From: Thermofilum pendens Hrk 5
GTDB taxonomy: Archaea; Thermoproteota; Thermoprotei; Thermofilales; Thermofilaceae
DNA length: 32,000 nucleotides
Direction: 5' to 3'
Assembly: GCF_000015225.1 (NCBI RefSeq)
Contig: NC_008698.1
Location: 1,050,001 to 1,082,000, forward strand
In this document: one piece after another, positions 1-32,000 of the stretch
Layout of the letters: each line of letters starts with the position of its first letter
Numbering within the stretch: the stretch's first letter is position 1
Made by a program: the position numbers and the translations under genes
The notes under the pieces: generated by a model
Told to the model about the DNA's origin: nothing
The model's database searches: none
What the model saw: only the letters and a program-made list of their open reading frames with translations

Positions 1-302
1 CTTATCGAGACGAGAGAGGAGCCCAGGGTGATTATCCTCATGGTACCGGTGGTCTCGTTAACCATGTAGGCTAGAGGTGTACCGTGCTCGTCGACTACGA
101 CGACGCCGTACTCGGGGAGGGGGGTTCCGACGAGCTGTATGTCTAGCAGGGAGGCGTTACCAACGCTCACGGAGTAGTCTACTTTCGCGACGCCAGTAGG
201 GAGAATCGTGATCGCCACGGAGTTAACCGGGACGCTACCCGCGGGGAGAATAACGCAGACAGTGATCAACGCGGCGAGCATAACCAACGATCTGCTCCTC
301 AT
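1..302 (-). CDS. Partial CDS (N-terminal part; the gene continues beyond the window start): predicted secreted or membrane-anchored protein, function unknown
   Basis: Minus-strand ORF open to the window edge, with ATG at 300-302 (cat on + strand). Translation is MRSRSLVMLAALITVCVILPAGSVPVNS..., a basic n-region plus hydrophobic core typical of a signal peptide. NAS and NET sequons are present. A TATA-like aatatat lies about 30 nt upstream (about 332-338). Absent from the supplied ORF track because it is truncated. Confidence 0.45.
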   Translation of the reverse strand, partial: MRSRSLVMLAALITVCVILPAGSVPVNSVAITILPTGVAKVDYSVSVGNASLLDIQLVGTPLPEYGVVVVDEHGTPLAYMVNETTGTMRIITLGSSLVSI

Positions 303-380
303 AGGGGTCTTGGTTGTTGAAAGATTTTTCGATATATTAGCTTTGCCGACGCGCAAAGGCGGTAAACGGCTTACCACGCG

Positions 381-1397
381 CTAAGAGGTGCCGCACACCC
401 TCCCGCGCGCGGCGTAGCCGTTGGCCTTCAGCTTTTCGACGCCCCTTCTGAAAGCTTCTCTGAGCTCGCCCGCCCTCTCCTCGGGGAGACCGTCGTACGT
501 GAACACCCAGCCTCCCCACTCTATCCCTGCAGGGTACTTCAGCTTGTCGGCAGACCTGTGAACCGGGTAGAACTCTACGTGGAGGTGTAGGGAGCCCTCA
601 TCCCTACAGGGGGACTGGTGGAAGACCATGATGTAGGGCAGGCTGAAGCCGAAGAGAGAGTTGTACGCGGCAACAGTCACGCGTAGAGCGTCCGCCAGGG
701 AGACCCTCTCGTCGCTACTCAGCGTGTTTAGGCTTCCAACGTGCCTCTTCGGGTACACGTGAAGCTCGTAAGGCCACATCGCGAAGAACGGTAAGAAGAC
801 CAGGAAATGCTCGTTCTCGTAGACGGTCCTCGCGCCTTCCTCTGCTTCGAGCTCCAGCACGTGGCAGAACAGGCACCCGCCCCTCTTCTCCCTGAACTCC
901 CGGGCCATCGCCATCTCCCGGCTTACCCTCGGGGGTACGAAGGGGAGAACGTAGACCTGGCTGTGGGGGTGTGTCAGGGAGACGCCTATGACCTCCCCCT
1001 TGTTCCTGAAAGGTAGCACGTACGCCACTCTTTCGTCCCGGCACTCCTCCTCCGTTACCCTGCCGAGAGACTCCAAGTACTTGACGAGGTTCTCAAAGGG
1101 TATCGAGTCGAGGTCTCCCTCGTGCTCCGGCGTCTCTACGACGACCTTCGCGGCTCCGTAAGCCTCCCTAACGACGTACAAGTCCCTGGAACTCCTGGAG
1201 ACGCGGGCATCGCGTCGCAACGCTGGGAATTTGTTGTCGAGCACCAGTACGTCCCAGCCGTACCCCGTCTCCTCGCTCCCAGGGCAGAACGGGCACTTCT
1301 CGACGCGCCTCCACGGACGCCTAGCCCTCGAGCTCGAGACTATGACCCAGCAACCCAGTACGGGGTTCCACCTTAACTCGTTGTAACTGTCCTCCAC
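381..1397 (-). CDS. galT: Galactose-1-phosphate uridylyltransferase (GalT, HIT superfamily)
   Basis: 338 aa. N-terminal zinc-type CPFCPG motif, active-site HPHSQVY (HxHxQ) motif, and conserved FENKG-like RNKGEVIG segment. GTG start at 1395-1397 with an AT-rich box about 25 nt upstream. Confidence 0.9.
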   Translation of the reverse strand: MEDSYNELRWNPVLGCWVIVSSSRARRPWRRVEKCPFCPGSEETGYGWDVLVLDNKFPALRRDARVSRSSRDLYVVREAYGAAKVVVETPEHEGDLDSIPFENLVKYLESLGRVTEEECRDERVAYVLPFRNKGEVIGVSLTHPHSQVYVLPFVPPRVSREMAMAREFREKRGGCLFCHVLELEAEEGARTVYENEHFLVFLPFFAMWPYELHVYPKRHVGSLNTLSSDERVSLADALRVTVAAYNSLFGFSLPYIMVFHQSPCRDEGSLHLHVEFYPVHRSADKLKYPAGIEWGGWVFTYDGLPEERAGELREAFRRGVEKLKANGYAARGRVCGTS

Positions 1398-1443
1398 GCG
1401 CTAGACCAGGTCGCAAAAAAACAAATAGTTTTACGCGGGGGCT

Positions 1444-1761
1444 TTAGAGGAGCGTCGGCAGGAAGAGGCCGAACAGCGCGTTGATTAGGTATACGAGCAC
1501 GGCGAGAACCGCTGCTCCGAGCCACCCTACCCCCTGGATCTTTCGCAGGGCGTAGAGCCATACGAGTATCGCTAACAGCGTCCCAAACGGTATGTGAAGT
1601 ACTTTGAAGACCCAGAAGATGAGCGCTCCGATGAGCGCTGTTAGGAAGGCGCCAGGGATGGACTCTGCCTTCTGCTTTCCCGGGAAGAGCTTCAGCGCAA
1701 GCCACACGGCGATGCCCGAGACGATCCAGCCTACCAGGAAGTTCACTATGCCGATCTGCAT
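1444..1761 (-). CDS. Small integral membrane protein with 4 predicted TM helices (resembles the 4-TMS holin-family-4/DUF-type membrane proteins)
   Basis: 105 aa, almost entirely four hydrophobic segments (IVNFLVGWIVSGIAVWLALKLF, IPGAFLTALIGALIFWVF, FGTLLAILVWLYAL, VGWLGAAVLAVLVYLINALFGLFL). The family assignment is by resemblance only. Confidence 0.6.
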   Translation of the reverse strand: MQIGIVNFLVGWIVSGIAVWLALKLFPGKQKAESIPGAFLTALIGALIFWVFKVLHIPFGTLLAILVWLYALRKIQGVGWLGAAVLAVLVYLINALFGLFLPTLL

Positions 1762-1813
1762 GCAAAAATATCTTCGCAGAAGGACTTTTATACATTACGG
1801 GGGATATCCGCTC

Positions 1814-2962
1814 GTGGCGGGAGGGAGGTTCACTGCATCGGCTCCGGGTAGGGTGGATTTCCTGAACACGCACCAGGACTACAAGGGGCTCCCGGTCGTA
1901 CCCGTAGCTATAAACCTGCGTACGTACGTGGATGTTCTGGGAAGGAGCGAGCTGTTCGAGGTTAAAAGCGAGGCTCTGTGCGCGGAGGGCTTAGAGTGCG
2001 TAGACAGGTTTCCGCCCACCAATCCTCCTCTGGTCGAGGGGAGGTGGTGGGGGAACTACCTGCGCGCCGTTGTGAGGGCTGTCGAGGAGTACCTCGGGAA
2101 GCCCCTCCCGGAGGGCTTCAGGGCTGTCGTGAGGAGCGAGGTGCCCGTGGGTAGCGGTTTGTCGAGTAGCGCTGCGCTCGAAGTCTCGTTTCTAAAGGCT
2201 ATCGACTACTACTTCAACCTCGGGCTCGGGAAAAAGGAGCTAGCGGAGCTGGCATTCCAGGCTGAGAACAGGATTGCGGGTATACCTTGCGGCAGGCTAG
2301 ACCAGTACGCGTCCGCGTACGGCGGCGTGATACTCCTCAAGCCCAGACCCCCGGTTGAAGTCGAGGAGCTAGAGCCGGGTAGCCTCAGGTTCGTAGTCGT
2401 AGACTCCGGTATACGCCACAGCGTGGCAGACATCCACCCGAAGAGGCAGGAAGAGATAAACCGGGGGCTGAGAGCGCTCATGGAGGACCCCTCCGTTCCT
2501 CCTGGCCTTAAGAGGCTACTCGGGTACCGTTACGACGAGCCCAGGTGGGAGGAGCTATCCCTGGAGGATCTCCAGCCGTACCTAGACAGGCTGGACGAGG
2601 CTTCGAGAAAGAGGATACTGTTCACGTTGCTAATGCAGGCATCCACCTCGAGGGCTGTCGGGATTCTAAGGAGGAAAGGCTGGAAGCCGCGGGAACTGGC
2701 CCCCGAGGTGAACTACCAGCACGAGCTCCTGAGAGACCTCTACGAGGTTAGCCTCCCGGAGCTCGAGAGGATACGTGACGCGATGCTCCGCTCGGGTGCC
2801 CTAGCAGCCAAGATAAGCGGGGCCGGGATGGGCGGAAGCCTTCTAGCCTTAACCGAGGGCGGAGAAGAGGAGGTCGTGGGCTCGGCGCTAAGGGAGGGCG
2901 GCAAAAAAGCTTGGATTCTCGTACCGGACGAGGGCGCTCGGATCGACCGCGTAGACGGCTAG
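1814..2962 (+). CDS. galK: Galactokinase (GHMP kinase family)
   Basis: Galactokinase signature APGRVDFLNTHQDY (compare GRVNLIGEHTDY). GHMP ATP-binding motif PVGSGLSSSAALEV. C-terminal GAGMGGS motif. The supplied ORF starts at 1604 but would overlap the minus-strand membrane gene. I prefer the GTG at 1814 because a TATA-like TTTTATACA sits at 1786-1794. The in-frame ATG at 1760 is an alternative. Confidence 0.9.
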   Translation: MAGGRFTASAPGRVDFLNTHQDYKGLPVVPVAINLRTYVDVLGRSELFEVKSEALCAEGLECVDRFPPTNPPLVEGRWWGNYLRAVVRAVEEYLGKPLPEGFRAVVRSEVPVGSGLSSSAALEVSFLKAIDYYFNLGLGKKELAELAFQAENRIAGIPCGRLDQYASAYGGVILLKPRPPVEVEELEPGSLRFVVVDSGIRHSVADIHPKRQEEINRGLRALMEDPSVPPGLKRLLGYRYDEPRWEELSLEDLQPYLDRLDEASRKRILFTLLMQASTSRAVGILRRKGWKPRELAPEVNYQHELLRDLYEVSLPELERIRDAMLRSGALAAKISGAGMGGSLLALTEGGEEEVVGSALREGGKKAWILVPDEGARIDRVDG

Positions 2963-3681
2963 CCTTGCAGCTTCCCGGGAGCCTGCTCCCCGGATCCTCC
3001 TCCCAGTGCTTTGCCTAGATCCTCCCGTAGCTTTTCCCTAAGCTTCTTCAGCTCCTCCAGCCTTGTAAGCGCCTCCTCGAGTACGGGCTTCGAGGCCTCG
3101 ATGCCTTTATGCACGAAGAAGGCTACAGCCTCGCTCCTACTCTTGAATATCCCGGCCTCGACTAGCGCGTCTATTACTTCCACGTCTCTCTCCGATAGCC
3201 TTATCGACGACACGACGAGGGACGGTCCCGGCACGCCTTTCTCCAAGGCTTCCTTCAGCTTCGCCAGAGACTCTTCGAGGGCGCTCGTAGCCTGGCGTAT
3301 ACTCATCTCCACCACTTTCTCGAAACTCTCAAAGGGGCGCCTGTACTCCCTGACAGCCTCCCTTGCATCGCTCAGCGCCTCGGAGAAGTAATCCAGCATG
3401 TCGTCCCACTTATCGAAGAACTTCTCTACCTCCTCCTCCAATTCTTCTACCACGTCCTCGTCCAGCTCGAGGCGCGTCTTCGAGAGCAGCCCTTTGAGCT
3501 CCACTTTCGCGGCGAGAAGCCTCTTCCTCAGTGCCCGTAGCTCTTCCTTCAACTGTTCGAACTCCTGGAGGCTCGGTGACTCCTTGCTTACAAGCTTTTT
3601 GAGCTCCTCCTCAAGTCTACCCAGCTCGCCCCTGAGCTCCTCCTCTATCTCCTTTAACCTCCTCTTTACAGTCTCCGCCAT
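2959..3681 (-). CDS. Coiled-coil protein with C-terminal ribbon-helix-helix (CopG/Arc-type) DNA-binding domain
   Basis: Preferred start is M36 of the supplied ORF (cat at 3679-3681), with a TATA box at 3706-3713 about 25 nt upstream. The N-terminal ~150 aa are heptad-like and E/K/L-rich (KRRLKEIEEELRGELGRLEEELKKL...). The C-terminal LSERDVEVIDALVEAGIFKSRSEAVAFFVHKGIE is a typical RHH beta-strand/helix/helix pattern. Confidence 0.7.
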   Translation of the reverse strand: MAETVKRRLKEIEEELRGELGRLEEELKKLVSKESPSLQEFEQLKEELRALRKRLLAAKVELKGLLSKTRLELDEDVVEELEEEVEKFFDKWDDMLDYFSEALSDAREAVREYRRPFESFEKVVEMSIRQATSALEESLAKLKEALEKGVPGPSLVVSSIRLSERDVEVIDALVEAGIFKSRSEAVAFFVHKGIEASKPVLEEALTRLEELKKLREKLREDLGKALGGGSGEQAPGKLQG

Positions 3682-3705
3682 CAGTATGTAACTTACAACC
3701 ATACA

Positions 3706-3713
3706 TTTTAAAG
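3706..3713. promoter_or_regulatory. Single near-symmetric TATA element (TTTTAAAG) shared by the divergent genes at 3681(-) and 3744(+)
   Basis: It is the only AT-rich box in the 62-nt divergent spacer, 25 nt from the minus-strand ATG and 31 nt from the plus-strand GTG. Confidence 0.45.
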
Positions 3714-3743
3714 TTTTCTTCGTGCAGGGGACGCTACGTTTTT

Positions 3744-4127
3744 GTGGCGTACAACAATGATGTTTTCGTGGCGGCGGGGCAACCATTGATAGACGCGTAC
3801 AAGTTTGGGCGCCTCGTTGTAGGCGGCAGGGCCTATGAGAGGGATGTCATCATAACTCCCTCGGGCGTAGTGCCTAACTGGTGGAGACTCGAGGGTCATA
3901 GGCTCCAGCTGGAAGACGTGAAAAAGTATCTTGGTCTCGATGTCGACGCGGTAGTGGTAGGCACGGGGTACCACGGCTTTATGCGCGTGGACAGTGAGGT
4001 CGTCGAGAGTTTTAGGAGGATGGGTAGAGAGGTCTACGTGCTCGAGACTGGTAGGGCTGTCGAGAAGTACAACGAGCTTGTAGCTAGGGGTAGGAGGGTT
4101 CTCGCGATGTTGCATTTAACGTGTTAG
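3744..4127 (+). CDS. Mth938-like domain protein (DUF498 / NDUFAF3-like fold), function unknown
   Basis: 127 aa. Segments YKFGRLVVGGRAYERDVIITPSG...WWRLEGHRL...VVVGTGYHGFMRV and the characteristic C-terminal LAMLHLTC. GTG start at 3744; an alternative GTG lies at 3768. Confidence 0.75.
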   Translation: MAYNNDVFVAAGQPLIDAYKFGRLVVGGRAYERDVIITPSGVVPNWWRLEGHRLQLEDVKKYLGLDVDAVVVGTGYHGFMRVDSEVVESFRRMGREVYVLETGRAVEKYNELVARGRRVLAMLHLTC

Positions 4128-4136
4128 CGCAGAGCT

Positions 4137-6164
4137 CTACTCGAAGCAACCGTAGCTACCGGCTAGGTCGAGGTACCCGCACCGAGTCAGCTGGGCGCAA
4201 ACGGCGTAGTTCTTCTTTCCCGTCGTTCTTTTAAGTAGCGAGGCTGCGTCGAAGAGCATGCCGGCGTACTCGCACCCCTCCCTGACCAGGAGCTTTACTA
4301 AGCCTTCGAGCTCGCTCAAGGCCTTCTCCCTCTCACCCTTCTTCAGCCACGCCTCGGAGAGCGACAGCTTCACTGAGAAGAAGAGCGCGTCCGCTCTCCC
4401 GCTCTCCTCGTACATGGCGAGCACTCTAGCCAGGGCGCTTTCCGCCTCGCCGTACCTCTCCAGTTGTAGCAGGGCAAACCCCCGCAAAGCCAGGGACCTA
4501 GCGGTCTCCGGTAACCCGAGCTCCTCCCTCCTCTTCAAGGTGTACAGGCAGAGCTCCGGCAACCCCCTTCCAAGCCTTACCTCCGCGAGCTCTTCGAGCA
4601 CGGAGCCCAGGAGGACCCTGTACTCCTCGCCGTGGGGGGCGAGCCTTTCCAGGATGCTTGCCGAGAGGTGGGCGAGCTCCTCCGAGACTGCGAGCGCACC
4701 GCTAGACCTCGCATACCTCTCCAGGACTCCCAGCCTGTGGAGCGTCGAGCCCCTCAGGAACCCCGAGACTGTGCCGGGCCTCAGTATGGCCACGGCCTCT
4801 AGTGCTTGGAGTGAGGCCTCTTCAGTCAAGCTGTTCAGCGAGGTGTACGCTAGGACTCTGCCCGCGCCAGGGACGCCTGACACGAGGATCCATGAAGCCA
4901 CGAATGGTTGCTCAGAGGAGTATGCCAGCTCAGCCACGCCAGCCGGGGCTGCGGGGATCCCTCTAAACGCTAGCTGGAGCGGCGTAGACCTGAAGGAGTA
5001 AAGCCCCAGGTGCGGCACCCTTAAAAGCAACCTGTCCGCGTACTCCTTGTACTCCTCCGCGGCGCTCCCCAGCACCCCAGCCGGGAAGCTCCTCGTCCTG
5101 AACGAGGCAGGGATGGACAGGGCTTCCCGGAAGCCCGGGGGCACAGCCTCCCTCACCCTCTCGTAGACTGATTGTCCGCCGGGCCCCAGGTCGCAGGGCT
5201 TCCCGGCTTGCCGGCAGAGCGCGAGGTAAAGCGACGCGGCGTCTACGCAGGAGGGGTTCCCGGGGCACTTCTCGGCGATCTCGCGGGCGAGTTTCCCGCC
5301 TCCAAGCCCCTCCCAGGCGAGCCTAGCCTCCGCTATCTCCAGTAGCTCTTTCTCCGAGTACACCCCGTCCAGAACCACCGGGGCCGGCGGATCCCCGCTC
5401 CAGCCCGAGGGGGCAAACACTATCTCGCTGGACACAGTGAACACGGCTTTCTTACCGGAGAGGAGCGAAGCGTGAGCCGGGTCGCCGTAGTAGAGGGAGT
5501 ACCCTTCTTCGAGTAGCCTGGAGGCGAGCAGGTAGGCTAGCGAGTGCCTACCGGACCCCGCCTTGCCCTTGAGCGCCACAGCCCGCCCTTCTTCAAGTAG
5601 CCCGATTGACCTCGAAATTGCGGAGGAGGAGCCCTCCCCGGATACCAGCTCGGAGAGTAGCGGCCAAAGCTCGTCCAGAACCCACGGCAGGCTCTCCGTA
5701 TCCACCTGTAGGAGGCTCGGCCTCGCTGGTACGTCCAGCTCTACGACGTTGAAGCTAATCCTGTCCCTTATCTCCCGCAGGATACTCCTAGCGGTATCCG
5801 AGCCGGCGCCGAGCACCGACTCCAGCTCGTCGAGGGAGGCTAACAGCCAGTCAACGGTGTCCAGCGTTAAAAGCGAGACATCTACGCCCCCCAAGAAAGC
5901 CTCGAGCAAAGACACTACATACCTGTGGAGCACGCGCCTCTCGCCCTCTGGGGCTCCCTGTAGCCCGTGCCCAGCCACCCGTACTTTCTCCGCGGCGTCT
6001 TCGAGTACCTGAAGGCTTACCTCGCCCAGCGAGGCAGCGAGAACGCTCTCGACGTCCTCCCAGTGCTTCTTCCCGCAGTCGAGGAGTATCTGCGCGAGGC
6101 GCACAAAGTCTCCTCCGGGCGGCGCCTTCCTTGCTTCTGCGGCTACGCAGGCGTAGTAGGACAT
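4137..6164 (-). CDS. Large hypothetical protein: central degenerate P-loop NTPase-like domain plus C-terminal TPR-like helical repeats (STAND-like architecture)
   Basis: 675 aa. A Walker-A-like ALKGKAGSGRHSLAYLLA (nt about 5541-5567) has Arg-His where GK[ST] is expected. Walker-B-like PVVLDG lies about 60 aa downstream. The C-terminal 150 aa show TPR-like repeats (LALRGFALLQLERYGEAESALARVLAMYEESG..., SEAWLKKGEREKALSELEGLVKLL). I recognised no close family. Confidence 0.55.
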   Translation of the reverse strand: MSYYACVAAEARKAPPGGDFVRLAQILLDCGKKHWEDVESVLAASLGEVSLQVLEDAAEKVRVAGHGLQGAPEGERRVLHRYVVSLLEAFLGGVDVSLLTLDTVDWLLASLDELESVLGAGSDTARSILREIRDRISFNVVELDVPARPSLLQVDTESLPWVLDELWPLLSELVSGEGSSSAISRSIGLLEEGRAVALKGKAGSGRHSLAYLLASRLLEEGYSLYYGDPAHASLLSGKKAVFTVSSEIVFAPSGWSGDPPAPVVLDGVYSEKELLEIAEARLAWEGLGGGKLAREIAEKCPGNPSCVDAASLYLALCRQAGKPCDLGPGGQSVYERVREAVPPGFREALSIPASFRTRSFPAGVLGSAAEEYKEYADRLLLRVPHLGLYSFRSTPLQLAFRGIPAAPAGVAELAYSSEQPFVASWILVSGVPGAGRVLAYTSLNSLTEEASLQALEAVAILRPGTVSGFLRGSTLHRLGVLERYARSSGALAVSEELAHLSASILERLAPHGEEYRVLLGSVLEELAEVRLGRGLPELCLYTLKRREELGLPETARSLALRGFALLQLERYGEAESALARVLAMYEESGRADALFFSVKLSLSEAWLKKGEREKALSELEGLVKLLVREGCEYAGMLFDAASLLKRTTGKKNYAVCAQLTRCGYLDLAGSYGCFE

Positions 6165-6271
6165 AGGGCTCGATGCAGGAGTCTCCGCGAGCCCCTAAAA
6201 AACCTGCGCGCGACAAGTGGGAGGAGTCAAAGACTAAAGAGGGGGCTCCCGGCCTTTCAGGGAACCCGTGC

Positions 6272-7315
6272 CTATTGCACAAGGCTAGCCTCGAAGATCT
6301 TTATCTCTGACCCCTCCCACTTTGCCAGCATGACTTTACCGTTCTTTATCCTAACGTATGTCTTGTTATCCACCCCGGTCGAGGAGTTGCTTCGAACCCA
6401 GCTACCCGTATTCAGTATCAACCTGCCGCCCTCGGCAAGGTACTCCGGCACGTGCGTGTGCCCGAACACCACTAGGTCCAGCTTACCCACGGAGGGGAAG
6501 GACTCTAGGAACCCGATCAGCCTCCTCAGAGGCTTGCTTACGGCGAGCGACTGGAGGGACTTCCCGCGTAGCCTGCTCTTGAGTAGCCTCGAAGCTAGTG
6601 GTTGCACGAAGCCGTACCAGATCTTGTCCTGGGCCTTCCTCCACAGCAGTATCACCATCGGCGAGAGCAGTATCAAGGCGGACAGGGCGATCGCAGCCTC
6701 CATGAGCAGGGACGTTGCCTGTATGAGCACCATGAGTAGAAGCACCGTGGTAGCAGCTACCGCCGCGAAGACCCATTCGAGAGGCCCGGGAAGGGACATC
6801 AGGGACTCGGAGAATATGTAGACGTACGATTGAAGCTTCCAGAGCCCCTTCACGGCAAGGAACAGCCCGTCGAGCTGGTGCCCGTGGAACAGCAGAACTT
6901 TCTTCCCGTCGATGTCGAGCAGTACGATCTCCGGCGCTATCACGAAGCCACCCCCGCCCCTAAGGCTCTCCAAGTGGAGCCTCGTAGTCACCCTGTCGTG
7001 GTTACCGGGGACGAAGACGATCGTCGAGTCCAGCCTGGATAGAAGCCTAAGCGAGTCGAAAGCATCAGAGAAAACATCCCTGAGGCTGGCGCTCCACAGC
7101 TCGAATATATCTCCCAGCAGTACCACCAGCCTGGGATGCTCGCCTCCCTCCAGGACGGATTCCAGGAACTCCGCCAGCTCCTCGTGGAGCGAGAGCTCCC
7201 TGCCGTTAAACCTAAGGCCGAAGTGGACGTCTGAGAACACGAGAACCTCCTCGTCTCTCGTAAGGTGGAACACTGGCACCTTCAAGCCCTCTACGTCCAA
7301 CTCCTCGCTCCACAT
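6272..7315 (-). CDS. Calcineurin-like metallophosphoesterase (LpxH/YbbF-like) with an inserted pair of transmembrane helices
   Basis: 347 aa. The ordered metallophosphoesterase motifs are all present: FSDVHFG (DxH), LLGDIFELW (GD), VPGNHD (GNHD), FHGH, and FGHTHVP (GHTH). Between FHGH and GHTH lie two hydrophobic helices (WVFAAVAATTVLLLMVLIQA and LLMEAAIALSALILLSPMVILLW, nt about 6641-6778). Confidence 0.8.
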   Translation of the reverse strand: MWSEELDVEGLKVPVFHLTRDEEVLVFSDVHFGLRFNGRELSLHEELAEFLESVLEGGEHPRLVVLLGDIFELWSASLRDVFSDAFDSLRLLSRLDSTIVFVPGNHDRVTTRLHLESLRGGGGFVIAPEIVLLDIDGKKVLLFHGHQLDGLFLAVKGLWKLQSYVYIFSESLMSLPGPLEWVFAAVAATTVLLLMVLIQATSLLMEAAIALSALILLSPMVILLWRKAQDKIWYGFVQPLASRLLKSRLRGKSLQSLAVSKPLRRLIGFLESFPSVGKLDLVVFGHTHVPEYLAEGGRLILNTGSWVRSNSSTGVDNKTYVRIKNGKVMLAKWEGSEIKIFEASLVQ

Positions 7316-7421
7316 CGCAGTGCACGCTTCGCGAGCGTCTAAAAAACCTAACTAAACTAATTACGAAAAGTCTTAAAGGCGTCCGGAGCTTTGAGTCCTG
7401 CTGGCTCTAGGAGGAGGATCC

Positions 7422-8249
7422 ATGAGGGAACGCGTCGCGCTACTAACCTTCCTCGCCGTGCTGGGGATCACGGTTGCTAAGCTCGCCGTCTACGCTCTCA
7501 CATCGAGCATGGCAGCCTTCACAGAGTTCGTGGACTCTGTTACCGACATAGCTACCTCTGCGCTAGCCCTGCTGTCCGTTAGGCTGAGCAGAAAGCCGCC
7601 GGACGAGGACCACCACTACGGGCACGGGAAAGCTGAGGCGCTGGCAGGCTACACTATAGGGCTCTTCGCGGGTACGTCTCTGGCCTACGTAGTCGCGGAG
7701 CTCGTGAAGAGGGTCCTGGAGGGCTATATCGTGAGAAGCGACCCCCTAGCCGTCCAGATCGCCGCGGCGATAGTGGCCGTGGACTCGGGGCTGGCCGGCG
7801 TGAACTACCTCGGGTACAGGGCGAGCAAAAGCGTAGCCCTGAGGGCGAACGCTGTTAACTACATGGGTGACTCCCTGAGAGCTCTGGGAGTCCTCACCGC
7901 GATAACCACTGCGTGGCTGGATCCCTTTGTGACTGCCGTCCTTGCCTCTATACTCGCCGTAGAGGTTTTCCACCTACTTCGGGAGAGCACGTCGATCCTC
8001 ATGGATGAGGCCTCCGAGGAGCTCACGAGGCGGATAGCCGAGTCCTTGAGGGGTGTCGAGGAAGTGGAGGAGGTGAGGAAGATCAGGGTTAGGCACTCGG
8101 GTACGCACTACCAGGTCGACGTCGTCGTGGCGGTTAAAGGCGGGAAAACAATCGAGGAGGCTCACAGGGCGGCAGACGAGGTGGAGAAGAGGGTTAAGGC
8201 GGCGTTGGGTGCCGAAGTAGACGTGCTCGTACACGTGGAGCCCTGCTAG
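7422..8249 (+). CDS. Cation diffusion facilitator (CDF) family metal-ion exporter
   Basis: 275 aa. Six hydrophobic segments, with the conserved TM2 FVDSVTD and loop motif HHYGHGKAEAL, followed by a C-terminal cytoplasmic alpha/beta domain (VRKIRVRHSGTHYQVDVVV...VLVHVEP). SD-like AGGAGGAGG at 7409-7417. Confidence 0.9.
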   Translation: MRERVALLTFLAVLGITVAKLAVYALTSSMAAFTEFVDSVTDIATSALALLSVRLSRKPPDEDHHYGHGKAEALAGYTIGLFAGTSLAYVVAELVKRVLEGYIVRSDPLAVQIAAAIVAVDSGLAGVNYLGYRASKSVALRANAVNYMGDSLRALGVLTAITTAWLDPFVTAVLASILAVEVFHLLRESTSILMDEASEELTRRIAESLRGVEEVEEVRKIRVRHSGTHYQVDVVVAVKGGKTIEEAHRAADEVEKRVKAALGAEVDVLVHVEPC

Positions 8250-8351
8250 GAGCCCGGGACTTTTTCTCGTAGAGAAACGTAGTTTTCTCGGGGTTTTCCG
8301 CGGCATTCCTTATCAAAGACCCCTTTCTACAACTATTCACGGTGAAAGCAG

Positions 8352-9503
8352 ATGAAAACGAGGATCGTCGGGCTAGCACTAGTAGCCCTACTGCTACTGG
8401 CACCCCTGCAGATAGCCCTCGCGGGCACAGACACTTCGGCCGAGATCCTAGTATCGAACGCGAAGCGCCTCCAGCAACTGGTACACTACAGGAACACCGT
8501 GATCTCCTCAACGCTAAACGTCACGAGCATAGGATCCAACTGGACCCTGATACTCAACCTGACCCTCCAGGCCGACCTATACCTTAACGCTAGCATACAG
8601 GCCCTCAACGCGGGTAACTACACCGAGGCGAAGATCTACGCCATAAAAGCGATAAACACCTACGGCCAGGTACTAGAACTCCAAGAGGAGCTTGCCGAGG
8701 AGTACGACATACACTTCAAGCTTGAAGGGGAAATCGAGGAAGGCTACGCCAACGCCACGAAGCTCGGGGTAAACGCCTCAATAGCCATTAACCGCACCGC
8801 CCTCACCCTCCAGCTCGAAGTCCTGGAGAACAGGGTAGACCTACTCCTCGAAGTCCTCGGAAAGGTGAACACATCCCTCTACAACGTCTCGGGCGCCATA
8901 AGCCTGCTCCAAGAGGCGAAGCTCCTCCTAGAGGAGGCTGAGGCCAAGCTGGAGGCGGGCAACATCACCGTCCCGGAGCTCGCGAAGACACTCGCCGTGG
9001 TGAAGAAGATACTGGGACTCGTGAACGCCGAGCTCCACAGGGCGTCGCTGGCGCTTACAGTTAACCGCGCGATGAAGCTAGGCCTCCTGAAGAAGAACGA
9101 GACCCTGCCGCTCAACATGTCCCCCTTAATAAACCACACGAAGATAAAAGTCAAGGGGCTCAAAGGCAACCTCACGGAGCGCTTGGAGGAACTGGAGGAA
9201 GAGCTCAACGAGACGGCGGCGAAGATAGCGGCCGGCAACGTGTCGGCGAAGGAAGTGAAGAAAGCCGGTAAGCAACTCGAAAAGGAGCTCAAGGAGGTAG
9301 AGAAGAAGCTCAACGAAGTCTTCAGCCGCGTTGAGAACAAGATCGCGACGAAAGCAAAGGAGAAGGGAGGATGGAAGCACGAGATCAAGGTAGAAGTCAA
9401 AGAGAAGCACGGACAGGGCCCGCAGCCCTGGACTCCGAGTGTAACGCAAGGAGAAAGTGAGGAAGAGCACGAGGAAGGCGAAGGAAGAGGTAGAGGAAAG
9501 TAA
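8352..9503 (+). CDS. Secreted, heavily N-glycosylation-sequon-rich coiled-coil protein (possible surface or extracellular structural protein)
   Basis: 383 aa. Signal peptide MKTRIVGLALVALLLLAPLQIALAG. I counted 17 N-x-S/T sequons. Long heptad-like E/K/L-rich stretches and an acidic/Gly-Arg tail (ESEEEHEEGEGRGRGK). No C-terminal TM anchor. Confidence 0.75.
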   Translation: MKTRIVGLALVALLLLAPLQIALAGTDTSAEILVSNAKRLQQLVHYRNTVISSTLNVTSIGSNWTLILNLTLQADLYLNASIQALNAGNYTEAKIYAIKAINTYGQVLELQEELAEEYDIHFKLEGEIEEGYANATKLGVNASIAINRTALTLQLEVLENRVDLLLEVLGKVNTSLYNVSGAISLLQEAKLLLEEAEAKLEAGNITVPELAKTLAVVKKILGLVNAELHRASLALTVNRAMKLGLLKKNETLPLNMSPLINHTKIKVKGLKGNLTERLEELEEELNETAAKIAAGNVSAKEVKKAGKQLEKELKEVEKKLNEVFSRVENKIATKAKEKGGWKHEIKVEVKEKHGQGPQPWTPSVTQGESEEEHEEGEGRGRGK

Positions 9504-9509
9504 AACCAA

Positions 9510-9541
9510 TTTTTTTCTTTTTCCTATTTTTTTTAAAAAAA
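9510..9541 (+). terminator. Extended oligo-T terminator region after the secreted-protein gene
   Basis: tttttttctttttcctatttttttt followed by aaaaaaa, starting 7 nt after the stop at 9501-9503. Confidence 0.6.
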
Positions 9542-9635
9542 GCTTATGATTGGGTATTTCGAGCTTAAACTCTCGAGGTGAGGGCCTCTTCTCCTTTAAA
9601 GGATGCCCAATCACCACCGTATCGTGCCGTTATCC

Positions 9636-9655
9636 TAGACAGAGAGCTCTGTCTA
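9636..9655. promoter_or_regulatory. Palindrome TAGACAGAG-AG-CTCTGTCTA upstream of the molybdoenzyme operon (candidate regulator site)
   Basis: 9-bp perfect arms, located about 120 nt upstream of the ATG at 9776 and about 90 nt upstream of the TATA-like TTTTATAAA at 9743-9750. Confidence 0.45.
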
Positions 9656-9742
9656 CGTTGCGCAGGCAGTGTCTGGGTTGTTGAACTCTCAGAAACACAG
9701 AGTATTATTTTCGGTGAAAATATAGCGAGAATTACATAAGGT

Positions 9743-9750
9743 TTTATAAA
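9743..9750 (+). promoter_or_regulatory. TATA box of the molybdoenzyme operon
   Basis: TTTTATAAA-like box 26-33 nt upstream of the ATG at 9776, consistent with a leaderless or near-leaderless transcript. Confidence 0.5.
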
Positions 9751-9775
9751 CATGGCTAGATAATCATATATCGAT

Positions 9776-12214
9776 ATGGCAGAACTTACAAGGAGAGATG
9801 CAATCAAGCTCGGGGCACTGCTCGCCATAGCCTCTTCGCTTAATCTACCAGTAAAGGTTCAGAGACCATCCCGGGAAGTAGAAGCCTCCGCGGCTACAGC
9901 CAGGATACCCGTAATGTGCAGTATGTGCGCCGCGGGATGCGGGATTCTCCTAGTCAAGGAGGGAAACGGCACGGTCTACGTTGAGCCGAACCTCGAGCAC
10001 CCGCAGCCGGGGCTCTGCGCGAGGGCGGCTTCCGCGCTCCAGCTGTGGAACCACCCCTTGAGGCTGAAGAAGCCCTTGAAGAGGGTTGGCGAAAGGGGTG
10101 AGGGCAAGTTCCAGGAGGTCGACTGGGATACTGCTCTCAACGAGATAGCTACGAAGCTGAAGGAGATAATCTCCAAGTATGGTCCCGAGTCTGTCGTATT
10201 CACGTACCACGACTTCTACGCCTGGCACATGCCGCTCATAGCGTTCACGCTCGGCACGCCTAACCACGTTCAGCACGCGTCTTGTTGCCACAACGCAAGC
10301 ACGTACGCGAGGATGCTGGTTCTAGGGGCAGGTGGACCTCCGACCGTCGACCCGGACTACGAGCGGGCACGCTACGTAGTGTTCGTGGGCCGAGTTCTGT
10401 GCGCGGCGATGGGCATGGTTCAAAGGCTTCAGAAAGCGCGGGAGTCCGGCGTGAAGCTAGTCTTCGTGGACCCCAGGATGGGCAACGCGGCGATGGCAGA
10501 GGGTGAGTGGGTCCCCATACTGCCCGGTACGGACGCCGCCTTCCTGCTCTCCATGATCCACGTCATACTCAGCGAGAAGCTGTACGACGAGTCCTTTTTG
10601 AAGAAGTACACGAACGCGACTTTCCTCATAAAGCCCGACGGAAGCCCCCTCACAGAGAAAGACCTCGGCAGGGAGGGCTCAGACTACGTTGTCTACGACG
10701 CCGACGCGAAAGACTTCCTGAGCTACAAGAAGTCGAAGAACCCGGCCCTCGAGTGGGAGGGCGACGTCGCCGGCTTCCACGTGAAGACAGCGTTCCTGCT
10801 ACTCAAGGAGAGGGCTTCGCAGTACGCCCCTGAGCAGGCCGAGAAGATATGCGGGGTCCCGGCGGACACTATCAGGAGGATTGCCCGCGAGTTCGCCAAC
10901 GCTAGGGGAGTGGTGGAGGACGGCTGGTGGTCCGCGAAGAACGCGAACGACTCAGATGCTTATAGGGCCGCGCTTACACTCAACGCCCTCGTCGGTAGCA
11001 TCGAGACTGCGGGGGGTCTCTACATAAAGCTGGGGTCTAAGATGCCCCCCTCAGCCACGGCGACTGCCGAAAAAGTAACCACGATTACGGGCGGAACGCT
11101 TCCCGGGATCAGGGCGAAGAGGATAGACACGCAGAAGTACCCAGCTGTACCCCATGTTTTCGACGCCGTGCTTGACGCCGCGCTCGAAGGCAAGCCGTAC
11201 CCGGTTAAAGCTCTGTTCATCGTGGGCGCCGAGCCTTTCACTAGGGATGTGAACACCGAGAAACTGAAAAAGGCCCTCAAAGCCATGGAGCTCGTCGTGG
11301 TAATCGACGTTGTACCGAACGATAGCGTTGACTACGCGGACTACGTGCTCCCGGACAACATCTTCCTGGAAAGGGAGGAGCTCACAGACGTCAAGTTTAC
11401 TCCGCACGCGGCGATACAGCTGTCGCACAAAGCCCTCGACCCGCCTCCCGGCATAGACGCGCGGAACGGCTTCTGGATCATGATGGAAATCCTGCGCCGA
11501 ACAGTCCCCGAGAGAGCCAAGGCAGTAGGCTACACCGAGGAGTATTCCAGCTACGAGAAGTTCAAGGAGTTCGAAGCGCTTGTCAAGCGGAAAGTCTTGG
11601 AGTCCCTCTCGAAGACGTGGAACGTCCCGGTGGAAGACATAGAGAAGTCCCTTGAGGAGAAAGGCTTCTATGTGTTCAAGCACTGGATGCCGAAGGCGGG
11701 CCCGGGAACCCTCCCCACGCCCAGCGGCCTCGTCGAGATATACAGCCTGGCAGCGCTAAAGTACAACGACGACCCGCTACCAAAGTGGAAGCGCCCGCCG
11801 TACACACTTCCGAGCAACCCGGACGAGTTCTACCTCGTGAGCGGAAGGGACCAGTTCGTCACCGCGCACGCTGTGTGGACGAAGAACATTATCCACCTAG
11901 TAGACAGGAGGGTCTGGATGAACCCCAACGACGCTAAGCGCCTGGGCATAAAGGACGGCGACCTCATAGAGCTCGAAGGGCTGGACAACCACTACAAGGC
12001 CCGCGCGAGGGTAAAGGTGACGAACAGGGTTAGGGAAGGCGTTCTGTTCGTGTACAGCAGAGCGGGAGGACGCTTCTCGAGGCTTATCACGGGCGAGTAC
12101 GAAGTTATGAAGGAGGGGATAAACCCGAACATGTTCACTCTGAGCTGGCTGGAGCCGCTCAACGGGTCGACGGGTCTTAACTCTACGGTTAAGGTTAGAA
12201 GGGTGGGAGCATGA
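9776..12214 (+). CDS. Tat-exported molybdopterin (bis-MGD) oxidoreductase catalytic subunit, PsrA/PhsA/TtrA/SreA/ArrA-like (substrate not determinable by eye)
   Basis: 812 aa. Twin-arginine signal LTRRDAIKLGALLAIASS. N-terminal 4Fe-4S motif CSMCAAGCG...C (CxxCxxxC...C). A Cys-containing segment QHASCCHNAS lies where the Mo-ligand Cys is expected. The C-terminal beta-barrel region matches the molydopterin dinucleotide-binding domain (DLIELEGLDNHYKARARVKVTNRVREGVLFV). Confidence 0.9.
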   Translation: MAELTRRDAIKLGALLAIASSLNLPVKVQRPSREVEASAATARIPVMCSMCAAGCGILLVKEGNGTVYVEPNLEHPQPGLCARAASALQLWNHPLRLKKPLKRVGERGEGKFQEVDWDTALNEIATKLKEIISKYGPESVVFTYHDFYAWHMPLIAFTLGTPNHVQHASCCHNASTYARMLVLGAGGPPTVDPDYERARYVVFVGRVLCAAMGMVQRLQKARESGVKLVFVDPRMGNAAMAEGEWVPILPGTDAAFLLSMIHVILSEKLYDESFLKKYTNATFLIKPDGSPLTEKDLGREGSDYVVYDADAKDFLSYKKSKNPALEWEGDVAGFHVKTAFLLLKERASQYAPEQAEKICGVPADTIRRIAREFANARGVVEDGWWSAKNANDSDAYRAALTLNALVGSIETAGGLYIKLGSKMPPSATATAEKVTTITGGTLPGIRAKRIDTQKYPAVPHVFDAVLDAALEGKPYPVKALFIVGAEPFTRDVNTEKLKKALKAMELVVVIDVVPNDSVDYADYVLPDNIFLEREELTDVKFTPHAAIQLSHKALDPPPGIDARNGFWIMMEILRRTVPERAKAVGYTEEYSSYEKFKEFEALVKRKVLESLSKTWNVPVEDIEKSLEEKGFYVFKHWMPKAGPGTLPTPSGLVEIYSLAALKYNDDPLPKWKRPPYTLPSNPDEFYLVSGRDQFVTAHAVWTKNIIHLVDRRVWMNPNDAKRLGIKDGDLIELEGLDNHYKARARVKVTNRVREGVLFVYSRAGGRFSRLITGEYEVMKEGINPNMFTLSWLEPLNGSTGLNSTVKVRRVGA

Positions 12215-12774
12215 GGCTGGCGCACCTCTGGGATCAGAGCAGGTGTATAGGTTGCGGGGCTTGCATAGCGGCGTGCAACGCGGCTAACTACCGCTCCACC
12301 ACGAAGGACAACCCGACGTGGGGAGGAGTACAGACGAACATTAAGCGCATAGTCTTCGACCTCAAGGAGAAACCGTACATCCTGCTGGTACAGTGCCAGC
12401 ACTGCGAAAACGCTCCCTGCGTTGCCGTCTGCCCCACAGGCGCCTCGTACATCGATAGGGATGGCCTCGTTAAGATAAACCCCGACCTCTGCATAGGGTG
12501 CAAGTACTGCATGACCGCCTGCCCCTACGGTATGCGCTGGCTCGACCCCGACTTCGGGCTACCGGAGAAGTGCATGGGCGAGACGTGCCAGTCGAGGGTC
12601 AAGGCGGGCTTGATGCCCGTATGCGTTACCGTGTGCCCCGCCGGCGCGAGAGCGTTCGGAGACCTCGACGACCCGAATAGCGAGGTGAACAAGAGGCTTA
12701 AGAAGGGTAGGGTCGTCAGGCTCCTCGAGTATAAAGGTACGAGGCCAAAGTTCTTCGTGGTGGTGGGAAGATGA
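12211..12774 (+). CDS. 4Fe-4S ferredoxin-type electron-transfer subunit (PsrB/TtrB/NrfC-like)
   Basis: 187 aa with four cluster motifs: CIGCGACIAAC, CQHCENAPCVAVCP, CIGCKYCMTACP, and C...CVTVCP. ATGA overlap with the upstream catalytic subunit. Confidence 0.9.
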   Translation: MRLAHLWDQSRCIGCGACIAACNAANYRSTTKDNPTWGGVQTNIKRIVFDLKEKPYILLVQCQHCENAPCVAVCPTGASYIDRDGLVKINPDLCIGCKYCMTACPYGMRWLDPDFGLPEKCMGETCQSRVKAGLMPVCVTVCPAGARAFGDLDDPNSEVNKRLKKGRVVRLLEYKGTRPKFFVVVGR

Positions 12775-13649
12775 TGTTCCAGGAGGTTTGGAACCCGGTA
12801 ATCATTGGGCTGTTCCTCTGGTTCGCCGGCATAGCCGGGATGGGGAGCGTTGCGTACGCGTTGATGAAGCTGGGCAAGGTGGAGGAGAAGACCAAGGAGC
12901 TATCCTGCGTGGTGTTCGCGTCCATAGTGCTGGCCCTAGTATTCGTGGTGGCAGACCTCTCAAGGCCTCTCAACATGCCCCTAGCGATTATACGCTCGGT
13001 TCTCAGCGGCACGTTCTTCTACAAGCTCTCTACATCCTGGATGACGATAGGCATCTCCCTGCTCTCCATCCTCCTGCTACTCGCACTACTAGTGCTCCTC
13101 CGCGAGACAGTGGCTAAAGGGCTCCAAAAGATCGTTGACGCGAAGTGGTACCTCGTGCTAACGGGCTTCGTGGGCTTCATGGTAGTGATATACAGCGGCT
13201 TCCTGATAGCAGACGCGCCCGGAGTGCCCTTCTGGAACAACTCCCTGATCCCGGTGCTCTGGATACTCTCCGCCTCTATATGCGCGATCGCAGTACTGAA
13301 AATCCTAGTGCACAAGCCCGAGGTCTCGAACTTCCTTACGAAGTCGGGCCTCGCGGTAGACATCGCGGAGGCTGTAGCCCTAGCGTCGCTGCTGAACGTC
13401 TCGCTGTACTCCGGCGTAGAGGCGGCGCGGAGGAGCGCGGAGGCTCTCGTAGCAGGCGAGCTCGCCGCGGCTTTCTGGCTCCTGGTAGTTCTCGTAGGGG
13501 TAGCGGTGCCGATGGTGCTAGGCTTCATGCTGCTCAGGAAGGAGGATAGGAGGCTCGCACTCCTAGCCGCCGCCTGCGCCCTAGTAGGCGCGCTCGCGCT
13601 CAGAATACTAGTACTACAGGCAGGAATCTTCCTGGAACTGTCTCTTTAA
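12771..13649 (+). CDS. NrfD/PsrC-type integral membrane quinol-interacting anchor subunit
   Basis: 292 aa with about 8 hydrophobic helices. It sits in the third position of an A-B-C molybdoenzyme operon, with a 4-nt ATGA start/stop overlap (start 12771, upstream stop 12772-12774). Confidence 0.8.
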   Translation: MMFQEVWNPVIIGLFLWFAGIAGMGSVAYALMKLGKVEEKTKELSCVVFASIVLALVFVVADLSRPLNMPLAIIRSVLSGTFFYKLSTSWMTIGISLLSILLLLALLVLLRETVAKGLQKIVDAKWYLVLTGFVGFMVVIYSGFLIADAPGVPFWNNSLIPVLWILSASICAIAVLKILVHKPEVSNFLTKSGLAVDIAEAVALASLLNVSLYSGVEAARRSAEALVAGELAAAFWLLVVLVGVAVPMVLGFMLLRKEDRRLALLAAACALVGALALRILVLQAGIFLELSL

Positions 13650-13668
13650 AAAAACCTTTTTTTATTTT
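13648..13668. terminator. Shared bidirectional oligo-T terminator (A7-CC-T7-A-T4) between convergent operons
   Basis: Sequence aaaaaaaccttttttt atttt sits exactly between the psrC-like stop (13647-13649) and the SdhD-like stop (13662-13664). Each strand reads a T7 run right after its own stop. Archaeal RNAP terminates at oligo-T. Confidence 0.6.
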
Positions 13669-14006
13669 AGTAGCACTAGCACGTTGAATGCTACTATCCA
13701 CGTGGCTAGCGCTATCCCCAGCGCTGTCAGTACTTTTCTGGATTTCTCCTCGCTCAGCAACTTCGACTCCACGAGGACCATGTGGAGCCCGTATAGAGCG
13801 TGGTAGGTAGCCGAGAACGCCAGTACGAGCTCTCCGAGCATTACGAGCGGGTTCTTGAGAGCCGCCAAGACCTCTTCGTAGGTGGGTATGCCGTGCGCCG
13901 ACCCGAGCAGGTGCACTCTGACTATGTGGGCTGAGACGGCTAGCGCGAGCACTGCTCCGGTTACTGCCTGGAGGAACCAGGCTACCCCGCTTTTACCGGA
14001 AGGCAT
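13662..14006 (-). CDS. SdhD-like small hydrophobic membrane-anchor subunit
   Basis: 114 aa with 3 TM helices and conserved His residues (SAHIVRVHLLG, TYHALYGLHMV). It overlaps the upstream SdhC-like gene by 14 nt. Confidence 0.65.
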   Translation of the reverse strand: MPSGKSGVAWFLQAVTGAVLALAVSAHIVRVHLLGSAHGIPTYEEVLAALKNPLVMLGELVLAFSATYHALYGLHMVLVESKLLSEEKSRKVLTALGIALATWIVAFNVLVLLK

Positions 14007-14376
14007 TCACTATCACCGCCGCGCCGACGGCGAAGAGCACGACTATTGCCAGCCAGCTCGCGGCTAAGAGTTGCCTCCTCTTCTCCAGGAGGAACCCCGA
14101 CTCTACTACCGCGGAGTAGGCTCCGAGCACACCGTGCACGACCAGCACCCCCCATAGGAAGAGGTCCACGAGTACCGCTGGAGGAGAAGTGAACACCTTG
14201 AGGAAGGAGTCGTAGACCTCCTTGCCGAGCACGACGGTCGATATGTCGACCATGTGCACGAGGAAGTACAGGGCTAGCACTATCCCGGAAAGCCTTCTCA
14301 ACGAGAACGACACGTGCTCCAGGCTTCTACCCTTAACGCGGAACCACGACGACAAGACAACCCGCAACCTCTCCAC
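13993..14376 (-). CDS. SdhC-like cytochrome b membrane-anchor subunit
   Basis: 127 aa with 3 TM helices. The pattern LRRLSGIVLALYFLVHM...VVHGVLG is typical of succinate dehydrogenase / fumarate reductase subunit C. It directly abuts the Fe-S subunit gene. Confidence 0.7.
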   Translation of the reverse strand: MERLRVVLSSWFRVKGRSLEHVSFSLRRLSGIVLALYFLVHMVDISTVVLGKEVYDSFLKVFTSPPAVLVDLFLWGVLVVHGVLGAYSAVVESGFLLEKRRQLLAASWLAIVVLFAVGAAVIVNAFR

Positions 14377-15045
14377 CTACCTCACCCCGAGCTTACCCGA
14401 TAGGAAACCCCTCCTAACCTTCATTATAGTCTCGCCCGGCTTGAAGCCAACCGGGCACCTCACGCTACACTCGAAGGCCGCGTGACAGGCCCACACGCCC
14501 CTCCTCGAGTCTAGAACGGCGGGGACCTTCCCGTCCTTCGAGGACCTGTAGGCAAGCGCTATGACCGAGGGGCCCAGGTACTCCGGGAAAGTGTTCGCTA
14601 TGGGGCACGCAGAGTAGCATACCCCGCACTCCACGCAGTCGAAGAGCTTTTCCAGCTCGACCACCCCGTCTACCCTCTCCAGTGTGCCGGGCTCTACGAG
14701 CGCGTACTGGGAGAACATCCTCGACTTGTCCACGGCTAGGTCGCTGACAACGCGGAACCCTCTGAGCGGCTCGACCACAACTACGCCTCCCCTGGCAACC
14801 TCGCCTATCCTGGTCACGCAGGCAAGCCTCTCCACGCCGTTTATGACCATGCCGCAAGCCCCGCACACGCCGTGGTGGCATGCGTGCTCGAACGTCAGCG
14901 TGGGGTCCTGTTCCAGGCTTACCTTTTCGAGCGCGTCGAGCACCGATGTATCAGGGTCAACGTCTACCTCGTAGGCCCTGTACTCCGCTTCCCTCCAGCC
15001 CTGCTTGTACCTCCTAACCACTAAACGGTACCTCACGTCGACCAC
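14377..15045 (-). CDS. SdhB/FrdB-type iron-sulfur subunit (2Fe-2S, 4Fe-4S, 3Fe-4S)
   Basis: 222 aa. Motifs CHHGVCGACGMVINGVERLAC (2Fe-2S), CVECGVCYSACP (4Fe-4S), and CHAAFECSVRCP (third cluster). The start lies 3 nt after the stop of the upstream flavoprotein gene. Confidence 0.9.
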   Translation of the reverse strand: MVDVRYRLVVRRYKQGWREAEYRAYEVDVDPDTSVLDALEKVSLEQDPTLTFEHACHHGVCGACGMVINGVERLACVTRIGEVARGGVVVVEPLRGFRVVSDLAVDKSRMFSQYALVEPGTLERVDGVVELEKLFDCVECGVCYSACPIANTFPEYLGPSVIALAYRSSKDGKVPAVLDSRRGVWACHAAFECSVRCPVGFKPGETIMKVRRGFLSGKLGVR

Positions 15046-15048
15046 CTC

Positions 15049-16203
15049 CTAGGTGAAGTACGCCCAGTACGGTGCGAGGGGGGTCTCCGCCGTGCGGGAG
15101 GGCGTGGAGACACCGAGCCTCTCGGCTACGAAGTCGCCCGTCTTCTCCGCCATGAGCCTAGCAGTCGTGAACTTCCCGCCTATAACGCTTGCCATGTTGC
15201 CGGCGCCTTCCCGCGAGTGGTCGATGATGGCGAAGCTCCTGCTGACCTCCCTACCGGTACCCGCCGGCAGGCTCCCCACCAGGGGGCGGGACGACACGTA
15301 CACAGCTTTCACCCTCAGCTTGGAGGTCACCGGGGCAAGCTCCCTCCCGCGCCTGAGCAGTAGCTCCACGTGCTCCCTGGGGGCCTCCACCTTGTCGGGA
15401 TCCTCCACTACCCAGGAAGTCGTGCCTATAACCGAGGTCCCCCTGTGGTGGACTATTATATCCCCGTCCCCCGGCTTGTTTAGCCTGTTGAAGACCCTGA
15501 AGCCTACCCGCCCATCCAGCGCGACCATGACTCCCGGGCTGGGCTTCACCGGGACGTCGAGCCCCGCCAGCCTGGCGACCTTCTTGGCCCACGCCCCGGT
15601 CGCGTTAACGAAGAAGTCGGCCTCGAGCTCGTACTCCCTCAGGGATACCTTGTCCCTCACTTTAACCGCCTTCACCTCTCCCCCCTCCACCCTGAAGCCC
15701 ACGACCTCGTTGTACGGCCTAATGTCGGCCCCGCGCTGTTTAGCCGAAGCTAAAAAGCTCAGGATGACCTTTAAGGGGTCGAAGGTACCGTCGGGGACAA
15801 GCACCGCCGCCTTCAAGTCGGGGTTGAGGTTCGGCTCCAGCTTGAGAGCCTCCTCCCGGCTAACCTCCTTCACCGGTATGCCTGCCTCCTCGCACTTCTT
15901 GAGGAAGAAGTCCTTGTACTCCAGGTCTGACTCGTCCACGGCCACGAAAATCCCGCCGTTCTTCTCGAAGAGGAACGGCGCTATCCTCCGGAGCACCACG
16001 TTCTCGGAGTAACACTCCCTTGCCACCTCCACGTCCGCCACGTACCTACACCCGCTATGCAGGAGCCCGTGGGTTCTCCCGCTCGTACCGCTCCCGATGG
16101 AGCCTCTCTCGAGTAGCGTTACCCTCAGCCCGCGTAGCGCCAAGTCGTAGGCAAGCGCTGCTCCCGTGACGCCTCCGCCTATCACGACGACCTTCTTCGT
16201 CAA
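15049..16203 (-). CDS. glpA: FAD-dependent glycerol-3-phosphate dehydrogenase, short GlpA/GlpD-type (DAO family)
   Basis: 384 aa. N-terminal dinucleotide fold VVVIGGGVTGAALAYDLALRGLRVTLLER followed by GTSGRTHGLLHSGCRY, which matches the GTSxxSxKLxHGGxRY pattern of GlpA/GlpD. Located immediately downstream of glpK. TTG start at 16201-16203. No C-terminal BFD-like 2Fe-2S extension. Confidence 0.8.
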   Translation of the reverse strand: MTKKVVVIGGGVTGAALAYDLALRGLRVTLLERGSIGSGTSGRTHGLLHSGCRYVADVEVARECYSENVVLRRIAPFLFEKNGGIFVAVDESDLEYKDFFLKKCEEAGIPVKEVSREEALKLEPNLNPDLKAAVLVPDGTFDPLKVILSFLASAKQRGADIRPYNEVVGFRVEGGEVKAVKVRDKVSLREYELEADFFVNATGAWAKKVARLAGLDVPVKPSPGVMVALDGRVGFRVFNRLNKPGDGDIIVHHRGTSVIGTTSWVVEDPDKVEAPREHVELLLRRGRELAPVTSKLRVKAVYVSSRPLVGSLPAGTGREVSRSFAIIDHSREGAGNMASVIGGKFTTARLMAEKTGDFVAERLGVSTPSRTAETPLAPYWAYFT

Positions 16204-16267
16204 GGGAGGTCAACCTGTAACTTTATTGATAGTTATTTAAACTTTGTTGAGTAAATAGGGTGGATAC

Positions 16268-17839
16268 TTAGTAGCCGTACGCCCAGGGAACCTCCTTGGC
16301 CCAGCCGAGCGCCCGCTTGACGGCGGCCTTCCAGCCGGCGTAGAGCTGTTCCCTTTTCTCGCGGCTCATCTGGGGCGTAAACCTCTTCTCCTCCCTCCAG
16401 AGCCTCCCCACCTCGTCCAGGCTGCTCCAAACGCCTACAGCTAAACCCGCCAGGTAGGCTGCCCCGAGAGCGGTCGTCTCCCGTACGAGGGGTCTTACAA
16501 CGTCTACTCCCAGAATGTCTGCCTGGAACTGTAGGAGGAAGTCGCTCCTTGCAGCGCCCCCGTCCGCTTTAAGAATCCTCACAGCGTAGCCAGCATCTGC
16601 CTGCATGGCTTCCACAACGTCCCTCGTGAGGTAGGCTATGCTTTCGAGTACTGCCCGCGCTAAATGCTTTCTCGTGGTTCCGCGGGTAATCCCTATGATG
16701 AGCCCCCTCGCGTAGGGATCCCAGTAGGGGGCTCCGAGCCCCGTGAACGCCGGGACGAAGTACAGCCCGCCCGTATCGTCCGCCGACTCCGCGAGGGGGT
16801 CGATCTCCGGGGACACTTCTATCAGTTTCAGCCCGTCTCTTAGCCACTGGATAGCAGCCCCAGTTATGAATATGCTTCCTTCGAGCGCGTAGGTCGCTCT
16901 ACCCTTTGATAGAGAGTAGAACACCGTGGTTAGAAGCCCGCTCCTCGAGTAGCGTATCTCCCCGCCTGTATTCATGAGTATAAAGTTCCCGGTGCCATAC
17001 GTGCATTTAACGTCTCCCGGCGTGAACCCCGCCTGCCCGAATAGCGCTGCCTGCTGGTCTCCAGCGTCCCCGGCGACGGCTATGCTCTTACCGTTGAATA
17101 TACCGTTAAGTTCCGGGCCGGTGTACCCGTATATCTCCGGGTCCGAGGAGGGCCTCGGCGTTGGAAGAGAGTCCTCCGGTATCCCGCCCATAGCCTCCAG
17201 TAGCTCTGGGTCCCACTCAAGCCTCTTTATGTTGAACAACATGGTCCTACTGGCGTTTGAGTAGTCGGTTACATGGGCGCCGCCTTTCTCAGGGGTTAAC
17301 ACCTCCCTGGATCCGCGCGTAAGGTTCCATATGATCCAGGAGTCTATCGTGCCGAAGACAGCCTCCCGCCTAGCTACCTTTTCGCGAAGCCCCTCCACGT
17401 TCTCGAGCAACCACTGTATCTTGCTCCCGGAGAAGTAGGGGTCCGGGATAAGCCCGGTCTTCTCGCGTATCTCCTCCAGCCGCTCCTCCTTCAATTTATC
17501 AGTTATCGGGGCTGTACGCCTATCCTGCCACACTATCGCGTTGTAGAGAGGGTTCCCGGTGCGGACGTCCCAGACGACAACAGTCTCCCTCTGGTTAGTC
17601 ACTCCTATCGCGGCTATCTCGCCCGGGTCCACCTTGGACCTCCTCACGGCGTCCCTTATGCACTCTAGCGTTTTCTCCCAGATCTCTAGGGGGTTGTGCT
17701 CAACCCACCCAGGCCTGGGGTAGATCTGCGTGTGCTCCCTGTAAGACCACCCGCCAGGCACGGGTCTACCTTCCGGGTCGAAAATAGCCGCTCGGGTTCC
17801 AGTAGTACCCTGATCTATTACCAAGACTAGCTTTGACAT
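16268..17839 (-). CDS. glpK: Glycerol kinase
   Basis: 523 aa, colinear with the FGGY-family glycerol kinase pattern: [50 protein letters not shown], and [23 protein letters not shown]-like TTTATATTTTTTA lies on the minus strand at about 17857-17875. Confidence 0.95.
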
Positions 17840-18018
17840 AGCTTAAATGGCTTGAGGATAAAAAATATAAAGATTCCTTTTGAAACAAAGCGTTGGAGTA
17901 GCCTTTCGACTCATTCGTGCGCAGGAAGTATGGGTACATTCACGCTCGGATGGAGGCTTGTAAAAGGAACATACGCGGCAGATGGGCTTGAAACGAGAAC
18001 TCATGTAAACAACACTTG

Positions 18019-18048
18019 GTAGACATGTGCTTCTCTTTTTATGTCTAC
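18019..18048. promoter_or_regulatory. Inverted repeat GTAGACAT-N14-ATGTCTAC just upstream of the trx TATA box
   Basis: 8-bp perfect arms (18019-18026 / 18041-18048) with a T-rich loop, 16 nt upstream of TTTATAG (18064-18070). Confidence 0.45.
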
Positions 18049-18099
18049 TTTCGTAGTGAAACGTTTATAGGTTCTGCTTCTCTAGGCTACTGGTCGCGT

Positions 18100-18513
18100 A
18101 TGGAGGAGGTCGAGCTGATAAAGAGGAGGATGCTGAGAGAGCTGGTCTCTAGGAGGGGCTCCACCGCGGGGAGCGCCCGTTGCCCCTACGAGAGGTGGGC
18201 TAGAGCCCCTACGTTCAACGACGCGCTGTCTAAGTGTAAGGTGGCGCTTGCGGATTTCTGGGCTGAGTGGTGCGGGCCCTGCAGGTTAACGGAGCCTATC
18301 TTCGAGGAGCTCGCCGCCAAGTATGCCGGGAGGGTCGCCTTCCTCAAGGTGAACGTAGACGAGAACCCCGACCTCGCGGTGCAGTACGACGTTATGAGCA
18401 TACCCACGATGATAGTGTTTAAGGGTGGCAAGGAGTTCAAGCGCTTCATAGGGTACTCCCCGCTACTCGCGAGGCAACTCGACCTAACGCTTCAAGGGCT
18501 AATAGCCGGGTAG
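18100..18513 (+). CDS. trxA: Thioredoxin
   Basis: 137 aa from the ATG at 18100, with TATA TTTATAG at 18064-18070 30 nt upstream. Active site WAEWCGPC, and the downstream YDVMSIPTMIVFKGG typical of thioredoxins. The supplied ORF start at 18016 is probably an upstream over-extension. Confidence 0.9.
   Translation: MEEVELIKRRMLRELVSRRGSTAGSARCPYERWARAPTFNDALSKCKVALADFWAEWCGPCRLTEPIFEELAAKYAGRVAFLKVNVDENPDLAVQYDVMSIPTMIVFKGGKEFKRFIGYSPLLARQLDLTLQGLIAG
18238..18297 (+). repeat. Copy 1 of a 60-bp direct repeat (thioredoxin active-site region); copy 2 is at 20163-20222
   Basis: aaggtggcgcttgcggAtttctgggCtgagtggtgcgggccctgcaggttaacggagcct compared with the same string carrying G and T at the two capitalised positions. 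By my hand alignment that is 58 of 60 identical. Confidence 0.85.
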
Positions 18514-18758
18514 CGCGCACTGTAGAGCAAGGGCCGACGAAGCACTTAAGTTCTGCAACGACTCCAAGTGGCACGAGTACCTACGCAGGTTCCCGGACTC
18601 AGCTGTACCACTTGAGTGCATCGAGGCGCTTTGTGAAGCAGTAGAGCGGGGTGTACGCGTAGATCCCTACAAGCTGCTGATTGACTGTGCTAAGCACCCG
18701 GGTACGTGCAAAGCCGATTAGGCCCGTGTTGCTAATTCGTATGGGCACGAAAGGCTGT

Positions 18759-18780
18759 AAGGTGTATCAAAGGTGTATCA
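18759..18780. repeat. Tandem 11-bp repeat AAGGTGTATCA x2, preceded by a degenerate third copy (AAGGCTGTA at 18751-18759)
   Basis: Read directly from aaggctgta aggtgtatca aaggtgtatca. It lies in the non-coding gap between the start-less ORF and the 3' end of the ATPase gene. Confidence 0.7.
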
Positions 18781-18834
18781 CTTATAGAGAAGAGAAGCAA
18801 CTGTGACTTTCTCAAGCAGTCGATGAGCCCAGAA

Positions 18835-20100
18835 CTACAATTGTTGCTGTAGCTTTTTCACACGTGTCCTAGCTAGTTCGAGTAGGTTTTCCGCGCTGAA
18901 TACTTCTATCCCCTTCGGCTCTCTCGGCAGAACGTCCCCTCTTGGAACCACCAAGATCTTCCTGCACTTATACCTCGACAGCCTTTCCTCGATCTTCTCG
19001 ACGTCGCTTGAAGTGAGAGTCTCCCTCCACTTTACCTCCACCGCTGCCTTAAGCGATTTAAAGTCTACAAGAGCCACGTCTACCTCGTGTCCTGGCTCAA
19101 CTATCTTCTCAGCCCAGAGCCCCATCGACTTGGAGAGTAGGTAGGCAACGAACTGTTCAACGTAGAGAGGCATTTTCTCCCTCAGCACTCTCAAGGCTTG
19201 CTCCTCCTCCAATTCCCTCTCGCTTATACCGTACTTTGCGTCCATGTAGAAGAAGAGGTCAACCACGGGGGAAACATGCCTGTACATGTATCTATTCTTC
19301 CCGTAGAACTTCACCTTCTCGAGTATCCCTATCCTCTCCAAGACTCTGAGGTAAGGATGCACTAAGCTTGGATCCTGGGCGGCCATGAGCCTGTTGGAGT
19401 AGAGGTAAGCCGCTATTTCCGACGAGACGCTCTTCCCGCTGGCTACAGCTTTAAGTACTCCCTCATACACTCTTGAAAGAAAGCGCTCCTCCTCCCTGAA
19501 TACCTCGCCTACAAGAGCCGGCACCGTGTACCTCAGGGTCTGCACGACCCCTCTCTCGAAGTTGCTTGCTCTCTCCCACACCGGAGTGAGCCACGGCTCC
19601 CTGAGCAGGACGGATACTTCAACAAGTCTTTTCGGGTCTGAAACATAGCTCGACAAGTTCACCAGTATGTCTGCCTCGTCAACCAGGCCCATCTTGAACT
19701 CTGTCATCATGCCGAGCAATGGGGATCTACCACTGAGAATTTCCCTCGAAAGCCACAGGGTGGAGGAAACAGCGACTAGGCGCCCCCTGGTCCCCAGGCT
19801 ATGCAACATGTCGCTAAACTCGCTGGGCAACCTTTGGAACTCATCGACCACGACAGTCTCATTGTGCTTCAGCTTCTCAGCTAGTTCCCTTCTGAAGGCC
19901 TCGTAGCTTATCCTCTCGGAGTCGACGAAGATTTCCCCCTCCCTGCCGACAAAGTAGTACGAGTCCCACTTAGTGAAATTTCTGATGAAGTAGCTTTTTC
20001 CAACTTTCCTCCTCCCGTAGACGAGAACCCAGGCTCCTGTACTCTTCCACCTGGCCAAATCCGAATGCCTCACTATACTAACCACAGTTAGACTAACCAT
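18835..20100 (-). CDS. Archaeal ATPase family protein (AAA-type P-loop domain plus DUF234-like C-terminal domain)
   Basis: 421 aa. Walker A VYGRRKVGKSYF and Walker B VVVDEFQRL. The C-terminal half has a winged-helix-like segment and a DUF234-like end (VDVALVDF...AVEVKWRE). My hand counts of two 60-nt lines give 28/60 G+C each, against 39/60 for one line in the membrane-protein gene at 21902-22768. Confidence 0.85.
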   Translation of the reverse strand: MVSLTVVSIVRHSDLARWKSTGAWVLVYGRRKVGKSYFIRNFTKWDSYYFVGREGEIFVDSERISYEAFRRELAEKLKHNETVVVDEFQRLPSEFSDMLHSLGTRGRLVAVSSTLWLSREILSGRSPLLGMMTEFKMGLVDEADILVNLSSYVSDPKRLVEVSVLLREPWLTPVWERASNFERGVVQTLRYTVPALVGEVFREEERFLSRVYEGVLKAVASGKSVSSEIAAYLYSNRLMAAQDPSLVHPYLRVLERIGILEKVKFYGKNRYMYRHVSPVVDLFFYMDAKYGISERELEEEQALRVLREKMPLYVEQFVAYLLSKSMGLWAEKIVEPGHEVDVALVDFKSLKAAVEVKWRETLTSSDVEKIEERLSRYKCRKILVVPRGDVLPREPKGIEVFSAENLLELARTRVKKLQQQL

Positions 20101-20162
20101 GATTATACTTTATAACCCTTTCTTTTAAGTTACCGACCGCGTGTGGAGGAGATTGGGCAGGC

Positions 20163-20290
20163 AAGGTGGCGCTTGCGGGTTTCTGGGTTGAGTGGTGCGG
20201 GCCCTGCAGGTTAACGGAGCCTTCAAGCGCACGGATACCCGGGCTCAGCGTGGCGGGAGGGCTCGCGCCTTCCGCTTTCTACCAGGTTTG
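20163..20290 (+). pseudogene. Decayed thioredoxin remnant: 5'-truncated, and frameshifted or diverged after the CGPC region
   Basis: It begins exactly at the 60-bp repeat and encodes ALAGFWVEWCGPCRLTEP. It has no homology to trx upstream of that point. Downstream it stays colinear but decayed: CGGGAGGG and CGCCTTCC blocks occur 31 nt after the repeat, against 29 nt in intact trx. The supplied ORF 20166..20402 is this remnant read through into spacer. Confidence 0.7.
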
Positions 20291-20398
20291 TAAGGTTACA
20301 TGCAGGTTCGTGAAGGTTAAGCACACTGTGGTCTACTTCATGCGCGCGAGCGATAAGCATTTCTGGCGAAGCCGGGTATTCTTACTCGGCAGAGGAGC

Positions 20399-20788
20399 GT
20401 GAGGGAAGAGGCCTCGCTGTGGTTCAGGCAGGCAGAGAGGGACCTCGAAAAGGCGAGGAACGACCTAGTCACACATGACTGGGATTCGGCGGCTTTCTGG
20501 AGCCAGCAAGCAGCTGAGAAGGCCTTGAAAGCCCTCCTTCTAAGCCGGGGGAGGGTCTATAGGGGGCACAGCCTGCTCGCCTTGGCGGAAACCGCTAAGA
20601 GCGAGCTGGGGCTAAGCGTCGACGATATCATCGGGGATTTGAGGGAGCTCACAGTTCACTACACGATTTCGAGGTACCCCAACGCGGCGAACGCTTTTCC
20701 CTACGAGCTCTACGACGAGGCGAAGGCGAGGGAGCTGGTGGAGAGGGCCAGGAGGGTCGTGGAATGGGTAAGGCGCCATCTGCCCTAA
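20399..20788 (+). CDS. HEPN domain protein (putative RNase toxin of a HEPN/MNT module)
   Basis: 129 aa. Typical HEPN helices (AERDLEKARNDL..., FWSQQAAEKALKALLL...GHSLLAL) and an Rx4H motif within RELTVHYTISRYP. GTG start at 20399. Confidence 0.85.
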   Translation: MREEASLWFRQAERDLEKARNDLVTHDWDSAAFWSQQAAEKALKALLLSRGRVYRGHSLLALAETAKSELGLSVDDIIGDLRELTVHYTISRYPNAANAFPYELYDEAKARELVERARRVVEWVRRHLP

Positions 20789-21108
20789 GGTCCCAGGAGA
20801 AGGCCCTGGAGGTTGCGAAGAGGGTTGCCGGGAGGGCTGCCAAGCTCTGCGAGGGCAGGGGGTTCAAGCTCGTGGGTGCCTACCTGGTTGGTAGCAGGGC
20901 ACGGGGAGACTACCTGGAGACTAGCGACGTCGACCTGGTACTCGTGGTCGAAGGCGTGGAGGGGCTAAACGCCCTGCAGAGGCTCGAGCTTTTCAAAGAG
21001 GTCCTGGAGCCGGAAGTCGATCTCCTCGTGCTCTCCCCCGAAGAGTGGCGGGAAGGGCGTAGCGCCTGGGTGGAAACCCTCAAGAAGGAAGCCGTACCCC
21101 TAGTCTAG
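20764..21108 (+). CDS. Minimal nucleotidyltransferase (MNT; pol-beta superfamily), partner of the HEPN protein
   Basis: 114 aa. The GS...DxD signature appears as LVGSRARGDYLETSDVDLVLVV. It overlaps the HEPN gene by 25 nt. Confidence 0.85.
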   Translation: MGKAPSALRSQEKALEVAKRVAGRAAKLCEGRGFKLVGAYLVGSRARGDYLETSDVDLVLVVEGVEGLNALQRLELFKEVLEPEVDLLVLSPEEWREGRSAWVETLKKEAVPLV

Positions 21109-21166
21109 AGTCTCGCGCGCTAATAGAAAACTTTATCTTCTTACCTGGCTCCTAGCCCTGATTCGA

Positions 21167-21880
21167 ATGAGCGGCTTGGAGAAGGTTTTGGCGGAAGTGA
21201 AGGTGTTTTCCTTCGATGTCGACGGGACGTTGCTGGACAGCTACACGTACATGAGGGACGTGCTCCAGATACTCCTGCTCTACATAGGCGTGCCTGCAGG
21301 CATGCTGGAGATGGTGACGGACGATGTGTACAGGTCTTGGTACGATCTCGAGAAGAGGGGCGTGTTCGACTACGGCAAGATGCACCTTTTCCTAGAGGAG
21401 TTCGCGAGGAAGTACGCGGTCCCGGTGAGGTACGACGTCAAGGAGTTCCAGGACCTACTCCTGGAGGCGAGAGTTAAGGGCTCGGAGCCCTACAGGTGCG
21501 CCGTGAAGCTACTATCGGAGCTGAAGAAGAGGGGGAAGATCGTTGTAAGCGTGTCGGGAGGCGACGGTGTCCCCGGCATGAAGAGGAGGCGCATAGAGGA
21601 GGGCGTACCCGTGAAGCTCTTCGACAAGATACTCGTAGTCCCCGAGGACGCTCCGTCGAGGGTGGAGGCCCTCAACGCCGTGAGGGAGGAGTTCGGGGTG
21701 TCAAACGAGGAGGTGCTACACGTAGACGACAGGCCTCAGCACGCGGCCGAGGCGTACAGCGCGGGCTTCAAAGCCATGGTCGTGAAGACGGGCTTCTACG
21801 ACCCGTACTTCCGGTTGCCGGACGGCGTCCTGGTAGTCGACGACCTCTGCGCGGTGCTGGACGCCCTGTCGAAGCTCTAG
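21167..21880 (+). CDS. HAD-superfamily hydrolase (phosphatase-like)
   Basis: 237 aa. Motif I FSFDVDGTLLDS (DxDGT). Motif II-like VSVSGG. Late motif HVDDRPQH..A (the DD of motif IV). Confidence 0.8.
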   Translation: MSGLEKVLAEVKVFSFDVDGTLLDSYTYMRDVLQILLLYIGVPAGMLEMVTDDVYRSWYDLEKRGVFDYGKMHLFLEEFARKYAVPVRYDVKEFQDLLLEARVKGSEPYRCAVKLLSELKKRGKIVVSVSGGDGVPGMKRRRIEEGVPVKLFDKILVVPEDAPSRVEALNAVREEFGVSNEEVLHVDDRPQHAAEAYSAGFKAMVVKTGFYDPYFRLPDGVLVVDDLCAVLDALSKL

Positions 21881-21901
21881 GCTGTACGGGACTGTCGCGG
21901 T

Positions 21902-22768
21902 ATGGTGCCCCTAGACTCCTGGAGCGTTGTTACCGTTTTTGTCGCGTCCGTGGTGGTAGGTAGGGCGCTGAGGCTTAGCCTGCCCAAGGCTTTCTTCGAC
22001 GTCTCGGTGGGCGTCCTAGTTTGGGCTATAAGCGCGTGGGCGGCGTCGAGCGGCCTGGAAGCGCTAAAGTACTCGCTGGCGCAGACCCTCCTCTTCCTGG
22101 CGGCAATAGTGTGCTACGTGGTGGTGCTGGGCGCCCTAGCCTCAAGAGGCGCGGCGCACGCTAGAGCGGGCGCGCGACCCCGGCCCAACGTATACCTCTT
22201 GGCGCTTATAGCCGTGGGCTGGGCGTCGGGCCTCTCGGCGGGCTGGCTTAGACCCTACCTTTCGGAGGCGCTACCGGTGCTCGTGCTCGCAGTCATAGCG
22301 GCTACGGGGCTCACGATGCACTCAGCCTTAAGCGTAGCTTCTCTGAGGAGAGGAGGGGTCGTCGCCCTAAAGGCTGTCGCTGTAACCCTGGCGTCGGCGG
22401 TACTCGCGGGGCTTACGGTGGCTGCCCTCCTCGGGCTTTCCCCGCACTACGCCCTCTCGGTCACCCTGGGGCTGGGCTGGTACAGCTTCGCGGGGTCCTT
22501 CGTCGCCCAGTTCCTGGGCCCCGAGCAGGGCTTCACGGCCTTCCTTGTGAACATTCTGAGGGAGCAGTTGACCTTCGCCCTCGTCCCGGTCATCTCGAGG
22601 TTCAGGGTGTCGGCGATAAGCCTTGGCGGCGCTACGACGATGGACAACACGCTTCCAGTCTACGCGTACGTGTACGGCGACGACGCGGTTGTCCCGAGCA
22701 TAGTCCACGGGTTCCTCTTGACGTTCCTCGTGCCCTTCCTGGAGGCCCTCGTGGTCCGGGCTGTGTGA
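21902..22768 (+). CDS. Polytopic membrane protein, possibly LysO/DUF340 family exporter
   Basis: 288 aa with about 8 TM helices and a two-halves architecture. GLGWYSFAGSF and LGGATTMDNTLPV resemble DUF340 motifs as I recall them. The family call is tentative. Confidence 0.5.
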   Translation: MVPLDSWSVVTVFVASVVVGRALRLSLPKAFFDVSVGVLVWAISAWAASSGLEALKYSLAQTLLFLAAIVCYVVVLGALASRGAAHARAGARPRPNVYLLALIAVGWASGLSAGWLRPYLSEALPVLVLAVIAATGLTMHSALSVASLRRGGVVALKAVAVTLASAVLAGLTVAALLGLSPHYALSVTLGLGWYSFAGSFVAQFLGPEQGFTAFLVNILREQLTFALVPVISRFRVSAISLGGATTMDNTLPVYAYVYGDDAVVPSIVHGFLLTFLVPFLEALVVRAV

Positions 22769-22769
22769 G

Positions 22770-23873
22770 GTGGTAGCCTTGAGCGGGAGGCTAGCGTACG
22801 CCCTGTCGTTCTCCATGTCGTTGCTACAGTCGCTCATGATCCCCGTGCTGGTCCTCTACATGCTCCAGCTAGGCTACACCGAGGCGGAGGTAGGGCTCGT
22901 GACGGGGACGGCGTCCGCGGTCTACATAGCAGGCGCTCTCCTCTCCTCCGTCCTCGCGGGCAGGCTGGGGGACTCGAAGACAATCCTCCTCTCGCTAGCC
23001 AGCATGGCTACCGGCTACGCCCTCCTCTCCGCCTCCACAGGCCTTTACGCGATCCTGCTGGCGTCGGGCGTCGTCCTGCTGGGCTTCGGCGTCTTCTGGC
23101 CCGCAGTCGAGAACCTGGTCTCGTCGTCGGGAGGGAAGGTCTCCGCGTTCTCGTTCTCCTGGAGCTCGGGCTCGCTCGCAGGGATGCTGCTAGTGTACCC
23201 GCTGAGCCTCCTGGATCCGAGGGCGCTCTACGCGGCTTTCTCGGCTTCCTCGCTCCTGCTAGCACTGTCGGTGAGGCGGGGGGAGGAGAGGGCCAGGGCT
23301 CGGGCAACCTTCGGCGACGTGTTATCCTCTCTATACTCCCTGAGGGCCTCCTGGGTTCTGTGCGTCGCGTACTCCCTGAGCTCCTCGGGCCTGATAACGT
23401 TCTACCCGGTGCTCGTAGAGCGGGCAGGGTTGCCGAGGTTCATGCTGTCGCTCGCCCTCTTCCTGATGATACTGTCTAGGACCGCGGTGTTCTTCGCCTA
23501 CGACGCTCTCCCGGCGCCACTGAAGAGGGTTGAGATCGCGGCGCCCGTCCTGCTGGCATCCTCGCTTATACCATTCGTCGACAACCCCTTCCTCCACTTG
23601 CCACTCTCGCTAATAGCCGGCGCCGGGCAGGGCGTTATCTACGGGATAGCGCTCGAAGGAGTGTTCAAGTCGGGGAGCGACAGGGTCCACAACTACACCG
23701 CCCTCTTCGAGTCCTTCATAGGCGCAGGCTACTCTCTGGGCCCTCTCCTCGCAGCGTTGCTCGGCGAGTACGCCGGTCTTCAGCCTCTGCTCTCCACCTC
23801 TCTGCTGGCAAGCCTGGCGGCCCTCCTCGCAGGGAGAAAACCGCGCGGGTCGGCACCTGCGTCGCGCGGGTAA
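22770..23873 (+). CDS. Major facilitator superfamily (MFS) transporter
   Basis: 367 aa with 10-12 hydrophobic helices. An MFS motif-A-like loop LAGRLGDSKT follows TM2. The GTG start lies 1 nt after the upstream stop. Confidence 0.7.
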   Translation: MVALSGRLAYALSFSMSLLQSLMIPVLVLYMLQLGYTEAEVGLVTGTASAVYIAGALLSSVLAGRLGDSKTILLSLASMATGYALLSASTGLYAILLASGVVLLGFGVFWPAVENLVSSSGGKVSAFSFSWSSGSLAGMLLVYPLSLLDPRALYAAFSASSLLLALSVRRGEERARARATFGDVLSSLYSLRASWVLCVAYSLSSSGLITFYPVLVERAGLPRFMLSLALFLMILSRTAVFFAYDALPAPLKRVEIAAPVLLASSLIPFVDNPFLHLPLSLIAGAGQGVIYGIALEGVFKSGSDRVHNYTALFESFIGAGYSLGPLLAALLGEYAGLQPLLSTSLLASLAALLAGRKPRGSAPASRG

Positions 23874-23964
23874 ACTGAAAAATTTTTATAATCGCGGTGC
23901 ATAACTGGTATTGGAGTTCTGTTCCTCTCAGCGCTTGTAGCCAGCCAGGCAGAGGTGTCTTTGG

Positions 23965-24969
23965 ATGTACGTCGTCGAGGCCAGGGACCTTAGGAAGACG
24001 TACGTGTCCAGGAAGAGGAGGGGGCTGTTCAGGGTAGAGGAGACTAGGGTCGAGGCTTTGAAGGGTGTTTCCCTCACGGCGGTGAAGGGGGAGGTTCTGG
24101 GCATACTCGGGCCTAACGGCGCCGGGAAGTCCACCCTCGTAAAGATACTCGCAACGCTCCTGCTCCCCGACTCCGGCTATGCGAGGATAATGGGCTTCGA
24201 CGTCGTCTCCGAGAGGGACGAGGTCAGGAAGCTCATAGGGGTATCGCTCAGCGTGGAGAAAGGCTTCTTCTACAAGCTGACGGGGCGCGAGAACCTCAAG
24301 TACTTTGGGATGCTGTACGGGCTGGACGGGAAGGCGCTGGAGGAGAGGGTGAACGAGGTACTGAGGGACGTGGGGCTACAGCCGTACGCCGACAAGCTCT
24401 ACGAGGAGATGTCTCTCGGCATGAAGGCGAGGCTGAGCATCGCTAGGGCACTCCTCACTGACCCGCCCGTGCTTATACTCGACGAGCCCACCCTGGGGCT
24501 AGACCCCGTATCCGCTAGGAGGATCCGGTCCCTGCTCACAAGCCTCGCTCACTCGAAGGGGAAGACGGTGCTGGTAACTACGCACAACATGTTCGAAGCC
24601 GAGATAATATGCGACCGCGTCGCGATAATATCCGAGGGGAGGATACTCGCCGTGGACTCCGTCGACTCGCTGAAGAAGAGGGTTGCCGACAGCGTCTTCC
24701 TGGAGATAAGGATAGCCGGGCTCGCCGGCCTCCAGGTCCAGAACGTGCTGAGAAACGTGCCGGGGGTAGAGGTCAGGACGGCGCACAGGAAGGGGCTGGG
24801 AGACAAGGTCGTGGTATCAGTCCCCGTGGCGCACGCCGAGGAAGCCTTCGAGAGGGTGCTACACGAGCTGAGGTCCGCCGGGCTTAAGGTGAGGAGTATA
24901 AGCATAGTCGAGCCCTCCCTGGAGGACGTGTTCATAAAGCTCGCCGGCCACAGGGTGAGCTCCCCGTGA
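23965..24969 (+). CDS. ABC transporter ATP-binding protein (ABC-2/DrrA-NatA type)
   Basis: 334 aa. Walker A GPNGAGKST, Q-loop, signature-like MSLGMKARLSIARAL, Walker B LILDEPTLGLD, and H-loop TTHNM. A C-terminal extra domain of about 100 aa is present. Confidence 0.9.
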   Translation: MYVVEARDLRKTYVSRKRRGLFRVEETRVEALKGVSLTAVKGEVLGILGPNGAGKSTLVKILATLLLPDSGYARIMGFDVVSERDEVRKLIGVSLSVEKGFFYKLTGRENLKYFGMLYGLDGKALEERVNEVLRDVGLQPYADKLYEEMSLGMKARLSIARALLTDPPVLILDEPTLGLDPVSARRIRSLLTSLAHSKGKTVLVTTHNMFEAEIICDRVAIISEGRILAVDSVDSLKKRVADSVFLEIRIAGLAGLQVQNVLRNVPGVEVRTAHRKGLGDKVVVSVPVAHAEEAFERVLHELRSAGLKVRSISIVEPSLEDVFIKLAGHRVSSP

Positions 24970-25748
24970 AGGCGGGAGACGTCGCGAGGATCTTCAAGGC
25001 GGGCGTACTCTTCGAGGTCTCAATGCTCAAGTCCAACAAGGGGTACTTTGCCGCCACCCTTGCCCGCCCCTACTTCGTCTACGCGCTCCTCCTCTTGATA
25101 TCGAAGCAGCTCGGCGCGGGCTACACGCCTAGAGACGTCGTGGTGCAGACCCTCGCCGTCACCGGCTCCATAGACGTCCTCTGGGACGTCGCCGGGCAGG
25201 GAATACTGCTAAGGGTCTCCGGGGTCCTACCGTACTACACCCTGTCGCCGGGAGGAGTACTCCTCGCGCTCGTCGTGAGCTACCTCCCGAGGTACATCCT
25301 CGAAACTCTCCTCAAAGCCGTAGCGTTCCTGCCTGTCCTCGCGCTCGAAGAGGGGCCCGCGGACGCGCTTTTACACCTCCTCGCGGCCTACGCGCTCCTC
25401 CTCCTAGGATTGCTCCCGCTACTGGGCATAAGCACGCTGGTCGCCGGGGCGACGCTCCTGGTACACGAAGAGTCCCCCGTGCTCGAGTGGGTTACGCCGC
25501 TCGTCCTGCTCCTCTCCGGGGCGGTGTACCCGGTGAGCGTACTGCCGGGGTGGATGCGGGCGCTCTCCGCTCTCATACCTGTGACCTACGTCGTGGAGCT
25601 CTCTAGGGCCCTAGAGGGGGGCGGGGGAGTCCAGGCTTTCTACAGCGGGGCTTTCGCGCTACTGATATCCCTCTCCATACTCTACAACGCCGCTGCCAGC
25701 AGGCTGTTCAGGAAGGCCGAGGAGGCCCTGCTAAGGAAGGGTGTCTAG
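24966..25748 (+). CDS. ABC-2 type transporter permease
   Basis: 260 aa with 6 hydrophobic helices. GTGA start/stop overlap with the ATPase gene. Confidence 0.65.
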   Translation: MKAGDVARIFKAGVLFEVSMLKSNKGYFAATLARPYFVYALLLLISKQLGAGYTPRDVVVQTLAVTGSIDVLWDVAGQGILLRVSGVLPYYTLSPGGVLLALVVSYLPRYILETLLKAVAFLPVLALEEGPADALLHLLAAYALLLLGLLPLLGISTLVAGATLLVHEESPVLEWVTPLVLLLSGAVYPVSVLPGWMRALSALIPVTYVVELSRALEGGGGVQAFYSGAFALLISLSILYNAAASRLFRKAEEALLRKGV

Positions 25749-26493
25749 CGTGGGCAGGCGTAAAGCCGTGCTCTGGCTCCACCTAATGCGGTCCAAGAGG
25801 TACGCGCTCAGCCTAGTCTCCGGCTCGCTCACCGACGCCCTTTGGATGATAATCCTGCTGGCCGGCTTCATCCTCGCCGGGAAGGCCCCCGAGGCCTCCA
25901 GCAACTACTGGGGGCTCGTCGCTTGGACCATCCTGTCGAACGCTACCTGGATGATCGGCGGCTGGGTCGACTACCTCGTGCTCCTAGGCCTAGTGGAGGA
26001 GCACGAGGTGCGCGGAGTCTCTGTGTTCGAGCTCGTAGCCGGGAGGGCTATCCCGATGCTCGCCTCCTCGGCTATCTCGTCTCTCGCGGCCTACGCCTTT
26101 CTAAGCCTCGCGGGGGCACGCGTAAGCGTTGCAAGCATCCCCGTGCTCGCCTCGTCGCTAGCCTTGCTCTACGCCCAGTCACTGTGCTACGGGTTGCTAC
26201 TTGCGTCTCTATCGCTGAGGACGGGCACGCCGAGCTACATGCTGGACATACTCAGCCTCGCCTTCCTGGGCCTCGCCTTCTCGCCCACCCCGGCCTCGCC
26301 CAGCGTCGCGCTGATCCCGCTACTGGGACCCATGCTACTCGCAAAGCTCTCCTCCACGGGTAGCGTCCAGCCGGCCGCGGTAGCCTACGGGGTACCCGCA
26401 ACCCTCTTCCTGGCTGTCGCCGCGCTACTCGCCTGTCGCTCGACGGAGGAGCACGCCAGGAGGAGGGGTGTACGGGCGGTGGGGCTAGTCTAG
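25741..26493 (+). CDS. Second ABC-2-like permease / membrane component
   Basis: 250 aa with about 6 hydrophobic helices. The GTG start overlaps the upstream stop by 8 nt, and operon position supports the call. Confidence 0.55.
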   Translation: MSSVGRRKAVLWLHLMRSKRYALSLVSGSLTDALWMIILLAGFILAGKAPEASSNYWGLVAWTILSNATWMIGGWVDYLVLLGLVEEHEVRGVSVFELVAGRAIPMLASSAISSLAAYAFLSLAGARVSVASIPVLASSLALLYAQSLCYGLLLASLSLRTGTPSYMLDILSLAFLGLAFSPTPASPSVALIPLLGPMLLAKLSSTGSVQPAAVAYGVPATLFLAVAALLACRSTEEHARRRGVRAVGLV

Positions 26494-26575
26494 CACGCAG
26501 TAGGGGTGCACGCGCCTAAAGGCATGAAAAAGAATGTGTAACGCCCTATTCTCGCACGCGCCCAGAAACAGTGGA

Positions 26576-27976
26576 TTAAGGCTCTCCGGAGTAGACGTAG
26601 GGCACGCCTAGCGCTGAGGCAAGGTCCCTGTTCAGCGATGCCACGTCCTCCGGGGACACGTCGCCGATGCTGTACTTACCCAGCGCCGAGACTATCATCT
26701 GGGTCTCAACCCTTGTAGCCTCGATGAAGTTCCTGACACCAGCCTCGTCCTTAACCATCGCGGCTACGATGAACGGTCTACCGACGTATATCGCCGTAGC
26801 CCCCAGGGCTCTCGCCTTAACGATGTGTGCCCCGTTGAACAGTCTACCCGCTAGTAGCAGGCTCATTCTATCGTCTACGCCCATTAGCCTAGCCTTCCTG
26901 ATCTTAGCTAGACCGACCACCGTCGGGTAGCCCAGCTCCTTCATAGCCACCGAGGGTGCCATACCGGTTCCACCCTCCTTACCGTCTATTATCACCGCGT
27001 CTGCGCCCTCCTCGTAGGACACCTTTACCACTTCGAGTACATCCCTGAAAGGCCCTACCTTGATCCACACCTTAGCCCTCGGGTAGCTGGTCTTCATTAG
27101 CCTAATCATACCCCTCAGTATGTCGGCCGTGTAGGTCCCCGGGGCGGAGTACCTCTCTACCCACGCGGTCCTCGCCTCGGCCGGGTCCTCCAGGAAGTGG
27201 TACTTCTCCTTGACCTTGACGGCCTCCTCCTTCCTCATCTTTATCACTCCTCCGAGCCCCGGCTTAGCGCCCTGGCCGACCTTGATCTCGAAGGCCACCC
27301 TGCCCTCGTCGAGGTACGGCTCCAGGTCTTTGTCGCTGTACACCTTGTTCCAGTGCTCGTCGTAGGCGTCTTCAACGTTCTGCTGGATGATTACTCCGCC
27401 GTACTTATCGATATTCGTCAGGTAGGCCATGACCCTCTCCTTGAAGCTGGGGTGCCCCCTGGTCAACCTCCTGTCGTAGCCTCGAATCGTGTGCACGTTT
27501 TCTCCGATGCCGTAGGGTATACCCTCTTTGGCGGCGGCCCTTGCGATCACTAGGCTATACCTGCTGGCAATGTCCGTCGAGCCCATCGTACCCACAACGA
27601 GCGGCATCGACGACTTCAAGCCACCTATGCTGGTCTCCAGGTTAACGTCGGTGAACACGGGCTCTCTGAGGAGCTCCGCCATTTTCTCCAGCCTCTTCGG
27701 CGTGAAAGCGGGAGGCGTTAGGACCAAGTCGTCCATCGTTAGGAACCTCGGGTAACCCTTCCTGTGAACAGTCGCCCCGAGCAGCGCCGCGCCGTAGGTG
27801 GCTAGCTCTCCGAAGGGGTAGACGCCCTCGCTCCCCTTAATAGCTTTGAGCAGTATCTCGTCTAAGGGGTAGTCTTCCATGAACTCGCTTATCCCCCTTA
27901 GGGTCACCAGGCTACCCTTAACCTTGAGCACAAGCTCGCCTAGCTTAAGCGCAAACCACTCGAGCACGCCGACCAC
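26576..27976 (-). CDS. Glutamate synthase-related FMN-binding protein (GltS FMN/central-domain family, stand-alone)
   Basis: 466 aa. Hallmark KVGQGAKPGLGG (compare QGAKPGEGG), the IIDGKEGGTGMAP motif, and GRPF near the C-terminus. There is no amidotransferase domain. Confidence 0.85.
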   Translation of the reverse strand: MVGVLEWFALKLGELVLKVKGSLVTLRGISEFMEDYPLDEILLKAIKGSEGVYPFGELATYGAALLGATVHRKGYPRFLTMDDLVLTPPAFTPKRLEKMAELLREPVFTDVNLETSIGGLKSSMPLVVGTMGSTDIASRYSLVIARAAAKEGIPYGIGENVHTIRGYDRRLTRGHPSFKERVMAYLTNIDKYGGVIIQQNVEDAYDEHWNKVYSDKDLEPYLDEGRVAFEIKVGQGAKPGLGGVIKMRKEEAVKVKEKYHFLEDPAEARTAWVERYSAPGTYTADILRGMIRLMKTSYPRAKVWIKVGPFRDVLEVVKVSYEEGADAVIIDGKEGGTGMAPSVAMKELGYPTVVGLAKIRKARLMGVDDRMSLLLAGRLFNGAHIVKARALGATAIYVGRPFIVAAMVKDEAGVRNFIEATRVETQMIVSALGKYSIGDVSPEDVASLNRDLASALGVPYVYSGEP

Positions 27977-27978
27977 CT

Positions 27979-29073
27979 TTAGGGGGTTGGGCCTATCCCG
28001 GCGACCTTGGGGTACGGCCTAGACTCCCACACAGCCCTAAGGCCGCATATGTACCTAGTCAGCCTCTCCACCCCTATGCCGAAGCCGGCCGTCTTTAAGG
28101 GGTAGAAGTCCCTGAGCATCTCCAGGAACCACTTGTACTTCTTCGGGTCCTCCCCGGACTCCTTTATCCTAGCGATAACCTTGGCCGGCTCGTACTCGCG
28201 CTCGCCTCCCGATATAGCCTCCCCGAAGCCCTCGGGGTAAAGCATGTCGAAGTCCCTTAGGTAGCCAGGCCTCTCCGGGTCCTCCCTGTTGTAGAAGCCC
28301 CTAGACCCCTTGGGATACCCGTATATGAACAGAGGGCTCGTGTGGTGGGCCGATAGAACCTTCTCGCACTCCCAGAGGATCTCGGTGTTCCTCGGGTTTC
28401 TACAGCCCAGCCTGTTTACCAGCTCCACCGCCTCGGCGTGGGTATACCTCGCGAACGGTGTCCTGTACTCTGGGAGGGTCCTACCAAGCTTCTCGAGGTC
28501 CGCGCCGTGCACCTCCTCGACGTACCTAGCAACATGCATGAATAAGCCCTCGGCCAGGCTCATAGCGTCCTCCAGCGTGCCGTCCAGAATCTCTATGTCG
28601 ACCTGGAAGAACTCGACGAGGTGCCTACCCGTGAAAATGCTGTCGTTGGGCTCAAGCCTGATGTTCGGAGAGACGAAGTAGACCTTACCCAATACCGCCG
28701 CCATGTACTGCTTGTAGAGTATAGCGCTGGACATGACCTTGTACTCGTGCCCGTAGAAGTCCACGGTAACCTGCTTAGCCCCCCTTATGCCCGGGTCAGT
28801 GACGGGACCTATTATCGGCGGCAACGCCTCAGTAAAGCCGTGGGAGTCCAAGTACTCTCGAATAGCGCGGAGTATCGACGCTTGGATCCTGAAGACCGTG
28901 GCGTACTTGCTTTCCCTAGCCCACTTCCACGAGTACCTTGTCCACTCCTCTAGGAACTTGACGTACGAATCCCTATCCCTAGCCATCTTCTCGAGCTCCA
29001 GCACCGCCGGGTGAAGTTTTGCCAAACTTTCGCGTGCACTGTTAAATGCGATAAACCGGGTTTCCTGTCCCAT
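27979..29073 (-). CDS. Class II aminoacyl-tRNA-synthetase catalytic-core paralog lacking an anticodon-binding domain (archaeal AsnA-like asparagine synthetase / AspRS-AsnRS paralog)
   Basis: 364 aa. Motif 1 region FRIQASILRAIREYLDSHGFTEALPPII. Motif 2 region GRHLVEFFQVDIE. Motif 3 GFGIGVERLTRYICG. The catalytic core begins about 60 aa from the N-terminus, leaving no room for the N-terminal OB-fold of AspRS/AsnRS. The stop lies 2 nt before the GltS-like start. Confidence 0.75.
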   Translation of the reverse strand: MGQETRFIAFNSARESLAKLHPAVLELEKMARDRDSYVKFLEEWTRYSWKWARESKYATVFRIQASILRAIREYLDSHGFTEALPPIIGPVTDPGIRGAKQVTVDFYGHEYKVMSSAILYKQYMAAVLGKVYFVSPNIRLEPNDSIFTGRHLVEFFQVDIEILDGTLEDAMSLAEGLFMHVARYVEEVHGADLEKLGRTLPEYRTPFARYTHAEAVELVNRLGCRNPRNTEILWECEKVLSAHHTSPLFIYGYPKGSRGFYNREDPERPGYLRDFDMLYPEGFGEAISGGEREYEPAKVIARIKESGEDPKKYKWFLEMLRDFYPLKTAGFGIGVERLTRYICGLRAVWESRPYPKVAGIGPTP

Positions 29074-29235
29074 GCTTATCGTTCAACGCCCTATGCACTG
29101 TCTTAAAATCATTTTCTGATCGAAACCTGAATTTCTTGCAAATGTTTCCGTTAGCTTTCCGGTGGAAGCTGTAAAAAATTCCGGAGAAGAGGCCCAACCC
29201 CCTGCCGCGGAACACGCGCATAGAGTGCAGCAAGG

Positions 29236-29787
29236 CTAGCCTAGCCTCGATGCAGTCGCGTACTCGTCTCCCCCTAGGTGTAGCAACAGGCGCGCCTTCG
29301 CTAGGTCGTAGACGGCCCCGCTCCAGGCGTCCCGCCTAGCCCTAGCGGCCTGCACCTCGCCGACTAGAATGGAATGGTCGCCGGCGGGGTACTCGGCCCA
29401 GAGCCTGCACTCCAGGCAGGCGAGCGCACCCTCGATGCACGGCGCCCCCACCCTGAGGGCTGGCAGGAACCTTACGCCCAGCGAGGAAGCCTTGTCGACA
29501 TCCCTCCCGGAGACGGACCCGGCCTCCTCGACTACCCTGAGCATGCCCGCGTCGACAGGGTTCACCGTGAACACCCCGCTGGACTTCACCAAGCTGTAGG
29601 TGTACCTCTCCGGCGCCACCGCTACCGCTACGAGCGGGGGCTTCACAGATACAGGTGTGAGCCACGCGGCCGGCATGAAGTTCGGCCTACCCGAGGCGTC
29701 GACGGAGACTATGAGCGCGACGAGCTTGGGGTGGAGTAGCCTAGTGTGCCTCCTAAGCTCTACCTCGACGTACCCAACGCCTTGCAC
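29236..29787 (-). CDS. Flavin reductase-like FMN-binding domain protein
   Basis: 183 aa. The segment LVALIVSVDASGRPNFMPAAWLTPVSVKPPLVAVAVAP...FTVN is the typical flavin-reductase-domain pattern. GTG start at 29785-29787, with TATA AAAAATTATAT (minus strand) at 29811-29822. Confidence 0.8.
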   Translation of the reverse strand: MQGVGYVEVELRRHTRLLHPKLVALIVSVDASGRPNFMPAAWLTPVSVKPPLVAVAVAPERYTYSLVKSSGVFTVNPVDAGMLRVVEEAGSVSGRDVDKASSLGVRFLPALRVGAPCIEGALACLECRLWAEYPAGDHSILVGEVQAARARRDAWSGAVYDLAKARLLLHLGGDEYATASRLG

Positions 29788-29946
29788 GGCTGTATTCGCG
29801 CTAAATCGACATATAATTTTTTAGACGCGCGCGCAGTTCAACCAGGTGGGCGAGGCTGTCCCAGTCCCCCTCGCTAGAGCCATTGCACGCGAAGTCAAAA
29901 AGACGCTCTTATAGCGCGCGTTCCGAAAAAGGTTTTCTCGCTCCTT

Positions 29947-29999
29947 GGTTTACAAACATGGGAGAAAGCTGAAACCGAGGATCTCCCCGGTTTACAAAC
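29947..29999. repeat. Two copies of GGTTTACAAAC (29947-29957 and 29989-29999), each inside a short potential hairpin
   Basis: Exact 11-mer repeated 42 bp apart. The flanking CTCC...GGAG (29941-29944 / 29961-29964) and TCCC...GGGA (29984-29987 / 30003-30006) could pair around each copy. The motif is itself a near-palindrome (GGTTT-AC-AAACC). Confidence 0.6.
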
Positions 30000-30026
30000 C
30001 CAGGGAAAAAGGAAAAGGGAGAGTTT

Positions 30027-30257
30027 TTACGCCAGCCCGAGCCCCCTTAGCTCTTCGACGTCCTCCTCAAGCTCTCTCGCCAGCTCTTCGTCCTCCTCGA
30101 GCCTCGCCGGCGCGCTTCTCACGGAGGCTAGGAACTCCTCTACCGCGTCCAGCGCCTCGACGAGGCGCGCCTCGTACAGCCCGTCGCGCCTAAGAGTGCT
30201 CGCCAGTAGCCGCGAAAGCGCGCCGATGGTTCGCACGGTAACCCTCGGGTCACTCAT
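30027..30257 (-). CDS. Small (76 aa) alpha-helical protein with acidic C-terminus, function unknown
   Basis: Sequence MSDPRVTVRTIGALSRLLASTLRRDGLYEARLVEALDAVEEFLASV...EEDEELARELEEDVEEL. It is divergent from the 477-aa gene across a 100-nt spacer that contains a palindrome. I recognised no family. Confidence 0.45.
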   Translation of the reverse strand: MSDPRVTVRTIGALSRLLASTLRRDGLYEARLVEALDAVEEFLASVRSAPARLEEDEELARELEEDVEELRGLGLA

Positions 30258-30309
30258 GCTCGGTCAACACTCTTTCCCGGCCTCTCCCTCCACGCTGACC
30301 CCTGATGCC

Positions 30310-30326
30310 GCGCCCTCGTAGGGCGC
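30310..30326. promoter_or_regulatory. Perfect palindrome GCGCCCT-CGT-AGGGCGC in the divergent intergenic region (candidate operator)
   Basis: Read directly. 7-bp arms with a 3-bp spacer, located 32 nt upstream of the ATG at 30358 and 53 nt upstream of the minus-strand start at 30257. Confidence 0.5.
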
Positions 30327-30357
30327 CTCTTTCCACCATTTAAGGGAGGGGTGAAAT

Positions 30358-31791
30358 ATGGTTGGAGAGAAGATGATGGGGTATGAGGGGGTCGAGGGAG
30401 AGGTTAGGGAGGAGACGTGGAGGAGGGCGGCTTTAAGCCTCTACTCGACCGAGGTCGAGGATAAGAGGAAGGGCAGGACACATTACCGCGGCCTGTATCA
30501 CACTGTGAGCGAGGTTGACTGGGACTTCACGCGCTTCTTGGTGAACGGCTACAGCGTTGTGCCGGACGAGGTCTACCCGAGGTTTCACCGCTTCCTCGAC
30601 ATCGACGCGAGGAAGTATCTTTTGCTGAACGACGACAGCAGGCCGAGGGAGGGAAGCGCTGTCGTAGAGCTACGCGATAGGCTACAGTCGATAGTCGACG
30701 CCGGCGCCGATGATCTTAGAGCCGAGAGGCATGGAAAGCACTGGCGCGTATACCCGCCCAGGGAGAACTGGTACGTGAGGGTCGCGAGACCCAACGCGCA
30801 TAGCTGGGCTGTCCGCGTACCGCTGGAGGGCTTCTGGGTCGAATCGGAGTTTCCGGAGGTTCTAGTGAACACTCCTAGGGAGGTTCTCAAGAGCCTGCAG
30901 AGGGGGTGGATCCTTACGGATGTGACACCCCCTCATGGGCGCCGCAGCGACGTGCGTTTCGGCACTACCCAGAGCTGGCAACTTCCCAGTACGCTCGCGG
31001 CTTTTCCAAGCGACGATATCAGGCTCGGCATTAAAGCAGGAGTTCTCGGCAGTACCAGGATGAGCATTGAGTGGGAAGTGAGCATCTACGGTTACACGGA
31101 GGAGCTGGGCTGGGCCTCCACGCTTATCGGCGAGGTTAAACGTGTAGAATACCGCAGGTTGGTCGACGAGTGCAGAAAGCTCAACGGCGACCCAGTGGCT
31201 CTTTTCACTGCCTTCCTGGGAGACGGGCTACGCACATTCTTTCTGAGGATTCGGGTGCTCTTCTTCGGGATTGGCCACGAGATAGTTTACTTGCCGACGG
31301 AGAGCGCTGTCTTTAATGCCCGTTTGGCTGTGGAGAGGGCTAGCGAGTACGTGCGCTTTGTATCGCTGGTAACTAAGTGTCCAAAGATTAAACACTTCTT
31401 ATTCGTCAGCCTCGGATTGCCGCAGAAGAGGGGCAGGAAAAATGGGCGGAGAAACAACCCGTTCTACGCAAACATTGCAGGAGCACAGCTACTCCTAGTC
31501 TACATCTCTACGATGAACCTCGTCTACGCTAGGATCGCGGTTGACGCTGTGCCTCAAGGCTGGTACGAGAAGGCAATCGAGGAAGGCTGGGACGTCCGGG
31601 TAGTTACCTCGGGCACTCCTTCGGGTAGCAAGAAGTACTACGCTGTGCCTCAAGGCTCTCTCTTCGAGCATGCCCGCCACGACGCAGAGCTACGCGCAAC
31701 GCTCCTCGCCTTCACAAGGTACAAGGCCGAGCAGTACCCCAGAGCCTGGGAGCTCGTGAATCGCCTCGAAAAGCTGGGGCGAGAAAACTAA
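30358..31791 (+). CDS. Hypothetical 477-aa protein with no recognisable catalytic motif (possibly a crenarchaeal repeat-family or orphan protein)
   Basis: Long ORF with ordinary codon style. It is preceded by a good SD-like GGGAGGGGTGA ending 4 nt before the ATG. It contains a basic patch QKRGRKNGRRNNP. A faint recollection of PaREP2-type crenarchaeal families cannot be verified here. Confidence 0.65.
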   Translation: MVGEKMMGYEGVEGEVREETWRRAALSLYSTEVEDKRKGRTHYRGLYHTVSEVDWDFTRFLVNGYSVVPDEVYPRFHRFLDIDARKYLLLNDDSRPREGSAVVELRDRLQSIVDAGADDLRAERHGKHWRVYPPRENWYVRVARPNAHSWAVRVPLEGFWVESEFPEVLVNTPREVLKSLQRGWILTDVTPPHGRRSDVRFGTTQSWQLPSTLAAFPSDDIRLGIKAGVLGSTRMSIEWEVSIYGYTEELGWASTLIGEVKRVEYRRLVDECRKLNGDPVALFTAFLGDGLRTFFLRIRVLFFGIGHEIVYLPTESAVFNARLAVERASEYVRFVSLVTKCPKIKHFLFVSLGLPQKRGRKNGRRNNPFYANIAGAQLLLVYISTMNLVYARIAVDAVPQGWYEKAIEEGWDVRVVTSGTPSGSKKYYAVPQGSLFEHARHDAELRATLLAFTRYKAEQYPRAWELVNRLEKLGREN

Positions 31792-31850
31792 GGGTATAGA
31801 CCACCAGGGAAAGGCGCCCGGCCTCCTCCCGTTTTGCGTCGAAGGGTGTG

Positions 31851-32000
31851 CTAGTCCTCGCGCGCGAACTCGTCCTCCTCGGCGCGCTCCTTGATCCTCC
31901 TGGCAACCTTCTCGGGGAGGGACTCGTCTTCAAGCCTCCTGGCGAGCGGCCTTACAAGGGTTAAGCCCTCCTTGTCGCGTATCTGTATCTCCCAGGCCCG
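31851..32000 (-). CDS. Partial CDS (C-terminal 49 codons plus stop; the gene starts beyond the window end), possibly an AbrB/SpoVT-type antitoxin-like protein
   Basis: The minus-strand frame is open from the window edge to TAG (cta at 31851-31853). Translation is RAWEIQIRDKEGLTLVRPLARRLEDESLPEKVARRIKERAEEDEFARED. The ...IQIRDKEGLTLVRP pattern resembles the last strands of a swapped-hairpin AbrB fold, followed by an acidic tail. Not in the supplied track. Confidence 0.35.
   Translation of the reverse strand, partial: RAWEIQIRDKEGLTLVRPLARRLEDESLPEKVARRIKERAEEDEFARED

Follow-up and report, generated by a model that had tools for sequence, protein, structure and literature searches.

Four consecutive genes of Thermofilum pendens, Tpen_1127 to Tpen_1124, probably encode a four-subunit, membrane-bound glycerol-3-phosphate (G3P):quinone oxidoreductase that resembles complex II, with a GlpA-type flavoprotein replacing SdhA. 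We established the gene content and protein families of the locus, the conservation of its cofactor ligands, the fold of the flavoprotein and the conservation of the gene set in at least about 80 genomes; the profile match, fold, ligands and conserved linkage all support the chimeric complex suggested by the initial annotation. That annotation also took the architecture to be uncharacterised, which holds for its biochemistry; however, the architecture at this locus is already known from sequence, since it appears as 'GlpA-SdhBCD (T. pendens)' in Fig. 9b and Suppl. Fig. 9 of an earlier study, with Tpen_1127 (A1RZ95) aligned (Schmerling et al., bioRxiv 2024; Commun Biol 2025, PMC11962113). That description concerns the same locus (Tpen_1127 followed by counterparts of sdhB, sdhC and sdhD), is based on synteny, phylogeny and modelling without biochemistry, confines GlpA-SdhBCD to 'Thermofilum-related species' and describes bacterial glpA as consistently co-occurring with glpBC (PMC11962113). 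The literature yielded no biochemical, structural or expression data for any member of the GlpA-SdhBCD class, and the PDB holds no matching entry. Our additions are mainly a bacterial distribution, the diheme-type four-His pattern of the anchor and a Firmicutes variant that bridges to GlpC.

Within the window (the whole 32-kb stretch of DNA that was analysed), five minus-strand open reading frames were found at the coordinates claimed in the initial annotation, accompanied by three short sequence elements:

16268..17839, minus strand: glpK, glycerol kinase, 523 aa (ABL78526, inferred Tpen_1128), FGGY_N and FGGY_C domains, TIGR01311
15049..16203, minus strand: short GlpA-type FAD-dependent glycerol-3-phosphate dehydrogenase, 384 aa, TTG start (Tpen_1127, A1RZ95, ABL78525)
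14377..15045, minus strand: SdhB-like iron-sulfur subunit, 222 aa (ABL78524, inferred Tpen_1126), Fer2_3 and Fer4_8 domains
13993..14376, minus strand: SdhC-like membrane subunit, 127 aa (inferred Tpen_1125), three TM helices, His41 and His81, PF01127
13662..14006, minus strand: SdhD-like membrane subunit, 114 aa (ABL78522, inferred Tpen_1124), three TM helices, His27 and His69, PF01127
17864..17871, minus strand: TTTATATT, TATA-like box and putative glpK promoter read from the sequence, 24 nt before the ATG
16234..16241, minus strand: TTTAAATA, TATA-like box in the spacer between glpK and glpA, 30 nt before the glpA TTG, from sequence and composition
13650..13661, no strand assigned: AAAAAGGTTTTT, the 12 nt that separate the stop codons of the convergent genes sdhD and psrC, with a T7 run on each strand

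Exact protein matches, among them those of GlpK and the SdhD-like subunit, show that the window comes from T. pendens Hrk 5. The kinase scored 675 bits against TIGR01311 in the profile search (cutoff 590) and is separated from glpA by a 64-nt spacer of 34% GC, compared with 60% across the operon. The junctions within the operon are tight or overlapping and carry Shine-Dalgarno-like motifs: sdhB directly abuts sdhC, sdhD overlaps sdhC by 14 nt, and the gap between GlpA and SdhB is 3 nt with the SdhB start of the initial annotation, whose account of these junctions was borne out by the ORF check, or 12 nt with the RefSeq start (GTG at 15036, giving 219 aa). The GTG is favored because a Shine-Dalgarno-like GGAGGTG lies 6 nt upstream; RefSeq begins SdhC at 14367 (124 aa). 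The internal genes appear to be translationally coupled. By comparison with archaeal promoter architecture, TTTATATT may give rise to a near-leaderless glpK transcript, and TTTAAATA is a putative separate promoter for glpA-sdhBCD. Since a TATA-like box lies in the spacer and two opposite-strand genes stand between glpK and glpA-sdhBCD in Infirmifilum lucidum, two promoters and transcription units (glpK; glpA-sdhBCD) are probable, and the earlier reading of all five co-oriented genes as one operon is confirmed in gene order but probably not in transcription. Downstream, AAAAAGGTTTTT is a putative bidirectional terminator, given the oligo-T signal known for archaeal RNA polymerase. No SdhA, GlpB, GlpC or GlpF was found anywhere in the 32-kb window, in agreement with the claimed absence of an SdhA, GlpB or GlpC-type subunit.

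Over positions 1-377 of 530, the 384-aa flavoprotein matches the GlpA model TIGR03377 with 431 bits (E 4e-129), short of the trusted cutoff of 552.8 bits because a 150-residue C-terminus is missing. As the match ends at position 377, the protein lacks the BFD 2Fe-2S domain; the near absence of a C-terminal extension was also remarked by Schmerling et al., according to whom Tpen_1127 has conserved FAD and G3P sites (PMC11962113). The comparison of profiles proposed in the initial annotation favored GlpA: GlpD models scored 110 bits and ThiO 87 bits, and over the shared core no other family came within 300 bits of the GlpA model. In addition, PF01266 scored 200 bits, and the GlpA/GlpD-type motif pointed out in the initial annotation, GTSGRTHGLLHSGCRY, is present at residues 39-54. 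An alignment of the short GlpA family (66% mean identity) contains invariant R43, H45, H49, R53, Y54, R306-P-L, S321-R322 and G342-G-K344. The folds nearest to a single-chain AF2 model of Tpen_1127 (pLDDT 89.8, pTM 0.89) are those of E. coli GlpD (2qcu/2r4e) and GlpO, with TM scores of 0.83-0.84 on the query and about 0.6 over the longer targets. Together, the profiles and the model support identification of the flavoprotein as the catalytic core of a GlpA-type G3P dehydrogenase without the C-terminal domain.

The SdhB-like protein scored 158 bits against TIGR00384 (cutoff 88) and contains the three cluster motifs previously reported for it: C56-x4-C-x2-C-x11-C76, C137-x2-C-x2-C-x3-CP and C187-x5-C-x3-CP. 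All 11 cluster cysteines are invariant in 14 aligned SdhB-like sequences from SdhCD-type operons, and, judged by these motifs, the subunit keeps the ligands for 2Fe-2S, 4Fe-4S and 3Fe-4S clusters. A second 4Fe-4S motif replaces the 3Fe-4S motif in the one CCG-type SdhB-like sequence aligned. Both membrane subunits exceeded the PF01127 cutoff of 25.8 bits (SdhC-like, 33; SdhD-like, 41), and the best PDB match for each is chain C of 6LUM, the M. smegmatis Sdh2 structure, in which His47 of SdhC is a ligand of haem bD and His87 a ligand of haem bP. H41 and H81 of the SdhC-like subunit align with His47 and His87, as do H27 and H69 of the SdhD-like subunit, in each case without gaps, and the two histidines of each membrane subunit are invariant in eight sequences. 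This diheme-type pattern suggests that the four histidines are positioned as ligands of two haems b, one proximal and one distal.

The gene set recurs far beyond Thermofilum. We took the best 80 loci from named genomes and counted only those with enough flank. The gene directly preceding the SdhB-like gene encodes a short GlpA in 72 of 73 loci, one or more Sdh_cyt genes come after the SdhB-like gene in 74 of 75, and a glpK, often accompanied by MIP and Dak genes, lies upstream in 58 of 61. Identical gene order was found in A. thermophila UNI-1, Solirubrobacteraceae and three Thermofilaceae, and no SdhA-like gene was present in the examined loci whose called genes carried Pfam annotation. Because this order recurs in at least about 80 genomes of two domains, the arrangement is far beyond chance. 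Among the matches listed the operon is mainly bacterial (Anaerolineae, Actinomycetota), and in a rough tree the Thermofilaceae are nested among bacterial lineages. In a Firmicutes variant (L005), the short GlpA and SdhB-like genes are retained and SdhCD is replaced by the CCG half of GlpC. The SdhB-like protein of this variant also matches the N-terminal half of GlpC, a match that gives the SdhB-like subunit the position in the electron relay known from GlpABC; by its sequences, this variant with a split GlpC links the GlpA-SdhBCD architecture to GlpABC. Infirmifilum uzonense, which has the operon, reportedly fails to grow on glycerol, and this counts against a G3P:quinone oxidoreductase.

From these features we infer the assembly, electron path, haem content, quinone type, physiological direction and energy coupling of the complex. 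Glycerol would be phosphorylated to sn-glycerol-3-phosphate by GlpK, and G3P would be oxidized to DHAP on the FAD of the GlpA core. Since GlpA has no BFD 2Fe-2S domain in cis, electrons from FADH2 would pass to the 2Fe-2S cluster of the SdhB-like subunit, then through its 4Fe-4S and 3Fe-4S clusters to a heterodimeric six-helix SdhC/SdhD anchor, where proximal and distal haems b held by the four histidines would lead to reduction of a membrane quinone. As a strict anaerobe, T. pendens presumably uses a quinone of the menaquinone type here, and the quinol could be re-oxidized by the Psr-type sulfur/polysulfide reductase encoded next to the operon. Diheme anchors usually accompany the endergonic succinate-to-menaquinone reaction; the need for one in the exergonic G3P-to-menaquinone reaction is not obvious, which counts against the proposed complex.

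It is unlikely that the SdhB/C/D-like proteins are a mere membrane dock, like CoxG in Sulfolobus, with quinone reduced directly by the FAD of GlpA and the clusters and haems lying off the main path. GlpA-CoxG of S. acidocaldarius (Saci_2032/2031, Saci_1118/1119) similarly pairs a truncated GlpA lacking BFD with a membrane partner near glpK; for these short G3PDHs CoxG serves solely as an anchor and is dispensable for the reduction of ubiquinone-1 in vitro, and monotopic GlpD also reduces quinone directly. That the S. acidocaldarius enzymes act on quinones in vitro with no partner means that an Fe-S relay is not an absolute need of G3PDH chemistry. However, CoxG is a small anchor without cofactors, whereas the T. 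pendens partners have three Fe-S clusters and probably two haems, and the invariance of 11 cysteines and four histidine ligands across SdhCD-type operons of two domains is hard to reconcile with a passive anchor. In addition, neither an amphipathic nor a C-terminal extension for membrane binding is present in the short GlpA, and the CCG-type variant retains the full dicluster relay.

There is even less reason to expect a substrate other than sn-glycerol-3-phosphate (a 2-hydroxy acid, polyol phosphate or amine), which would make the complex a different DAO-family:quinone oxidoreductase, although the flavoprotein scores below the TIGR03377 cutoff, is named only 'FAD-dependent oxidoreductase' in RefSeq, has as its best phmmer match in the PDB a proline/sarcosine-type enzyme (1y56_B), and belongs to an operon also present in I. 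uzonense, which reportedly does not grow on glycerol. The missing C-terminus accounts for the score deficit, and the lead of the GlpA model over the core, the GlpD and GlpO folds, the adjacent glpK and the reported conservation of G3P-site residues (PMC11962113) all point to G3P. That Tpen_1124-1126 are ordinary succinate dehydrogenase/fumarate reductase subunits, incidentally near glpA and served by an SdhA/FrdA encoded elsewhere, is very improbable. Two of them carry the annotation succinate dehydrogenase subunit B or D, and the SdhB/FrdB subfamily cutoff is passed, but in the profile search the SdhB-like protein does not pass any SdhB/FrdB model of equivalog level, and the PDB alignment reveals a family-specific HACHH at the first 2Fe-2S cysteine where canonical mitochondrial SdhB has SCREG. 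Furthermore, a short GlpA occupies the SdhA position in at least about 80 genomes (Thermofilaceae, Anaerolineae, Actinomycetota), and the junctions of the T. pendens operon are tight or overlapping and carry Shine-Dalgarno motifs. Least probable of all is a complex running physiologically in reverse, as a quinol:DHAP reductase making G3P. Complex II enzymes are reversible and quinol:fumarate reductases can have diheme anchors, but electron transfer from menaquinol to DHAP is uphill (textbook E0' values are about -190 mV for the DHAP/G3P couple and about -74 mV for that of menaquinone), archaeal lipids use G1P rather than G3P, and linkage to glpK, MIP and Dak indicates catabolism.

As a G3P:quinone oxidoreductase, the complex would combine parts of known systems. 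With the diheme, two-anchor Type A succinate:menaquinone oxidoreductases, such as M. smegmatis Sdh2 (6LUM), it shares a three-cluster SdhB-type subunit and two three-helix anchors with four aligned histidines, but it differs in a DAO/GlpA flavoprotein of 384 aa, presumably with non-covalent FAD, in place of an SdhA of about 580 aa (PF00890 and PF02910), in predicted use of G3P instead of succinate and in the divergent SdhB-like subunit; unlike in Sdh2, no SdhF was seen with the T. pendens operon. With GlpABC of E. coli and haloarchaea it shares the GlpA-type core, a predicted menaquinone link in anaerobes and an order of FAD, 2Fe-2S and 4Fe-4S-type clusters, whereas it lacks BFD on GlpA as well as GlpB and GlpC, carries the 2Fe-2S cluster on a separate SdhB-type subunit and is anchored not by CCG domains but by integral helices of SdhC/SdhD that bear haem ligands. 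A 3Fe-4S-type third motif, integral SdhCD and absence of a CCG protein likewise set T. pendens apart from Type E succinate:quinone oxidoreductase (SQR) and GlpC-type CCG anchors. The Firmicutes variant, with its short GlpA, SdhB-like protein (CxxCxxC...CP third motif) and CCG-domain protein, parallels the SdhB and SdhE of Type E SQR.

The five co-oriented minus-strand open reading frames of the glycerol operon were all recovered where the initial annotation had placed them, with the following family matches:

16268-17839, minus strand: glpK, 523 aa; TIGR01311 at 675 bits (cutoff 590)
15049-16203, minus strand: short glpA, 384 aa, TTG start; PF01266 at 200 bits and TIGR03377 at 431 bits (E = 4e-129)
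14377-15045, minus strand: SdhB-like, 222 aa; TIGR00384 at 158 bits (cutoff 88)
13993-14376, minus strand: SdhC-like, 127 aa; PF01127 at 33 bits (cutoff 25.8)
13662-14006, minus strand: SdhD-like, 114 aa; PF01127 at 41 bits (cutoff 25.8)

The 64-nt spacer between glpK and glpA is AT-rich as described (34% GC compared with 60% operon-wide), and the 3-nt gap, the abutment and the 14-nt overlap reported for the three downstream junctions hold for these reading frames, but RefSeq starts SdhB (GTG at 15036, 219 aa) and SdhC (TTG at 14367, 124 aa) further in; the RefSeq start of SdhB is backed by a GGAGGTG motif 6 nt before 15036. The absence of SdhA, GlpB and GlpC, originally claimed for the operon, extends across the whole 32-kb window, and no GlpF was found in the window either. 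Exact protein matches were obtained for GlpK (ABL78526), the short GlpA (ABL78525/A1RZ95, "FAD dependent oxidoreductase"), SdhB (ABL78524) and SdhD (ABL78522). Counting on from Tpen_1121-1123 through the sequential protein accessions, the operon genes would be Tpen_1124 to Tpen_1128; the locus tag is confirmed by name for Tpen_1127 only (in Schmerling et al.).

The 384-aa flavoprotein was proposed to be of the GlpA type, and in the HMM comparison suggested for it TIGR03377 was indeed the best match, well ahead of GlpD (110 bits) and ThiO (87 bits); the GlpA/GlpD-type motif GTSGRTHGLLHSGCRY is also present. The TIGR03377 match spans model positions 1-377 of 530 and, because it stops at position 377, the protein lacks the C-terminal BFD 2Fe-2S domain and, at 431 bits, stays under the trusted equivalog cutoff of 552.8; likewise, the BFD-like domain PF04324 had no match in the short GlpA. 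The protein therefore differs from the GlpA of the GlpABC dehydrogenases (TIGR03377/TIGR03379), which carries a BFD domain and is partnered by GlpB and a CCG-domain GlpC, neither of which is encoded in the 32-kb window of T. pendens. The AlphaFold2 model (pLDDT 89.8, pTM 0.89) consists of a DAO-fold core whose last element is a five-residue helix (H379-383), the only low-confidence region being the loop 311-321 (pLDDT about 39), and in fold it comes closest to E. coli GlpD and GlpO (TM scores of 0.83-0.84 normalized to the query and about 0.6 to the longer targets). Thirty short-GlpA homologues share 66% mean column identity, and R43, H45, H49, R53, Y54, R306-P-L, S321-R322 and G342-G-K344 are invariant among them, of which R53, R306, R322 and K344 match conserved residues of GlpD 3da1. 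With its DAO fold, N-terminal GxGxxG motif for FAD and conservation at the G3P site, the short GlpA would qualify as an FAD-dependent G3P dehydrogenase. In addition, R370, T371, L376 and P378 of the C-terminal tail (residues 364-384) are kept across domains; the tail is a candidate docking element for the SdhB-like partner, and the loop 311-321 a candidate contact element.

All three Fe-S cluster motifs attributed to the SdhB-like protein were found, and the 11 cysteines of its 2Fe-2S, 4Fe-4S and 3Fe-4S motifs are invariant in 14 aligned sequences from SdhCD-type operons. The protein scores above the cutoff of the subfamily TIGR00384, yet belongs to no specific SdhB or FrdB equivalog, the best of these models all staying under their cutoffs (for example, 166 compared with a cutoff of 228 bits for PRK05950, and 166 compared with 344 for PRK12576). 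At the first 2Fe-2S cysteine it carries the family-specific motif HACHH (residues 54-58), where a canonical mitochondrial SdhB has SCREG in the alignment with PDB sequences; all 15 GlpA-linked sequences compared keep H54 and H58. HACHH could serve as a signature for re-annotating these "succinate dehydrogenase" genes.

Hydropathy predicts three transmembrane helices in each of the SdhC-like and SdhD-like proteins, and for both the top PDB match is 6LUM chain C, from the menaquinone-dependent diheme enzyme Sdh2 of M. smegmatis, in which haem bD is ligated by His C47 and His D65 and haem bP by His C87 and His D107. SdhC H41/H81 and SdhD H27/H69 align exactly with His47/His87 of 6LUM SdhC, and none of these four histidines varies across eight archaeal and bacterial anchor subunits. 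The operon's SdhC and SdhD thus show the same four-histidine pattern as type A diheme anchors, in which helices I and IV bind bD and helices II and V bind bP, and would be predicted to hold both haems.

Family matches, cofactor ligands and synteny together support the reading of the initial annotation, and we consider it likely that GlpA-SdhBCD, the complex of the short GlpA with its SdhB-, SdhC- and SdhD-like partners, is a complex-II-like G3P:quinone oxidoreductase with an electron path from FAD to quinone, whose assembly, haem content, quinone type and energy coupling we infer. Electrons would pass from FAD through the 2Fe-2S, 4Fe-4S and 3Fe-4S clusters to haem(s) b and on to quinone. A passive anchor, with GlpA reducing quinone directly, is unlikely, given that the cluster cysteines and anchor histidines are all conserved. 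Less probable again is a flavoprotein acting on a substrate other than G3P. An ordinary SdhBCD paired with a distant SdhA would fit the present gene labels but is very improbable. Within the window and the related loci with Pfam-annotated genes, SdhA/FrdA (FAD_binding_2 plus Succ_DH_flav_C) is absent. Finally, operation in the reverse direction, as a DHAP reductase, is scarcely credible. By textbook values, the DHAP/G3P couple lies at about -190 mV and menaquinone at about -74 mV, so the reaction from G3P to menaquinone would be exergonic.

The complex-II-like G3P:quinone oxidoreductase was initially described as an architecture not known as characterised. Schmerling et al. (bioRxiv March 2024; Commun Biol 2025, PMC11962113) show "GlpA-SdhBCD (T. 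pendens)" in their Fig. 9b and name A1RZ95/Tpen_1127, which is identical to the short GlpA of the window, so the architecture was already known, as a sequence-based prediction for this exact locus. The description holds with respect to experiment, as a search of the literature and the PDB found no enzyme, structure or expression data for any GlpA-SdhBCD member. The published class comprises GlpA-type G3P dehydrogenases almost without the C-terminal extension, and the G3P site is reported there as conserved in Tpen_1127. The short GlpA fits this class, its extension being nearly absent (model end 377/530, final helix H379-383), and its gene is directly followed by the sdhB-, sdhC- and sdhD-like genes in the published order. 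The same authors describe bacterial glpA as "consistently" paired with glpBC, a description made incomplete by the bacterial operons of short glpA and sdhBCD reported here. Bacterial GlpA-SdhBCD was not found in the literature covered, which mostly excludes subscription journals and does not prove its absence. Beyond the published work, our analysis contributes a distribution that is mainly bacterial, a set of ligands of the diheme type and a variant bridging to GlpC.

Short-GlpA homologues are abundant in Bacteria (384-400 aa, 50-58% identity). The operon of glpK, short glpA and sdhBCD is itself widespread there, with carriers in Anaerolineae, several cultured species among them, Solirubrobacteraceae and other Actinomycetota (compared loci L001/L002, L008, L012, L044, L050 and L010-L089). 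For example, the entire GlpK-GlpA-SdhB-SdhC-SdhD operon is present in Anaerolinea thermophila UNI-1 (L008, AP012029, 3040210-3052959) and in another MAG, Solirubrobacteraceae have GlpA and an SdhB-like gene followed by two Sdh_cyt genes, and a vent Chloroflexi contig reads MIP-Dak1-Dak2-GlpK-GlpA-SdhB-like. An SdhB-like profile scan of species-representative genomes returned at least 597 relatives. It relied on two patterns specific to this subfamily, CG[AT]CGMx[VI][ND]G and W[RSA]CH..., and the 80 best-scoring loci are no test of separation from canonical SdhB. Among these best 80 of at least 597 (all Anaerolineae/Chloroflexota apart from one Thermofilaceae and one Actinomycetota, and including the cultured Longilinea arvoryzae, Thermanaerothrix daxensis and T. 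solaris), a short GlpA lies directly upstream of the SdhB-like gene in 72 of the 73 loci whose flank is long enough. One or more Sdh_cyt genes lie downstream in 74 of 75, and glpK lies upstream in 58 of 61. Within the Thermofilaceae, glpA-sdhBCD is retained in Infirmifilum lucidum and a Thermofilum MAG. On this comparative evidence from gene content and order, GlpA-SdhBCD can be regarded as a real functional module.

A rough neighbor-joining tree, without support values, with a single outgroup and indicative only, placed the Thermofilaceae and a cluster with one Nitrososphaerota-labelled member in one clade among bacterial lineages, with Anaerolinea, Thermanaerothrix and Longilinea as nearest neighbours. 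This placement suggests inter-domain transfer of the module. The short GlpA of the cluster beside the Thermofilaceae (P0025) is 60% identical, and its one named member, MCD6511211.1, is labelled as from a Thaumarchaeota/Nitrososphaerota MAG, so that a second archaeal lineage may carry the module. An Anaerolineae MAG (L062) encodes a 550-aa long GlpA at 10123-11775, ~4 kb downstream of its short-GlpA/SdhBCD operon, indicating that both types of G3P dehydrogenase can coexist in one genome. In some Chloroflexia MAGs (L039, L062, L076, L084) the glpK or glpA frames are split into several ORFs, which may be frameshift assembly errors or pseudogenes.

A variant in two Firmicutes MAGs (L005 7170-9000; L006 6356-8186) has a short GlpA followed by an SdhB-like protein and a separate CCG protein, which in one of the MAGs are 302 and 287 aa long. 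The 302-aa protein scores 169 bits against SdhB, and it aligns as well with the N-terminal dicluster half of GlpC (model positions 2-155); the third of its motifs is the 4Fe-4S-type CxxCxxC...CP. The 287-aa protein matches the CCG half of GlpC (positions 164-400, 265 bits compared with a cutoff of 278). This split-GlpC variant places the SdhB-like subunit in the relay position occupied in GlpABC by the BFD domain and GlpC. Both loci also carry, on the other strand, a long GlpA-like gene that includes the BFD domain, together with partner genes of the Pyr_redox_2 and DUF1667 types.

We give an even chance to the broader reading that these operons are no peculiarity of Thermofilum but represent a large family of complex-II-type G3P:menaquinone oxidoreductases with two haems, found mainly in Bacteria (Anaerolineae, Actinomycetota and others, with a CCG-anchored Firmicutes variant), of which the Thermofilaceae are recipients by inter-domain transfer. 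If so, the SdhBCD Fe-S/haem module would be a portable "plug-in" for non-SdhA flavoproteins, and the split-GlpC variant an evolutionary bridge to GlpABC. Should the predicted assembly prove right, the Fe-S/membrane module of complex II would not be bound to succinate/fumarate chemistry and could serve a DAO-family flavoprotein, providing a third entry of G3P to the quinone pool besides monotopic GlpD and GlpABC. Use of a distal haem and distal quinone site would furthermore couple G3P oxidation to transmembrane electron transfer; we know of no G3P dehydrogenase with such coupling. GlpA-SdhBCD is apparently common in anaerobic Anaerolineae, a group abundant in digesters, in sediments and at hot springs, and may therefore be an important way of breaking down glycerol and lipid backbones that has been overlooked. 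For first biochemistry or cryo-EM, tractable cultured carriers are A. thermophila UNI-1, Longilinea arvoryzae and Thermanaerothrix species. Tpen_1124-1126 and their relatives are now labelled succinate dehydrogenase subunits, a label that can lead metabolic reconstructions to record complex II as present when it is not. The operon's SdhB-like gene also occurs in I. uzonense (P0128), whose species description reports no growth on glycerol (PMC4673724), and the module may be used for scavenged glycerol or G3P instead of supporting growth on glycerol alone.

Two TATA-like boxes lie upstream of operon genes, and a second enzyme cluster lies beyond sdhD:

17864-17871: TATA-like box TTTATATT, 24 nt before the glpK ATG
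16234-16241: TATA-like box TTTAAATA, in the glpK-glpA spacer, 30 nt before the glpA TTG
9776-13649, plus strand: Psr/Sre-type sulfur/polysulfide reductase (Tpen_1121-1123), tail-to-tail with sdhD

In I. lucidum an opposite-strand HEPN/NTase pair (L090 7953-8667, minus) separates glpK from glpA-sdhBCD. The TATA-like boxes and this split arrangement favour two transcription units over a single five-gene transcript. The internal genes of the operon appear to be translationally coupled via SD-like motifs. The 12-nt gap between sdhD and the convergent psrC (13650-13661) presents a run of seven T on either strand and would act as a putative oligo-T terminator for both operons. T. pendens also has a HEPN plus MNT-type nucleotidyltransferase pair, upstream of the glp region at 20399-21108 on the plus strand.

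The Psr cluster encodes an 812-aa molybdopterin subunit with a TAT signal, a 187-aa 4Fe-4S subunit and a 292-aa NrfD/PsrC subunit, and is the sole sulfur/polysulfide reductase molybdoenzyme listed for T. pendens. Its tail-to-tail position with sdhD puts a predicted quinone-reducing and a predicted quinol-oxidising enzyme side by side. A conserved link between the two operons was rejected, as I. lucidum and the Thermofilum MAG lack Psr beside sdhD in otherwise similar flanks, which share with T. pendens the genes for thioredoxin, HAD, LysO, MFS, metallophosphoesterase, GalK and GalT. The adjacency is thus peculiar to T. pendens, where a quinone-mediated link to the operon is plausible. Four sizeable ORFs of the window are without a significant Pfam family, at 4137-6164 (minus, 675 aa), 8352-9503 (plus, 383 aa), 25741-26493 (plus, 250 aa) and 30358-31791 (plus, 477 aa). 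The 383-aa ORF, a CDF transporter gene (7422-8249) and the Psr cluster lie between genes that are adjacent or nearly so in other Thermofilaceae, which suggests an insertion in T. pendens.

Follow-up and report, generated by a model that had tools for sequence, protein, structure and literature searches.

A 60-nt thioredoxin gene fragment within an acquired block of the Thermofilum pendens genome is probably a rearrangement scar and not an attachment site

The window analysed here, a 32,000-nt stretch of Thermofilum pendens Hrk 5 DNA, contains a 60-nt direct repeat, one copy of which (copy 1) lies inside an intact thioredoxin gene (trx) and the other (copy 2) downstream of it. We consider it probable, at roughly 60%, that copy 2 arose recently from trx as an ectopic, non-functional duplicate, a rearrangement scar within a block of acquired DNA and not an attachment (att) site. 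The initial annotation had taken the 60-mer for the att core of an integrated element, with trx as the target and a replacement 3' end carried by the element. The comparisons described below contradict this: the repeats lie off the ends of the insertion, and the 3' end of trx is native. The features of the locus are collected in Table 1.

Table 1. Features of the trx locus, in positions of the window.
Feature	Position	Strand	Description
Glycerol kinase gene	16268..17839	-	Pfam FGGY_N/FGGY_C; native left neighbour, divergent from trx; synteny anchor
Intact thioredoxin gene (trx)	18100..18513	+	137 aa, CGPC active site (WCGPC in translation)
Copy 1 of the 60-nt repeat	18238..18297	+	exactly trx codons K47-P66 (KVALADFWAEWCGPCRLTEP)
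5'-truncated pseudogene ("start-less Cys-rich ORF")	18506..18718	+	no in-frame start codon
Lineage-specific 2653-bp insertion	18514..21166		from trx stop to HAD start
11-bp tandem repeat AAGGTGTATCA x2	18759..18780		within AT-richer spacer 18719-18834
AAA+ ATPase gene, C-terminal PD-(D/E)XK-like motif	18835..20100	-	intact; PDC-S01-type candidate defence gene
AT-rich spacer	20101..20162		62 nt, upstream of ATPase gene; GC 0.45; TATA-like TTTATAA and TTTTAAG
Copy 2 of the 60-nt repeat	20163..20222	+	ectopic trx fragment, sharp edges
Chimeric open frame	20166..20402	+	78 codons, trx core plus orphan tail; unannotated in GenBank
Orphan tail	20223..20398	+	176 nt, between copy 2 and HEPN
HEPN-domain toxin gene (predicted)	20399..20788	+	Pfam HEPN E=5e-32; R-x4-H motif RVYRGH
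Minimal nucleotidyltransferase (MNT) antitoxin gene (predicted)	20764..21108	+	Pfam NTP_transf_2 E=2e-11
HAD-family hydrolase gene	21167..21880	+	Pfam Hydrolase/HAD_2; native right neighbour of trx in relatives

The repeat itself was described correctly: its coordinates were exact and 58 of the 60 bases are identical, as had been counted by hand. Copy 1 starts 138 nt from the first base of trx (18238-18100 = 138), which gives its codon phase. A 32-mer taken from the repeat occurs twice in the window, with 0 copies expected from 100 shuffles; the self-comparison that had been advised for finding further 60-mers returned only these two, and no second repeat as good as this one was found within the 32 kb. 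Copy 2 is closest to the T. pendens trx itself (58/60, against 40-44/60 for orthologues), and copy 1 is the source copy. The two differences are transitions, both non-synonymous (D52G and A55V); in the alignment of trx orthologues D52 hardly varies, and most sequences have Ala at position 55. The edges of copy 2 both fall on codon boundaries. On its 5' side no homology to trx was detected, in agreement with what had been claimed, the DNA alignment score of 9 being at the level of shuffled sequence (8.3 ± 1.3). A degenerate pattern of the core gave 0 matches in metagenome contigs. Template and variable repeats of the kind found in diversity-generating retroelements were rejected as an explanation, as the copies differ at only two positions, one of which is an A, and a reverse transcriptase is lacking.

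Faulty assembly does not explain the 60-nt repeat. Another assembly of T. pendens agrees with the window at every base of a 21-kb overlap. Assemblies of two independent read sets (Logan contigs) break inside the exact stretch shared by the two copies, at 20193, and the contigs run on from copy 2 into the HEPN gene with 100% identity to the window.

Comparison with relatives established which DNA is native at the locus. In the relatives L082-L086 the glycerol kinase gene (glpK; 79-85% identity) adjoins trx, and the HAD gene (57-78% identity) lies directly 3' of trx, at a spacing of 121 nt (L082) or 63 nt (L086). The ancestral order is glpK / trx / HAD, and because these genes are contiguous in the relatives, the DNA from 18514 to 21166 is a lineage-specific insertion. 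An empty site in which trx directly precedes the HEPN and MNT genes had been anticipated; it is HAD that directly follows trx in the relatives. With the bounds of the insertion set in this way, copy 1 falls within native DNA, 216 nt from the boundary, and copy 2 in mid-insertion, and since the left edge coincides with the trx stop codon, trx was not the target.

The trx product, identical to T. pendens ABL78527, scores 106.5 bits against TIGR01068 (cutoff 96.8) and matches Pfam Thioredoxin with E=3e-25. The nearest sequences to its C-terminal part are those of the same syntenic relatives (68-76% identity), and the 3' end of the gene has a native-like GC3 of 0.79. Judged by affinity and composition, trx is native along its whole length, with a vertically inherited 3' end. 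The relatives carry a single trx, with no second one at the position of copy 2; tandem full-length paralogues, which the initial annotation had named as the sign of an old duplication, were not seen. The search for closer relatives of T. pendens gave at most 71% identity in a genome scan with glpK, and exact-protein look-ups returned the same strain only.

The insertion contains a 5'-truncated pseudogene, an intact AAA-ATPase/nuclease gene, copy 2, an orphan stretch of 176 nt and a HEPN-MNT pair. All the contents listed earlier for the segment between the repeats (the trx 3' end, a start-less Cys-rich ORF, an 11-bp tandem repeat and an ATPase gene on the opposite strand) were recovered. Homology of the pseudogene starts at about 18515, right 3' of the trx stop, which is the left junction of the insertion. 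A phmmer search against 1.84e9 representatives matched it to P0246 (E=1.4e-16) and P0247 (E=2.9e-13), with an alignment to residues 87-147 of the 159-aa P0247; no Pfam or PHROG family matched.

The ATPase gene (product ABL78528) had been called DUF234-type, a label to be replaced: Pfam gives weak AAA_14/AAA_22 matches, and PADLOC gives PDC-S01 (PDLC04790, E=4.9e-10; three more PDC-S01 models with E<=4e-4). PDC-S01, an ATPase fused to a PD-(D/E)XK domain, is abundant in Archaea (PMC12988326). Walker A (G29-K35), Walker B (D86-E87) and the D341...E355-V-K357 motif vary little or not at all among 11 homologues. Homologues of the gene occur in variable, defence-like contexts beside other ATPases, HEPN, PIN and restriction-modification genes. 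From its domains and motifs the gene classifies as a PDC-S01 candidate defence gene, with a candidate role in defence only. The HEPN and MNT genes overlap by 25 nt, HEPN being first, and MNT has a weak match to NCBIfam MntA, below its cutoff; together they are predicted to form a HEPN-MNT (type VII-like) toxin-antitoxin pair. Relatives of HEPN with 60-79% identity were found at 17 metagenome loci in unrelated contexts, and the cassette is found elsewhere without trx, the ATPase gene or a conserved leader.

With a GC of 0.521 and a GC3 of 0.666, the ATPase gene is the lowest of the 29 window genes (GC3 of the others, 0.780 ± 0.046), and the 1865-bp segment between the repeats ranks fourth lowest among 603 windows. 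GC3 is 0.67 in the ATPase gene, 0.61 in the pseudogene and 0.77 in HEPN and MNT. Foreign composition is confined to the ATPase gene; HEPN, MNT and the 3' end of trx are native-like (GC3 0.77-0.79). The compositional difference first claimed for the segment therefore stands up to GC and GC3 statistics for the ATPase gene and fails for the trx 3' end. The low GC3 of the ATPase gene and pseudogene against 0.77 in HEPN and MNT suggests that the 60-mer lies between two separate units. The DNA after trx, absent from the relatives and including a compositionally foreign ATPase gene, is by these signs horizontally acquired. What was kept of the idea of an integrated-element remnant is thus the acquired DNA, but not the repeats as its ends.

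These data bear directly on the att model, according to which an integrase-less element (18298-20162) would have entered trx site-specifically at a 60-bp att core, supplying a replacement 3' end and leaving the displaced native 3' end on the far side. Elements integrated into the 3'-distal parts of protein genes are known from Thaumarchaeota, and crenarchaeal att sites measure 29-69 bp (PMC6563490), a range that includes the 60-bp repeats. The compositionally foreign ATPase gene between the repeats and a weak colinear trx-like block 3' of copy 2 could also be accommodated. Like archaeal att sites (those of SSV-type and pNOB8-type tyrosine integrases and of thaumarchaeal iMGEs), the locus has part of a host gene directly repeated around foreign DNA; it differs in that the repeats do not match the insertion bounds obtained from the relatives, the 3' end of the target is native by phylogenetic affinity and GC3, and a displaced 3' fragment is missing. 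Moreover, an illegitimate junction with a truncated gene sits at the trx stop, inside the supposed element. Homology to the trx C-terminus is absent after copy 2, and the core is 3% diverged, yet the adjacent 28 nt are unrelated to trx; given so little divergence in the core, a functional 3' end displaced at the same time would have to be recognisable still.

Nor was the machinery of an element found. The absence of an integrase, noted from the start, was upheld: no recombinase or transposase domain was detected among the larger window ORFs (21 were scanned, and the rest were covered by the Pfam annotation of an overlapping 21-kb locus). In contrast to archaeal integrative elements, the locus has no whole or split integrase and no episomal or viral relative was found. 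The advised search of viral and plasmid databases with the segment, the 60-mer or the ATPase returned no viral, plasmid or phage relatives, only generic trx matches and haloarchaeal megaplasmid ATPases (25-27% identical). Homologous ATPase genes at five other loci lack bracketing repeats. The att model is largely refuted, and we hold it to be very improbable. There is also only a slight chance that the 60-mer is a working core that moves the PDC-S01 cassette in trans, or a trx fragment exapted as the start of a CxxC micro-protein co-expressed with HEPN-MNT.

The DNA after copy 2 had been described as colinear with the trx 3' part though badly decayed. The identity profile is 97% in the core, followed by 28 unrelated nt and then by the weak trx-like block, the CGGGAGGG and CGCCTTCC blocks being present at +27 and +29 nt. 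A banded colinear alignment of the tail with trx beats dinucleotide shuffles (0-3 of 400 reach its score), and the same score is reached by 25 of 1698 real 176-nt segments of the window (p ~0.015). Unrestricted local alignment of the tail with the trx 3' end was not significant. An HMM of trx orthologues, run without filters in three frames, matched at copy 2 only over profile positions 47-67. Overall, nothing reliably similar to the tail (20223-20398) was found, neither in the trx 3' end nor in the pseudogene nor elsewhere, and the description as a decayed 3' part was not borne out. Origin of the tail by decay from the 3' end of trx or from 18470-18834 was rejected, given the non-significant local alignments, the p of ~0.015 for the block and the make-up of the block from words that are common in this genome. 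The missing N-terminal half of the pseudogene, as in a circularly permuted element, was likewise rejected (Smith-Waterman score 25, against 21 ± 3.9 for shuffled sequence). Words in the colinear block recur elsewhere in the window.

Even so, the colinear block (p ~0.015) counts against the scar, as the copy could once have been longer. This is what is expected if copy 2 were the last remnant of a larger trx duplicate, tandem or segmental or left by Campbell-type integration of a trx-bearing circle, the rest having been lost when the ATPase and HEPN-MNT units were inserted and through deletions. A copy taken from the resident trx (58/60, against 40-44/60 for orthologues), a possible second trx-like block lying colinearly 27-29 nt downstream and the several rearrangements evident at the locus are compatible with such erosion. 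It would, however, need at least two more deletions or insertions whose end points happen to bracket a clean, in-phase 60-nt piece, the relatives have a single trx, and no further trx remnant is detectable on either side. We regard an eroded duplicate as unlikely. The abrupt change in identity, from 97% in the core to an unrelated stretch and then a weak block, could also come about if copy 2 were an old, decayed trx paralogue fragment with a core refreshed by a short gene-conversion tract from trx. Gene conversion depends on homology at the flanks, which is undetectable to the left and for 28 nt to the right; with no second trx at this position in the relatives and no trx-like peptide outside the core, such a history is hardly credible.

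Another argument against the scar comes from the codon-boundary edges of copy 2 and from the 78-codon frame that it opens, whose TGA overlaps the GTG start of HEPN (GTGA); both hint at possible coding constraint. Copy 2 might accordingly be functional, as the N-terminus of a 78-residue CxxC micro-protein coupled to HEPN-MNT or as an operon leader or cis element. Besides the edges and a frame that is open from the GTG at 20166 to the TGA overlapping the HEPN start, this proposal can draw on a GGAGGAG motif 13 nt upstream, TATA-like motifs ~40 nt upstream, a GC3 above GC1 and GC2 in the frame, and a gene caller that predicted the ORF on the Logan contigs. The tail shares this pattern in the frame of the core, at an overall GC of 0.576. 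Against it, the only database homologue of the ORF is the same ORF itself, and 16 related HEPN-MNT loci have no conserved leader or upstream ORF. The substitutions strike conserved trx residues, including the near-invariant Asp, and the coding score is near zero, compared with 0.33-0.45 in real genes. The remainder of the thioredoxin fold is missing: the ORF reaches 18.6 bits with Pfam Thioredoxin (cutoff 23.5) over residues 3-21 only, and a complete thioredoxin domain is not predicted in copy 2 or the ORF. The 78-codon ORF is probably not a gene, and a functional copy 2 is improbable.

We therefore return to the scar. Illegitimate joining is indicated by the gene cut short against the trx stop and by the difference in composition between the two units; foreign DNA would have been joined into the short trx-HAD spacer in the T. 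pendens lineage, probably more than once. The 60-mer may have been synthesised at a breakpoint as templated "filler", through break repair or a replication template switch, with trx sequence then ~220-280 nt from the break as the template; copy 2 would later have drifted by two transitions, both destroying conserved residues. As no close relative of T. pendens was found, the exact mechanism is one that we infer, and no intermediate was seen. At neither edge of copy 2 is there visible microhomology of more than 1 nt, which leaves the templated-synthesis step without a direct signature. Taken alone, the filler mechanism is tentative, and we give it somewhat less than an even chance.

Templated filler insertions at breakpoints are known from microhomology-mediated or alternative end joining and from replication template switching. 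Copy 2 resembles them as a short, sharp-edged, direct-orientation copy of nearby sequence placed between two unrelated DNAs at a site of illegitimate joining, with a template a few hundred bases from the break, and differs in having no visible priming microhomology. We know of no documented filler event in Thermofilum, nor of a described enzymology for such events in Thermoproteota. A foreign gene truncated at the junction (18515-18718) and a host-gene fragment within the block also recall the pseudogene relics that flank acquired DNA; compared with usual gene relics, copy 2 is unusually clean (exactly 20 codons, in phase, 97% identity). In carrying both kinds of genes the inserted block is similar to defence islands with PDC-S01 and HEPN-MNT (type VII), but here it is merely 2.65 kb, wedged between two housekeeping genes.

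The locus documents a small defence-type block (PDC-S01-like plus HEPN-MNT) between housekeeping genes of a hyperthermophilic archaeon, bounded by the stop codon of trx and the HAD promoter, with scars that consist of a truncated foreign gene and a 20-codon host fragment. Above all it calls for caution: when part of a gene recurs as a long, near-perfect direct repeat on either side of AT-richer DNA, the arrangement mimics an att footprint, and it was comparison with relatives that showed the repeat here not to mark the insertion ends. If intermediates exist in related strains, the locus could reveal how illegitimate recombination or break repair proceeds in Thermoproteota, where these are poorly known.

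Several minor features were noted. An Rfam search over 17700-21300 gave nothing. The 8-mer GCTAATAG, present at 18498-18505 and 21119-21126, was considered as microhomology bracketing the whole insertion and judged a chance match, because the ancestral C-terminal extension of trx that it implies would be longer than that of any orthologue. The 9-mer TGTAAGGTG, which stands at the left edge of copy 1 and recurs in the 11-bp tandem repeat, was dismissed likewise, with ~0.6 occurrences expected by chance according to our own estimate, made without a tool. The spacer that holds the tandem repeat has a GC of 0.457, and the one at 20101-20162 is probably a divergent promoter region. The likely consequences of copy 2 are limited to two: it may be the substrate of a deletion of 1925 bp by which trx would be lost, and it tends to interrupt assemblies made from short reads.

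An initial annotation of this DNA described a 60-bp direct repeat with two mismatches, starting at 18238 and 20163. This repeat is real: 58/60 bases were identical, a 32-mer taken from it occurred only at these two places (0 expected from shuffles), and the rest of the 32-kb window held no other repeat of comparable quality. Copy 1 coincides with codons K47-P66 of the thioredoxin gene trx. Two transitions set copy 2 apart from it, and each changes an amino acid there: one (D52G) hits an Asp that is nearly invariant, the other is A55V. Within the CGPCRLT codons, each copy carries three overlapping palindromes in series (GGGCCC, CCTGCAGG and GTTAAC). A second T. pendens assembly was identical across 21 kb, and two independent short-read assemblies of the same strain (Logan contigs L092, SRR9438660, and L093, SRR9438659) ran on from copy 2 into HEPN; the repeat is thus not an assembly artefact. 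Both contigs ended at 20193, inside the exact stretch common to the two copies, and the repeat fragments k-mer assemblies at the trx locus.

Features of the trx locus of T. pendens Hrk 5 (window coordinates)
Feature	Position	Strand	Basis or protein
trx, intact	18100-18513	+	TIGR01068, 106.5 bits; ABL78527
trx N-terminal extension	18100-18237	+	alignment A1
Repeat, copy 1	18238-18297
Palindrome series	18274-18291, 20199-20216
8-mer GCTAATAG	18498-18505, 21119-21126
Start-less Cys-rich ORF (5'-truncated pseudogene)	18506-18718	+	phmmer and Smith-Waterman
Lineage-specific insertion (2653 bp)	18514-21166		comparison with relatives
Tandem duplication AAGGTGTATCA x2	18759-18780
AAA ATPase	18835-20100	-	ABL78528
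Repeat, copy 2	20163-20222
Unannotated 78-codon frame	20166-20402	+	gene caller, L092 and L093
HEPN		+	ABL78529

The gene order is glpK (-), trx, the start-less ORF, the ATPase, copy 2, a 176-nt stretch, HEPN, MNT (a minimal nucleotidyltransferase gene, +), a HAD hydrolase, LysO, MFS and ABC transporter genes. As our search found no strain-level relative of T. pendens, the nearest relatives compared were the metagenomic Thermofilum-like contigs L082-L085 (80-85% identity for glpK, 63% for trx and 62-78% for HAD) and Infirmifilum lucidum (L086). In all five the order was glpK(-), trx(+), HAD(+), LysO, MFS. An empty site with trx followed directly by HEPN/MNT had been anticipated; an empty site was indeed seen, but HEPN-MNT was missing as well and trx adjoined HAD. 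Since only 121 or 63 nt separate these genes in the relatives, 18514-21166 is an insertion specific to the T. pendens lineage. With both the ATPase and HEPN-MNT absent from the interval, copy 2 falls in mid-insertion; copy 1 is embedded in native DNA, 216 nt in from the insertion's edge. The extension of about 45 residues preceding copy 1 is typical of Thermofilaceae-type thioredoxins, in which Cys28 and Cys46 are nearly invariant besides the CGPC site (alignment A1).

The start-less ORF noted initially proved to be a genuine 5'-truncated pseudogene. It aligned to residues 87-147 of the 159-aa P0247 (E=2.9e-13; Smith-Waterman score 176 versus 26+-4.6 in shuffles), a member of a very rare family: an exhaustive phmmer search of 1.84 billion representatives gave only 4 matches at E<=1e-3. 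P0247 is full-length, contains a HELKE motif and had no match in Pfam or PHROG; on the low-GC contig L143, a gene of the same family is itself split into two ORFs. With the trx stop at 18511-18513 and homology from about 18515 onward, the left junction appears to be an illegitimate join right at the trx end. The 8-mer GCTAATAG brackets nearly the whole 2.65-kb insertion, from the trx end to just past the MNT stop; we judged this pair more likely to be chance than insertion microhomology, since it would give the ancestral trx an excessively long C-terminus. A perfect tandem duplication lies in the AT-richer spacer that separates the pseudogene from the ATPase 3' end; its TGTAAGGTG also occurs at the left edge of copy 1, probably by chance.

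The locus had been interpreted as a small element that integrated site-specifically in trx at a 60-bp att core. The repeat length fits crenarchaeal att sites (PMC6563490), and since integration into protein genes is known from Thaumarchaeota (PMC6563490), such a target would not be unprecedented in Archaea. The reported lack of an integrase was borne out, with neither integrase nor transposase in the window. This interpretation demands an element-borne trx 3' end after copy 1 and the displaced native 3' end after copy 2. However, the trx C-terminal part has its nearest matches in those syntenic relatives, at 68-76% identity, shares the IFE signature directly after the core with P0126 and P0134 only, and has a native GC3 of 0.79. 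Moreover, the core is 3% diverged, yet the next 28 nt are unrelated, and decay could not have gone so much further in a functional 3' end displaced simultaneously. The proposed element would need to contain the truncated-gene junction at the trx stop, and HEPN-MNT would require a separate insertion exactly at the site of the displaced end. Site-specific integration is therefore highly improbable. The bracketed segment, the 60-mer and the ATPase gave no virus, phage or plasmid match beyond generic trx hits and haloarchaeal megaplasmid ATPases of 25-27% identity, and Rfam gave none for 17700-21300.

A colinear, decayed trx 3' part had also been described after copy 2. The CGGGAGGG/CGCCTTCC blocks are present, offset by +27 and +29 nt, and a banded colinear alignment scored above dinucleotide shuffles, but 25/1698 real genomic segments equalled that score and words of the block recur elsewhere in the window. 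Unrestricted local alignments were not significant, and a trx HMM (13 sequences, T. pendens trx plus 12 orthologues; all filters off) matched profile positions 47-67 only, whatever the frame. A decayed 3' half was accordingly rejected; as weak evidence (p about 0.015), the alignment suggests that copy 2 may once have been somewhat longer. A larger trx duplicate, since eroded, is an unlikely source of copy 2. Upstream of copy 2 trx homology was absent, as first reported, and a gene-conversion patch within an old trx paralogue is extremely unlikely.

The ATPase gene is intact, with Walker A, Walker B and C-terminal D...E-x-K motifs invariant or near-invariant among 11 homologues. It matched the PADLOC models for PDC-S01, a candidate defence family, not yet validated, of ATPases fused to a PD-(D/E)XK domain and abundant in Archaea (PMC12988326). 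Its GC (0.521) and GC3 (0.666) were the lowest among 29 genes (GC3 of the remainder, 0.780+-0.046). The nearest homologues, merely 50-64% identical, were spread across Korarchaeota, Methanomethylicia and other lineages, in variable contexts beside other ATPases, HEPN, PIN and restriction-modification genes; no bracketing repeats were found at these loci. In L090 (1048-3152) and L091 (407-2260), the gene directly after a 59% identical homologue, and on its strand, is a HEPN gene or the first of a HEPN-MNT pair, so the ATPase/HEPN-MNT neighbourhood recurs elsewhere in a different orientation. The HEPN-MNT pair has a host-like GC3 (0.77) and relatives of 60-79% identity in 17 metagenome loci, where neither trx nor the ATPase lies close by and no conserved leader precedes it; it is a self-contained cassette. 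In Infirmifilum lucidum (CP062310, 5566-6280 of L086), a different HEPN-MNT pair separates glpA from glpK, some 2 kb away from trx. A tblastn comparison with the T. pendens pair gave no match at E<=1e-3, so toxin-antitoxin cassettes have reached the trx neighbourhood independently.

The short spacer between trx and HAD took in acquired DNA, and selection set its limits: the trx stop on one side, the HAD promoter on the other. As the ATPase/pseudogene and HEPN-MNT parts differ in composition, they may be separate units, or have come in separate events, on either side of the 60-mer. We favour templated filler synthesis at a breakpoint, in which the 60-mer would have been copied from trx, about 220-280 nt from the break before insertion, because only a recent copy of exactly 60 nt explains, with no extra assumptions, edges this sharp at 97% identity. 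No priming microhomology was visible. Copy 2 is probably a pseudogene-like scar within a short stretch of acquired defence genes, one more instance of an already known kind of genome rearrangement.

Filler synthesis does not account for two features: the edges are in phase, and a frame of 78 codons stays open as far as its GTGA overlap with HEPN. That copy 2 acts as a functional micro-ORF or leader has a low probability; the 176-nt stretch that follows it had no detectable homologue. This frame opens at a GTG within copy 2, with GGAGGAG 13 nt upstream, and its TGA overlaps the GTG start of HEPN.
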